Shown: piece after piece, positions 1-64,000 of the stretch
Layout: every line of letters begins with the position of its first letter
Position numbering within the stretch: position 1 is the stretch's first letter
Assembly (NCBI GenBank): GCA_965285935.1
Contig: OZ260661.1
Span: 138,508,001-138,572,000, forward strand
Direction of reading: 5' to 3'
DNA length: 64,000 nt
Origin: Ophelia neglecta
Taxonomy: Eukaryota
Notes under the pieces: generated by a model
Told to the model about the DNA's origin: nothing
Seen by the model: the letters and a program-made list of their open reading frames with translations, nothing else
The model's database searches: none
Program-made: the position numbers and the translations under genes

Positions 1-225
1 CTGTTAGAAAACTAGTCAGTTTGAAGCCTCTGAGTGGCCGTATGTTGTGTGTTCAGCAAGTGCCACTCCCAGATAGCATCCAGGTCCACAATATATGTGG
101 TGTCAAAGAGTACTTGCTGTCCCTCTACTTTGAGAACGAAAGAAGAAGTGGTGGAGGACCCATCAACAGAGTAGATTTCCACAAGGATGAAGAGTATGCA
201 ACTATCCAGTTTTCTGATCGAAAAG
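1..225 (+). CDS. Copy A exon: last PARP14/NMI-type RRM (NID-like) repeat
   Basis: IQVHNICGVKEYLLSLYFENERRSGGGPINRVDFHKDEEYATIQF; donor AAG|GTACAT at 225/226. Bases 1-129 are identical to 48274-48402. Confidence 0.88.
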
Positions 226-3200
226 GTACATTTCCCTTTTTTTATTGAATTCATTCTGGTGAGAATTCAGAAGTTAAGCTGGATATTTTATGTCTATTAT
301 GACATCAGTTTTAGTAATTTGATTAAAAAAGAATTGAAATACTGCATGACCCCTAACTTTATTCTAAAAACTGAAACCGAAAATGAAGACTATGTTCATA
401 TAAACTTAAAAACATATCCCTTTACATATTTCATATATTATCATTCCATTTGAGCTATCTCATAATCTGTTTAACTTAATTTTCCAGTATTAAAACGAGT
501 TGTGTCTCGAAGGCACAACCTAAACAACTCTGACCTGGTTGTCAAGGTGTGTTATGAACGTCTCGGTATTCTTCCTCCCGGTCATGACACATCCAAACCT
601 CCTACTAGACTACCATCATTCCTAGACATCACAGACACGGACCCTGATGTATTAGCTTTCGTCATGTATTCCCAAAAGAAAGTAGTTGAGCAAGAGTTAG
701 CAAAATTTGATTGTGAAATTCAGTGGCCAAAAAATAGTAAAGATCCACTGCATTTTGTATGCACTACCAAAGGAGATGACATAAAGGCATCGCAAAAGGC
801 CAAAGAATGGCTTAAATCAGTACAGGACAAATGGTACTATGATCTAGTCAAGAAATACTCCAAAACCAAAGTTGACACTCTGCAACATACATGGAAAGAC
901 TTTCTTAAACGAGCTGGAAAATTGAAAAATTACGAAGAGGACAAAGTCAAGGTTATTTTATTTTATTTCTCCATGTTGCTCCTTAATAAGGCATTAAAAA
1001 GATAACTGGTGGTGGACTTGAACACGTCTGGAAACTTGATCATATATGTTAATTTCCCATGTCCTCTCTAAGCAGTATTACAATCTTACTGTTAACATAA
1101 AAACAATAAAAATGTCGTCAGTAATTTTCGCAATCTCGTCACTTTGGGTACCTCTTGCACAGAACTTATTTATAAGCACTTCCCTGTGACTGTGAAGATA
1201 AGAGTCACAGAATGTGTAAACCATGGGTGGGAAGAAAGCAGATATATGGAAGGGTGGTTATTAAGACAAACCAAGATTCAGATGTGCAAAGTGTGACACG
1301 ACGGAGTGGAGATTGATCATTTTTGCAACAAGCCAATTTACTGGATGCTTGATAATTGTGCACCTGTTAAAATTAAACACTCCATCCAGATGTCCTGTTT
1401 CTATTCATGAGGCTTGTTATAAGTGTTGCAAGCTTGATGGGAGATAAGGAGTTACAGGCCATGTGGTTGTGGGCAAGCACAAAGCTCTTGTCTGAAATTC
1501 TATATTGGTTGCTTGAAGATGCCAAGCAAACATTTATAACTCCCAAGTTAGTGAGAAAGCCTTTAACCAACAGGGGTTTATGATAATTCTGAAAAGGTTA
1601 GTCAGACAAACGTTCGGAAACACTTGCAAATTGCTTTATTGGCTAGATTTCTACCACTTTGTCATATCTTATGAATATCTTATTTGTTGAACCCTGTACA
1701 AACCTGGCTAAACAAGGATTACATTAGCTAGTTGTTTGCAGCAATAGCTAACCAGAATATTAATCAGAATATTTTTGTTATAGCAACGCTTAACAAGAAG
1801 AAAAATTATTGGCTAAAAAAGTGCAAAATGTTTCTTGTATTGCTTTTCCCAACATTTCAGGCAATTTCAAGTGTTTTGAGCAGATTTTTTTGGGGAGGGG
1901 GGCATTAAGTCATTTTTCGTCATAATTCTGTATTAGTTGAATTGAAATTGGCTACATCACTGAAACCAGTATAAGAGGATGTCATGGTCATATTAAGCCA
2001 AACTGATGCCCTTGCTTAACAAATAATGCAAATCGAAGGCCTCAATGTTTTGATTTTGCCAGGCGTGGACATCAGAAAATACTTCTTTCTTTTTCATTGG
2101 TAGGAGGCATTTGGTTTCTGAACAACTTGTTTGTTTCATAGATAAAGACTTGTGACTCGACATGCTCTGTCGAAATATGGGGACTGGACGAGCCGGTGTT
2201 TAAAGTGGCTCATCACCTGACAGAGATTCAGAGAAAACTGGAAGAGGAATTGGACCATGCAAAAAAGTCGGTAACCGAACAGGTATGATAAAAGTTCTCC
2301 TATTAAACAAGGTAAGCTGTATGTATGTCCGACGTTTGACTCTACGGTAGGCACCCACCCAACAATATCCAATGCTCAAAGCATTGAAGTCTGATTAAAC
2401 AAAAATATGTACAGTTTTTGACATAAGGAAGTAAACTATGTGGAAATTTCTCGTTATTCCAGGTTACCCTGAAACTACACCAGCTTTTAATGCTGCGTGC
2501 CATCCGTTTTGATCTGAAGGAAAAAGAAGTGTTCCCAAATATAGAAATCAAAATATCCAACACAGAAATAGTATTTACTGGTTTGCCAAATGTCATTACT
2601 TCGGCAAAGCTTCACACGTACGAAGCTGTTAATAGCATTGTATCTGAGAACTTCCCTGATGTGCCAGAGAGTGTCTGCCGCCTGCTGAAAAAGAAGCCCA
2701 TTCGGGATCACATTGTTAACAACTGTAAGGTGAAAAATATGCGCATGACTTGGGATGCTGGTAAAAAACATCTTACTGTGTATGCCATGAATGACAGTGA
2801 CTTGAAGACCGGTTTTAATGTCATTACCAATGAGGTCATCGAAGCAAAAATTACTGTAACAGATGGCTCCACATTGCTAGAGACTGAGCAATGGAGTCAG
2901 CTGCGGGAAGCATTACTTAGCAAATTCCCCGACACTTTGGAGATAAATGTCAATCATGATAATGGACAAATATGTGTAGCATCAATCTGCAACCAATGCA
3001 ATCTAATCATAGAAGATATAAAGAATTTTATTTCTGAGAATACGATCTTGGAACATGCAATCGTCTTAGACAGAGGCAAATACGAATTTGCAAAGAAAGC
3101 CATGGCTGGAGAAATCCGTCAGATTGTCTGTGATTTGAAAAGTATGCTAGTGGACATTCAGTTCAAGATTGAAAATGATGAATGCCTTATGGTGGTAAAG

Positions 3201-6200
3201 GGGAAAAAGTATGTTATGCCCCCTGCAGAGAAAAAGGTCCAAGACCTCATCGGTAGCATTGCATCCCGTGATCATGATGTCAACAAACCAGGTAGGCCCA
3301 CAGGAAAATATATCTAGGGTAATGCATGGAATAGCTTACTGATCTTAAATTTAAACGTTTAACTTTGTGTCTGTGTCTGTGTGTGCGCACGTCTGCGTGT
3401 GCGTGCGTGCATGCGCACATGTGCGTGTTAGCTTTGCGTGCTTGCATCCTTGCTGTCATTGATTTAATTGGATAGATAAGGCCATTTGGTATTATCATTT
3501 TGGATGTAAATTCTTATATACAAAGAAGGGACTGACTTCTTCTTAAATGTTGTAATGGAAGGATGTCTAATCATCAATGGCAACATAAAGACTGACCATT
3601 CCCTCATTTAAGGAATGGGTAAATACTTCGTGAGCAAAAGAGGTCAAGACTTTATCGTGGCTGTAGAAAGTCGACATTCCGTTACCGTACAGCAGGTTGG
3701 TGATGAAAAAAAGGAGAAACACTATCACCCAGGAAAAAGAAGTCCTGCAACCACAGGTAAGTTGATATAGATAGTGCTCAGGTTATTTGTTTCAATTGAT
3801 TTTATTTTGGAAGTCAGTACACAACTGGACTGCTTTCGACCAATAGCAATAAAGCAAAACACTTTTTATTATTCTTAGGTAGTGATGTTGAGTTGGTAGA
3901 CGGAACGCCAGCCCCAAAGAAGGCAGCCCTTCGGAGAAGTGTGGCCACTGCAGGTTGTGTATATTTTGATAAGTTTACTTATTAGAGAGAAACTGCTATT
4001 TAAGAATCTGAACAAACATAAAATAATATTTATTTGTTCACTTAATATCATAAATTCAGATGTCATGTTAGTTTTAATCATTTTTAACATTATTTTTAGT
4101 CTACACAGTCTATTTCGGTACATCAATATGCTATCTATTCCTCCGCCCTGAAGGGAACGGAGGCATTATGTAGGCATGTCGTCCGTCCGTCTTCCGTCCG
4201 TCCATCGTCCTTCGGTGAAGTTTAAACAGTTATAAGTCAAGAGTGTTTAGTGCAATGTCTCAGCTACTTCAAATGAATTGATTTTTGAACAGGGGGCATA
4301 AATTGACGAGGATTACTAAACACTGTGACCGTCATGGTGTGTTGGTCCACATGTGTTCAGGATACGATATCTCTTGAACCGCTGTGGGAATATTTTTGTA
4401 ACTTCAAGGGATTCTTCGATGGATACTTCCCCGAACCTGAAAAAGTAATGGGCCCATCGGTGCGAGATATGCATGTCAAATGTATTAACCATTGATAGAG
4501 ACCATATACAAGGAATCCATTTAGGACCTCAAACTGCTCCTCGGGCGTTTTTTTTTCTAGGTAAAATTGAGACTCAGAAAATCATGAACGAAGAATCAAG
4601 TGGTGACGTTGAATTTGAGCTAGGGTCTCATTCTCGAGGTCAAATTGAGACTTAGCATTTTTATTGCTATTCTAACTAGCTAACGACATAAGATAAATAT
4701 TAAATAGGAAGCCCTATACAAGGAATTCAATACTGATCTCACATTTAACCTTGAGTCTCATTTTCATGGTCAAATTGAGTTTATTTTGAATGATACTTGA
4801 CGGGTCCTTGATCAGCTTTTGACCGGATCTTTATGATTGACCACGTACAAGTACGCAGTAGGATTTAAAACTTCTTAACCACTAGTGATAGAGTTCTGAA
4901 GTTTGGCATAAAGGTAATATGGCGCAAAAAGAAAGTGTTTTGTTAGTGATGTTGTTTCATATCTTTCTCTATAATATGTTGTAGAAGTTGGACGTAAAAG
5001 GCCATTAATGGGGAAGGGTGCAAGAAAGACATTTCAATAACATTGACAAGTACTATGATGTCATATTCTAGCAATTCAATGGTGATCAGGTGTTTTCTTA
5101 AATCAACGGACAAAAAGCGCCTACCCAAAAGACTCGGTTTATTTTGCTTGCAAGGCAGTATTACGCTACTTGCTGCATCTGGCGGAGGCATCCTTTAATT
5201 GGTGTCAAGCAACAATCGTAATCAAGTTATATCTAGCTCTCAATGTATCATTTAATATAACTGAAGATACACTGAACTAACGCCAATAGGTTTTAGTAAA
5301 ATTTCTTTTTTTACATATAGCCGCAAATTCAACCAAAGCCTTGTTCACAAAAGTAAATGACAAGACGCTGATGACTTCTCAGGGTGTCCTCGTCACCCTC
5401 GCTATAGGAGGCATAGAGCTGCAGAAGGTAACATGCTGTGCAAATATAAAACACATTATCTTAGCAATCTGATGATATAGAACTTCCATTAAAACTACCA
5501 GGTAAACATTGAAGTCAGCTTAGCTTTTCAACCCCTTGCCTAATACAATTTACAGTGTTTTCAGCAAAAGGAATTATGTGGGGGGTTGGGGGGGGGGCAT
5601 CTAGAGAATGATATATGTACATTTGTTTGATTTTCTTTACATTTCTTACCATTTCCTCTTTTTTTTGTACGAATCCATGTTTTTGGTAAGGCGGGGGGGG
5701 GGGAGGGAAGGGGGGGGGGGCTAATAACCGAAGCGAACAACACAATTTTTAAACATGTGGGCACAAAATATTTGGTGGGGAGGTGTTGGGCAGGTTTTAT
5801 GGGTCTCAATGTTGTGTTTTAAATAAAACAGCATTTAATGGGGTGGGTGGGGGCGCCAACTCTTGCTTTCACTCTGCCAGAAGTAGTTTAAGGACAGACT
5901 TTTTAATTTTTTTTTCAAAAATCCTTGTTGTATATGCACCCCAATTGCGCACTCTATATGCATTCTAAACTTGCCTGGACACAATTCATATGTTGTAGTG
6001 ATTAATATGGTTAGAACTGGACATTTTTAAGGGGGTGGGGGGGGAGGTTAATTTTATAAAATTCACTACTACCCCTTCTCTTTTTACGGAGATGTATCAA
6101 CCTTTCTCGGTAGCGTGATACAAAAATAGTATTTAAAAGTACTTAACATAAATATAAAGGGACACAGCAGCTGTACTTATTAACTATCAGGGTAAATTGC

Positions 6201-9200
6201 ATTTCTCAACAACTAATGTGCATTTCTGAAGATTATTTTTACTTACATCTATGAAGACTTTATCGGGAATGCATCTGTCTCAATATGTGGTGACTGCACT
6301 TTTAAATGCATTGTTTAAATGAGATTTTTAGGGGACACATTGTGTTCTGCAAGTGTACCGACTGATTTAAATATGTATTCATTTTCAAGCTGCCCACACA
6401 CACTTTATCTTAATAGAGCCTCTACTTTTCCATATATTCCGAGTTATTAAATTCGACATCAAGGTGTAAACAGGTTTGGAAAATATATTTTCTCCATATG
6501 GAAAACAAGCTTAGATAAAATTGTAAAAAAGATGGCTTCGGTGGGTCCTATTTTTTTGCAAAATGATTTTATAAAAGGGGTTTAGAACTATTTAGTGCAC
6601 TCGCACATATAACGGTTGATTAAGTAACCTAAAGTCATAATATGAGTTATATTAAAGACAAGCATGCTTCAATACAAGTTAGTTGTTCAGTAATTGAATG
6701 AGTTTTTTGCTCAGGAAAGACGTTTATTTATTTCCCTGCCTTTTTTTGAAAAAATTTCGGGGTTGTATTTTAGTTTATAGGACACATAAGCCCAGTGTGC
6801 ATCCCCCTTCCCTCCCCCCCCCCCCTCCCAGGATCTTACCATGTATGCATATGTTTTGTCCTATAGTAAAAACTTGATTTTGTTTCCGTCTTGATGTTTT
6901 AAATTGATTTTCCCAGGTGGATGTGATTGTAAATACTACATCTAGAAATATTGATGGAAAAAGTGGCGTATCTAGAGCAATGTTCAATGCAGCAGGACCT
7001 GGTCTTCAGGTATGTTGATCAAACATTCACTGAATTGTCGATGTAAACCATATTGACTGACTTTTTGCACAACTTGAGTAAAGCTATCTTAGGTTATTAT
7101 GTTGTCATATTCCGGATGTGATGCATCATCATGCAATCTTTCTTTTCATCTTTTCCTAATTGATACGACGACACCACCTATCAACACTGTAGATGACTTT
7201 TGTCTTACGCATACCAGCAAAATGCATCTGGATTTCTTTTAATAATATGCAAGGCCACTCTTATCCATTTTTCCTTTATTTATTGCACGATAGACAACAA
7301 ATATCTATTTGCTTAAATGTTAATAACCATGTAACCATTCATTTCTCTTTAAGAACATTATATGTTTTAAATTGCGGTTTCTCATGCCGGAATATGATTT
7401 TGATTTGCAATGCTTTAGAAGAAGGTGCAATTTTGATTGACATGTCTCATCCAGTCAATTTAGTGGCTAAGTTTATAACATTCAACTTGCCCTTGACAGC
7501 TCGTTAATATGCAATGTTCTCTATATCCATTTTTATGATCAAAATATTGGGGCAGATATTATAATGTACAGAGACCGTGATCATCACTGTATCCTTAAAT
7601 ATGAAGGAATGTGTCATTTGTTAGGTTACTCGTGCATTGGGATCTTTTCCATGTGAAACCCTTGTTAAAGTTGCAATTGTGTACAGTTTTCTGAAGATCA
7701 TGAGCCAAGGAAAGATACAATACGCTCTTTTATTTTCTATTTTGTATTTAAAATACTGCAAAGGAAGAACTTTTTGGACAGCATCATGAGATAAAATACT
7801 GCAACCAAAGACACGCAAAAGTAATACAAAGGAATCAAATTCATAGCCGAGCAAAGTCTTGCACTCCATTGAATTGTGGTGAAAGATTGCGACTTGCCAT
7901 GAAGGATATGATAAGAGCTGTAGGTGTGAGAGGCACTATTTGAAGAAATTAGATGTTCTTCAAATACAAGCAAAGCATCTATTTGAGTTCAGCGTCTCCG
8001 TGGCACATGGGTCTTATTAATAACTAAACCAAAAGTTAGCTTTTTTAAACCTAACGCTTTATGGACCAAGTAATACTTCTATTTTTGGGGCTGCTCTAAA
8101 GGCATTTCCATAATATTTGGGTCATGTTAATACGGTATTACCGAGTTGGCCAGTACCAAACCCACCGACCTGCGAATCTACTTTCCAGATTAATCTCTAC
8201 CAGGTTAAGGCAGCAAATACAGGCAAGTTGCGTATTGAAAAATGTGCCCGAGCGGCTGTACTGCATTGCTGCGATTTCGTAGTTCCCACTTGCTCCTCCG
8301 GTGGCGCTAGGAGTATCATGGAATCAGCGTATTGAATGTACCACCACGAGGATAAAAATGAGATGCTATTCAGGAACTCTTCAGCAGCACTAGGCCCCTT
8401 TTTGATTTTAAAATCAGAAGGTTGGCTTGCAGCTTACAAATGACGCTCCCAAAACCAAATGTGTTTTTAAAAGTCTTGTAGTGATAAGTAACCAAATATT
8501 TCTTTGAGGGCTGCACTATCGGACTTTCATGACATAAGGGGCATGTTAATTGCTTTGCCCCATCAAGTAGATAATAAAAACAGGAAAATGGGGTGAAAAT
8601 ATTATAAGATACATTTTTTAGATGCAAAATTCGCCTTAAAAATGAAATAAAGTTAAACACAAGCTCTGAAGAAAAAATGAAAAGCCTTACAGCAAGTTTT
8701 TAACCATATAAAAAAGGCCGTTATTACTAGCTATACAATTCCTTTGCATGTCATGTTATAAATTTGTTTATATGGCATAAGAAAATCACACTCTATGATT
8801 TGCCGTAGAACGTTTGTAAGTGTTGTTCGATTATCACAGTTGGAAACTCGACAGTGTGTGCCATTGAATCCCGGATCAATTGCAGTAACAAGTGGACAAA
8901 ATCTGCAGTGCAAACATATCTACCACGTAAGCTGCAGTAAATGGGATGGTCCCAATGGCAAATGTGAAAGGGTAAGCTAAACTGGCCTTATGGTTAACAA
9001 TCTGGATATTGTAAGTTGGGCACTCTTTCAAAAAGGATGATTATGGTCAACCAGTTTACACAACTAATTCAACCTTTGCATATAGACAACATAGACCTGC
9101 CAAACATCACTGGCATGTACGAAAAAAAATATTGTTTTACACACATTGTGCTTTGATCTAATATGGATGTAAAACTGAAAGAACAACAGCCTAGTTGTAT

Positions 9201-12200
9201 ATTCAATCTTATTTGGTGATATATTCATACTTACCATAGTATGCCACATAATATTTACCTCCAACCCTCATTGAAATGAGGTCATTATAGAAGCTCGTAG
9301 GAAAATAATACTTTAAGGCAAATGTCTTAGATATATGCTATGTTAAGGGGGATTAGATGATGTTTGATCTAGTAAGTATGTCAGATAGGTTATATGGTTG
9401 TTTATGCCTTCATTGATTGTTTTTCAGTTCATCAAGCAAATTGTCCCTGGTAGTTTGAAGACAGCAGAGCAAGCAGGCCTCACTTCAATAGCATTCCCTG
9501 CCATTGGAACTGGTATGTTCATTTATATTTACAATTTTAATTGTCCTGTGAGAAAATAGAACATGTACACTTGCTGTTGATTAACAACAGATAAATATAT
9601 ACTTCAAACATCTGACCATATGTTATTTTAAAGCAGCAGATACAATTGTATGATTCCAATTCGTTGAACGCTCTGTATGGAAGCCTATATGAAACGAAGT
9701 GATTTTGATTGTGCATATTATTAGGTTACCATAATCTGCCTTGGGTCAAGGTATAAGCTCTAAGTCATTAGTGAATTAGAATTTCATTGGAAGCCTAAAC
9801 AACATTTTCATTTGAGTGTGCATTGGCATAATCAAATAACTATTTTTATAATACTGTCAAGCTCTAATTCAACATATGGGTCACAGAAACACAGTGGGAG
9901 ACTGTACAAGCATACATTATCATCATCTAGCAAGGTGTTAGCACCAAGATAACATGTTCCTCACTCTAGGATAACGCATGTGATATGGGAACCCGCTTCA
10001 AACGACTTCATCATAGATCGTGTTCATGTTCATTGTGGGCCCGTTGTTAGTAGTGATGAAAACAGTTCCATTGCTTAATATAGGTTGAGTCTTGATTAAT
10101 CATCATCAGAAGTAGAAGATGATAATAAAAGTAATGACATGATTCGTTTAAGGACACTGCAGCATATTAAAATTTGCTTGTTCATGGATGGAGGTGAACA
10201 TGCTTAAGCTAAACCAGGACAAAACTGAAATTATGTTTTTCTGTAAGTGCCTTGAAGTACATCAGATACCTGTAAGCAATTACATCTTTCACACCTTATC
10301 CCGTGTTTTGACCTCGATCGTACATCTCTGAAGACTGACTTTTGTAAATTGATTTAGGCGATCTATTCAATTGATCGTAAAGATCAAGATGATCGTGTAA
10401 CTCTGTCTTTAAACCTACGACTGTAAGAATCATTATTTGACTGTCTCTTACGACGAGTTGACAGAATATATTATTATATATATATTTGTTGACAGAATAT
10501 ACCCAATTGTCAAATATGGTTCTATTGGTTCTGATCATATTGACTATCCTAACCGTTTGAATGCCATTTATGAAGAGATGACAGAATTTGCCAAATTGTT
10601 GATTGTGTGTCTATTGATATCAATTAAAGCGAATTATCATGGCACTGTAGATAAGTTGACAGAATATACCAAATCACATATGCTGTACTTATATATTGAT
10701 CAAACCGGCATCATTATCATTTAACAGCTAGAGCATAGATCAATACTGGATGCATGTAGGAAAGCATGTTTTGTCCACCTTACTGAGTTTTTATATTTAT
10801 TCCATTCACAAGTTTAGATAACTTTATTCATGATTCCTGCCTTTAACAGCTAGCACCTAGATCAACATTAGAAGCTTATTGGAAATCAAATTTGATACAT
10901 CTTATGCAATTATCAAATTTGACCTTGGTGTCCATTTTCAAGGTTAGATCACTATATTCTGCCTTTATTTTAACTGCCAACCACTAGGTCCACAATGGAA
11001 GCCTTAATGGAAGTATATCTTTGGAATCTTATAGTGTTGTCAATTTTGACCTAGGTGTCCATTTCAAGATCAGATAACAAAAACTAAATAAAAAAATGCA
11101 TTCCTTTGTTTTATCACCTAGAATCTAGAACTATTCTTACAATCAAAGAACCACATTTCATGCATTTTATCAAGTTTTTAGATGGGAGAGTTAATTAAAC
11201 CACTTACTCCTGTCAGTCTTGCCATCGGTTTGCATACCATTCCAAACATACCATGTTTGCATGACTCATTTTCATGTTAACATAAATATTGCAACATACA
11301 GATGAGGGGAAGTAGAAAACAAAAATACCTAAATTGTTTTGCCATAATGTTTTGAAGGGAGCAGGGCAGTAAAGTCCATCACATGACTGGTTCCGGAATA
11401 TTTCACAATGAAACACAGTCTCAATTTATCATTTTGCCAAGAGTGACATTTGTAGGGGCATCAGGTCTTCTATGTATAGTTTATCTTACAATTTCACAGT
11501 TTTAGGGAAAATAGCATGAACTTGAGGTTTCAAATGGTACTCAAAAAAGGTTTAATTTAAATTAATTTTCTTGGTAGGAAACAACAATGTTCCAAGAGAT
11601 AAATGTGCTGAATTGCTGTATCATGAAGTGGCCATTAATCCACATACATCAGTCAATGATGTCCGTTTTGTGATCTACGACCAGGACACTGAAACAGTCA
11701 AGGTAAGCTGTTAAAAAACAAAATCATGCATATACTATTTACAGAGGTCTACTGTCTTACGAATGATGATAATACGTTGTTCAAACTATCGTAAAGTCCT
11801 CAAAGCTTTCGGCAGCCCCATATTTTGCGAACTCTGTGATTGGCGTCAAATATGTTAAAGGTTCACCAGAATTAGATGCTCCCTGAATACTTATTGTTGA
11901 TACCTGTTAAATGCAATCTTTAAATTAAAGGGTAGCGAAAAGTATGTGTGTGCCAATATCACCGACAGTAACGGCCTCAAAATTAAAAGGTTTCACAGTG
12001 ATCCACAAACTAAACAATTAAAATAATGTAGATTCATATGCATTATATTAGGAATACATTCTGATAAAATCCCTGCTGAATCGACATGCAGCTTATTATC
12101 ATACGCAAATACTGAATTTACACTAAAATATAAAACAAGACGTTTGCAGGCACTGTCACCCTTTTTCCAACTGATAACTTATCTTGGTGCCTGTTCCAGA

Positions 12201-15200
12201 AATAATCCTTGCTATATATTTATTTATTGTATTTATAATGCATAATAGGTGAGATTTATTTTTCGCTCATGCATATAAAGAAAAATCGGACCCTGTCCCG
12301 GAATTGTACTATTTATCAACTTGACAAATCATAGGTCTTTGGGGGTCTTCTTGCTACATCACTACAGACCCACTAAGACCTTATTCATAAAGCAAATCGG
12401 AGCAGGTATCAACTAGAAACAAATTGGGTGCAATTTTAAATCTCTGGTACCCTAGTCAAGTAATTAGGCTAATTATGCCCACCTACAAATAATTGAGGAA
12501 ATGTTCTTTGCACATGTCTGAGACTCTGCCCGTCATTAGACCAAATATTGTCCGATAAATACCTAGAAAAAGTTTAGCCTAGTTCTATCAACCTTAGAAG
12601 GTAAGTTGGTCACGACGAATCGATGGGTCCCGTTGATTTTAAGGTGGTCAGGTTAAAGGTCAAGGGCATAGTGGTCTTAACCTGAGATGTGTGTCTGATC
12701 AGTAAGTAGAGAACCATTGGGCCTGGTGTCTTCATCCGCGGTTAGTCGGTTGGTCATGACAAGCTGATGAATCCTATTCATATTCAGGTCAACAGGACAA
12801 AGGTCAAGGTCTGAGTGGCCTTCAACACAAAACTTGTCCGAAAAATATGAATAAGGTGCTTAGGCTTAGTGTTCTTGTAGGTAGGTAGGTCAGGAAGATT
12901 AGCTGATCCCTGTTGATAATCAAAGGTCAAGGTCACAGTGACTTAAACTATATATAAAATTTCAAAAGTTGGTAGGATGGTTGTTCACTAATTGTACTCC
13001 ATATTCCTTGTGCTATTTCATTCCAACTGTCGCCCCTATGCCATTATTCTTTAAAATTGTAGGCATTTGAAGCAGAAATGAGTCGCCAGGCCAATCTACC
13101 TAAAGCCAAAATGGGAAGGCCGCGATCACTGATGGAACGTAGCTGCAATCTCATTGAAGAGACGATTGATAATGAAAATGGTTGGTTTCCGTTCATTGTC
13201 ATACCTGAATAAGTATACGTCTCAGAAAAGTAATTGGGCATGATGTAACAATAATTATCATATTGTCATAATGATTAAAATTAAACAAGCAGCTTTATAC
13301 ATATTGATACGTTGATTTGATCGCCAATATTGTTTTGTGACGGTTTTAATGAACGTTCCTTGTGCTAAACGTGGATAGGATTGGTGTTTTTGTGTCTGGT
13401 TGATGGTTCCTGATATTGTGGATTTTAGAAAAGAAAATTAAGTGATATGTAATAGGCTTTGACGTATACTGGTAGCTTCGTCGTCATATGTATTGTTTGA
13501 GCTGTAACGAAACAACACCTAATCACCAATCATTCATTTTTGCCCCCACTTGTTTTTAAAAAGAGTGTGGGGATACGAATTTGGCCACGTTCTGCTCCTC
13601 CGCCGCCGTTGCCGCCATATGTTATTGGAATAGTTTGGCAACCATAGGGCCAACGAAAATAATATTATACCAGCATGGTATTTAGGCCGGGGGAATTTGT
13701 TTGAGAAAGTTGGTGTCGTCCTATAATCTTTACTATTCCCCATACAGCGATATAGTATAGATTGCCAAAAAAACTGGAGCTAAACGGATGAAATGGACAG
13801 GTAGAAAGCGTTCTATTCATGAGCTGACTAGGTTTTGGTACACATCTTTTTATATTAAGTTGTCATAGCAATGCATAATAAAAATGTGATCCAATATTTG
13901 GCCAATATTTGAAACCCTTGTGTTTATAAGTAAATTCACACATTAATTAATCGTGCATTATTAAGCTACACATGCCATGTGTTATGTTCTCCACATAGTT
14001 CAAATTGATGCTCTCATCATTTAAATCTCACTTCCACGTCGGCTGCTATGCCTATCTTAAACTGTGATCTTAGTTCTCATTTCATGAGCCAACTGATAAG
14101 ACCTCCAGTCTAGCCACTGGGATTACATAAACTAGGCCAGTCACTTGTCAATCTAAGACTACAGGTGAAACTGTAATAAATAGGCTCTGATAACTATTTA
14201 TTAAGTTGATGGATTAAAGTAATAAATTTAGTGCCTCGGCCTCCTACTTCATTTATGTATTACATGTAAAAGCTTACTATATGTACTATTGATGAATGAC
14301 AAAAAGGGTTAATAAGGGGGCGGGGGATAGGTTGTAGAGGAGTTCGAGGGAAGCAGGGGTTGGGGGATGGAGGGGGTGTCGGGTGTATAAACACAGTAAT
14401 AGATTCCTCTACTTAATATTATTAGAAATAATTACATTGTTCCGTTACGGGTTTTTGCATTGCTAGTGAAAAATATATTGAATAGACAATGTTTTTCGAT
14501 TGTTGGAACAAATATTGAATCTGACTTGCAATAAAAAAGTACTCCATGTTTTCGTTAATAAAAGTTAGAGAAGATGGGCAAACTCAAAAAAGGAATTTGT
14601 CAGGAACATTGACTTAGAATCTATTCTTCATGGACTGTGACTAGGAATATAGTGTGCTATCCATTCTGGAATACCTAAGTATCATGTATCATTTATACTC
14701 TTGTTATTTCACAGATTATTTCATGGTCCAAAGTGGCGCCCCACCGGGAAACGATTTGTCTAACACTAGATGTCTGCAGGTGATGCTAGGAACAGTTAAA
14801 CTACAGCTAGAGCTGGGAGATATCACACAGGAATCAACAGATGCCATCATCAACAGCACTGATAAATCAATTGACTTAACTATGGGTAAAAGAATAGTTA
14901 TTTTCCTAGAAAATAACCAGAATAAATATCATGTCGTCATGGGGAGTTTCTGATATGAAACCATCCATCCTGTCCTCATTAATTAAAATGATATATTTAC
15001 TTGCTTAAGTGACTTGTAGATATGTGGCAAATAATTCATGTCACAGGTCATGTGCACACAGTATAATGAAACAATTGAAAAGTTCCAATGTTTGAATGTG
15101 AAAGTGATTCTGTTCTTTTTTGTACTAAGGCGGTGTTGCAAACGCTTTGGCCAAAGCAGGAGGCCATCAATTTGTGCAAGAATGTAAGCGAGCAGGTAGG

Positions 15201-18200
15201 ACACATGAATAGAAAATACTTGACCAAGATCAGAATCTTGCTGTGTTGCATCACTCAATTTATTAAATGTATTATATTGGTTATGTTAACGACCAGATTG
15301 AAAAGACTATTGAGGAACCATGTTGTTTTTTGAAGTGATGGTTGATAACATTTCTACCACCAGTGGGGGGAATCTAAGAGCTACTAATGTTATCCACATT
15401 GTTGCTCAACGCGACACAAAATCTTGGAAAAAGGTAAATTTTTAAAGACACATACTGATATCAATTGGTTTATTGGTGTTTAATTCAATTACACTTTTAT
15501 TGCATTTTTTATTTCATAATATTTTAACACAAACTATATACATGTAGCTAAGACGTTAAGAAGGAAATAGTCATCGCACACCACACATCTGGGCACTTGG
15601 TTAATACGTATTATCCATATATTTCTCTCTATGTTGATTTGAAGCAAATTAGTTTCTTGGGTCTGATATGTTTTTAAATTTTAGATGTTGAATTGCGAAT
15701 AATAGAATACTTGCAATACTTTAGTCTGTGTAACTTATGCCGTCTCTTATGATAGATTATTCACAAATTAAATTTAAACCTCCTTAGCATGCTCCCATCA
15801 ATTTTATCAGAATCCAACAACTAGAAACTAATTCTGATTTTTTTAAATTAAACCCATTGCAATTATAAATATTTTCCCTAAACCCTTTGTTTTTGATATG
15901 CATTGGGTCATACGCTTGGCCGCGACCGCCTATTATTTTGCAATAATTTTACAACCATTAGATCTATATTAACTACATTCCACAGGTTTGGTATATTGGC
16001 CTGGAAAATTTGTTTGAAATATGTGGCGTCACCTTAGTACCTATACTATTTCCTCTACAGCAATATGATGTCAAAAGCTTTTGAACAAAATTGCGCAAAA
16101 CATTGGAGCTACGGGGCTGAAATCGTCTTTGAATTTATGGTTTTGGTTTTGGGGGTGGGTGCTACCCTTGGTTTGACAAAAGTGTTTTAGCAACAGTCAT
16201 GTTTACTATCCCTTTTGATTTGTTAACATCTGGTTGCTGAATGGAATAATTAACACTCGTCTTGATAAACAGCTTTATGTTTTAAAGAATCATTCCCTTC
16301 AAAATGCGCGCTTTCTTGTTAATATTGTTGAGGAAAATCAGTTCTAATTAAATTTGAAATAGGTAATAAAGCAATCTTTGGAGGAGGCAGAACGCCAAAG
16401 TTTTAGGAGCCTTACCTTTCCAGCCCTTGGTACAGGTATGTCAACATAATTTGAGATGCATATCATTACGTCACACTGTGTGACACTGCTGCATATTAAT
16501 TTGCTTCACTGTATATGATCTACGGAATGTAATGTACAGAAATCTCATTTGTGATCAATAGTTTATCTTTTCAGGTCAGTTAAAAGCTCAAGGATCTGCA
16601 ATGGCTAGTGTTATGTTGGACAGCATTGCAGCGTTTGCTAAAACCAAACCATCTAGCTTACACCTGGTGAGAATTGTCGTCTACCCGGGACAGTCACACA
16701 TTTTAGACACATTTAGAGAAGAGATCACAAAGAAAGCGACCCATGACAAAATGAGATATTGGTGGAAGTCCTTCAAGGAAGCTGTGTGTTCGTGAAAATA
16801 TTAGATTCTGTAAAATTAAAAAATAGACAATTATGCTAAACGATCAACGATCTTAACTTGCTTATTGTTTATTATTGTGATATTTGTTTATGATTAGCAT
16901 TCTTTATCTTTCTGTGGTTAAGTAGCCGTTTAAGTCACCACCTTTTATTTAGCTGGGATCAATACTAGTTTGACTGATGTAGATATACCCACTCAGTCAT
17001 ATGAACCAAATCAGCGGCTCCCGGCAAGAAGAGTCCCTCCAACTCCCGCACGAGTGACTAAACTGCGTGTGTGCGCAAGAACTATGGTGGAGGTAAACGC
17101 AGTCATAAAGGAGATAGTGGATATGTGTGATCATGAGTGTAAGGACAAGGTCTTGGACAAGACAGATGATCAGGAAAATATTGCTAAACTGGATGAGACA
17201 CAGGTATTGACACGATATACTACGTTGATGTTGTTTTTGAAGATATTTGAAAGTTTTTTGGTGAATTCGAAAGTAAACATAACATTGAGTTTATTTCAAT
17301 ATCCTTTTAACGCTTTACAATGAAACGTATTTATAATTTATTATTGAATTCAATATGCAGATTGCAATAATTAAGGGTCTTGCCCAAACATATGCTGTGG
17401 AAATAAGCATTGAAAAAACACCAACGGTTAAGCGGATCCATTTGCAGGGAATCTCTGAAGATATATCATCCGTTGTGGACAAAATGTATGAAATGTTTAT
17501 GGAAAATAATACAAAGGAACATGCGAAGTCAAAGGCTACCTTGATCAAAAAACAGGTAAACTCGTTTATCTGCTTTATTTCTTTACAACATAACCGTGAT
17601 AAAAAAAGTTCTGATTTATCCACATTCTTTCAAAATATTTCTTTCCTGAAATAGCTCATAGTGATGCAGTTATGCATTAAGTTAACCAATGCAGTGATAT
17701 CAAAGACAATCTTCTTCCAATAGGTTTGTCAGTCAATAAGCTATTGCTGCATGTAATGTAATCGGTATCAAGCATAACGTGTGCCAGGTTTAACAAACAC
17801 TTTCGCACTTTTTCCACTTCCAAAACTACATTTATCGGATCGACATTTTAGAATGGTACATGGACTTGACCAGTGAATATACCAATATACAAGCTTATAT
17901 GTAGAAACATGTACATTCATAAAGCTAACAATGACAAATGATTTTGACATGTATGTACAATTCTATTTTTTCACCAGTTGAATGACATGGTATGATTCTA
18001 ATGACATGTATACTAATTTTATTTCTCCAATGATGTTTCAAGACTTAGTAAGGATGAACCTAACACACATGTTAGACACCTGATTTGACTCATGATCCTG
18101 AAGAGGACGTATCCTTGTTGACACCCGTTTTAACTCCCAAGTTGCTGCTTCGAAATTGTCAACGCCCCCCGCCCCCTTCCCACACACACACACACACACA

Positions 18201-21200
18201 CACAGCCAACTATGTACGGATGCATTCATTCATTTTCATTCGTGACGTTCAAGGTCTGCCATTATACCCTTAGTAAATATACCCTTCATAAACAAATAAT
18301 ACATGGAAGAGGGGTCCCACCACAACATCCCTAAAATGGAGATCTAATTCATTGGGGTACCCACACTAAGCTCAACGTACAAGCCCCTCGCCATCTCCCT
18401 TCGGAAGAAAAATATAATAAAGGAGTTTTACGATGGCATTTATAGCCTAGTATTTTTCTATTTGAAATAATATATAATTGAAGCGTCTGGGTTAAAAATT
18501 GGGGTTAACCAACACGATTTTAATATCCCATGACCAACGCCCTGGTAGTAAACTCATGACCAATGCCCTGGAAGTAAACTCATTTAAAATTCAAATTAAT
18601 CCTTCTTCGGTTTTAATTTTTGCCACCAACATCCATCTTTTGTCTAACATGTGCCAATATCGTCTAGTGTATTGGTCAAGTAAAATGTTAAATTCTAAAA
18701 TTCATTATTCACTTTCTGTTTGATTTACCAATTTGTAATTTATTGTGGTGAAACAGGCTATGTCTGCAATTCTAGTGCATCCTTTATATAATCACATATG
18801 TATGCATTGACAAATTCTTTATAACTATTTGTTGCATTCGTTCTTCAAGTTTTTACTACAACATTACTGTGTTTCTGATCAAGCAATGTTCTTGCTGTGG
18901 TTAATATTCATGTAGTTGATTTGATCACAGGTTCAATGGCACTTTGAGAACAGTGGTGGTTTAGAAGGCTATCCAGAAGAAATTAACTGTAAGATTGAGG
19001 AGGCTTTTGATTCTCAACTGCCTGATGTAGAATGGATAGAGCAGGATGGTGAAAAGTTCAAGATAGACTTCAACGCAATGGTAGAAACCCAGATTGGCCG
19101 TGCTGGTGCGCGCGTTAAAGTTATAAGAGAAGCAAAAGGTCAGTAATAAAGACTTACAATCAATAAGTAAGTTTCTTGGAAAAAGGTTTAGCATGATATG
19201 TCTAAACTTGTGCGCTGTCAATGCTCAGATCGAAAGTTGTGGCCATGGATATTAAATAAAAATATATTTTAGGAATTACATTCCGGTGTTACATGTTCTG
19301 AGCTTCACTGCTGTCATGGACGCTAGTTTTGATCAACCTTTTTCGGCAGTTTTTTAATTATACTGATTGCAGCTTCAGAGCATCAATCACCTTCTCTGAT
19401 AGTATTTTTTCTGGTTTTGGTTGGCAAACAAGGAACATTCAAAATATCTATAAACTAACCCTATAATTCACACTGCCTTCCGAGTTATCAGCTCATTTGT
19501 GTGTATGATTCCATAGACTGCCAAAGAGGGCTTCATTGCCCTGTAATACCACGTGTTACTTAGTTTTGTTTTCAACAGAAATAATCCAAACTTGGAAATA
19601 AAATTTAATGGGAAAACAAAATAACAGTCGATACATGCCGCTTAGCGCTAACGATGTATTGAAGGTATATAGGAAATGCTTTATTAAGGTTTTCTTGGTA
19701 TTGTCAAATGTGACTTTGGACATTTTCAAGGTAAAAAGTAGGAAAGAAGGACAGAAAATGATTGGAAATTGTCTTTGCATGATTTTACAAAGACTTACCC
19801 CGTTATTTACATGTTCAGTGTTTTATAATAGAAAACCCTCTGTTTAGAATAGGATGAAGCGTATTTAAAGTAAGCAGTAACGTCTCCTTATGAGAATGTA
19901 GTTTTCAAAGTTTTCATAGTAGGTCCCAGTTTAGAAAAAAACGGGGAGAATGCGTAGCTTCAGCTGCTTATATTTCATCGGTGTGTATATATATATATAC
20001 AGATGGCCTTTACCATTTTATAGTTTTAATGGGGTCGACCCGTTTTCTATTTGAATCCGCCTCTCATATAATAGTCAGTGGTAGAGGTGGAGATTTGCAG
20101 GGAAATTTATTTTTTAATATTTTACATTAATTGTGGAAAATGTTCCCAATCTTGTATAATCCCCGAAGATATGTTAAACTAAGGATGAATTTCATTATTG
20201 TACAGATTATAGATATAGGTAAGACATATCTCCCATATTAATTTTCTCTATACCACCATGTTTTACATCCATTGAACATCCTCATGACTAGGCTTTTAGA
20301 TCTAGCCAACAAATGTCAGCATTGGATGCATTGCAGGAGCATGCTTTCCCGTGCCTTTGAACATGCCTGTACTGCATTTTTCATGTTACAGCCTCGCAAG
20401 CAGTTACAGCCTCGTAAGCAGTTTTATGTTGTTCTAGAAGTAACAGTTTAATCATATGGTTTCAGAGCTATCCTCACCTCCCTACTGATAGCTTTTAAGT
20501 GAAGACTTTTCAGGATGTTGACTGTACTGGCATCATTGCAAATAACCCCGAGTCAAAACAAATGTGCATTCAAACACATGATATGTATGAGATATCCTTA
20601 AGACATATTTGCGAAAACAACTTCATTTTTTTGTATATGCGATAAACTTTGTTTAAACGGACAACCTATTCATCATTGAAAATCCTTTTCCTAGCCCCCG
20701 CCTTTCTGGAGAAATGTTTGGGGGGGGGGGGGGGGAAATATTGGGCCATGACCTCTGCCACCACGCATATGATAATAAATCGATAGCTTTATTGCAATTG
20801 AACATAATTTGTTACTGCTAGTAAATATCAGCATAAATTATTTAACATATGACAATGCCGTTGTATTGTCAGATTTTCTAATAACCACTACACAGTAAGT
20901 TTAAATAAGCACATTAAGTTTTTGGTACAGATATTAATTAGATAATTAAGTTTTTTTTAAGATTTTTATATCTTTCTTTCAAGTCGGTTCATTAATGTAC
21001 TTTTAATGTCCTGTTTGCCATAATAATGGTATGTAATATAAATCACGCAATGAACAACAAGCTATAATCATTTTCATCATTAGACCATATACCAGTGCAA
21101 CTGAAAATTTATCTGCATCTTTCAACAACAAGAAAATGAAATAAAATCAATTTTAGTTGTGGAGGCCAATAATATTAGAGCAGCATTGTGCTCTCAAATT

Positions 21201-22370
21201 GCAGGAGGTGTTGTGGAAATACCGCCAAACTGGACCACAGTCGACCCAAACAAGCATTTTGAACTAGTGGCTCTTCAGAAAACTTCTGCTGAGTACCAAG
21301 ATGTGAAGGGTAAACTGAAGGCTACTGCTGGAGGGCACATCAACAAAATAATTAATGTAAGTAAAGCATCCACCCAAAATAATATAAATTGATAAAAACA
21401 TGACATTCGATCAAACTCATTTGTTTAATGTAATTTATCCTCTGATATAACATTTACTAAGTATTAAGCACAATAACATTTTATCAAACAGATCGAGAGG
21501 GTTCAGAACACCAGCTTGTTCAAGCAGTATGCCTTGCATAAGAAAAGCATGATGAAAGTCAACCCAACGGGAAATGTTGAGAATATCCTCTGGCATGGCA
21601 CCAGTGCCGACACTTTAGAAAGCATCAACAGATATGGTTTCAATAGGAGTTACTGTGGAAAAAATGGTACTTGCTATAATTGATACCTTGTATGAGAACT
21701 ATAATGGCATTTGGGATCTCTTTCTTCCAAAGGCTAAGTAATAATAATTTTACATTAAACACCCAATTGATGCAGTGTTATTTTTAAACTATTATATAGA
21801 AAGAATAATTGCCTGCAAGCCTGTATTGTTTTAAGTCGTCAGGTTTCAAAAACTGCAAAAAAGGATACGCATATATGGCACTTGTCTTCATTTTAATGCA
21901 GGACAATCGAGATTATTTCTTTATAATTTATGATTTATTATTTCAATAGTTTGGTGTTTACAAACAAAAGATCAAATCTGCTTAAAGAACAAAGCTTAAT
22001 GTTGTAGCATATGGATTATTCTAGGGTAGACTGTGATACTGTTCAATCATAAACCAGTTGCTGCTCTTTACAAGTTTTATTTTTTGCAGCCGTACTCCTT
22101 GGTAACGGAGTATACTTTGCCAAGAACGCATCCTACTCGTGTTCCAGTAAGTATTCTCGTCCTGATCCTAATACCGGCCATAAGCACATTTATATGTGTA
22201 AAGTGCTGACAGGAGACATTGCTAAGGGGGCTGGTGGAATGAAAGTTCCTCCAGTAAAATCTGCATCAATCCTGTATGACTCCGTTGTGGATAATGTTAG
22301 TAACCCATCAATGTATGTGATATTTAATGATACCCAGGCTTATCCTGAATACCATATCACATTTTCATAA
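1..22370 (+). CDS. PARP14: PARP14-like mono-ADP-ribosyltransferase, copy A (5'-partial, 23 exons, ~1470 aa in window): RRM-KH block-macro-macro-KH-WWE-ART
   Basis: Hand-spliced GT-AG exons with consistent phases: <1-225, 488-951, 2142-2282, 2463-3291, 3613-3756, 3879-3953, 5321-5427, 6917-7009, 8840-8971, 9428-9512, 11578-11702, 13063-13180, 14715-14885, 15130-15195, 15336-15433, 16363-16435, 16575-16787, 16953-17203, 17361-17555, 18931-19138, 21205-21356, 21492-21666, 22090-22370 (TAA). The joined frame is open. Motifs: YFENERRSGGGPI, FPAIGTG, GDITQESTDAIINST, LWHGT, GFNRSYCGKN, GVYFA, QAYPEY. The symbol means PARP14-like; strict orthology is not established. Confidence 0.9.
488..3756 (+). 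CDS. Copy A exons encoding the central KH-like repeat block (488-951, 2142-2282, 2463-3291, 3613-3756)
   Basis: ORFs 502-1005 and 2490-3317 plus two small in-phase exons. They lie between the RRMs and macrodomains, as in PARP14, and end in the PARP14-like ...DVNKPGMGKYF motif. The KH assignment rests on position and alpha/beta pattern, not on a profile search. Confidence 0.75.
4140..5188. mobile_element. HINE/DINE-1-like non-autonomous element in a copy A intron
   Basis: Subterminal inverted repeats CCTCCGCC / GGCGGAGG, a nearby 5' inverted GGAGG, a (GTCC)n microsatellite, and ggtcaaattgag repeats. Confidence 0.55.
5321..11702 (+). CDS. Copy A macrodomain I (5 exons)
   Basis: Spliced: VLVTLAIGGIELQK|VDVIVNTTSRNIDGKSGVSRAMFNAAGPGLQ|LETRQCVPLNPGSIAVTSGQNLQCKHIYHV...|...SIAFPAIGTG|NNNVPRDKCAELL...VRFVIYD. 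All macrodomain motifs are in the expected order. Confidence 0.88.
10152..10243 (+). mobile_element. Residual 5' stub of the same L2 LINE in copy A
   Basis: Encodes WMEVNMLKLNQDKTEIMFF and aligns to B ~54925-55020, after which homology breaks. Confidence 0.7.
12560..12990. repeat. Interspersed repeat with recurring AAAGGTCAAGGTC units (also B ~58900-59340)
   Basis: Three roughly 130-150-bp subunits ending in aaaggtcaagg. The family was not identified. Confidence 0.5.
14715..16787 (+). CDS. Copy A macrodomain II (5 exons)
   Basis: Spliced: LQLELGDITQESTDAIINSTDKSIDLTM|GGVANALAKAGG...|...TTSGGNLRATNVIHIV...|...SLTFPALGTG|...VRIVVY. Confidence 0.9.
18181..18204. repeat. (CA)n microsatellite
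   Basis: cacacacacacacacacacacaca. Confidence 0.95.
18931..19138 (+). CDS. Copy A WWE-domain exon
   Basis: VQWHFENSGGLEGYPEEINCKIEEAFDSQLPDVEWIEQDGEKFKIDFNAMVETQIGRAGARVKVIREAK matches the WWE pattern (W...Y..E....IEEA....IDF..M). CAG acceptor and GTCAGT donor. Absent from the ORF track. Confidence 0.85.
21205..22370 (+). CDS. Copy A PARP catalytic (ART) domain, 3 exons
   Basis: IPPNW...SAEYQDV...|IERVQNTSLFKQY...LWHGTSADTLESINRYGFNRSYCGKN|AVLLGNGVYFAKNASYS...KVLTG...YDSVVDNVSNPSMYVIFNDTQAYPEYHITFS*. Confidence 0.95.
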
Positions 22371-24149
22371 GATGCGCTAATTGATAACAGGCTTTTGTTA
22401 CTACTTGGCACTGTAGTTCTTATACGCCTTAGTACTTACAGTAGAGAAAGCATATTCAATCAGACCAGTATATTTGTCATCAATTGAATGTTATTATGTA
22501 TCAACTGAAACATGTGTTTGAATGTTTAATACCTTTAAAACTTTGCACATATTCATACGGGAATTGTAAGTCATTTTCTTCCTTTAAAGGAAAAAATATA
22601 TATATAAGATTATTAAAGGAAAAATAAATCAGATTATTAAAGGAAAAATATATTAAATATATTAGAGTAATAATCAAGTGCAGATTTTAAATGGTACTTT
22701 AGTATGTTAGTTATATTACATTGTCTCTTGGATAATTCGTGATGCAAACTAGTGTTTTCCTTCCTTTATTACTATTTTTAAAGACTGTTCAAATACATGT
22801 TCATTTGGCGATAATTTTCTAGTTGTGCTATATTGATGTTTACTGTAGATATATATCCTATCACTATCCTCTAACATGGGCTGGGGATAACACATGTTGA
22901 AATTCCAGTGATTTGCTACTTGTTGACATTTGTAAAGTATCCTTTGTGCCAAATCCCTTTATTTAAAACTGATGGTAAATAAATGCCTATAATCTATGAA
23001 GTTGTCTTAATAACATAATATGAACTAGACATTATTAGAATTTGGATCAATTACGTTTGAAAACAAACCAGCATCGCAATATGTTTGAAAAATAAAATGC
23101 TGGATAGGCATCCAAAGTTAGCTTTAATTTCTTTATAGCTTATTGTATGTAGTATAAATAATCCTGTTGCTTAGTAGTTAGACATTGTTTCTAAATCAGG
23201 AGTGTGGTTTGGGGGGGGGGGGGGGCGGGCTATTGGTTTATGTATATGTGCCTATGTTTTCTGGTTTAATTTGAGTACAGTTAATGTTCAGTTGGTATTT
23301 CGCCAATTTTGCAATTTTTTTGACTTGGGAAATTTAATGTTGACAAATAAATAAAAATGCTCTAGATGTCGTACTGGCAGTAGAAGCTCGATTTTAATAT
23401 CAGTAAAAAAACATATATTCTAAATTTACGAAACAAAATTCCCAAGACCTTACTTTACTTTACAGTATGGTAGGTCCTCTCATTATTGGCTCTTGTTAAA
23501 TTGATTGAGACATTATTCAATGCTATTTTGTGTACAATACAGTGCTGGATTAATTGTTGACAGTACTTAGATTAGTCTATGTCACTTCAATATCCATCTA
23601 CCTTTTTGTAACCTTGTGGTACATTTCTTATTTTATTTATCTTATCGGATACAAGGAAAAAGGATAATTTTCGGTAAAAGATAATAATTATACCTGAGAC
23701 AGCATGGCTTTATCAAAATGAACAAGATGTGATGAAATGCTGTAACTCGAAACGTTCTAGATTATTAGATATTAGATTTGTTCAGCACTTGTATTCACCA
23801 GTAAATATTGAGCAAACAGCTTTTTTTATAATCCTGAATATATTAAACTGGAAGTGAATGTAGTAAATTTTCAAATTAATTGTACACAAATAAAAATGTG
23901 AATCTAGAATTTAATTCTGAAATCCAAATTGTTACTTGTATATATCGATTTCTGGATCTCATTATTTCTTTATAATTGATAAATTCATGGACAAGTCATT
24001 TATATTGCTTAAGAGTAAACATAATCATTTCAAGATCGGGCTAGGAAAAGTTGGTAAATATGATTACATCAACGGATGAAAGATAAAGAAAAGATGAAAA
24101 TTGCGGCTTTCCAGTAAATGCTGCTGCTGCTACTACAACAACTACTACT

Positions 24150-24316
24150 NNNNNNNNNNNNNNNNNNNNNNNNNNNNNNNNNNNNNNNNNNNNNNNNNNN
24201 NNNNNNNNNNNNNNNNNNNNNNNNNNNNNNNNNNNNNNNNNNNNNNNNNNNNNNNNNNNNNNNNNNNNNNNNNNNNNNNNNNNNNNNNNNNNNNNNNNNN
24301 NNNNNNNNNNNNNNNN
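24150..24316. other. Assembly gap (167 N), preceded by a (CTG/CTA/CAA)n microsatellite
   Basis: N run; left flank ctgctgctgctactacaacaactactact. Confidence 0.99.
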
Positions 24317-26069
24317 GGAACTCTGCTTCCTGATTTGCAAACTCTCAAGGCGGGAATGCCCTCAACCTTAACATTACCAAAAGTCCACCAGTGGTACTTA
24401 GCTAAAAGCGACTCTGTCCCTTCAATTTTCTTTGAAGGGATATATACAGTGAACCGCTGTCCGGTTCATTTTCTTGCTTTGCTTCTATCAGATTGACTTT
24501 CATCAAATTCCTGTAAATCAGTGAATATTTCTAAATATTTGGCATTGTCATCAGGGATTTGCTTAAAGGATTCAAACTCTTGTATTCGCAGTGCAAATAG
24601 TCTGCGCTGTCCACCATATTTACGTTCAAGGATTTTCTTGACATAAACACAGCGTTCCATGATTCGTAGTTCTTTTTGTTACCATTGATTGTTGTTATGC
24701 TTACGCTGCGTAGTTGTCTCCACAAGTCTTCTCCAATCTCGTGCGGCAGATTCTGCCTGTGATCGTGGTTCACCAATGCCGTTGATTGGAATCGACTGGT
24801 ATAGTCTGGGTAGACCGATGACATGTGTCCCATGTGTGCGGAATGAGACACTAACGATGGCTTTCCTATTGTATTTGATGAGAAAGACGACATCGCAATC
24901 ATATTTTTTGCAGAACACATGGAGTGTGTCGAACCGGAAGTAAAGCTTCCGGTGTAATTAAATAAAGAGGATGCACGAACGACGATTGCTGCTCAGCAGA
25001 TTAGACGATTTGTTGGTAAAGAGGAAGCGACGATGTTTACACTGTCGAAGTTGGTGCATCATGAGACGAGAAAAGCAATGGCTGCATAAGAGGTGTCCGC
25101 TGCATTAAAGGTGTACTAATCAGTAAACATCAAGAAAGTAGTATCAGGCTCAGACGGCGTCTGTATATACCTATGTGCTGACTTGACCTAGTGGAATGAA
25201 CCATGGTTTGAACTGAAAGCTGCTTTTACCCTGAGTTGTCCAAACGAAACGAAGACGCCTGCCATACCAAAAGGTAAAGGCGAAGATGAAGATACCTCTG
25301 GCATGGTTTTCACTGACTGTGATTCAAGGTGTCTATCTAGCTGTCCGTTTTTCCTGACTTTTAACCCATTAGTTCTGTTTTGTAGTGACTGCCCTACTTC
25401 CGACGATTTTCTCTGCATTGATCACTCGAATGCTATAAGGTTCTGCTCTATTTTTCGCTCAATAGTTGAAATTTGCCTCCTACCGTCTTCAACAGCATAA
25501 GCAGTAGAGTTGATAGCTGCTTCCCGCTGCGGCCGTATGGGGCCGCCTTTACGATGTTTGTACAATGATTATAACTGTCAGCCCGCTCTGATACTTCGTT
25601 TGCCCTAAATTCTACCTTCAAGAACTCTCTTTCTATTCTTTCCATTTCATCAGCGATTTCTTGGGAGCGCAAAACATCAGCCTGAATTATAGATTACTCA
25701 CGTTACTGTCCCCTTATTTCCATTACATGGCCATTAAAAGTCGCTCACTGCACTCCGAGCCGGCAAGTCAGATTCCAACAGCTGAATGAGCGAATTCTTC
25801 GTCGAGTAAAGCGACCTTTAGCCACCGACTTACTTCTTTTCAAAGTTGTGTCCATCTTCAATCCAACCACGCTCTGCTACCATTAATGTTCCGCTGATAA
25901 TGTCTGGTTTTGACGGAGATAAAAAACGAAGCCTGACAAAAACGAAGCCTGACAAAAACGAAGCCAACTTTGCACAACAAATTTATTTCATCCAACTCTC
26001 AACTCACAATGCCTCCGCAATTCTCAATATCACGAGGCCCCTCTAGGGCGTTACCCCTAGCAACTAACA
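24317..26069 (-). mobile_element. Degenerate BEL/Pao LTR retrotransposon, 5' part (LTR, PBS, broken gag)
   Basis: Minus-strand peptides LWRQLRSVSITTINGNKKNYESWNAVF and KILERKYGGQRRLFALRIQEFESFKQI resemble Pao gag (DUF1759 type). PBS TGGTAGCAGAGCGTGGTT at 25882-25865 is complementary to the initiator tRNA-Met 3' end. Candidate LTR TGTT...AACA at 26069-25887 has an AATAAA and 16-bp internal repeats. The element is cut by the gap. Confidence 0.75.
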
Positions 26070-26812
26070 TCTAGACATGAAAACAATAGCCGAACTACTA
26101 TTATGTTATTTTAACTATTTAACATACAAGTTAATGATATAACTTCTCTAGAGAGAGTATTGAGATATGTATGCTGCGATGCAACTAATGTTATCAGATT
26201 TAATATTGACCTAATTTTCGAAGGTTACATCAAGAAAACCAAGATTTCCGCTTTATTAAGCAGACAGAAAATAGAAAAGCATTGACAGCTTATAAAATGC
26301 CAACGTTCGCGTTTCTGCAAGGTTGTAAAACTTGTCCTAAATCTGTACTTTCAAAGTCAAATATTATATATCTTGCGCTCCGACCTTTTTATGTGTGGAC
26401 TCTATGACAGAGCTTGTGTTTCAAAACTCTTTTGCCCCGTTGATGCTCGAAAACGACCAAACCTGGTCTGGAAATTTTACAGGTAGGTAAAGCTAAATGG
26501 TTTAGTTTGTGAGATTAATTTTAATGGTGATGTGATACCAGTTATAATCTTTCCCATGAGAATAATTCCATTGCCATGTTGGTAAGTCAGATTGCTCTCC
26601 AAGAACAAGGGGACGGTAAATACATTAGAATCGTGATATTTTGTCCTTTATGCTAGAGCCTCGCGCCATCTTGTAACCTTACAAGAAACCACATGTTGTA
26701 CATTTTATCAAGTTGTCAAATTGGACCTTGTAGTGCTATTTAATGGCCAAAACATGATTTTACTTTTCATGATCTAGAGCCTAGCATTACCTTTTGATCT
26801 GATTAGAAATCA

Positions 26813-27183
26813 CATTGTGCATATCTAATTAATACTAAACATTTAATTTCTTAACTTTCAAAGTTAATACTTTGTTGGAGCCTGTAAAGCCTATATCAAC
26901 ATTGGGAGTTTACAAGGAACCACATAATGACCAGAACAAATTCAATGGCAGCATTTTATAGATTACTAATTGAATCGATCAACAGTTTCTTTCCGTACAT
27001 TATGCATATCTAATTAATACTTCACATTTAATTTCTTAACTCTCAAAGTTAATACTTTGTTGGAGCCTGTAAAGCCTATATCAACATTGGGAGTTTAGAA
27101 GAAACCACACAATGACCAGAACAAATTCAATGGCAGCATTTTATAGAATACTAATTGAATCGATCAACAGTTTCTTTCCGTAC
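26813..27183. repeat. Tandem duplication, 2 x 185 bp
   Basis: catt(g/a)tgcatatctaattaatact...cagtttctttccgtac at 26813 and 26998, with few substitutions. Confidence 0.92.
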
Positions 27184-27862
27184 GGTGATTTTTCACAGGC
27201 TTCTTCCAAGCAAGTCCGAGGTAAAGGCGAGGAAAGGAGCAAATTTATGGACACCATTAATACAGATAAGGGACTATCACGGCTAGGCGATTTAACAGCG
27301 GACCTAAACTTCCCCGAGTGGTGATGGGAATAGGTTATATTGGTAGAATTTCGTGCTGTATTCCCATATAAATCAAAATTGTTACTAATTAAATCAAATT
27401 AAGGCACTTTGGTGTATCTGTATTAGGGTCGCCATCTGTCTGTCTGTCTGTCTTTCTGTTTGTCTGTCTGCCCCACAAGGACCACGAACACACCTAATAA
27501 GGAATCACGCTCTGTGAGGAATTGAGAAACAATTTTAGCAAGCTAGCAACTCCTGATAAAGACCAAAAGTATGACAAAATTAAAATGAGGCAGAACGGAT
27601 GGTAAAGAAAATGGAAGCAAGTACAACAACAAACAGTTGTCCATTCTTAGATTCACTAATAACCAGAAATAGAGAAAATTATAAAAAGATAGGACTCGGA
27701 AAATCCGGTGGCTGGGACAATGTCGATCACGAGCGTGTAAAGTACGGCCGAGAATGGATTAATATAGCAGCCACAATCTCAATGAATATTGTAATTAACA
27801 GTGGTTTCTTGCCAAACTGCGATTCTGCTACACAAAGGCGGGGGAAAACCAATCAAGAACAT

Positions 27863-28820
27863 GGATAACTACAGGACGATCCGTGCAGTAGATGATATAC
27901 TAGAGTTTACAGAAGTAAATAATTTGCCATGGATAATGATAGCCCTGGACTAAAATGTTTTAAATACTAAAAACCTAGCCTTGGTAAGCCACATTGGATG
28001 GTTGACAAAGCCAGTATCCCTTTCGAGGGGAATTCGTCAGGGATGCCCTTTATCTCCCCTGTTGTTTATTTTGGCTCTGAAAATTTTAACATTAAAAATT
28101 AATCAGACGCGAAGCATTAATGGAATTCCTTTATAAAAACTACCAATGAAATCACGTTTTACATAAAAATGTTACAGTATGCGGATGATTGTTCGGGTTT
28201 AGTTTCGGATGATAGTGGAATCTTTCACTAACGTTTCTGGCTTGGAACTAAATAGATCGAAGTCAGAGACGATATGGATCGGATGCTGGAAATTTAGAAA
28301 AAAAAGTTTCTTGACTTAAAATGTAACATCTTTCCTGAAAACAAAATTAGAGTCTTAGGTGTTGTTCTCAGTAGTACCGTGCGGCCGCATGAATGTATGG
28401 ACAATTTTGCAGGTAGATTAGAGATATTTAAAAATATAACTCGCAGGTGGATGACTTAATCTGCGGATTACTGAAGGTACACAGTGTAAAATGATTAAAA
28501 CAGAGGTCATGAAACAACTAACAGATTATAAACTGAATTTTTCTTAATACTAGGTAAGGGTATATGGGGACAAAGCGATATCGGCAGAGGTTTTGGCTTT
28601 GGCTAAATTAGTAACAAAAGAAATCAGGTTATTAACATTTCAATCGAAGATACTCCACGCAATATATCCATGTGGTAAATATCTGGTGAAAATTGGTATA
28701 TCCTCTACCTCAGATTGTCCATTTTGTAATGAAGTGGAAACCTTGCAGCATTTATTCTTTCAATGTAGAACAGTTAGAGGAATGTGGCATGTAACTGAAG
28801 ATATAATAATGGTACATTTA
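27863..28820 (+). mobile_element. Degenerate L1/Tx1-type non-LTR retrotransposon ORF2 remnant
   Basis: RT fragments GIRQGCPLSPLLFILAL (~28030), KMLQYADD (~28170) and SGLELNRSKSE (~28240). C-terminal zinc knuckle CPFCNEVETLQHLFFQC (ORF 28593). Several stops and frameshifts. Confidence 0.85.
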
Positions 28821-28915
28821 AACTTCTCGTCGGAGAAAGCGAACTTTACAGAAACATGTCAAGGTTCCATGATCCAAATCAAACAATTAGCTCTTTGTGC
28901 GGGGAGGAACATGAG

Positions 28916-29192
28916 GACTAACAATAGCTTGTGGTGTAACAGTCTTTGGGAGAGACATCTGCCTTCATCCCCGTCTAACTGTACCGGGCGACACATCTTC
29001 CTTCAACTCAGACTAACAGTAGCGTTAGTTGTGATAGCTTTAGGGCGACACATCCACCTTCTTCCCAGACTAACAATAGTGTGTGGTGTGATAGACTTCG
29101 GAAGACCCATCTGCCTTAATCTCAGACTCATATTAACTTTTGGTGTGATAGCCTTCTGGCGACACATCTTTCTTAATTCTAGATTAACAGTC
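28916..29192. repeat. Degenerate 57-bp minisatellite (~4.8 units)
   Basis: Units start ga(c/t)taaca at 28916, 28973 (38-bp partial), 29011, 29068, 29125 and 29182, sharing gtgtgatag...gacacatc..cctt. Confidence 0.8.
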
Positions 29193-30848
29193 ACGTTTTT
29201 TGTAATGCTATCATAATGATACATACTCCTATATATGCATGTATTCCACAATGTTGCGAGTTATGTACTTTTTTATATGCATCTTGCAGCACTATGAAAA
29301 TATGCTGCATATATACAGTATATATACTTTCGTAGTGAATGTGCCAATATAGGTTAGGGTGTTACATCTCATTTAGATTTATATTTACATACATATGAGT
29401 GTCGCATATGAGTGTCGCACCGTTTGGCTGTTGAACCGTAGGGGTGATACCTATTCCAGCCAACATGTATTTGTTATTTTTCATTTCAAGTGTGAAAGCA
29501 CCTCTCTCCAGTGTAGTTCTTGCAGGTATGTCAACTAGTGGCTATAGTTTTTTAGTCTGAATTGACAATTTGTCATGTTAATTGTCAGTTCCTAGATGAA
29601 CATTCACACCTGACATGATAGAATAATGTTGCGTATCCATATCCCTAATTAAATGAAGCTTATTCAGACTAGTAAGATATCGGATAAATGCTGCTCTATA
29701 TGAAAGTTCAGGAATTAATGGGTAAAAGCTGCTGAATGGAGTTTCTATGACAATTTGCTATGCTGCGTCCATGCATGTTGGTGTCTGCCGGGCTGTTTTC
29801 CGTTCCAGTGACCTTCAAAGTCCCAACGAAAAATGGCCACCGATTTTTATTCAAAATTTCAACTTCTATGCTTAGGAGGTTGATTTTGTCTTATCTATCA
29901 ATCTTTCCATGATTAGTGATTCAAATATGATGTTTCCACAATGGCAGCCCTGTTGGTTCCCAAGATGACCGCCATTTTTAGAATGATTGCCAGATTGAGC
30001 CACGTTGGCTTTTATTTTAGCCTAAACGTAATTTGAATGTTTAAACTTTGTTCAGAGTACAACCACTGCCAAAAATAAAAAAATTGTTTTGAATGCATCC
30101 AATTTGCATCACCAAAAGGGCAGGCATTTCTATAATGAAGGTCATTTTAAGCGATATATATTGTCACATACATGTAAGCATGCTGTCCTATGCTGCCTTT
30201 AACAAGCTGGGTACCAAACCGATATGCAGATTTGATGTCTATAAAGTGCCGTAAGAATGAAAATATTTTCCAAAGGTTCCCGTGTGAATGACGAATGAAT
30301 GAAGACATTATAATCAACTATATATCATCAAAACCACATATTTGCTCATAGGGGAGAACGTCAACAACTTTTAGTAAAATCCTTTTATAATATTAAAGGA
30401 CTGAGTTATGAATTATTTCAGATGGCCATCACGTACGTGATAAGCATTCAGTAGATCTTCAGTTTTTATGGGGTTTTTTTTATTGAAATCTCTGAAAAAC
30501 TGTGACTCGTTTGTAATTTGGTTTAAAATATTACGTATTGGCCGAAGATTACATGAAAAGCATCAGACACAGATTGCCGGAGCTTGACTGGTTATAGACT
30601 GATCGAATATATATTGTTTTCTTTCTTTAAATAAAACTGAACCTGTAAAACAATCAGTTGAAAGCCCTTCTTGAATAAAGTAGTTTATTAGGTATTGAAT
30701 GCCCTATCAAGACAACACTGAGATGTCACAAGTGAACTGTTACAATGAACATAAATCGACTGATGACATGAAACATATTAGCCCATGATCACTAGCAGTA
30801 CAGTCAGTTTTCAAGTGTGCCTGCATACAAATTACTTTCACCCAGTTT

Positions 30849-30876
30849 AATATACATATATATATATATATATATA
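30849..30876. repeat. (TA)n microsatellite
   Basis: atatacatatatatatatatatatata. Confidence 0.9.
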
Positions 30877-31438
30877 AATTTGTAAAGTGCACAATGAAAA
30901 TCTCAAAAGCACACAATGGTTACCCGGTATATCTTATGTGAGTGTAAGCCACCCGGGATGTCATTTGCTATTTGTAAATCTATAATCCAACAATGAGTTT
31001 GATCGGATCATTATACATTTGCCCAAAATAAAAGTTATTTAGAATAAAGATAACGTTATTTACCAACTATAAAAGTAACCAATTTGAAATATTGATTATT
31101 TTTTTCTATTGCAACACAACGCCACATGTCCTGCAAGTAAACATTCTACACCTTAATTCCCCCTTTGTGCGTTTTTAATTTGAATAATAATTGTGTTAAA
31201 CATATGTTGGCTTAACTCTTTTAAATTGTTTTTGAAAGCCACTTAAATGATGGTGTTAATAGACATTTATTAATGATTATGTCATCAACGCACATAGCAA
31301 GAAACAGGCTTGTCCACAATAATCCACTTTTATGTTAAACTTTCGCACAATGAAACAATATACTAACGTCACTAGATGATGCTTGCAGGCATGTTCCTCT
31401 TTAATGTTAATAACAGTTTTTAACAATACACGAATAAA

Positions 31439-32170
31439 GGAGGGTCACAGGGGTAATTTCTTTTTATGAAATATGTTTATTTTATTTCATTTTTTTGAAG
31501 CTCTTGGTTGATAGATTGAAAATGTCGAAAGAAAAACATGGGTAGCGGACCTCTTTTTTTCGCTGTGTTCTGTCGAAAATTCCATGAAAATAGGGGTTTG
31601 GCGCAGGTTTTTTAATGGTATTATATGGGAAAATAGGCCCAATAATTTAAAAGTGATCAGAAATTGCTTAAGAAAGATTCAACAAGTCTCATTTTTTTCA
31701 TCTTACTTTGCTGTACACATATTAATCTTTCAAATGATGTATAATTTTCATATGCAATCGGCACTAATTTTTTCTGTATTGAACAAAATTCATTGCCCAA
31801 ATGTTAAAATGTTGAAATTGTGATATTCAGCGACCATTGACCTTGACCTTGACAAGGTTAGGTCATGATAGAATATGATGCATAATAGTTGGATGCCTAT
31901 ATGGGGGTACTTTTTTCAAAGATATGTGCACCATAACTCTATATATATTTCATTTTATGCTTTTTTTTTAATTTTTGCTATTTGTATAGGTTACCATGGT
32001 AACAGGCCTGTTTTATGGTGAGGCACAATCAAATATTTTCAAATTCTTGCAGATTCCCATGAAAGGACTCATGGCGAATATTTGTGTATTGGTTTCAACT
32101 TTCTGCATGATGTTTCAATTTTTCGCCCCAATTTTCCACTATTTTGCCAATGGTAACCCAGTGACCCTAC
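31439..32170. mobile_element. Non-autonomous DNA transposon (Kolobok-like MITE, 732 bp)
   Basis: Imperfect TIRs GGAGGGTCACAGGGGTA / TAACCCAGTGACCCTAC, flanked by TAAA and TTAA. Confidence 0.6.
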
Positions 32171-33847
32171 TTAAAAGTTAAAATATGGTAATTCCCGCTG
32201 GTTTCAAAGAAATAACAAATAACTGCTGCTATAGTGTCTGCTGTGATACATCGACGATAGTAAACTAATGCTCCATAAACATAATTACTGTACAAGTGTT
32301 CACCGTTTTATACTTTACATAATCACGTTCGACAACGTAATAATATATCATTTCACATTTCGCTTAGCATATCTAGACAATAAAAGTAATCGTGTAATCA
32401 TTTGATGAAGATGATCATTATTTGGATGAATAAAGTATTACAATACTAAAGAGTTTCATGGCATTTAGATGACATTGAAATTTTTAAAGTTTACATGGCT
32501 CTAGTTTGGTTAACTAGAAAAACATGCTCTTAATTCTATGAAAAATTCATTAATGGCTCCCTTTTCCAGACCACATGTCAATTTTAAACCACTGATGAAG
32601 GCCGCAATGAACGTTTTCAATGAAAAATAACACATATAAACAGACCAACTTTATAAGGAGACTGGTATTTTAAAGTCCTTTGAGTGGCCTTATTATTTAG
32701 AAATACTGTTAACATTGTCTAATTGTATGCCTTATTTTACTTTAGCAATTTTCCATCGTGATCCTATGATCATATCGCCCATAAAAAATAATGATGAAAA
32801 TAAAAATCTGAGAACCTTAAACAACATGGATGTTAAATAACGCAAAAACAACGTTTATTTTCCCTCGTAAAGAAACAACGTAAAGAAACAACTCCACTTA
32901 GCGTTCTGCACAGGTACCGGTATCACTAGTGACCTAATATATCAATATCCTGCAATGTTTCCTTTGAAAGAGGTGGGGTGCAAGAACAAGGTATCAATGG
33001 TTTCAATATCATTTTTAGCACGGAGGAGGGGCGGGGGGTTTATGTTATAGATTCCAACCCTGTTCCCAGAGAAAGCTAAGAAACAACGAAAATGTCCCTG
33101 AATGCAGAAACAATGCAATGTGTTTCCAATTGAATACGTTAATTCGTTGCTCAACCACCCTTTTTTATCATAAATATATAGAGTGACTGGCTATAATCTG
33201 GTTTCTTTCTTTCTTCTTGCATTCGGACCACAAACAACTTAGATTCATATCTGCATATAGAAAAAAGGAGGCCAATCTTTATTTTTGTTTTGATGGAATT
33301 AAATTATTGGCTAGGGGGTGGTTTCATTCTTGTTGAAATCGAACTGTGAGCAGCTCAGAAATTTTCACAATTAAATCGTGACCTACATATGAACATTAGA
33401 TCAACCAAAAAAATTGATCCAGTGGAGGCCACGTCCTAGGATACATTTTTCACAAATTTAAGTTTTTGAGTTTTTCTTGCGCGCAGACACACGTACGCCG
33501 ACGGATACGATTTGAACATAATCTTTGCTCGGCTGGGCAAAGATAAAAAAAAAACTGTATTTGTTTATTATGCTACTCTTGGCCTCCCCTGGCAATAAAA
33601 CCTCCATTTAGTATCTACGAGAGTATAACTGTAAACAAGACTTGAGTATTAAGATAAGCGTAGCTTTTTCGGGTCACATCTGTATGTAGCTTTAAGGGAC
33701 TTCGCGATCACGCAGGCCATAGACATCATTGGTCAGACATAATAACGTTCTGTTCAACATGCCAGTAACAATCGATACTTTATCCATCGAGACACGGATT
33801 CATTGCTAAGTCAGCGTTGATCCAAAAAGAATTCCAGTTGTCTATTC

Positions 33848-35107
33848 ATGCACCTTGAAATTATCTTCGTAAGCCAATTTGTACAGGATACATGTGAAAA
33901 GTATGACAATAGATTCGATCTACAATATAACATCTCGAGTAGGGTGTGCTATTCGAAGAGCAAACTTGAAACACTTCTATATAAAGGCTATGTAACCGAC
34001 AGGTAAGTTTATAAGGAATAATGGCTACAACACGCTAAAGGTTGATGGTTTTGTGTGATCACCGAAAACAGGATCAGGCGGGTGCTTGGTAGTGCTGACC
34101 CTACCTAGGAGTATGCTTCAACTGCCATGATCACCAATACGCCAGGTCTTGGCATAATTGCAGTTGTATATAATGCCCAAGATCCATAGAGTGCACCATG
34201 GTCACCTCAATGGTAGGCACTTGGTATTTGCTTAGTGTTCGATGCGATAAATGACTTGATCCATTGTAGATATTTACTAGACTATTTCATAAGATCATTT
34301 CATGCAAGCATAAATGTTCTGCAGCGTTGTGTCAAACAGGCACGCCCGAATACAGTTTGAGTCTCCATTAGACACATCTTCAAATTGTGGATTGCTCTGA
34401 AAAGACCTCAGAAAGCTTTGAAACCAATGGTTGTTAGATGTTCCAGAGAGCTTTCCGCTCATTTAGACTGACTCTCACTGCAGGGTCATAAGGCGGGCCC
34501 CTCGCAACGCAAGCGATGTACGCAGTGTATATTATGTAACTTTTGATGAGGCACTGACTCCATGCATGGTAGAAACTTAGTATCCTGTTGCCTTAGATCA
34601 AATTAATGCACAGAGTTGACATAAAATTGAGCCTTATATGTGTATATTATTACCATGCTATATGGATTTCTCAGTCAATGAATAAGCCGATCACTTTGAC
34701 ACTCCAGACACCTCTATTCATTTGCACTTTGTGGTAGGGGCAATATCCACCTTTATTAATAACAAGTCCTAAATGCATTGATATACCTCAAGTTCCTGCC
34801 CGTGCAAACACTAATAACATGGTGGCTTCTATATAACCACATCATCATGTGGTTGATCTAAATATATATTGGCTATAAAGGTTGTATTCATCAATATTTT
34901 GCATTCGTTCTCTTTATGCAAGGATGTCACTTTGCATTGTCCAGTTATCTCAGCTTATCATAAAGTAAGGTAACTTGTATTGTGACTTTAATTTTATTTA
35001 TATATTTGTTCAAGCGGTGCGTTATTGCTCGTTCAAATAAATCATGAGTTTGCTTTGCCAGCCTTGAATACCTTTTTCAAAAGTCAAGGGTCTACCAATG
35101 TCATTAT
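33848..35107 (+). CDS. Candidate first coding exons of copy B (33848-34002 and 35062-35107)
   Basis: ATG at 33848 after an in-frame stop, open to a strong CAG|GTAAGT donor (phase 2). A 46-nt exon (tttgctttgccag acceptor, GTATGT donor) converts to phase 0, matching exon 36029. No homology support. Confidence 0.3.
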
Positions 35108-36028
35108 GTATGTGTATGTGTCTATACGCTTTGTAAATAATGCCGATGACATAAATGTGTACAAATCTTGTAAAAAAAAGTACATAATAAGACAGTGATG
35201 AATGTTATAAATTATTGAACCTGAACTTGAATAAGTTACCAATAAGTTACTTGAATGAGGTACGTGTAAGCAATGAAAGTCACACATAGTATCGCAAGAA
35301 GACAAGTAAATGAATCTACTATGCGTTGTTCAAAATGGATGTTAGCCTATTGCAAATTATATCGTATTAGCATATATATATATCGATATAGAGGCAGACC
35401 ATATTACTAAAACAAAATATCTGTTTGTCACACGGTAGATCATTTGATTTGATTCCAGCCTTGCACTTTAAAAGGGAACCAAAGTGATTCGAAATAATAA
35501 GAAGACAGGGCAAATGGCTGACGGTCGATCTCTTAAACAACCCGACAATGTAAGTTAAATAATATACAGTTAACACTATATTTGTGAGGGACGTAGCATA
35601 ACCTACCCAGGCAGGGGGTCTAAAGGATGTTTTGGAGAAAAGATGTTCAAGCATATTTAAGAGTAAAACGTTTATAGCCGTCTTCTGCCAAATAAAATTT
35701 GTTTGAGCAAAAGTATCCGTAAACATCTCTCTTTTGTCTACTAAAAAAACGGCGACAAACTTTTTTATAATAATTTTGCTTATCTACGATTAAAAGGACT
35801 TTTTCCATTCTCCAAACATGCGCTACTATGACAGAACTACAGAATTATATTGACGTATTGAATTTGTCAGTTGTTATTTCGTTGGGTTTTGTTTTGAATA
35901 GTTCCATAAAACATACTCACTGCTGTTTTCATATTTATCCTACATGCAAAAAATAGTCGCTTACTCAAGATTTGGTGACAATAATAATTATATTTAGAAA
36001 TATAATAGTTAACTTATTTCGTGTGCAG

Positions 36029-38467
36029 GCTGTCTCATTGGACCCAGTGGCGGAAGTTTCCCGAGTCAATAAAAGGCAATCAAGAAAAGAGACAAATGAA
36101 GGATCAAATGTGAATAGTGGTATGTACTTAGATATGAACTTAACTTTTAATATTGTATCAATCTCCTCTTCACCTTGTGTTATTGCACTCCCCCTTTACC
36201 GAGAAAAACACAAAAATAAGTACATTTATATGGCTTCCTCCTTTATCTTCACCGCTTTGAAACGAAATCACATCATCAGAATATCTGAATTATGTCGGCA
36301 TTTTATATATTTGCAGTAAAGGCTGTATTAATTAGAGCAGAGAAAAATAACACAGGGGCATAATACTTTCTATTAGTTTGGAAAAAAAATTGTCAGTGAC
36401 GCTGAAACTACCTACTGTAAATTTTATTATTCATTCATCACTGGCCTTGACATTCATTTCAATTTTGTATCGCTCCATCAATTGTTCATAAAATCATTGG
36501 ATAGGTAGACATGTGCATAGCTGTCTAAGGTGGAGTTATATTGTTTACAAATTTTGGGTTGATTATTTAAGAAAAAATCTAACAAGTGTCAGTTCAACGT
36601 GCAGCAGCTCTGCTTTATGTTTATTAAATTCGTATATGTGTCAAATTGGAATTAAATGCTGTCACTGACCTAAGTGTAGCCAGGGTGGAGCCATATAAAA
36701 CACGATGTTCCAAATCCAACCATTTATATAACTGCATAAATGATAACACATATTATTAAAAATTGTGCAACGCTGAAGCATATGGTTCATGACAAGGCAA
36801 TAACCACCTAACCATCTAGCTTTGCCAAATGAATGCATAGTTATCTGTTATGGGCAAGAACAAAACTTGCCTCTATTTGACCCCACCCCATATATATGTT
36901 CCAATATAGTGGTTCTGAGGGAAGCCCTTTTGTATTCCCTATCTCATTTCCTTCACATTTATTCGATTGTAGTACGAGCTAGAATACGACAAATAGAAGA
37001 AAATTCTGGTAGTGCTGCTGGAAGTACGTCAGCAAGCGGATCTAGTAATCCTGGCCCTGCCAGAAGAAAAGTAGGAAGACTTCCTACTTGCATATTTAGG
37101 GCGCATATGCCTCAGACAACGGAAGACAACAAAAATGTACCTATTGCTTCTGCAACGCAGGTAAAGCACTCTGATAAGATTTAAATGCCAATTTAACATT
37201 TAATGCACACATTTCCATCAACACAAAAAAATGCAAGATTCCTATAATTAAAATTTACGGCAGCCGATTCAAACTTGTGTGATGCTTGGTGATCCCGTGG
37301 TTTGCAAATAGTTTGTATTTTTTAACGGGGAAAGGGGGTATGAGAGGGTGTCTAACCATTTGGTCATATGTTATTTATCGTAAAGATATATCTCATAAAA
37401 ATTTATTTTAACGCATATCGAAGAGAATATGTATAAACAGATGATTTTGTTTTCAATTTATATATAAGCACTTTGATAAGATTTAAAGGTTCATATTACT
37501 ATAAAAACATACATTAATGCAAACAACTGCGTCCCAACATTCCTAGATTAAAAATATACGCAAGGCGATTCAAACTTGTGTGATAACTGATGACCCAGTG
37601 GTTTACACATACTTTGCATTTTTAAGGGGGGCAGGGTGTATAAAAGGGTGTCCAATCATTTGGTCATTTGATATGTATCAAAATGATATATCTCTTAAAA
37701 CTGATTTTAACATACATCGAAGAGAATATGTATAAACAGTTTGTTTTTTCTGTTTTCAATTAATTCTTAATACATTGCATAACACGTCATATTTTAATTG
37801 AAGGTCAAAGAACCAGTCACAAAAACTACAGCATTCACTACTCAGAATATAGAATCCAGTGGAAGTGGTGATTTAAAGATCTCGTACACAGAAGACAAAG
37901 CCGTAATTACCTCACAGAAAGCAGATGGTATGTCTAACAATCGACTAATAGTACAACGAACGATTAAACCTCTCTAGCATTGTACACCAAAGGATCTCAC
38001 CAAGCAATGTGTTATCAACAGCCTGAACGTAACTTGTTCACTTGTCCGAAAAGTGTATTCAATCTGGTCCTTAAACCAGTGGATGGTTCACATGCCCGGA
38101 TAGCATTTGTTTTTATTTCTTTCATGGTCCACAATTACAAATTAACTGGTTTAGCTATCTATAATATGCAGATGCGGACGGAAGGGAAAATGACGAGGTC
38201 ATTGCTGTATTAAACACCCCTCCAGACACTGTGGACCCTGATGTCACAAAGGATGACCCAAAAGAAGTTTCTATGGGTATTAATGTGGAGCGTATAAAGA
38301 AAACGATTTTCTCTTTTGGCTTCAAATACTACAATGCTTTTATATATCATATTGTTAACGCATTATTACATATTCTAAAGCTGCAGTAAACAGTCAACCA
38401 GAATACTCTTTGGAGTCCTTTGATAGTGTGGGGTTCAGACCGGTCGAAATACTTGACAGTGTGAAAG
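36029..38467 (+). CDS. Copy B N-terminal low-complexity exons (5 exons)
   Basis: GT-AG exons with compatible phases, open into the RRM array (AVSLDPVAEVSRVNKR...; VRARIRQIEENSGSAAGSTSASGSS...; VKEPVTKTT...SGSGDLKISYTEDKAVIT...). No recognisable homology, so support is splice and phase consistency only. Confidence 0.6.
37164..37762. repeat. Old intronic tandem duplication, 2 x ~300 bp
   Basis: aagcact(c/t)tgataagatttaaa...cgattcaaacttgtgtgat...atcgaagagaatatgtataaacag occurs twice, at 37164 and 37466. Confidence 0.85.
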
Positions 38468-39548
38468 GTAGGTATACATGTGTAATATATAGATGGGTAG
38501 GTAAAGTGTTCTTTGATGCTCAACTGATGTTCGAATGATTTCTAGTCTCGCTTCATTTTTTGTAACTTATGGAAGATATTACATAAATACCGAGAAATGT
38601 TTTCAAGATGATACATTAATTATCAAAATGGAATGAATGCTATGGCTGCTTGTATTCTTGTTGGAAGGTGCAATTAATTATTTTTTATTTACAAAAAAAG
38701 TGCATTAATTAGAACATAACTATTGTGGCTTGGCCAATCCCGAGCAAGCATTTACCATGTTATATTTTGTTAAAAGGCATGATGAAAGATACTATAAAGC
38801 ATTGTACCATCAATAAGCCGTTGCTACTGAGGACTGTATGCCCTCGGATATTCCAGCAGTACCTACATAATAATATATATCTGCTGAGTGCCAATTAACA
38901 GTCTTTAAAATAGTAGTTTGAAAGGTTAAAGATTAAATTTTCCATAAAGACAGTAAAAGGGTGCGAATGGACTTTAAAAATGACTCAAAACAGTCCCAAA
39001 TTTTTAAAATCTCTTCTTGCCTATAATCAAGCTAGTATTTGGTCTTGCAAATATTACTATGACCATATATGGATATCACTGCCTGCATGGAGATTCCAAT
39101 CTGAAGGATGTTCCAGCCAAGTCAATCTGTACCCTTGGTTGAAAGCCGCCCTTGCATGTTAGCGAGTAGGCCCAGCCATTACAAGAGGATTCAACTTTTT
39201 CCAATGATGGCAGGTGGCCAGTCCACAAAGGGGGACAGCCATGCTGACATAATTTAGATCAATTATAATATGCAGCAGATTTTACTAATGTTTCCCAGCT
39301 TTATGAAATGTTTAAAGTGCTCAGGTTTCCCGTTGCACTTTATACAATTTCTTCATGGGTCTATCAAGTCATAGAACCTCAATTATTTGTTGTTTACTGA
39401 ATATACCATTGTTCGGTTTTATACATCATAATACTATTTCACTTACTATTCATCAGTAGGGACCCTCGAGGTGGAATTATATAGCATGATATATTTTGCA
39501 TGCATACTAGTGTATGAACATACTATTTTAAACCATTCTTAATTGCAG

Positions 39549-42500
39549 ACACAAAACGTCCCACTAAAGCTGACTTTTCAACACATGTGTTTCTCAACCA
39601 AACCCAACTCAACGCTATTACTACTGAATCTAGTCTCAGAGAAAGACTTGGGAAACCCAAAATTGGTGGAGAGATTGACTACAATCGACCTGACAGTGAC
39701 ATACACACTGCAAGAGTTAAATTTAAAGACCCATCAGGTGAGGTCACTACACTTGATGAGTGTCATTTCAAGGGAAATTTATGTGGAAATTATTACCCGA
39801 TATTCCTCCATTTGTCTTTTTTTAGATTCAAGTCTGATGCATTCTAATATTACACAACTTAGCTAATTTGCACCCCACCCCCACCTACCACCACCCCACC
39901 GCTTTTGAAAAAAAATTGGGGAATATGTATTGGGCCTCCTGGCAGTCCATTTGCCATAACACCACTGCTGAATCCTTTTGTTTTGGCCGTTGCTGTTGTT
40001 GTTTGGGGTTTTACGTGGCTTTCAACACTTATCGAGCCTACTTGTGACAGTGGGCTCAATGCCCTCTTTAAAGTGCTGCCTCACTGGAGTACCTGCCGTA
40101 GACACCAGACAGGGAACCCCTCCCAGTCACATTATACTGACACCGTGTTAAAAAGTCCTGATACTACCCCCAAAATACCGGGCACCTGGCAGGGGAGCAA
40201 TCAGTACCTAATTTTACGTCTTAGGTTTGATGCAATCGAGGTTCGAACCCCGATCTCCCACTTGCGAGGCGGACGCCCTAACCACTCGGGCACGCTTTGG
40301 TGGTCTTTTGGCTGTAACTAAGTAAGGCCTCGATTCACAGAAATCATTTGGTAGTTATTGGTGTGCTTGGGACTGGGAATATATATTTTTACAAATTTAC
40401 TACTACTTATACTCAAGTCACAAATTTTTTCATGACCTCTTTTTGATAACCACTCATTCAGCTCACCCAACCATTAACAATTACTTAAATTAGTATTTTG
40501 TACTTTCAGATGATGATGAACACAAATGTGACAAAATTGCTACTGATTTAAACACCGATGAAACTTGTTTAGATGCTAAGAACCCGAATGAAGAACCAGA
40601 GCTGCCAAATGAACCCCAAAGAGTGATTAAGGTGAAGGGAATCAATAAACGAACACTAAACGCTACGCTTACCTACTTTTTTGAGAGCAAGAAGAGATCT
40701 GGTGGTGGTGACGTTGAAGAAGTAGTGCGTTCTGAGGGCTCAACAGAAGCGAAAATTACATTTAAAGATCCCAAAGGTAATTAAGCATCCTGTTTATTGA
40801 AGCAAAGTAGTGTCATAGTAAATGGATACAGCAGTCCCTGCAATGTGCCGTCCTTGTAATGGGCACTCTCCTGCAATGGTTGGCCATTATTTTAATGGAC
40901 CGATTGTCTTTCCATTATAAATTCCTGAAATGGCCGCCACCTATCGGGTGAAGCCGAATTTTGTTTATGACAGGGATGTGATTGCAATTAGCCAATCATA
41001 ACTGAGGACACACAGCCAATTCACTGAGGCAATACACAGTATCAACAGAGCAGGTCATTAAATGTGTTTGTTTGTTGTGTGCTAATTGCACAGACATCAT
41101 GGATGTGTCTGGTTGATCGACACGATTTTTTTACAGGCAGTCTTTTTGTAACAGCTGGATTTGGCTGTGCTGGAGCTTGTATGGGGATCAGTCTTTGATC
41201 TTTGTTGGACAAAATGGTGTCTTTGACAGCTTCATTTTGTTTATATATGGCAAATGTGTTTGTCCGTGGTAGAAATTGATGACTGGGGTGTTAAAAAAGA
41301 CATAAAAAATTCATCATTTCTGCCTTTCATTTAACAGCTAAATCCTAGATCAACATTGGATGCATATAGGGAAGCATATTTGTCACATCTTAACAAATCT
41401 TCAATTTAACCTTTGGGTCATTGGCATTATAGATGATTTAGTTTAGAATTAATGATTAAATTTTCAAGCTTGGGTACATAAATTTTGCCGGGTGTCCTGT
41501 CCATCCGGTGAAGGGCCAAGTGCAATTTAGGCCACTTTTGCTCTGATGGAGGGTCGGCCTCACATCGCAGGGACTGCTGTATTACCAAACAGGAGAAAAA
41601 ATCCTTATCTTTGTATGTATCAACCAAACAGCAATTTAAAGTCATGTCTCCACCCTCTTGGTATCACAGAAGAAGGCAGAAACTTAGTGAATATTTAGCC
41701 CATATGTCATCCCTTAATCAATGTACTTTTCAATACTCTCGTTATTTGAACTATTTGTAAGGTGTACGTTTTGTTTACAGATGCTGCCAATGTGCTCCAA
41801 CATGGACCTTTGACTCTGGAAAAGTCCAAGCTAGAAGTAACATTTGATACCAATGAGAATGTTTTAGATGCTGACTCGCAGAAGAATACTGTTCTAGTGA
41901 AAGGTTCGAAAATAATTTGAAGATAATTATAGTTAAATAAAGTGGAACATTGTTTTTTTAATTCTCTTTTTAATTATGTCCACCAAACGTTGTAGGAGAC
42001 ATTTGTTTACATGCCATTTGGTAGCTCGCCATTTGGTGTCTAGTGTCCGGCATCAAAATTTATTTGTCGCATGATAAAGGAAAACACCTGCTTTTTTTAA
42101 TTATTTTTTTTGGCTGCAAGAATATGCCATAATTCTGTCTGGCATTGTCCGAACATAAAAAATTGCAGTCTAACTTCTTAATATGAATAAAGACCTTAAA
42201 TTAATATCAAGTGCAAATATAAATGTTTGGGCTGCGAATTTGTTGGTGTTTCAGATGTGACCTTCATCTACAACTTCAAGGTACATAAATTAAAATCAAG
42301 ATTCTACCTTTAATAATAGCGGATAGAAACAAAATCATATAAGATTTATCTAGCAGTTAATTACGCTGGGGGTGTAACATGGTTATTGGGAAAAATTGCT
42401 ATTAGGGATATTTGGAATGATATAATTTTACCTGGGGGTAACAACCATTTCATTATCCCCCCCCCCCACCCCAATTAAAAATTGATGAGCCCTTAGTGCC

Positions 42501-45500
42501 CGTTGAGATCAGCAAATGAAACATTGCAAAAAATGTCACACTGATCCATCTGCTGCCCATGTCATTGTTGACACTACAATTGGAAATAAAAAATTTAATT
42601 TTATTCTTCATATTTACCCCATTTAGGCCTGTTTATTTACTGTTTTTATCTCATGTGTTTCCCAGGGTTGAAGCAGAGCATCTCGTTTGATACCATTGAA
42701 TGTTTTTTCGAAAACAAGCGACGTTCCGGAGGAGGTGAAATTAAGAAGGTAGACTACAATACTTCCACAGGAGAGGCTAAGATAACTTTTGTCAACCCTG
42801 AAGGTAACAACCTAGCAACAAAACATTTTATCAGCAGTAATCTGATGTTATAGTGGCTGTTGAGCCCACAAAAGCCGGACAATTTTTATATAAGTTTGAT
42901 ATATTAAGTGATGGCCAAATAATATTATAATATGAAAATGAAAAAGCAAGTCCAAATTTTGAAGTTATCTTAAAAGAAAACATGTGTATATAAAAAAAAT
43001 TCAAGAGCAGGCTGGAAACATAGAGGCAAGCAAAACATTGGGACAAAAGTAGAGCTGAAGGCAGACCGACATATGGTCGCTCCCAGGAGAAACCTTTTAT
43101 TTATCTATGATTAATGTTCCCTATTTTAGCATACAAATTATTTCACTATCCCTTAACTTAGCATTGGGTCATCACTGGTTTTTGTGAGGCTTTTAATTTC
43201 GCCAAGTTTCCGCCAAGTTGTGTCAGTCAAGATTTGCGTGGGACGCCATGTCTCTTGAACCGTTCATGGGAGTCTTTAATAGATGCTTGTGCTGACCTAA
43301 ACAGATTTTGGGTCAGATCGGAAAAACAAAATGGTCACCATTTTACAATAGTGAAAAATGTCATCTTTTCAGTGGCTAATGTTGCGAGATAGTCATATTA
43401 AATTTATTGAACTCTAATAGGAAATCATATACAAGGAATCCAGTGGTGACCTCGAATTTGACCTTGGATCTTTTTGCATGCTGAAATTGAGACATAACAT
43501 ATTTTAGGATGTGTTCCTAAACACCTTGTTTCTTTAATTATTAATTTTATTATATTACAGACGGATGTATTGATTTATTGTGGATAGATACATTTTTCTT
43601 TGTTGGCCAGGTTTCCCCTTTATTTGAGATCTTCTTATGTTATAAACAATTTTTTATATTATTTTTTATAGTTGACAGTACTTCACTAATAGGATGATTA
43701 CTTATAATCCAATTTTATTTCAAATTAATATTAAGTATAACCTGGGTCTATATATATTTCTAATTTATGGCCAATATGATTTTCGTAGAACTATTTTAAG
43801 AAATACTTTACTTCTGAATAATAGGTGTACAATTCAAATATATTTAACATGGCTGGGTTTTGAAGCCGCAACCAGCAAGGAGCTCATGGATAAATTTGAC
43901 TCTGCCATTGTATCATATTCCCATCTCTCCAAAGACTTAAATTTATTGAACGTTTTCAGCTGCTGCGAGGGTGGTTGAGAGAGAAAATCTAAAATTGGAA
44001 AACACCCCCCTCACAGTATCCTGGTGGATTGACAATAAAGGAGAGGTGTCTAAATTAGATTCTGAAGATTCATCCGAAGAAGATTTTGCAATAATAGTAA
44101 CAGGATTGACCACCAAAATATCAGATGACACTTTGCAATGTTTCTTCGAAAACAAAAAGCGAACTGGTGGAGATGCAACTCTTGTATATGAAAGACTTAG
44201 TGAAAACCATGCAAGAATTGCTTATGAAAATAATGAAAGTATGTTTTTTTTTCACTTTAACCTATTAAGCCCTCTTAATGTTCCACATTGCGTTTGGGCT
44301 ATATTATGTTTGGTTTTGAGTCTGTCAGTCAAGCATGGCAGCCATCAGGTTTTATATAATATACTCTGAATTGGCGGTCGGCACAAGAAACTTAAACTTG
44401 TGAGCTCGTTTTGGTTTTGTCTTGTGTGTCTGTTTGTACAGCCTAGTGGCCAGAGTTTACAACCTGGTTTCGATGAAGCTTCTCACAATAATTGACCACA
44501 ACATGGCAACAATGTATTAAATTGCTGTTTTAAGCCAACTTAAAGTAAAGATTACATCAATAAAATGCTTCAGAGAATAGCTGCGCATGCATATGTTTAA
44601 ATTAGCATATTTAAAGCTAGGGACTAAGGATTTAGAACAAATTTAATTCTTAATGTTAATCTTTATTTCTGCTGAGTATACACATCTGTGTTTTGAATTA
44701 CACAAATGATTCTAAGTCACTTTTATATGTTGTGATCTGTCATTTACAGCTGCCAAGAGAGTTCTTGAAAATGGGAATTTCACACTCGATGGAGTAAAAC
44801 TGACTGCTCAAAAAATGACTGATTTTGAACCAGTAAAAAAGGAGATCCCTCCCAGAGATACAATCCTAGTGAAAGGAATCGGTAGCCAAATTTCAGAAGA
44901 AGTAGTCTCACTGTTCCTTGAGAACAAAAAACGTTCACATGGTGGTCCTGTCTCACGAATGAAGTATGATCCAGTCAATGAGACTGCATTAGTCACATTT
45001 GACAATGCTGAAGGTTAACTCCAATTTTATTTTGTAGCATAGTTTCTTTATAATAATCTTGAAAGTCACTGTTATTAAATTTGCTTAATTGTCAGATTTG
45101 AGGTGGCTGTTGGAACATTGGCTTTAGGTGGTAATGTCTCTTTTGATTTTAATATTATTATATTTATATTGACCTGATGACTCAATGGTAAAATGGAAGG
45201 TTCCAACACAATTCTACATCAAAGTTAAGGCTCCTAGCTTCCTTTAATCGACTATGAAGCTTTGAACTTCTTAATGTGATCATATTTTTGTTAATATAAA
45301 TAATATACTAATTTTTATTTTGTATTTGTACTTTAGATGCCAACAATGTTGTACAGAAAGGAACCTTACTTCTCGATGGACAGACATTAATTGCTACATG
45401 GCCTGATATGGCTGATAAAGAAAACACCAGTGACACAGCAGGAAGTGAATTGCCATTGTCCAGGTCGCTGATGATACGGGGCTTGAATCCTAAAACTCAC

Positions 45501-48443
45501 CAAAATGTAATTAACATGTACTTCGAGAACCATAAGAGATCAGGCGGGGGCCCAATTGACGGAATACAACACGATGCTAAGAGGGGCACAGCCTTCATCA
45601 CTTTTAAAACTGCTGATGGTAAGCCAACTTGGAAGTACTTGAAAGCTTAATTTACTTTACAGGCATATCAGATTGATAGACATTTCCCTACGTTAATCAA
45701 GTTTTTATGACAATTTGATTAGACCATTGTAAGGAAGATTAAATGTTTTTCAGTGGTATACAAATATTTATGTAGCTAAAACTGCTATGTATTCTTTCAA
45801 AGTAAATACTTTATGTTGACAATAGTGTTGAGTGTAACGACCTGTGACTCTTTACAGCAGCCAAATCAGTGTTGCAGAAAAACAACCTTAAACTGGAAGA
45901 TTATCAACTTGATGTAGAAAGAGCGGACATAAAGGCTAAAATGCCTAAGCCAGCAGTCTCCATAGATGAACCTAAACCAGTCGCAGCTATAGAAGTCAGT
46001 GGGTTTGCTGAAAGTGCCACTGAAATATCCGAAGAGATGCTGCGACTATTCTTTGAAAATAAACGCAGCTCCGGAGGTGGAGACATCAAATTTATAAATC
46101 TGGACAAAGATAATGGGGTCGCAGCTATAACATTCATGAATGCTGAAGGTATCAAAAATTGGTTTTTATTACTACCATACATTTGTAACGAAAAGAGTTA
46201 AAGACAACATCCAATCTAGCACTCAATTTTCACTAAAATGTAAATTCACCCCAATTCAAATGAGATTCCCATACTCACTAAGAAGTAAACTATTTCGTTT
46301 TGTCACAAAAGAATATAAAACTTGCGTTTGCTCACCTCTTGAACTAATCGAAACAGCAGATCGCCGATCGTGTGACTTTTTTTTTAGCAACACCGTCTGT
46401 TACAAAACCCCACTGTCTGAAACAAATGCCAGTTATAGTCGGGTGTTTTTTGCTTTTGTGAATTCCAATGTTTTGAACAAATGTGACATTTGGGGGGTCG
46501 GGTTCTGGTTCATTTGTTGGCAAAATTTGGCCATTTCTTTCTCTGCTTTTCTCACATTTTTTGCATTTTCAAGTGTTTGGAGCAAAGAAAATATTTCAGG
46601 GTTCAGGTTTTTGCTTTTCAAGTATCTCTTTGATGCATAAAAATTGATTGGGATATTGAAATAGATGTCTGTAATTGGGTAATTCCTTCTTTAACTATGG
46701 TACATTGTATAAAAAGAGCCTCGTTTCAAGCTAGTTGTTTTAAATTTGTTTACAGATAATCAGCAGCAAACTATTTTTTTTAAATACTCTGCAACAAACA
46801 ATGTTTACAATTTGTTCAATATATTTTAGTCGCCCCCCCCCCCCTCCCCCTTCCATGAAGTTTTGTGATTTACGGCAGGTTGTCACAGAATATGGAAACG
46901 CATGTAAAGTGAATTATTATTGGTTGTACCGCTGCTGCATCCAAATATATATTGCGTTGCCATTTCCGAATAAGCACTGACAGGACGATTTATCCGCTCT
47001 TGCCCATGCCTATCACCGGCCCATCATATTGTTGTCTTTTCTTCTGATGTCACACACTCAAACAAGCGGAGTGGCTTGTTCAGCTCTGTAAGTCCGAGAA
47101 CTGTTCCGAGAGCATTAGTTGCCGTGTTTTTTCTTTTTTTTTTGAGCACATTGTGCAGAGAGCAAAATATTCCAGTTCTGACAGCACTTTTATAAAATAC
47201 TGAAATATCTTTTTCTCTAATAATTGTGTCAATGAAAAATTTACTGGTTATTATCTTTAACATAGCAAGTATCCCACAACACTAAATTTGAACATCACTC
47301 TGATAAAATCCGACTTTAATTCTTTTCTGTTAAGATGCAAACGAGGTTTTGAAGAAAGGAACATCCAACCCATTCCAACTGTTTGGGGTGCCATTGAATG
47401 TAAGAGGTCTCGAGATAGAAGTTCCAGCAGTGAGTTGTGCAATAGAAGTCAAGGGTTTTCCAGCGGACACAAATGAAGACCATATTGTAATGTTCTTTGA
47501 GAATCGTCGGAGGTCAGGGGGTGAACCCATTGAAGCAATTCATTATGATGTGCCAAATAGGCGTGCAATCATAACCTACCCAAATATTGAAGGTGCGTGT
47601 GATCTTTTAGGAGCCATCTTATTATTGGTCAATTAAATAGCATATTTAACTTGCTATACAATCAGAATGAACAAAAATCATGTTGCATTTTGCTAATTTT
47701 CTGTTTTGTAAAATATTATCATAATTGACCTTTCCTCTTGTTTCTCTCCATTCATTCTAACGGACATCCCTGGCATTAAACTGAATGGCTAATGTAACAA
47801 TTTGTATTTAAGCCCCTCAGAGAGTGATACAAAAGCAACCCCTCGTGCTTGATGGTGGAACTTTAAACATCAAGATATTACAACCTGCAAGACCAGTAGC
47901 GCCAATACATGGACCAGTTGACAAGGACAAAATCCTAGTCAGTTCTCTAGATGAGGATACCCCATCTGAAGACCTGGTATTGTTTCTGCAGTGCACCGCG
48001 GATTGTATGGTCAAACAGGTTCAGTTTGGACTGACAGAGGGAGTAGCCTTGGTGGAATTTGATGGTATCCCCGGTAATTTTTAAATCTACTTATTCTGAT
48101 ACTGCACAGCAATAAATATAAATATGTTTAGAGATGGTTAGCTTCAAAACTGATACATCAAGTAAACAGATAAATATATAGTTGATTTAGTTAAGATCAT
48201 ACAGTCAGATTTTTATCTTAACGTCAGGATCAAACAGATTTTTATTATTTCATGCCTTTACCAGATTATGATGCTGTTAGAAAACTAGTCAGTTTGAAGC
48301 CTCTGAGTGGCCGTATGTTGTGTGTTCAGCAAGTGCCACTCCCAGATAGCATCCAGGTCCACAATATATGTGGTGTCAAAGAGTACTTGCTGTCCCTCTA
48401 CTGTAGAAAGTCGACATTCCGTTACCGTACAGCAGGTTGGTGA
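39549..48443 (+). CDS. Copy B tandem RRM/NID-like repeat exons
   Basis: Recurrent motif: FFESKKRSGGGDV, FFENKRRSGGGEI, FFENKKRTGGD, FLENKKRSHGGPV, YFENHKRSGGGPI, FFENKRSSGGGDI, FFENRRRSGGEPI, plus a variant repeat (47813-48073). Each is followed by an A-x-I/V-T-F-like strand. All introns here are phase 1 and the frame is open up to the deletion junction. Confidence 0.88.
39989..40295 (-). mobile_element. tRNA-derived SINE with a Meta/MESC-like core
   Basis: Minus strand: A-box region CCGAGTGGTTAGGGCG, B box GGTTCGAACC, core ...CGGTGTCAGTATAATGTGACTGGGAGGGG..., and an (AAC)n tail. Confidence 0.75.
40829..41579. mobile_element. Tc1/mariner-like MITE (751 bp) in an RRM-array intron
   Basis: TIRs CAGCAGTCCCTGCAATGTG / CACATCGCAGGGACTGCTG (18/19 match), with TA on both sides. 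Confidence 0.85.
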
Positions 48444-48873
48444 TGAAAAAAAGGAGAAACACTATCACCCAGGAAAAAGAAGTCCTGCAACCACAGGTAA
48501 GTTGATATAGATAGTGCTCAAGTTATTTGTTTCAATTGATTTTATTTTGGAAGTCAGTACACAACTGGACTGCTTTCGACCAATAGCAATAAAGCAAAAC
48601 ACTTTTTATTATTCTTAGGTAGTGAGGTTGAGTTGGTAGACGGAACGCCAGCCCCAAAGAAGGCAGCCCTTCGGAGAAGTGTGGCCACTGCAGGTATATG
48701 TATATTTTGATAAGTTTACTTATTAGAGAGAAACTGCTATTTAAGAATCTGAACAAACATAAAATAATATTTATTTGTTCACTTAATATCATAAATTCAG
48801 ATGTCATGTTAGTTTTAATCATTTTCAACATTATTTTTAGTCTATATTTCGGTACATCAATATGCTATCTATT

Positions 48874-49922
48874 CCTCCGCCCTGAAGGGAACGGAGGCAT
48901 TATGTAGGCATGTCGTCCGTCCGTCTTCCGTCCGTCCATCGTCCTTCGGTGAAGTTTAAACAGTTATAAGTCAAGAGTGTTTAGTGCAATGTCTCAGCTA
49001 CTTCAAATGAATTGATTTTTGAACAGGGGGCATAAATTGACGAGGATTACTAAACACTGTGACCGTCATGGTGTGTTGGTCCAAATGTGTTCAGGATACG
49101 ATATCTCTTGAACCGCTGTGGGAATATTTTTGTAACTTCAAGGGATTCTTCGATGGATACTTCCCCGAACCTGAAAAAGTAATGGGTCATCGGTGCGAGA
49201 TATGCATGTCAAATGTATTAACCATTGATAGAGACCATATACAAGGAATCCATTTAGGACCTCAAACTGCTCCTCGGGCGTTTTTTTTTTCTAGGTAAAA
49301 TTGAGACTCAGAAAATCATGAACGAAGAATCAAGTGGTGACGTTGAATTTGAGCTAGGGTCTCATTCTCGAGGTCAAATTGAGACTTAGCATTTTTATTG
49401 CTATTCTAACTAGCTAACGACATAAGATAAATATTAAATAGGAAGCCCTATACAAGGAATTCAATGCTGATCTCACATTTAACCTTGAGTCTCATTTTCA
49501 TGGTCAAATTGAGTTTATTTTGAATGATACTTGACGGGTCCTTGATCAGCTTTTGACCGGATCTTTATGATTGACCACGTACAAGTACGCAGTAGGATTT
49601 AAAACTTCTTAACCACTAGTGATAGAGTTCTGAAGTTTGGCATAAAGGTAATATGGCGCAAAAAGAAAGTGTTTTGTTAGTGATGTTGTTTCATATCTTT
49701 CTCTATAATATGTTGTAGAAGTTGGACGTAAAAGGCCATTAATGGGGAAGAGTGCAAGAAAGACATTTCAATAACATTGACAAGTACTATGATGTCATAT
49801 TCTAGCAATTCAATGGTGATCAGGTGTTTTCTTAAATCAACGGACAAAAAGCGCCTACCCAAAAGACTCGGTTTATTTTGCTTGCAAGGCAGTATTACGC
49901 TACTTGCTGCATCTGGCGGAGG
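48874..49922. mobile_element. Same HINE/DINE-1-like element in copy B
   Basis: Near-identical duplicate of 4140-5188. Confidence 0.55.
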
Positions 49923-52900
49923 CATCCTTTAATTGGTGTCAAGCAACAATCGTAATCAAGTTATATCTAGCTCTCAATGTATCATTTAATATAACTGAAG
50001 ATACACTGAACTAACGCCAATAGGTTTTAGTAAAATTTATTTTTTTACATATAGCCGCAAATTCAACCAAAGCCTTGTTCACAAAAGTAAATGACAAGAC
50101 GCTGATGACTTCTCAGGGTGTCCTCGTCACCCTCGCTATAGGAGGCATAGAGCTGCAGAAGGTAACATGCTGTGCAAATATAAAACACATTATCTTAGCA
50201 ATCTGATGATATAGAACTTCCATTAAAACTACCAGGTAAACATTGAAGTCAGCTTAGCTTTTCAACCCCTTGCCTAATACAATTTACAGTGTTTTCAGCA
50301 AAAGGAATTATGTGGGGGGTTGGGGGGGGGGGGGCATCTAGAGAATGATATATGTACATTTGTTTGATTTTCTTTACATTTCTTACCATTTCCTCTTTTT
50401 TTTGTACGAATCCATGTTTTTGGTAAGGCGGGGGGGGGGGGGGGGGGGAGGGAAGGGGGGGGGCTAATAACCAAAGCGAACAACACAATTTTTAAACATG
50501 TGGGCACAAAATATTTGGTGGGGAGGTGTTGGGCAGGTTTTATGGGTCTCAATGTTGTGTTTTAAATAAAACAGCATTTAATGGGGTGGGTGGGGGCGCC
50601 AACTCTTGCTTTTACTCTGCCAGAAGTAGTTTAAGGACAGACTTTTTAATTTTTTTTTCAAAAATCCTTGTTGTATATGCACCCCAATTTCGCACTCTAT
50701 ATGCATTCTAAACTTGCCTGGACACAATTCATATGTTGTAGTGATTAATATGGTTAGAACTGGACATTTTTAAGGGGGTGGGGGGGGGGGAGGTTAATTT
50801 TATAAAATTCACTACTACCCCTTCTCTTTTTACGGAGATGTATCAACCTTTCTCGGTAGCGTGATACAAAAATAGTATTTAAAAGTACTTAACATAAATA
50901 TAAAGGGACACAGCAGCTGTACTTATTAACTATCAGGGTAAATTGCATTTCTCAACAACTAATGTGCATTTCTGAAGATTATTTTTACTTACATCAATGA
51001 AGACTTTATCGGGAATGCATCTGTCTCAATATGTGGTGACTGCACTTTTAAATGCATTGTTTAAATGAGATTTTTAGGGGACACATTGCGTTCTGCAAGT
51101 GTACCGACTGATTTAAATATGTATTCATTTTCAAGCTGCCCACACACACTTTATCTTAATAGAGCCTCTACTTTTCCATATATTCCGAGTTATTAAATTC
51201 GACATCAAGGTGTAAACAGGTTTGGAAAATATATTTTCTCCATATGGAAAACAAGCTTAGATAAAATTGTAAAAAAGATGGCTTCGGTGGGTCCTATTTT
51301 TTTGCAAAATGATTTTATAAAAGGGGTTTAGAACTATTTAGTGCACTCGCACATATAACGGTTGATTAAGTAACCTAAAGTCATAATATGAGTTATATTA
51401 AAGACAAGCATGCTTCAATACAAGTTAGTTGTTCAGTAATTGAATGAGTTTTTTGCTCAGGAAAGACGTTTATTTATTTCCCCGCCTTTTTTTGAAAAAA
51501 ATTCCGGGGTTGTATTTTAGTTTATAGGACACATAAGCCCAGTGTGCATCCCCCTTCCCCCCCCCCCTCCCAGGATCTTACCATGTATGCATATGTTTTG
51601 TCCTATAGTAAAAACTTGATTTTGTTTCCGTCTTGATGTTTTAAATTGATTTTCCCAGGTGGATGTGATTGTAAATACTACATCTAGAAATATTGATGGA
51701 AAAAGTGGCGTATCTAGAGCAATATTCAATGCAGCAGGACCTGGTCTTCAGGTATGTTGATCAAACATTCACTGAATTGTCGATGTAAACCATATTGACT
51801 GACTTTTTGCACAACTTGAGTAAAGCTATCTTAGGTTATTATGTTGTCATATTCCGGATGTGATGCATCATCATGCAATCTTTCTTTTCATCTTTTCCTA
51901 ATTGATACGACGACACCACCTATCAACACTGTAGATGACTTTTGTCTTACGCATACCAGCAAAATGCATCTGGATTTCTTTTAATAATATGCAAGGCCAC
52001 TCTTACCCATTTTTCCTTTATTTATTGCACGATAGACAACAAATATCTATTTGCTTAAATGTTAATAACCATGTAACTATTCATATCTCTTTAAGAACAT
52101 TATATGTTTTAAATTGCGGTTTCTCATGCCGGAATATGATTTTGATTTGCAATGCTTTAGAAGAAGGTGCAATTTTGATTGACATGTCTCATCCAGTCAA
52201 TTTAGTGGCTAAGTTTATAACATTCAACTTGCCCTTGACAGCTCGTTAATATGCAATGTTCTCTATATCCATTTTTATGATCAAAATATTGGGGCAGATA
52301 TTATAATGTACAGAGACCGTGATCATCACTGTATCCTTAAATATGAAGGAATGTGTCATTTGTTAGGTTACTCGTGCATTGGGATCTTTTCCATGTGAAA
52401 CCCTTGTTAAAGTTGCAATTGTGTACAGTTTTCTGAAGATCATAAGCCAAGGAAAGATACAATACGCTCTTTTATTTTCTATTTTGTATTTAAAATACTG
52501 CAAAGGAAGAACTTTTTGGACAGCATCATGAGATAAAATACTGCAACCAAAGACACGCAAAAGTAATACAAAGGAATCAAATTCATAGCCGAGCAAAGTC
52601 TTGCACTCCATTGAATTGTGGTGAAAGATTGCGACTTGCCATGAAAGATATGATAAGAGCTGTAGGTGTGAGAGGCACTATTTGAAGAAATTAGATGTTC
52701 TTCAAATACAAGCAAAGCATCTATTTGAGTTCAGCGTCTCCGTGGCACATGGGTCTTATTAATAACTAAACCAAAAGTTAGCTTTTTTAAACCTAACGCT
52801 TTATGGACCAAGTAATACTTCTATTTTTGGGGCTGCTCTAAAGGCATTTCCATAATATTTGGGTCATGTTAATACGGTATTACCGAGTTGGCCAGTACCA

Positions 52901-54924
52901 AACCCGCCGACCTGCGAATCTACTTTCCAGATTAATCTCTACCAGGTTAAGGCAGCAAATACAGGCAAGTTGCGTATTGAAAAATGTGCCCGGGCGGCTG
53001 TACTGCATTGCTGCGATTCGTAGTTCCCACTTGCTCCTCCGGTGGCGCTAGGAGTATCATGGAATCAGCGTATTGAATGTACCACCACGAGGATAAAAAT
53101 GAGATGCTATTCAGGAACTCTTCAGCAGCACTAGGCCCCTTTTTGATTTTAAAATCAGAAGGTTGGCTTGCAGCTCACAAATGACGCTCCCAAAACCAAA
53201 TGTGTTTTTAAAAGTCTTGTAGTGATAAGTAACCAAATATTTCTTTGAGGGCTGCACTATCGGACTTTCATGACATAAGGGGCATGTTAATTGCTTTGCC
53301 CCATCAAGTAGATAATAAAAACAGGAAAATGGGGTGAAAATATTATAAGATACATTTTTTAGATGCAAAATTCGCCTTAAAAATGAAATAAAGTTAAACT
53401 TTGGTTTGTGCCATGGCAGCTCAAAAATGACACAAGCTCTGAAGAAAAAATGAAAAGCCTTACAGCAAGTTTTTAACCATATAAAAAAGGCCGTTATTAC
53501 TAGCAATACAATTCCTTTGCATGTCATGTTATAAATTTGTTTATATGGCATAAGAAAATCACACTCTATGATTTGCCGTAGAACGTTTGTAAGTGTTGTT
53601 CGATTATCACAGTTGGAAACTCGACAGTGTGTGCCATTGAATCCCGGATCAATTGCAGTAACAAGTGGACAAAATCTGCAGTGCAAACATATCTACCACG
53701 TAAGCTGCAGTAAATGGGATGGTCCCAATGGCAAATGTGAAAGGGTAAGCTAAACTGGCCTTATGGTTAACAATCTGGATATTGTAAGTTGGGCACTCTT
53801 TCAAAAAGGATGATTATGGTCAACCAATTTACACAACTAATTCAACCTTTGCATATAGACAACATAGACCTGCCAAACATCACTGGCATGTACGAAAAAA
53901 AATATTGTTTTACACACATTGTGCTTTGATCTAATATGGATGTAAAACTGAAAGAACAACAGCCTAGTTGTATCTTCAATCTTATTTGGTGATATATTCA
54001 TACTTACCATAGTATGCCACATAATATTTACCTCCAACCCTCATTGAAATGAGGTCATTATAGAAGCTCGTAGGAAAATAATACTTTAAGGCAAATGTCT
54101 TAGATATATGCTATGTTAAGGGGGATTAGATGATGTTTGATCTAGTAAGTATGTCAGATAGGTTATATGGTTGTTTATGCCTTCATTGATTGTTTTTCAG
54201 TTCATCAAGCAAATTGTCCCTGATAGTTTGAAGACAGCAGAGCAAGCAGGCCTCACTTCAATAGCATTCCCTGCCATTGGAACTGGTATGTTCATTTATA
54301 TTTACAATTTTAATTGTCCTGTGAGAAAATAGAACCTGTACACTTGCTGTTGATTAACAACAGATAAATATATACTTCAAGCATCTGGCCATATGTTATT
54401 TTAAAGCAGCAGATAAAATTGTATGATTCCAGTTTGTTGAACGCTCTGTATGAAAGCCTATATGAAACAAAGTGATTTTGATTGTGCATATTATAAGGTT
54501 ACCATAATCTGCCTTGGGTCCAGGTAAAAGCTCTAAGTCATTAGTGAACTAGAATTTCATTGGAAGCCTAAACAACATTTTCATTTGAGTGTGCATTGGC
54601 ATAATCAAATAACTATTTTTATAATATTGTCAAGCTCTAATTCAACATCTGGGTCACAGAAACACAGTGGGAGACTGTACAAGCATACATTATCATCATC
54701 TAGCAAGGTGTTAGCACCAAGATAACATGCTCCTCACTCTAGGATAACGCATGTGATATGGGAACCCGCTTCAAACGACTTCATCATAGATCGTGTTCAT
54801 GTTCATTGTGGGCCCGTTGTTAGTAGTGATGAAAACGATCCCATTGCTAAATGTAGGTTGAGTCTTGATTAATCATAATCAGCAGTAGAAGATGATGATA
54901 AAAGTAATGACATGATTCGTTTAA

Positions 54925-55903
54925 GGACACTGCAGCATATTAAAATGTGCTTGATCATGGATGGAGGTGAACATGCTTAAGCTAAACCAGGACTAAAATG
55001 AAATTATGTTTTTTTTTCTGTTCGAGGCAGAATAAGGTCATTCCTGAAGGCTTGACCTTTACTCTAGGAGGCTGTGAGATAAAACCTGCAAACTCCGTCA
55101 CAAACTTAGGTTGCTTGTGGGATCGAGCACTCACCATGGAGAACGAAGAGCAGGCAAAAAAGAATCATGTTTCTGCCAGCTCAGGCACATTAGCCGTCTC
55201 CGACATATCAAAGGACGTGTGTAAAACGCTGGTGCAAGCCCTGGTAGTATCAAGACTGGACTACGGAAATATTTTATTAATAGGGCTATCCAAATGTCTT
55301 CTCCAGAAACTTCAGCGTGCCATGAACTTTGCAGCACGTCTGATTACTTTCACACCTCGAGGGCAGCATATCACACCTGTATTCAAACAGTTTTACTGGC
55401 TGCCGGTCAACCGCCACATAGAATACAAGGCTCTCTTTATGACTTACAAAGCACTCAATGGTCTGGCTCCTAAGAATATTCTTTATCTACTTGATGTGTA
55501 CCAGCCGCCTCGCACTTTACGATCAAGTAGTAAATTGATACATACGGTTCCTCAAATGAGAACAGGCGGCACTGTTTCAGATATATTGCTCCATGTCTTT
55601 AGAACAAGCTGCCGGAGGATATAAAAACTGCCAAAATAATTATGTCTTTAAGAAGCAATTAAAAACACAACTGTTCAAATTAGAATACATCTAGTGCCTT
55701 ATTCTTAAAATTGTATTTCTTTTTGTTTTATATTGTTGTAACTTTTAACAAGGACCTATTTTAGCGAAATCTAGTTACTACTTTAATCTGAGTTGCTTGT
55801 AATAAAACTATTAGTTGCTTTCTATTTTGTAAAGCGCTTAGAGCTATGTATAGGCGCTATAGAAATCAATGTATAATAATAATAATTATTATTATTATAA
55901 TAT
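54925..55903 (+). mobile_element. 5'-truncated L2/CR1-group LINE (3' end of ORF2 and tail) in a copy B intron
   Basis: WMEVNMLKLNQD, then LVQALVVSRLDYGNILLIGL...KLQRAMNFAARL...HITPV...WLPV...YKALNGLAP...RTLRS. The 3' end reads gtaaagcgcttagag...ggcgctatagaaat followed by a (TAA/TTA)n tail. Confidence 0.88.
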
Positions 55904-58900
55904 TAGTGGCCCTCCATCAACGAGCAACAGCCCTTCATAGTCAATAACACCCTCGGCTCTTCCTCGGGCGCTATTAGCAATATGGAGCTTCAATGACGTC
56001 ATCAATTCAATTATGTCACTTTGCTAAAATAGCTGAGCAGCTACAGTGCCGAAACACATTGAAAGTCTAAAGGAAACTGCATTCTGTGCTGTTAATCGAG
56101 TTTTCCAGTTTTTTAATATTTCAACTGAGAATTTCTTTAACAGTTCTATTAACCTGTTAATAGTTTAATAGGCGGTGTGGAAGTGGACAAGTAAGAAGCC
56201 TAATAGGCTTAACATAATATTAACCTCTGGTGGAAACCGGATTATGTTTTGTTGCCAAAATTATGATGAAAATTAGTGATTAGCAATTTTTTCTGCAAAA
56301 AATGAAAGGGGGGAGGCAGGGGGAGGCGTGGCCGGATGGTCCATGTCTTCAAGTGGGATGGCCGAAAACTGGTGAACAAAATTTTCATGAAAAATTAGTT
56401 ATTGGCCCAGTAACTCTGTCGACGCTCACTCGTCTTCATGCCTTATGTAACGTCTATACTGGATCAGTCAGGCATTCAAAATGGATTGGAAGGTATAGAA
56501 AGCAAAACCTTGTGATTATGATTGCTTTATAAGATTTGACTTTGAACTCATTTTCAATAATAAAATCATTATTTAAGCCTTTGTTTAAGAAGTAAGCGCA
56601 TAGTAATTCATGGGAACCTATGTGGAGCGATATTATTTTGCATCTTATCAAGTTCCCCGGTGTGACTTGTCTTTATTTCCAAGTTTAAATAATCAATATG
56701 GTGGCGAGAAGTACATTGCGAACCTAAAGGAAATTATATTGTGCATAATATGCTCTCTGATATGACCCGGAACATCTTTTTCAAGGTCAAATTGATAAAA
56801 GCGTGATTTCAAACTTTATATGGGCTGTAAGTTTTATGAAGAGATGACGGAATATGCCAAGTAGTTGATTGTGTGTCTATTGATATCAATTAAGGCGAAT
56901 TATCATGACACTGTAGATTAGTTGACAGAATATATCAAATCACATATTCTGTTACTATATATTGATCAAACCCGCATCATTATCATTTAACAGCTAGAGC
57001 TTAGATCAACACTGGATGCATGAAGGAAAGCATGTTTTGTCTACCTTACTGAGTTTTTAGTTTTTAGTAATACATTCTCAACTTCAGATAACTTTATTCA
57101 TGATTCCTGCCTTTAACAGCTAGCAACTAGATCAACGTTAGAAGCCTATTGGAAATCATATTTGATACATCTTATCCAATAATCAATTTTGACCTTGGTG
57201 TCCATTTTCAAGGTTAGATCACTATATTCTGCCTTTATTTTAACTGCCAACCCCTAGGTCCACAACGGAAGCCTTAATGGAAGTATATCTTTGGAATCTT
57301 ATAGAGTTGTCAATTTTGACCTAGGTGTCCATTTCAAGATCAGATAACAAAAACTAAATAAAAAAATGTATTCCTTTGTTTTATCACCTAGAATCTAGAA
57401 CTATTCTTACAATCAAAGAACCACATTTCATGCATTTTATCAAGTTTTTAGATGGGAGAGTTAATTAAACCACTTACTCCTGTCAGTCTTGACATCGGTT
57501 TGCATACCATTCCACACATACCATGCTTGCCTGACTCATTTTCATGTTAACATAAATATTGCAACATACAGATGATGGGAAGTAGAAAAATAAAAATACC
57601 TAAATTGTTTTGCTATAATGTTTAGCAGGGAGCAGGGCAGTAAAGTCCATCACATGACTGGTTCCGGAATATTTCACAATGAAACACAGTCTCAATTTAT
57701 CATTTTGCCAAGAGTGACATTTGTAGGGGCATCAGGTCTTCTATGTATAGTTTATCTTAAAATTTCACAGTTTTAGGGAATAGCATCAGAGCATTAGTAC
57801 TACCCAAGGTGCATTAGACAGGATGTGCTGAACTTGAGGTTTCAAATGGTACTCAAAAAAGGTTTAATTTTAATTAATTTTCTTGGTAGGAAACAACAAT
57901 GTTCCAAGAGATAAATGTGCTGAATTGCTGTATCATGAAGTGGCCATTAATCCACATACATCAGTCAAAGATGTCCGTTTTGTGATCTACGACCAGGACA
58001 CTGAAACAGTCAAGGTAAGCTGTTAAAAAAACAAACTCATGCATATACTATTTACAGAGGTCTACTGTCTTACGAATGATGATAATCCGTTGTTCAAACT
58101 ATCGTTAAGTCCTCAAACCTTTCGGCAGCCCCATATTTTGCGAACTCTGTGATTGGCGTCAAATATGTTAAAGGTTCACCAGAATTAGATGCCCCCTGAA
58201 TACTTATTGTTGATACCTGTTAAATGCAATCTTTAAATTAAAGGGTAGCGGGAAAAAATGTGTGTGCCAATATCACCGACAGTAACAGCCTCAAAATTAA
58301 ATGGTTTCACAGTGATCCACAAATTAACAATTAAAGTAATGTAGATTCATATGCATTATATTAGGAATACATTCTGATAAAGTCCCTGCTGAATCGACAT
58401 GCAGCTTATTATCATACGCAAATACTGAATTTACACTAAAATATAAAACAAGACGTTTGCAGGCACTGTCACCTTTTTTCCAACTGATAACTTATATTGG
58501 TGCATGTTCCAGAAATAATCCTTGCTATATATTTATTTATTGTATTTATAATGCATAATAGGTGAGCTTTATTTTCGCTCATGCATATAAAGAAAAATCG
58601 GATTTATCTTCCATCTCCACCCCCTGCCCCCCCCCCCCCCCCCTGTCCCGGAATTGTACTATTTATCAACTTGACAAATCATAGGTCTTTGGGGGTCTTC
58701 TTGCTACATCACTACAGACCCACTAAGACCTTACTTATAAAGCCAATCGGAGCAGGTATCAACTAGAAACAAATTGGGTGCAATTTTAAATCTCTGGTAC
58801 CCTAGTCAAGTAATAAGGCTAATTATGCCCACCTACAAATAATTGAGGAAATGTTCTTTGCACATGTCTGAGACTCTGCCCGTCATTAGACCAAATATTG

Positions 58901-61900
58901 TCCGATTAATACCTAGAAAAGGTTTAGCCTAGTTCTATCAACCTTGGAAGGAAAGTTGGTCACGACGAATCGATGGGTCCCGTTGATTTTAAGCTGGCCA
59001 GGTTAAAGGTCAAGGGCATAGTGGTCTTAACCTCAGATGTGTGTCTGATCAGTAAGTAGAGAACCATTGGGCCTGGTGTCTTCATCCGTGGTTAGTCGGT
59101 TGGTCATGACAAGCTGATGAATCCTATTCATATTCAGGCCAACAGGACAAAGGTCAAGGTCTGAGTGGCCTTCGACACAAAACTTGTCCGAAAAATATGA
59201 ATAAGGTGCTTAGGCTTAGTGTTCTTGTAGGTAGGTAGGTCAGGAAGAGTAGCTGAACCCTGTTGATAATCAAAGGTCAAGGTCACAGTGACTTAAACTA
59301 TATATAAAATTTCAAAAGTTGGCAGGATGGTGGTTCACTAATTGTACTCCATATTCCTTGTGTTATTTCATTCCAACTGTCGCCCCTATGCCATTATTCT
59401 TTAATATTGTAGGCATTTGAAGCAGAAATGAGTCGCCAGGCCAATCTACCTAAAGCCAAAATGGGAAGGCCGCGATCACTGATGGAACGTAGCTGCAATC
59501 TCATTGAAGAGACGATTGATAATGAAAATGGTTGGTTTCCGTTCATTGTCATACCTGAATAAGTATACGAATCAGAAAAGTAATTGGGCATGATGTAACA
59601 ATAATTATCATATTGTCATAATGATTTAAATTAAACAAGCAGCTTTATACATATTGATAAGTTGATTTGATCGCCAATATTGTTTTGTGACGGTTTTAAT
59701 GAACGTTCCTTGTGCTAAACGTGGATAGGATTGGTGTTTCTGTGTCTGGTTGATGGTTCCTGATATTGTGGATTTTATAAAAGAAAATTAAGTGATATGT
59801 AATAGGCTTTGACGCATACTGGTAGCTTCATCGTCATAAGTATTGTTTGAGCTGTAACGAAACAACACCTTATCACCAATCATTCATTTTTGCCCCCACG
59901 TTTTTTTTTAAAAGAGTGTTGGGATACGAATTTGGCCACGTCCTACTCCTCCGCCGCCGTTGCCGCCATAAGTTATTGGAATAGTTTGGAATAGGGCCAA
60001 CGAAAATAATATTATACCGGCATGGTATTTAGGCCGGGGTAATTTGTTTAAAAGTTGAAAGTTGGTGCCGTCCTATAATCTTTACTATTCCCCATACAGC
60101 GATATAGTATAGATAGCCAAAAAAAAACTGGAGCTAAACGGATGAAATGGACAGGTAGGAAGCGTTCTATTCATGAGCTGATTAGGTTTTGGTACACATC
60201 TTTTTATATTAAGTTGTCATAGCAATGCAAAATAAAAATGTGATCCGCCTTAAGTTTTTTTTTCGAACGTTTTTTTTAGAGCCTTGAACCCAAAAAATGC
60301 TTTTTTGGGTTTTTTTTAAACCAGATTTTTGCATTTCTCGTCATTTCAGACAAGTCTAAGTGTTTTTATAACAAATTAAAGGGGGGTATGTTTTTAAACT
60401 TTTCTTTCAACAAAATATCCAAAATTCTGTGTTTTGCTTTTCTTTCCATTTCATGTACTTTTACGTGTTTGTTTTTGGTTGGGGTGGTCTTAATTTTTGC
60501 TTTGTGCCTTTTTAGGTAGTTGTATTGGTTTGATGGGGCGGGGTCGGGGGGAGGGTGGGGGGGATGGGGGGGGGCGGGTGGCCAATATTTGAAACCCTTG
60601 TGTTTATAAGTAAATTCACACATTAATTAATCGTGCATTATTAAGCTACACATGCCATGTGTTATGTTCTCCACATAGTTCAAAGTGATGCTCTCATCAT
60701 TTAAATCTCAATTCAACGTCGGCTGCTATGCCTATCTTAAACTGTGATCTTAGTTCACATTTCATGAGCCAACTGATAAGACCTCCACTCTAGCCACTGG
60801 GATTACATAAACAAGGCCAGTCACTGGTCAATCTAGGACTACAGGTGAAGCTGTAATAAGTAGGCTCTGATAACTATCTATTAAGTTGATGGATTAAAGT
60901 AATAAATTTAGTAGCTCGGCCTCCGACTTCATTTATGTATTACAAGTAAAAGCTTATTATATGTACTATTGATGAATGACAAAAAGGGTTAATAAGGGGG
61001 CGGGGGATAGGTTGTAGAGGAGTTGGAGGGAAGCAGGGGTTGGGGGATGGAGGGGGTGTCGGGTGTATAAACACAGTAATAGATTCCTCTACTTAATATT
61101 ATTAGAAATATTTACTTTATTACGGGTTTTTGCATTGCTAGTGAAAAAATAAATTGAATAGACAACGTTTTTCGATTGTTGGTACAAATATTGAATCTGA
61201 CTTGCAATAAAAAGTTACTCCATGTTTTCGTTAATAAAAGTTAGAGAAGATGGGCAAACTCAAAAAAGGAATTTGTCAGGAACATTGACTTAGACTCTAT
61301 TCTTCAAGGACTGTGACTAGGAATATAGTGTGATATCCATTCTGGAATTCCTAAGTATCTTGTATCATTTATCCTCTTGTTATTTCACAGATTATTTCAT
61401 GGTCCAAAGTGGCGCCACACCGGGAAACGCTTTGTCCAACACTAGATGTCTGCAGGTGACGCTAGGAACAGTTGAACTACAGCTAGAGCTGGGAGATATC
61501 ACACTGGAATCAACAGATGCCATCATCAACAGCACTGATAAATCAATTGACCTAACTATGGGTAAAAGAATAGTTATTTTCCTAGAAAATAACCAGATAA
61601 AATATCATTTCGTCATGGGGAGTTTCTGATATGAAACCATCCATCCTGTCCTCATTAATTGAAATGATATATTTACTTGCTTAAGTGACTTGTAAATATG
61701 TGGCAAATAATTCATGTCACAGGTCATGTGCACACAGTGTAATGAAACAATAGAAAACTTCCAATGTTTGAATGTGAAAGTGATTCTGTTCTTTTTTGTA
61801 CTAAGGCGGTGTTGCAAACGCTTTGGCCAAAGCAGGAGGCCATCAATTTGTGCAAGAATGTAAGCAAGCAGGTAGGACACATGAATAGAAAATACTTGAC

Positions 61901-64000
61901 CAAGATCAGAATCTTGCTGTGTTGCATCACTCAATTTATTAAATGTATTATATTGGGTATGTTAACGACCAGATTGATAACACTATTGAGGAACCATGTT
62001 GTTTTTTGAAGTGATGGTTGATAACATTTCTACCACCAGTGGGGGGAATCTAAGAACTACTTATGTTATCCACATTGTTGCTCAACACGACACAAAATCT
62101 TGGAAAAAGGTAAATTTTTAAAGATACATACTGATATCAATTGGTTTATTGGTGTTTAATTCAATTACACTTTTATTGCATTTTTTATTTCATAATATTT
62201 TAACACAAACTATATACATGTAGCTAAGACGTTAAGAAGGAAATAGTCATCGCACACCAAACATCTGGGCACTTGGTTAATACATATTATCCATATTTTT
62301 CTCTCTATGTTGATTTGAAGCAAATTTGTTTCTTGGATCTGATATGTTTTTAAATTTTAGATGTTGAATTGCGAATAATAGTATACTTGCAATACGTTAG
62401 TCTGTGTAACTTATGCCGTCTCTAATGATAGATTATTCACAAATTAAATTTAAACCTCCTTAGCATGCTCCCATCAATTTTATCAGAATCCAACTACTAG
62501 AAACTAATTCTGATTTTTTAAAATTAAACCCATTTCAATTATAAATATTTTGCCTAAACCCTTGGTTTATGATATGCATTGGGTCATACGCTTGGCCGCG
62601 ACCGCCTATTGTTTTGCAATAATTTTACAACCATTAGATCTATAGTAACTACATTCCACAGGTTTGGTATATTGGCCTGGAAAATTTGTTTGAAATATGT
62701 GGCGCCACCTTAGTACCTATACTATTTCCTCTACAGCAATATGATGTCAAAAGCTTTTGAACAAATTGCGCAAAAAATTGGAGCTACGGGGCTGAAATCG
62801 TCTTTGAATTTATGGTTTTGGTTTTAGGGGTGGGTGCTACCTTTGGTTTGACAAAAGTGTTTTAGCAACAGTCATGTTTACTATCCCTTTTGATTTGTTA
62901 ACATCTGGTTGCTGAATGGAATAATTAACACTCGTCTTGATAAACAGCTTTATGTTTTAAAGAATCATTCCCTTCAAAATGCGCGCTTTCTTGTTAATAT
63001 TGTTGAGGAAAATCAGTTCTTATTAAATTTGAAATAGGTAATAAAGCAATCTTTGGAGAAGGCAGAACGCCAAAGTTTTAGGAGCCTTACCTTTCCAGCC
63101 CTTGGTACAGGTATGTCAACATAATTTGAGATGCATATCATTATGTCACACTGTGTGACACTGCTGCATATAAATTTGCTTCACTGTATATGACCTACGG
63201 AATGTAATGTACAGAAATCTCATTTGTGATCAATAATTTATCTTTTCAGGTCAGTCAAAAGCTCTAGGTTCCGCAATGGCTAGTGTTATGTTGGACAGCA
63301 TTGCAGCGTTTGCTAATACCAAACCATCTAGCTTACACCTGGTGAGAATTGTCATCTTCCCGGGACAGTCACACATTTTAGACACATTTAGAGAAGAGAT
63401 CACAAAGAAAGCGACCCATGACAAAGGGAAATATTGGTGGAAGTCCTTCAAGGAAGCGGTGTTCGTGAAAATATTAGATTCAGTAAAATTAAAAAATCGA
63501 CAATTATGCTAAACGATCAACGATCTTATCTTATTATTGTGATATTTGTTTATGATAAGCATTCTATATCTTTCTGTGGTTAAGTAGCCGTTTAAGTCAC
63601 CACCTTTTATTTAGCTGGGATCAATACTAGTTTGACTGACGTAGACATACCCACTCAGTCATATGAACCAAATCAGCGGCTCCCGGCAAGAAGAGTCCCT
63701 CCAACTCCCGCACGAGTGACTAAACTGCGTGTGTGCGCAAGAACTATGGTGGAGGTAAACGCAGTCATAAAGGAGATAGAGGATTTGTGTGGTCATGAGT
63801 GTAAGGACAAGGTCTTGGACGAGACAGATGATCAGGAAAATATTGCTAAACTGGATGAGACACAGGTATTGACACGATATACTACTATGATTTTTGGTGT
63901 TTTTGGAATTCGAAAGTAAACATAACATTGAGTTTATTTCAATATCCTTTTAATGCTTTACAATGAAACGTATTTATAATTTATTATTGAATTCAATATG

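What the first reader, a model, noticed from the sequence alone, without database searches (positions are those of the whole stretch)
37804..48402. Greatly expanded RRM/NID array in a PARP14-like gene, built from symmetric phase-1 exon cassettes
Seen: about 9 repeats of the (F/Y)FEN(K/R)xRSGGG-type RRM plus 2 degenerate ones (37804, 39549). Every intron from 37927 to 48265 is phase 1, and all 12 exons from 38226 to 48073 are multiples of 3 (51, 87, 189, 267, 123, 138, 279, 264, 282, 291, 258, 261 nt). Most exons start with the last helix and strand of one repeat (A..V....L.L.G..L) and end after the A-x-I-T-F strand of the next. Known: human PARP14 has only about 3 N-terminal RRMs. Inference: the array grew by exon duplication. 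Skipping a full-repeat exon keeps the frame and yields complete but chimeric RRMs, which could act as a combinatorial nucleic-acid or pathogen-sensing module on an ADP-ribosyltransferase of about 2440 aa or more.
Basis: partly seen in the sequence, partly recalled or inferred. Interest (0 to 1): 0.8.

Follow-up and report, generated by a model that had tools for sequence, protein, structure and literature searches.

The report
Eleven-RRM array of annelid PARP14-like gene
This stretch really encodes a run of about eleven PARP14-type RRM domains built from in-frame, skippable exons, but the same layout is found in PARP14-like genes of many invertebrates, so it is an ordinary member of a little-described family, not a unique expansion.

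Summary
All 12 exon lengths, the AG/GT sites and the phase-1 introns are reproduced. Seven exons match Pfam's PARP14 RRM models. Each exon carries helix 2 and the last strands of one RRM, a linker, and strands 1-3 of the next.

The expansion is not special to this gene. A profile of the exon units finds 2045 proteins. PARP14 homologues of brachiopod, molluscs, echinoderms, hemichordates and amphioxus carry 5 to 15 units; human PARP14 has 3. The Lingula and Argopecten genes use the same phase 1-1 offset exons. In those species the units are near-identical recent duplicates. Here they are old (mean 28% identity).

Exon skipping would keep the frame at every junction. RefSeq lists an Argopecten isoform that lacks exactly one 282-nt RRM exon, and Haliotis isoforms that lack one or two units. 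No RNA data exist for this species, so combinatorial sensing is untested.

The classical RNA-contacting aromatic positions are almost all non-aromatic. The conserved basic FEN-K/R-K/R-R-SGGG loop matches the PARP10 loop that drives RNA-independent oligomerisation. I therefore favour a multivalent assembly scaffold.

Copy B has a 3.5-kb deletion at 48402 that removes the KH exons and brings a stop 13 codons later. The roughly 2440-aa enzyme fits the upstream copy A only.

The scan had already noted PARP14-type RRM arrays fused to kinases elsewhere in this genome.

The parts
37804..37927 (+). Exon E0: doubtful degenerate RRM N-half. Donor at 37927 is phase 1; the 5' boundary is uncertain.
   Evidence: Open frame and GT donor. 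hhalign to the unit profile E 0.04, probability 1.3%. No Pfam match. 6 of 6 A/B differences are nonsynonymous, at 37811-37851. Not found in paralogue C.
38226..38276 (+). Exon E1, 51 nt, phase 1-1, small linker exon.
   Evidence: AG/GT and open frame. 100% identical in copy A, absent from C.
38381..38467 (+). Exon E2, 87 nt, phase 1-1.
   Evidence: The only open 87-nt AG...GT phase-1 candidate between 38277 and 39548. Two copies at 91% in paralogue C.
39549..39737 (+). Exon E3, 189 nt, phase 1-1; degenerate RRM N-half.
   Evidence: AG/GT. hhalign aligns it in register with unit positions 49-92, E 0.006, probability 6%. No Pfam RRM match.
40510..40776 (+). Exon E4, 267 nt, phase 1-1; linker plus RRM strands 1-3, motif FFESKKRSGGG.
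   Evidence: PF23085 E 2.3e-9, profile positions 3-52 of 82. Kept gapless with AG/GT in copies A and C; duplicated in C.
41781..41903 (+). Exon E5, 123 nt; helix 2 and last strands, linker and strand 1. It is one unit split by an extra phase-1 intron.
   Evidence: Unit profile positions 1-47. AG/GT. E5+E6 = 261 nt, one unit length.
42666..42803 (+). Exon E6, 138 nt; helix 1 to strand 3 of that RRM.
   Evidence: PF23085 E 3e-7. Unit profile positions 48-93.
43960..44238 (+). Exon E7, 279 nt, full offset unit.
   Evidence: PF23085 E 2.9e-5. Alignment A1.
44750..45013 (+). Exon E8, 264 nt, full offset unit.
   Evidence: PF23085 E 1.6e-7. A1.
45337..45618 (+). Exon E9, 282 nt, full offset unit.
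   Evidence: PF23085 E 5e-9. A1.
45858..46148 (+). Exon E10, 291 nt, full offset unit.
   Evidence: PF23085 E 4.1e-7; weak NID match, E 0.02. A1.
47335..47592 (+). Exon E11, 258 nt, full offset unit.
   Evidence: PF23085 E 8.8e-8. A1.
47813..48073 (+). Exon E12, 261 nt; offset unit whose RRM N-half has lost the basic-glycine motif.
   Evidence: Aligns over the full length in A1 but has no Pfam match. In the unit tree it groups with position-equivalent units of Lingula, Argopecten, Patella and Branchiostoma, support 100/95.
48265..48402 (+). Exon E13, truncated in this copy; the start of the last RRM before the KH region.
   Evidence: 100% identical to copy A up to 48402. Homology then jumps to copy A position 3661. 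The frame runs 13 more codons to a stop at 48441-48443. The intact copy A version (window 54-221) matches PF23085 at E 2.3e-9.
1..22367 (+). 3' part of the upstream tandem copy A: last RRM exon, KH, Macro, KH8 and PARP catalytic exons. This is the context that shows the gene type.
   Evidence: tblastn with Lingula, Haliotis and Ruditapes PARP14. Pfam: KH_PARP14_1 (487-939), Macro (8837-8950), KH_PARP14_8 (17352-17651), PARP (21477-21677 and 22089-22367).

Best explanation
Window 37804-48402 is the N-terminal part of one paralogue (copy B) in a tandem cluster of annelid PARP14-like genes. It encodes about eleven tandem RRM-fold domains of the PARP14/PARP10/NMI-IFP35 (NID) type.

Each domain is split by a phase-1 intron between strand 3 and helix 2. 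Each roughly 260-290-nt exon therefore carries the back of one RRM, a linker and the front of the next. All these exons are symmetric (phase 1-1).

This design is inherited. It is shared with brachiopod and bivalve PARP14 genes. It makes tandem exon duplication, exon loss and exon skipping frame-neutral, which explains why unit number varies from 5 to 15 or more among invertebrates and between paralogues in this genome.

Function (inferred, not shown): the array works mainly as a multivalent protein-protein assembly scaffold. The conserved basic loop FEN-K/R-K/R-R-SGGG of one RRM would contact acidic surfaces of other RRMs, as in PARP10 oligomers and condensates. This would concentrate the mono-ADP-ribosyltransferase in copy A, or give an RRM-only NMI/IFP35-like protein in the truncated copy B. 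Some contribution to nucleic-acid binding is possible.
For: Shown:
- Exon and phase arithmetic.
- PF23085/PF23222 matches on seven exons, stopping at profile position about 50-52. Genome-wide, at least 120 PF23085 exon hits nearly all stop at the same position.
- Copies A and C keep exon lengths, open frames and AG/GT. Ka/Ks is 0.36-0.41, and exons are more conserved than introns in B versus C.
- The profile search finds 2045 relatives, many with 5-15 units. They are named PARP14 or PARP14-like in Lingula, Ruditapes, Patella, Haliotis, Biomphalaria, Argopecten, Anneissia, Patiria, Ptychodera, Glandiceps and Branchiostoma.
- In Lingula PARP14, 19 of the first 20 introns mapped (the RRM part and the two after it) are phase 1, with six 273-nt exons. 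The Argopecten RRM exons are all phase 1-1.
- The AlphaFold model of relative P0083 gives two RRM folds, with the exon boundary between strand 3 and helix 2. Foldseek's top matches are tandem-RRM proteins.
- PDB matches: PARP10 RRM 2dhx at E 7e-8 and NMI NID at E 9e-5.

Inferred function:
- In PARP10, R34-R36 lie in the same FENRRRSGGG loop aligned. They mediate head-to-tail RRM1-RRM3 contacts and RNA-independent condensation (PMC13710856).
- NIDs are RRM folds that dimerise by salt bridges, and an EMSA was negative (PMC13196095).
- In the window's nine units, only 2 of 27 RNP1/RNP2 stacking positions are aromatic (read).
Against: - No transcript evidence exists for this species, so splice sites and expression are unverified.
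- Human PARP14 RRMs are needed for recruitment to nascent DNA (PMC12891911). The RRM-KH train was modelled as tracking a long single-stranded nucleic acid (PMC10450202). Nucleic-acid binding therefore cannot be dismissed.
- The oligomerisation role is transferred from PARP10 and NMI/IFP35, not tested on PARP14-type arrays.
- Copy B may be a pseudogene: it has the 3.5-kb deletion. A-B Ks is only 0.015, so A and B could even be two haplotypes placed in tandem by the assembler.
Confidence: 0.6

Rival explanations
1. Reader's model. The symmetric exons are alternatively spliced in many combinations. This would yield a repertoire of isoforms with different numbers of RRMs and hybrid RRMs (front of one, back of another), used as a diversified nucleic-acid or pathogen sensor.
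For: - Every single-exon skip gives a sense junction codon and keeps the frame.
- RefSeq isoform X3 of Argopecten irradians PARP14-like lacks residues 495-588, which is exactly the 282-nt phase 1-1 exon 12378-12659 of L017.
- Haliotis rubra isoforms X3/X4 lack one 88-89-aa unit, and X5/X6 lack two.
Against: - The skipped units in both molluscs are near-identical neighbours. The isoforms could be read-mapping artefacts of automatic annotation, and they would not create truly hybrid domains.
- Patella and Lingula isoforms differ only at the N-terminus.
- In this gene the units are only 19-41% identical, so hybrids may not fold.
- No RNA data for this species.
- Canonical RNA-contact residues are mostly absent.
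Confidence: 0.12
2. The array is a genuine nucleic-acid binding train. Together with the KH domains of copy A, the tandem RRMs would follow a long single-stranded RNA or DNA and aim the ADP-ribosyltransferase at its phosphorylated ends.
For: - The RRM fold.
- Sequence similarity to hnRNP A1 RRM2, E 2e-5.
- The human PARP14 RRM-KH helical model and in vitro nucleic-acid ADP-ribosylation (PMC10450202).
- RRM-dependent recruitment to nascent DNA (PMC12891911).
- The basic loop could bind phosphate backbones.
Against: - RNP1 positions 3 and 5 and RNP2 position 2 are aromatic in only 2 of 27 cases.
- PARP10 RRM condensates contain no detectable RNA (PMC13710856).
- The NID EMSA was negative, and the corresponding surface is acidic (PMC13196095).
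Confidence: 0.2
3. Copy B is a decaying duplicate, or a mis-assembled second haplotype. Its RRM array has no function of its own.
For: - The 3.5-kb deletion cuts exon E13 and removes the KH exons; a stop follows at 48441-48443.
- A-B Ks is 0.015, within the allelic range of marine invertebrates.
- Contigs of the public runs break at 48402, and none listed bridges it.
Against: - All other exons are intact with AG/GT. A-B Ka/Ks is 0.36, though it rests on only 16 differences.
- RRM-only proteins with 6-10 units exist in other species (P0011, P0032, P0002), so a truncated product could be functional.
- Downstream A/B identity drops to 94-96%, which is higher divergence than expected for alleles.
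Confidence: 0.25

Closest known systems
Human PARP14 (ARTD8/BAL2)
   Same: The same domain families in the same order: PARP14-type RRMs, KH_PARP14, Macro, KH8 and the PARP catalytic domain (PMC13224862).
   Different: Human has 3 RRMs. This gene has about 11 (9 recognisable plus 2 doubtful). Copy B lacks the KH region through a deletion. The WWE domain and catalytic residues were not examined here.
Lingula anatina PARP14 (XP_013403401.1, 3094 aa)
   Same: A long array (15 unit matches) followed by KH, Macro and PARP. Same offset exons, with 19 of the first 20 introns mapped in phase 1.
   Different: Lingula has a recently triplicated two-exon block (six 273-nt exons, near-identical). The window's units are all old and divergent. 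Sequence identity between the species is only about 30-40% per unit.
Argopecten irradians and Haliotis rubra PARP14-like RefSeq isoform sets
   Same: Phase 1-1 RRM exons of 252-288 nt. The annotated isoforms differ by exactly one or two units.
   Different: The skipped units are near-identical duplicates. There is no isoform information for the annelid gene.
PARP10 RRM1-3
   Same: The same RRM subtype and the same FEN-R-R-R-SGGG loop (2dhx, E 7e-8). That loop mediates RRM-RRM oligomerisation and condensation (PMC13710856).
   Different: Three RRMs in a compact triangle, no macrodomains. Reported only from vertebrates (PMC4245714).
NMI / IFP35 NID domains
   Same: An RRM-fold domain related in sequence (NMI NID, E 9e-5; weak PF07292 match). 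It acts through homo- and hetero-oligomerisation (PMC13196095). A truncated copy B would be a similar enzyme-less protein.
   Different: Two NIDs per protein and no basic-glycine loop conservation shown. The Pfam NID score in the window is below the cut-off.

Membership tests
PARP14-like macro-PARP (clade 3) | N-terminal PARP14-type RRM domains (PF23085 / PF23222) | tested here: met
   Seven exons score above the PF23085 cut-off (24.5-37.7 bits against 24). The last RRM in copy A scores 37.6 bits.
PARP14-like macro-PARP (clade 3) | Type I KH domains of the PARP14 kind | tested here: inconclusive
   Copy A: KH_PARP14_1 at 20.6 bits (cut-off 21) and KH_PARP14_8 at 17.4 bits (cut-off 27), scored on single exons. 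tblastn to the Lingula KH region gives E 4e-23. Copy B: the first KH exons are deleted.
PARP14-like macro-PARP (clade 3) | Macrodomain(s) | tested here: inconclusive
   An exon fragment at 8837-8950 matches Macro at 21.3 bits (cut-off 22). tblastn hits to the macro regions of relatives are present in both copies.
PARP14-like macro-PARP (clade 3) | C-terminal PARP catalytic (ART) domain | tested here: met
   Copy A: PF00644 at 44.7 and 30.6 bits, with 53-60% identity to the C-termini of Lingula and Haliotis PARP14. The end of copy B lies beyond the window and was not examined.
PARP14-like macro-PARP (clade 3) | H-Y-(L/I) mono-ART catalytic residues and a WWE domain | not tested
   Outside the finding; not examined.
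Canonical RNA-binding RRM | beta1-alpha1-beta2-beta3-alpha2-beta4 fold | tested here: met
AlphaFold of P0083 gives pLDDT 76-88 in both domains. Foldseek finds tandem-RRM structures at E 3e-10.
Canonical RNA-binding RRM | Aromatic residues at RNP1 positions 3 and 5 and RNP2 position 2 | tested here: not met
   Mapped through the hnRNP A1 alignment onto the units. Only F in E9 (RNP1-5) and Y in E13 of copy A (RNP1-3) are aromatic: 2 of 27 positions.
NID (NMI/IFP35 domain, PF07292) | Pfam NID match above the cut-off | tested here: not met
   Best match is 15.8 bits against a cut-off of 25, on E10. The unit profile does hit the NMI NID structure 21nh at E 9e-5. The domains are related, but this is not a member by Pfam's criterion.
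Alternatively spliced cassette-exon array | Symmetric exons, so that skipping keeps the frame | tested here: met
   All 12 exons are multiples of 3 and phase 1-1. All skip junction codons are sense codons.
Alternatively spliced cassette-exon array | Transcripts of this gene that lack single cassettes | not testable with these tools
   No RNA run holds the stretch. The three runs found are DNA-like contigs that cover introns and show no splice joints. The only support is in relatives, from RefSeq isoforms.

The most novel reading that the evidence does not exclude
The phase 1-1 RRM cassettes are skipped in regulated combinations, for example after infection. One PARP14-like gene would then yield many isoforms that differ in RRM number and carry hybrid RRMs. 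That would be somatic-style diversification of an innate-immune ADP-ribosyltransferase. The same shuffle-ready module would also be used on kinases, GVIN-type GTPases and E3 ligases in invertebrates.
Probability: 0.1. Interest if true: 0.7.

Novelty: new member of a known kind. Interest (0 to 1): 0.35.

Why it matters
PARP14 is a much-studied interferon-induced antiviral enzyme, yet the role of its RRMs is largely uncharacterised. The two PARP14 reviews and the PARP-family survey I read do not mention that invertebrate homologues carry 5-15 such RRMs encoded by frame-neutral, offset exons, and my literature searches found no paper on it. That natural variation in valency would suit a test of whether these RRMs act as nucleic-acid readers or as multivalent assembly modules. 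The exon design also explains how the module spread to other immune effectors. This particular gene adds little beyond another example, and the copy studied is truncated.

Tried and rejected
- RNA evidence. The look-up of sequencing runs returned only three runs from one sample and study, none on record as RNA. When laid on 42700-48650 they cover introns and show no splice joints, so they are DNA. Their variants match paralogue C or a mosaic of A and C. They therefore cannot settle whether A and B are separate loci, nor confirm the 48402 junction.\n- Haliotis rubra gene DNA for exon mapping could not be fetched: the gene range is 208 kb. Argopecten was used instead.\n- Pfam and hhalign gave no convincing support for the two 'degenerate' units.\n- tblastn with three relatives found nothing upstream of 40545 in copy B. 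A scan for ATG first exons gave no credible candidate. All searches used single exons by reference. The total protein length (about 2440 aa) and an AlphaFold model of the window's own RRMs or of hybrid RRMs were therefore not computed.\n- The N run at 24150-24316 was left untouched.\n- Rejected: recent intragenic duplication in this gene. The units are 19-41% identical and long-branched.

Full report
**What is in the sequence**

The window is AT-rich animal DNA; earlier notes on this genome call it an annelid. On the + strand between 37804 and 48402, open frames carry the recurring motif FEN-K/R-x-R-SGG.

I enumerated AG acceptors and GT donors in phase 1. Twelve lengths all divisible by three would occur by chance about twice in a million. 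All junction codons are sense codons, mostly Asp or Ala. They continue the consensus seen in relatives (strand 3, then D/A, then the helix that begins AxxVL).

Each exon was searched singly, by reference.

**Domain identity**

- Seven exons match Pfam PF23085 (PARP14, third RRM) above its cut-off, and PF23222 more weakly. The match always lies at the exon's C-terminal about 50 residues and covers profile positions about 2-52 of 82.
- The front of each exon aligns to the last helix and strands of the domain.
- An AlphaFold model of a small relative (P0083) gives two RRM folds: strand 1, helix 1, strands 2-3, helix 2, strands 4-5. The exon-unit boundary lies between strand 3 and helix 2. Foldseek returns tandem-RRM proteins.
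- The closest solved sequences are the PARP10 RRM (2dhx, E 7e-8) and the NMI NID (E 9e-5).

The count needs a small correction. There are seven motif-bearing units. One unit has lost the motif (47813-48073). One is cut before its motif at 48402. Two 'degenerate' units have only weak in-register similarity.

**Gene context**

- A self-comparison shows a tandem duplicate. B 48274-48402 equals A 1-129. B then continues at A 3661, so B lacks 3.5 kb that in A holds the rest of the last RRM exon and two large KH exons.
- Read straight through, B stops at 48441-48443.
- Copy A runs on through KH_PARP14_1, Macro, KH_PARP14_8 and PARP catalytic exons to about 22367. The family assignment (PARP14-like) is therefore sound, but the full enzyme belongs to copy A.
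- The window is G000:C1:138508001-138572000. Copy A's array lies just upstream and has exactly the same exons, gapless, 95-100% identical.
- A third copy, C (from 138434001), has the same set plus extra copies of E4, E5 and E2.
- In all three copies the nine main exons keep their length, open frame and AG/GT. Ka/Ks is 0.36-0.41, and exons are more conserved than introns between B and C. These are coding exons under moderate constraint.
- Genome-wide there are at least 120 exon-level PF23085 hits, in clusters on C1, C5 and C9. Nearly all end at profile position about 50-53, so the mid-domain intron is family-wide.

**Relatives**

A profile of seven exon units, run against 1.84 billion representative proteins, gave 2045 hits (77 at E <= 1e-30). 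Unit matches per protein:

| Species (protein) | Unit matches |
|---|---|
| Lingula anatina PARP14 | 15 |
| Ruditapes | 12-13 |
| Branchiostoma | 11 and 9 |
| Patella (two species) | 10 |
| Biomphalaria | 9 |
| Crinoid Anneissia | 8 |
| Haliotis | 7 |
| Patiria, Glandiceps | 6-7 |

. Human PARP14 has three RRMs (PMC13224862, PMC10450202). The array is thus large only by vertebrate standards.

I mapped two gene models onto their DNA.
- In Lingula, 19 of the first 20 introns mapped (the RRM part and the two that follow) are phase 1, and six exons are exactly 273 nt.
- In Argopecten, the RRM exons (189, 282, 282, 288, 252, 234 nt) are all phase 1-1.

The offset, symmetric exon is therefore at least as old as the common ancestor of annelids, molluscs and brachiopods.

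A tree of 58 units shows that in most species the units cluster by species on very short branches. That indicates repeated, recent, lineage-specific exon duplication. The window's units are long-branched and only 19-41% identical to one another.

One unit, E12, groups with the position-equivalent unit of four other phyla (support 100/95). This suggests a conserved C-terminal anchor next to a variable part.

Repeat number is thus neither fixed nor unique.

**Exon skipping**

Arithmetic shows that any single skip keeps the frame.

In relatives, RefSeq lists Argopecten isoform X3 without residues 495-588, which is exactly one 282-nt exon. It also lists Haliotis rubra isoforms without one or two 88-89-aa units.

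These are automatic models, and the skipped units are near-identical neighbours, so mapping artefacts are possible. Lingula and Patella isoforms differ only at the N-terminus.

For this species no RNA run could be found. The three runs that hold the stretch behave as DNA. The combinatorial reading remains possible but untested.

**Likely mechanism**

I mapped the classical RNA-stacking positions through the hnRNP A1 alignment onto the nine units. Only 2 of 27 are aromatic.

The best-conserved feature is the basic loop after helix 1. In PARP10 the three arginines of this very loop contact an acidic patch on another RRM. This builds head-to-tail oligomers and RNA-free antiviral condensates (PMC13710856).

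NMI and IFP35 NIDs, also RRM folds, dimerise through salt bridges and gave a negative EMSA (PMC13196095).

I therefore favour a multivalent assembly scaffold whose valency is tuned by exon gain and loss. Nucleic-acid binding is the main rival: the RRM-KH train was modelled on single-stranded nucleic acid (PMC10450202), and RRM-dependent recruitment to nascent DNA has been reported (PMC12891911).

The same array also sits on URGCP/GVIN-type GTPases in a clam, and stands alone as RRM-only proteins. Earlier notes of this scan report it on about 45 kinases in this genome. This fits a shuffle-ready module.

**Verdict**

The feature is a new member of a known, database-annotated but little-discussed kind. 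Interest is modest.

Noticed in passing
window 48402/48403 versus window 129/3661: Copy B lacks 3.5 kb that is present in copy A. The missing piece holds the rest of the last RRM exon plus two large KH exons. The B frame reaches a stop at 48441-48443. Contigs of the public runs break at 48402 on both sides, and none listed bridges it.
   Followed up: partly
window 39990-40310: A repeat of about 320 bp inside the E3-E4 intron has more than 30 copies at 89-90% identity on many contigs of the genome. It is probably a SINE-like element.
   Followed up: no
window 43297-43495: The summed contig depth of the public runs jumps to about 70,000-145,000, against about 20-150 elsewhere. This is a very high-copy repeat inside the E6-E7 intron.
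   Followed up: no
G000:C1:138434001-138464000 (L010+L014+L011): Paralogue C has extra copies of exons E4, E5 and E2 upstream of the regular set. RRM exon number therefore differs between paralogues of one genome.
   Followed up: partly
window 1-17357 versus 48274-64000: A/B identity is mosaic: 100%, 98.2%, 93.8% and 95.8% by segment. Ks in the RRM exons is only 0.015. This could be a very recent duplication with gene conversion, or two haplotypes assembled in tandem.
   Followed up: partly
P0023, P0035 (Mercenaria mercenaria); gene next to Lingula PARP14 in L016:1-327: PARP14-type RRM arrays also sit in front of URGCP/GVIN-like GTPase domains. In Lingula they sit in a gene with Macro, RING and DTC domains. 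The array looks like a mobile module of invertebrate immune effectors.
   Followed up: partly
window 47813-48073 (E12): This motif-less unit groups (support 100/95) with the position-equivalent units of Lingula, Argopecten, Patella and Branchiostoma. It may be an ancient, position-specific unit next to the variable part of the array.
   Followed up: partly
window 37811-37851: All six A/B differences in exon E0 are nonsynonymous and clustered in its first 16 codons. The true exon may start later (for example at the phase-1 acceptor at 37853), or this part may not be coding.
   Followed up: partly
G000:C1:138590886-138602674: About 19 kb beyond the window's end, another paralogue carries the segment homologous to window 36590-38314 (E0-E1) three times in tandem at 70-77% identity.
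   Followed up: no
window 24150-24316: A run of 167 N between the end of copy A and the start of copy B. It was left as it is.
   Followed up: no

What the first reader, a model, noticed from the sequence alone, without database searches (positions are those of the whole stretch)
48265..48496. 3533-bp exon-to-exon deletion turns copy B into a predicted RRM-only (NMI/IFP35-like) protein
Seen: B reads ...ccctcta-CT-gtagaaag..., joining A 129 to A 3663 through a 2-bp CT microhomology. This removes three whole KH-block exons and parts of two others. The fused 232-nt exon shifts frame (SLY-CRKSTFRYRTAGW*). The upstream frame from 36029 is open for 1023 codons with no other lesion. Known: NMI and IFP35 are immune proteins built largely from the related NID/RRM repeats, with no catalytic domain. 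Inference: B is either a very young NMD-sensitive pseudogene or a catalytically empty decoy/adaptor next to an intact enzyme, resembling a sensor-effector pair.
Basis: partly seen in the sequence, partly recalled or inferred. Interest (0 to 1): 0.75.

Follow-up and report, generated by a model that had tools for sequence, protein, structure and literature searches.

The report
Young frame-breaking deletion in PARP14-like copy
One of three side-by-side copies of a PARP14-like (antiviral-type ADP-ribosyltransferase) gene has lost 3.5 kb holding its KH domains, which breaks the reading frame; it is most likely a very young dying gene copy, an ordinary event in a fast-changing immune-type gene cluster.

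Summary
Copy B lacks copy A's bases 130-3662 (3,533 bp). The ends join at a 2-bp CT. This fuses two exons into a 232-nt exon (48265-48496) whose frame shifts: 13 foreign codons, then TGA TGA.

The deletion is derived and unique to B. A third tandem copy (Z) and four more copies keep the block, and the junction occurs once in the genome. The lost block is real coding sequence: KH1 plus a confidently modelled four-unit KH array, with dN/dS 0.34 between A and Z.

Every other B exon I could identify is open, including WWE and the PARP catalytic exons.

Best reading (0.6): a nascent unprocessed pseudogene or NMD target in a gene-converting PARP14-like cluster.

The decoy/NMI-IFP35 reading has no direct support, because the predicted product ends inside a broken RRM. 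It is not excluded, since an RRM-only partial copy lies 2.1 Mb away.

Skipping the fused exon would stay in frame; this scan noted that before on the same stretch (s1-748440).

The only public runs are short contigs from one sample. They show the undeleted form but neither show nor exclude the junction. No RNA run exists, and substitution tests cannot separate B from A.

Interest is low to moderate.

The parts
48265..48496 (+). Fused exon of copy B (232 nt): front of exon X joined to the back of exon Y; frame shifted after ...SLY
48401..48402 (+). CT microhomology at the deletion junction (= A 128-129 and A 3661-3662)
48441..48446 (+). Two consecutive in-frame TGA stops after 13 foreign codons (CRKSTFRYRTAGW)
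48405..48406 (+). AG just behind the junction, now preceded by pyrimidine-rich exon-X sequence. If used as an acceptor, the exon 48407-48496 (90 nt) would be in the original frame (hypothetical).
47813..48073 (+). Exon W of B (261 nt, phase 1-1), the exon before the fused exon
48619..48693 (+). Exon after the fused exon (75 nt, phase 1-1). Joining W to it would stay in frame.
130..3662 (+). Stretch of copy A that is absent from B (3,533 bp)
1..225 (+). Copy A exon X (starts 8 nt before the window): front two thirds of the last RRM. Pfam RRM_PARP14_3, profile positions 2-52 of 82, E 2e-9.
488..951 (+). Copy A exon 2: end of the last RRM plus KH1. Pfam KH_PARP14_1, E 6e-4, 20.6 bits against a cutoff of 21. 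Deleted in B.
2142..2282 (+). Copy A exon 3 (141 nt, phase 0-0), deleted in B
2463..3291 (+). Copy A exon 4 (829 nt): four KH-like units. AF2 pLDDT 95.7; best PDB matches are tandem KH proteins. Deleted in B.
3613..3756 (+). Copy A exon Y (144 nt, phase 1-1). Its first 50 nt are deleted in B.
40494..48073 (+). RRM-array exons of B. Eight open segments match PARP14-type RRM repeats, and all are open as in A.
51653..64000 (+). B exons behind the deletion (macro region to KH8), all open. B's WWE and PARP exons lie beyond the window at L011:1559-1768, 3797-3994 and 4407-4685.
18928..19137 (+). Copy A WWE exon
21480..22367 (+). Copy A PARP catalytic exons (21480-21677 and 22089-22367)

Best explanation
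What is shown. B is the third unit of a tandem array (Z, A, B; units of about 48-55 kb) of PARP14-like genes. It carries a copy-specific 3,533-bp genomic deletion.

How it arose (inferred). The ends were joined at a 2-bp CT, by end joining or replication slippage.

What it removes (shown). The deletion fuses the exon holding the front of the last RRM to the exon behind the KH block. It removes 1,580 coding bases: the rest of that RRM, KH1 and a four-unit KH array. The frame shifts, giving 13 foreign codons and then TGA TGA.

What follows (inferred). The acceptor of exon X and the donor of exon Y are unchanged, so the fused exon should normally be spliced in. The main transcript would then carry an early stop upstream of at least 15 further exons. 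It should be degraded by nonsense-mediated decay, or at best yield an RRM-array protein that ends inside a broken RRM.

Conclusion. B is therefore most likely a nascent unprocessed pseudogene in a birth-and-death, gene-converting cluster. Its other exons are still open because too little time has passed.
For: - Deletion and frameshift.
- Derived state. Z aligns to A across the whole block in one 14.1-kb match at 94.3%. Six copies hold the full 1.7-kb block and five more diverged copies hold the large KH exon.
- Uniqueness. Only 1 of 23 genome matches to the 501 bases around the junction spans it, and that one is B itself. A, Z and four minus-strand copies break exactly there.
- The lost block is functional sequence. 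A versus Z shows 33 synonymous and 43 replacement changes, dN/dS 0.34, p 1e-5 against neutrality, with no stops or gaps. AF2 gives pLDDT 95.7 with four KH-type units, and the top PDB matches are tandem KH proteins.
- The last RRM is destroyed. A's exon X hits RRM_PARP14_3 at E 2e-9, while B's fused-exon peptide hits nothing.
- Youth. The fused exon is 100% identical to A on both sides. In B, 9 of 9 upstream and 15 of 15 downstream open segments with PARP14 similarity are still open. WWE and PARP exons score as in A.
- Context. PARP14 genes are known to duplicate in clusters and to give partial derivatives (PMC13224862, passages read).
Against: - No read evidence for the junction. The only runs are short contigs of one sample. 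They show the undeleted form at 48401/48402 in all three runs, and no junction-bridging piece appears among the 24 of 580 pieces listed.
- No RNA run, so splicing, NMD and expression are untested.
- Substitution tests do not mark B as freer than A. Downstream singletons are B 7 synonymous / 22 replacement against A 5/27 (Fisher p 0.52). B's RRM exons have 3 synonymous and 1 replacement change, too few to judge. Replacements at conserved positions are B 3 of 13 and A 6 of 24.
- All flanking exons are phase 1-1, so in-frame transcripts are possible.
- An RRM-only partial copy with open exons exists elsewhere in the genome.
Confidence: 0.6

Rival explanations
1. B still makes an enzyme. Transcripts skip the fused exon (exon W joined to 48619), or use the AG at 48405-48406. 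Either route keeps the frame and would give an RRM-array - macro - KH8 - WWE - PARP protein without KH1-5.
For: - Exon W (261 nt), the fused exon's neighbour (75 nt) and A's exons X and Y (234 and 144 nt) are all phase 1-1.
- An exon starting at 48407 would be 90 nt long and in the original frame.
- All 15 downstream segments, including WWE and PARP with the LWHGT and GVYFA motifs, are open in B.
- Unchecked notes of this scan report other trimmed PARP14-like genes in this genome.
Against: - The normal acceptor and donor of the fused exon are unchanged, so inclusion is the default.
- Each exon carries the last third of one RRM and the first two thirds of the next. Skipping therefore also leaves a broken RRM at the joint.
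- B has a B-specific C-to-F change in the FNRSYCGKN stretch. The ancestral C (shared by A and Z) is found in 71% of the aligned relatives at that position.
- No RNA data.
Confidence: 0.15
2. The truncated RRM-array protein is made and used as a non-catalytic adaptor or decoy beside the full-length enzymes.
For: - B's whole 20-kb upstream region is duplicated with A at 97.5%, so B probably keeps A's promoter.
- The RRM exons are intact, with 3 synonymous against 1 replacement B-specific changes.
- A partial copy (D, 2.1 Mb away) holds only RRM exons. Its frame closes 19 codons after the homology ends, its compared exons are open, and pN/pS against A is 0.39.
- Pfam NID scores on the RRM region of relatives.
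- An AATAAA at 48588 in the next intron could in principle end a transcript early. It is also present in A.
Against: - The product would end inside the last RRM, about 20 of 82 profile positions, followed by 13 foreign residues. D, in contrast, keeps that RRM whole.
- The stop lies before many exon junctions, so decay is expected.
- No NID hit in any of the 36 pieces scanned.
- Four B-specific changes cannot show selection.
- The 0.39 for D mixes both lineages.
- No expression data.
Confidence: 0.08
3. The deletion, or B as a separate locus, is not a fixed feature. It could be an assembly error, a structural variant on one haplotype only, or two alleles laid in tandem.
For: - The runs hold only 0.62-0.65 of the sampled words.
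- No junction-bridging contig was listed.
- B-type letters were seen only in run X2 at 45668-45705, at depth 14.8 against 69 for the A/Z type.
- A and B are 97.5-100% alike around the junction.
Against: - An assembler cannot create a join on a 2-bp overlap; it must stand in reads (established knowledge of overlap assembly).
- B is a mosaic distinct from both A and Z, with A-like 5' and Z-like 3' parts, and it shares two insertions with Z. It is therefore not a simple allele of A.
- The unit-to-unit junction sequence recurs between Z/A and A/B.
- The only N run (24150-24316) keeps the spacing seen in the other copies, so it looks like a masked stretch and not a scaffold break.
- The tool itself says contigs drop rare variants.
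Confidence: 0.1

Closest known systems
Human PARP14 (three RRMs, KH1-6 in line, KH7 split by three macrodomains, KH8, WWE, ART)
   Same: A, Z and B have the same order of modules: PARP14-type RRM repeats, KH1 and a KH array, a macro region, KH8, WWE and the PARP catalytic domain. The architecture is taken from PMC10450202 and PMC13224862, passages read.
   Different: - There are many more RRM-type exons here, at least nine.
- The nearest full-length relatives in the protein library are only about 26% identical over the KH exon.
- B lacks KH1-5 and the back of its last RRM.
PARP9 and PARP15, partial duplicates of PARP14; clustered PARP14-like paralogues in amphioxus and sponges
   Same: Tandem or clustered duplication followed by loss of N-terminal modules is the known way this family diversifies (PMC13224862, passages). 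This genome has at least 12 PARP14-like loci within about 3 Mb.
   Different: PARP9 and PARP15 are old, in-frame and expressed. B's loss is out of frame, very recent, and of unknown expression.
NMI / IFP35 (NID-domain proteins)
   Same: Their NID domain is related to PARP14-type RRMs: Pfam NID scores on the RRM region of P0007 (E 3e-8) and P0017. That CDD groups them with the PARP10/14 RRMs is my recollection only.
   Different: - No NID hit on any piece of this gene.
- B's product would be far longer and would end in a broken domain.
- It arises from a frameshift, not from a dedicated gene.
Young unprocessed pseudogenes made by microhomology-joined deletions in tandem gene families
   Same: There is a copy-specific disabling deletion with a 2-bp junction overlap, an otherwise intact gene, and intact sister copies alongside.
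   Different: Both breakpoints fall inside exons, so one hybrid exon with intact outer splice sites results. Symmetric exon phases leave in-frame escape routes.
ZAP-S / ZAP-L (PARP13 isoforms with and without the PARP-like domain)
   Same: It is an example that an N-terminal RNA-binding part of a clade-3 PARP can act without the C-terminal domain. This is recalled; only the title of Kerns et al. 2008 was seen, in a reference list.
   Different: ZAP-S is made by regulated 3' end choice and ends with whole domains. B's truncation is a frameshift in mid-domain.

Membership tests
PARP14-like macro-PARP (clade 3) | N-terminal PARP14-type RRM repeats | tested here: met
   RRM_PARP14_3 hits above the Pfam cutoff on B exons (E 1e-9 to 2e-7) and on A exon X (E 2e-9).
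PARP14-like macro-PARP (clade 3) | Row of type I KH domains between the RRMs and the macrodomains | tested here: not met
   Met in A and Z: KH_PARP14_1 at E 6e-4, just under the cutoff; AF2 gives four KH-type units; PDB matches are tandem KH proteins. Not met in B, where exactly this block is deleted.
PARP14-like macro-PARP (clade 3) | Macrodomains | tested here: inconclusive
   Short exons of A and B match the macro regions of P0007 and other relatives by local phmmer. The two single-exon pieces given to Pfam had no hit. The exon model of this region is incomplete.
PARP14-like macro-PARP (clade 3) | C-terminal KH8 - WWE - PARP catalytic domain with the H and Y motifs | tested here: met
   KH_PARP14_8 weak hit in A. 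WWE E 2e-8 in A and 2e-9 in B. PARP E 2e-11 in A and 6e-12 in B. LWHGT and GVYFA are present in both.
NMI / IFP35 | NID domains (Pfam PF07292) | tested here: not met
   No NID hit in any of the 36 exon or ORF pieces scanned (at E up to 0.01; at E up to 0.1).
NMI / IFP35 | Small protein with an N-terminal coiled coil, induced by interferon | not testable with these tools
   The 5' end of the gene is not established, and no RNA run exists.
Unprocessed pseudogene | Disabling lesion absent from sister copies | tested here: met
   The frameshifting deletion is unique to B.
Unprocessed pseudogene | Loss of selective constraint | tested here: inconclusive
   B singletons: 3 synonymous / 1 replacement upstream and 7/22 downstream, not different from A (4/4 and 5/27; Fisher p 0.52). 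All three copies run near dN/dS 1 downstream. Counts come from 20 of 25 coding cores.
NMD substrate | Stop codon well upstream of the last exon-exon junction | tested here: met
   The stop is at 48441-48446, and at least 15 further exon segments follow. This rests on the exon model only.
NMD substrate | Transcript exists and rises when NMD is blocked | not testable with these tools
   No RNA run holds the stretch.

The most novel reading that the evidence does not exclude
B is not dead but is a fresh domain-loss variant caught at birth. There are two possible forms. One is a KH-less RRM-macro-WWE-PARP enzyme made by skipping the fused exon or by using the new in-phase AG behind the junction. 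The other is an RRM-array-only adaptor like the partial copy D found 2.1 Mb away. Either way it would show how PARP9-, PARP15- or DTX3L-like partial derivatives of PARP14 arise from a single microhomology deletion in a tandem array.
Probability: 0.15. Interest if true: 0.55.

Novelty: new member of a known kind. Interest (0 to 1): 0.25.

Why it matters
PARP14-type genes are fast-evolving antiviral-type enzymes, and their family grew by clustered duplication and partial loss. This locus shows one such loss at its very beginning: a single exon-to-exon deletion in an otherwise untouched copy, inside an array that is still exchanging sequence. If B is simply dying, it is a routine example of birth-and-death turnover and mainly a caution for gene annotation. 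An automatic model could easily skip the fused exon and call B intact. If B is expressed in frame, it would be a natural test of what the KH1-5 row of PARP14 does. That role is still unknown even for the human protein (PMC13224862, passage).

Tried and rejected
- Reads. The look-up of sequencing runs gave three runs of one sample and one study, all short contigs, none RNA. Read laying on 45600-51400 showed the undeleted continuation as loose ends at 48402 (three runs) and at 48401 (two runs). It showed no joints, and no junction-bridging piece among the 24 of 580 pieces listed. This neither confirms nor refutes the junction.
- Reads against copies. Of the 40 listed 'other letters', 31 equal Z's letter and 11 of those also equal A's. 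Nine fit neither copy. So the long contigs laid here are mostly from Z.
- '1023 open codons from 36029'. I could not rebuild it. 36029 follows an AG and is not an ATG. I listed splice candidates but did not force a chain without RNA.
- Selection tests. Singleton counts came from 20 of 25 coding cores. I dropped -4317, -3552, -888 and 8828 because Z did not align end to end, and 21156 because B aligned over only 210 of 225 nt. The conserved-position test used 19 of 20 cores. Neither test separates B from A. I reject high dN/dS downstream as a sign of decay for two reasons. A and Z show it too, and positive selection in PARP14 macro and ART domains is in print (PMC13224862, passage).
- Pfam on the 276-aa KH exon gave only a weak KH_SLS1_1 hit (E 0.008). 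The KH label rests on the fold.
- Simple unequal crossover as the origin of B is rejected as a full account. That model puts the A-5'/Z-3' hybrid in the middle of the array, but B is last, and A's 3' flank is Z-like. Several exchanges are needed.
- Scaffold gap at 24150-24316 as a sign of a false duplication is rejected, because the spacing of flanking homology is kept in B and Z. I did not look up the letters.
- Literature. One search (PARP14, tandem duplication, pseudogene, invertebrate; at least 3 of 4 terms) listed nothing on PARP14 among its 10 rows. Searches gave the PARP14 and NMI/IFP35 papers. I read only passages of PMC13224862 and PMC10450202. The other papers I saw as listings only.
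- Not done. I consulted no supplementary files. I did not try to identify the organism.
Full report
**The locus.** The window is G000:C1:138508001-138572000. Self-comparison shows a tandem repeat. A 1-129 equals B 48274-48402 at 100%. A 3661-10240 equals B 48401-55013 at 98.2%, with further collinear blocks up to the window's end. After adding 20 kb upstream and 30 kb downstream, the repeat unit is about 48 kb. A -19999..129 matches B 28361..48402 in one alignment of 20,182 columns at 97.5%. Homology ends near A 27300 / B 72500.

A third unit, Z, lies upstream. It matches A from -3689 to 10240 in one 14.1-kb alignment at 94.3%.

The gene in each unit is PARP14-like, on this evidence:
- RRM_PARP14_3 hits on several exons.
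- KH_PARP14_1 on A 490-951 and KH_PARP14_8 at A 17355-17651.
- WWE and PARP catalytic exons in A and in B.
- The 276-aa exon of A (2463-3290) finds 251 proteins at E up to 1e-3 in the representative library, 95 of them at E up to 1e-10.
- The best full-length relative, P0007 (2,168 aa, 26% identical), carries five RRM_PARP14_3 stretches, KH1, three macrodomains, KH8, WWE and PARP.

**The observation.** I placed exon borders by eye on the sequence. tblastn to P0007 supports them: exon X matches residues 515-595, exon 2 matches 595-755, and exon 4 matches 803-1085.
- Exon X ends at 225 and is 234 nt, phase 1-1.
- Exon 2 is 488-951, phase 1-0.
- Exon 3 is 2142-2282, phase 0-0.
- Exon 4 is 2463-3291, phase 0-1.
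- Exon Y is 3613-3756, 144 nt, phase 1-1.

The deletion takes 96+464+141+829+50 = 1,580 coding bases, two more than a multiple of three. The fused exon 48265-48496 (232 nt) reads ...EYLLSLY CRKSTFRYRTAGW and then two TGA codons, at 48441 and 48444.

**Direction and uniqueness.** Z keeps the block. A search of the whole genome with A 2100-3800 finds the full stretch in six copies at 83-100% identity. It finds the large KH exon in five more diverged copies at 67-75%. B matches only with its last 140 bases. A search with the 501 bases around the junction gives 23 matches. Only B spans the junction. A, Z and four minus-strand copies at 138.68, 138.75, 138.81 and 138.90 Mb break at it. So this is a deletion in B, not an insertion in A.

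**The lost block is real coding sequence.** Between A and Z it has no stop and no gap. It shows 33 synonymous and 43 replacement differences, dN/dS 0.34, p 1e-5 against neutrality. AlphaFold2 on an alignment of 43 sequences models the 276-aa exon at pLDDT 95.7, with four beta-alpha-alpha-beta-beta-alpha-like units. The best PDB matches are tandem KH proteins: 3n89 at E 1e-4, then FMRP KH1-KH2, Krr1/Pno1-type chains, IMP1 KH34 and PCBP2 KH1-KH2. This fits the published human layout of KH1-6 in line behind the RRMs (PMC10450202, passages).

**The rest of B.**
- All 9 upstream open segments with PARP14-type similarity in A have an open partner in B.
- All 15 segments behind the deletion do too, including KH8, WWE and both PARP exons.
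- Of 25 coding cores, B aligns end to end without gaps in 24. The 25th aligns over 210 of 225 nt and lies in an open segment.
- WWE and PARP score alike in A and B, and LWHGT and GVYFA are present in both.

I assigned single differences among A, B and Z to the odd copy, using 20 of the 25 cores.
- RRM exons: A 4 synonymous / 4 replacement, B 3/1, Z 25/34.
- Behind the deletion: A 5/27, B 7/22, Z 5/12.
- B does not differ from A (Fisher p 0.52), and none of the three departs from neutrality downstream.
- Replacements at positions conserved in at least half of the aligned relatives: A 6 of 24, B 3 of 13, Z 1 of 35, against a background of 0.376.

So B cannot be told from A, and A itself is not visibly constrained. 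Fast, positively selected macro and ART domains are known for PARP14 (PMC13224862, passage). The high downstream ratio is therefore no sign of decay.

**Mosaic structure.**
- In the 10 kb before the junction, B is mostly 98-99.6% like A (two 1-kb windows are near 96.4%) and about 87-97% like Z.
- From A 3.6 to 8 kb, all three are about 98-99% alike.
- From A 10 to 17 kb, B is about 97-99.6% like Z but 91.5-97% like A.
- A's 3' flank (24-28 kb) is about 97-99.6% like Z and only 77-93% like B.
- B and Z share a 1.8-kb and a 0.9-kb insertion relative to A.

It means repeated exchange among the units. A single unequal crossover does not explain the order Z, A, B.

**Reads.** Only three runs hold the stretch. 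They come from one sample and one study, are kept as short contigs, hold 0.62-0.65 of the sampled words, and include no RNA. Laid on 45600-51400, they show the undeleted continuation (TTGAGAACG...) as a loose end behind 48402 in all three runs, and TTATCGTGG before 48401 in two runs. There are no joints, and only 24 of 580 pieces are listed, none bridging the junction. Most listed differences equal Z's letters (31 of 40). B-type letters are visible only in X2 at 45668-45705, at depth 14.8 against 69. The junction thus stays unverified by reads. A join on a 2-bp overlap cannot be made by an assembler, so I hold it for real in at least one haplotype. That step is inference.

**Consequences.**
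- The acceptor before 48265 and the donor after 48496 are those of A's exons X and Y, so inclusion is expected. The stop then lies upstream of at least 15 exon segments, which fits an NMD substrate. These steps are inferred.
- A's exon X matches RRM_PARP14_3 at profile positions 2-52 of 82. The junction falls after about position 20, and B's fused-exon peptide matches no family. A truncated protein would therefore end in a broken RRM.
- Escape routes exist on paper. Exon W (47813-48073) and the exon at 48619-48693 are phase 1-1, so skipping the fused exon keeps the frame.
- The AG at 48405-48406, now preceded by pyrimidine-rich exon-X sequence, would start a 90-nt in-frame exon.
- In both routes a broken RRM remains at the joint, because each exon carries the end of one RRM and the start of the next.

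**The decoy reading.** No piece of this gene hits NID, however, and nothing shows expression.

One new fact bears on plausibility. A partial copy, D, lies on the minus strand at about 136.407-136.425 Mb.
- It holds RRM exons that are 81-96% identical in protein to A's exons.
- It holds the first 38 residues of exon 2. Its frame then closes 19 codons later.
- No KH, macro, WWE or PARP exon was found in the 31.8 kb downstream.
- Its five gap-free exons are open, with pN/pS 0.39 against A (29 synonymous / 38 replacement, p 2e-4). One further exon has a 1-base gap that I did not resolve. The ratio mixes both lineages.
- Unchecked notes of this scan also report about 45 kinase-RRM genes and several trimmed PARP14-like genes in this genome.

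RRM arrays without a PARP domain are thus not foreign to this genome. Unlike B, however, D keeps its last RRM whole.

**Comparison and novelty.** Clustered PARP14 duplicates and partial derivatives (PARP9, PARP15) are in print (PMC13224862, passages). A young paralogue disabled by a microhomology deletion is a known kind of event. The particular points here are that both breakpoints lie in exons and that the exon phases leave in-frame routes. My three literature searches showed nothing on this locus or on such a deletion.

**Limits.**
- The exon model of the macro region and of the 5' end is incomplete.
- I read no supplementary files.
- The N run at 24150-24316 was left untouched.

Noticed in passing
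L021-L023 (G000:C1 about 136,406,800-136,424,900, minus strand): Partial copy D. It holds RRM-array exons 81-96% identical in protein to A's, plus the first 38 residues of exon 2. Its frame then closes 19 codons later. No KH, macro, WWE or PARP exon was found in the next 31.8 kb. Its exons are open and pN/pS against A is 0.39. One exon has an unresolved 1-base gap.
   Followed up: partly
L019-L021 (reverse strand; my local coordinates 26826-30499, 31722-35395 and 42355-45348 of the 50-kb stretch): Downstream of D lie two identical 723-aa single-exon ORFs in tandem and a third related one. Each is followed by ORFs ending in a motif that I recall as Deltex C-terminal-like (...ITWNDIHHKT). No tool was run on them.
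   Followed up: no
window 1-64000 with L009-L018: The units Z, A and B are a mosaic. B is A-like in its 5' part and Z-like in its 3' part. A's 3' flank is Z-like. B and Z share 1.8-kb and 0.9-kb insertions relative to A. This means repeated non-allelic exchange.
   Followed up: yes
window 54998-55621: A 208-aa ORF with no Pfam hit lies inside the 1.8-kb stretch (about 55013-56833) that B and Z have and A lacks.
   Followed up: partly
window 24150-24316: A run of 167 N in A's 3' region. The distance between the flanking homologous blocks is similar in B and Z, so it looks like a masked stretch and not a scaffold gap. The letters were not looked up.
   Followed up: partly
window 28593-29213: An ORF with a zf-RVT hit (E 3e-8). 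It is a retroelement remnant near the border between units A and B.
   Followed up: no
window 37164-37764 (and A -11120..-10518): Two adjacent units of about 300 bp, 75% alike, in the 5' part of the gene, present in both A and B.
   Followed up: no
L012-L013 (window coordinates about 82000-94000): A fourth, older PARP14-like gene (C, about 70% identical to A's 5' region) follows B. It contains 2,285-bp tandem repeats at about 85302-91772 (97.6-98.2% alike), that is, a recently multiplied RRM cassette. Its large KH exon is at G000:C1:138604081-138604914.
   Followed up: no
A -2749 (L010) and the macro-to-PARP exons of A in window 6911-22367: Copy A, the supposedly intact neighbour, has its own replacements at conserved positions (6 of 24). 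One is F to Y in the YFEN motif of an RRM. Its downstream singletons are 5 synonymous against 27 replacement. A is not visibly under stronger constraint than B.
   Followed up: partly
window 45600-51400, runs X1-X3: In the only public runs, contigs carrying Z-type letters have about twice the depth of A/B-type contigs. Nine of the 40 listed differences fit neither A nor Z. The sample may differ in copy number or haplotype from the assembly.
   Followed up: partly
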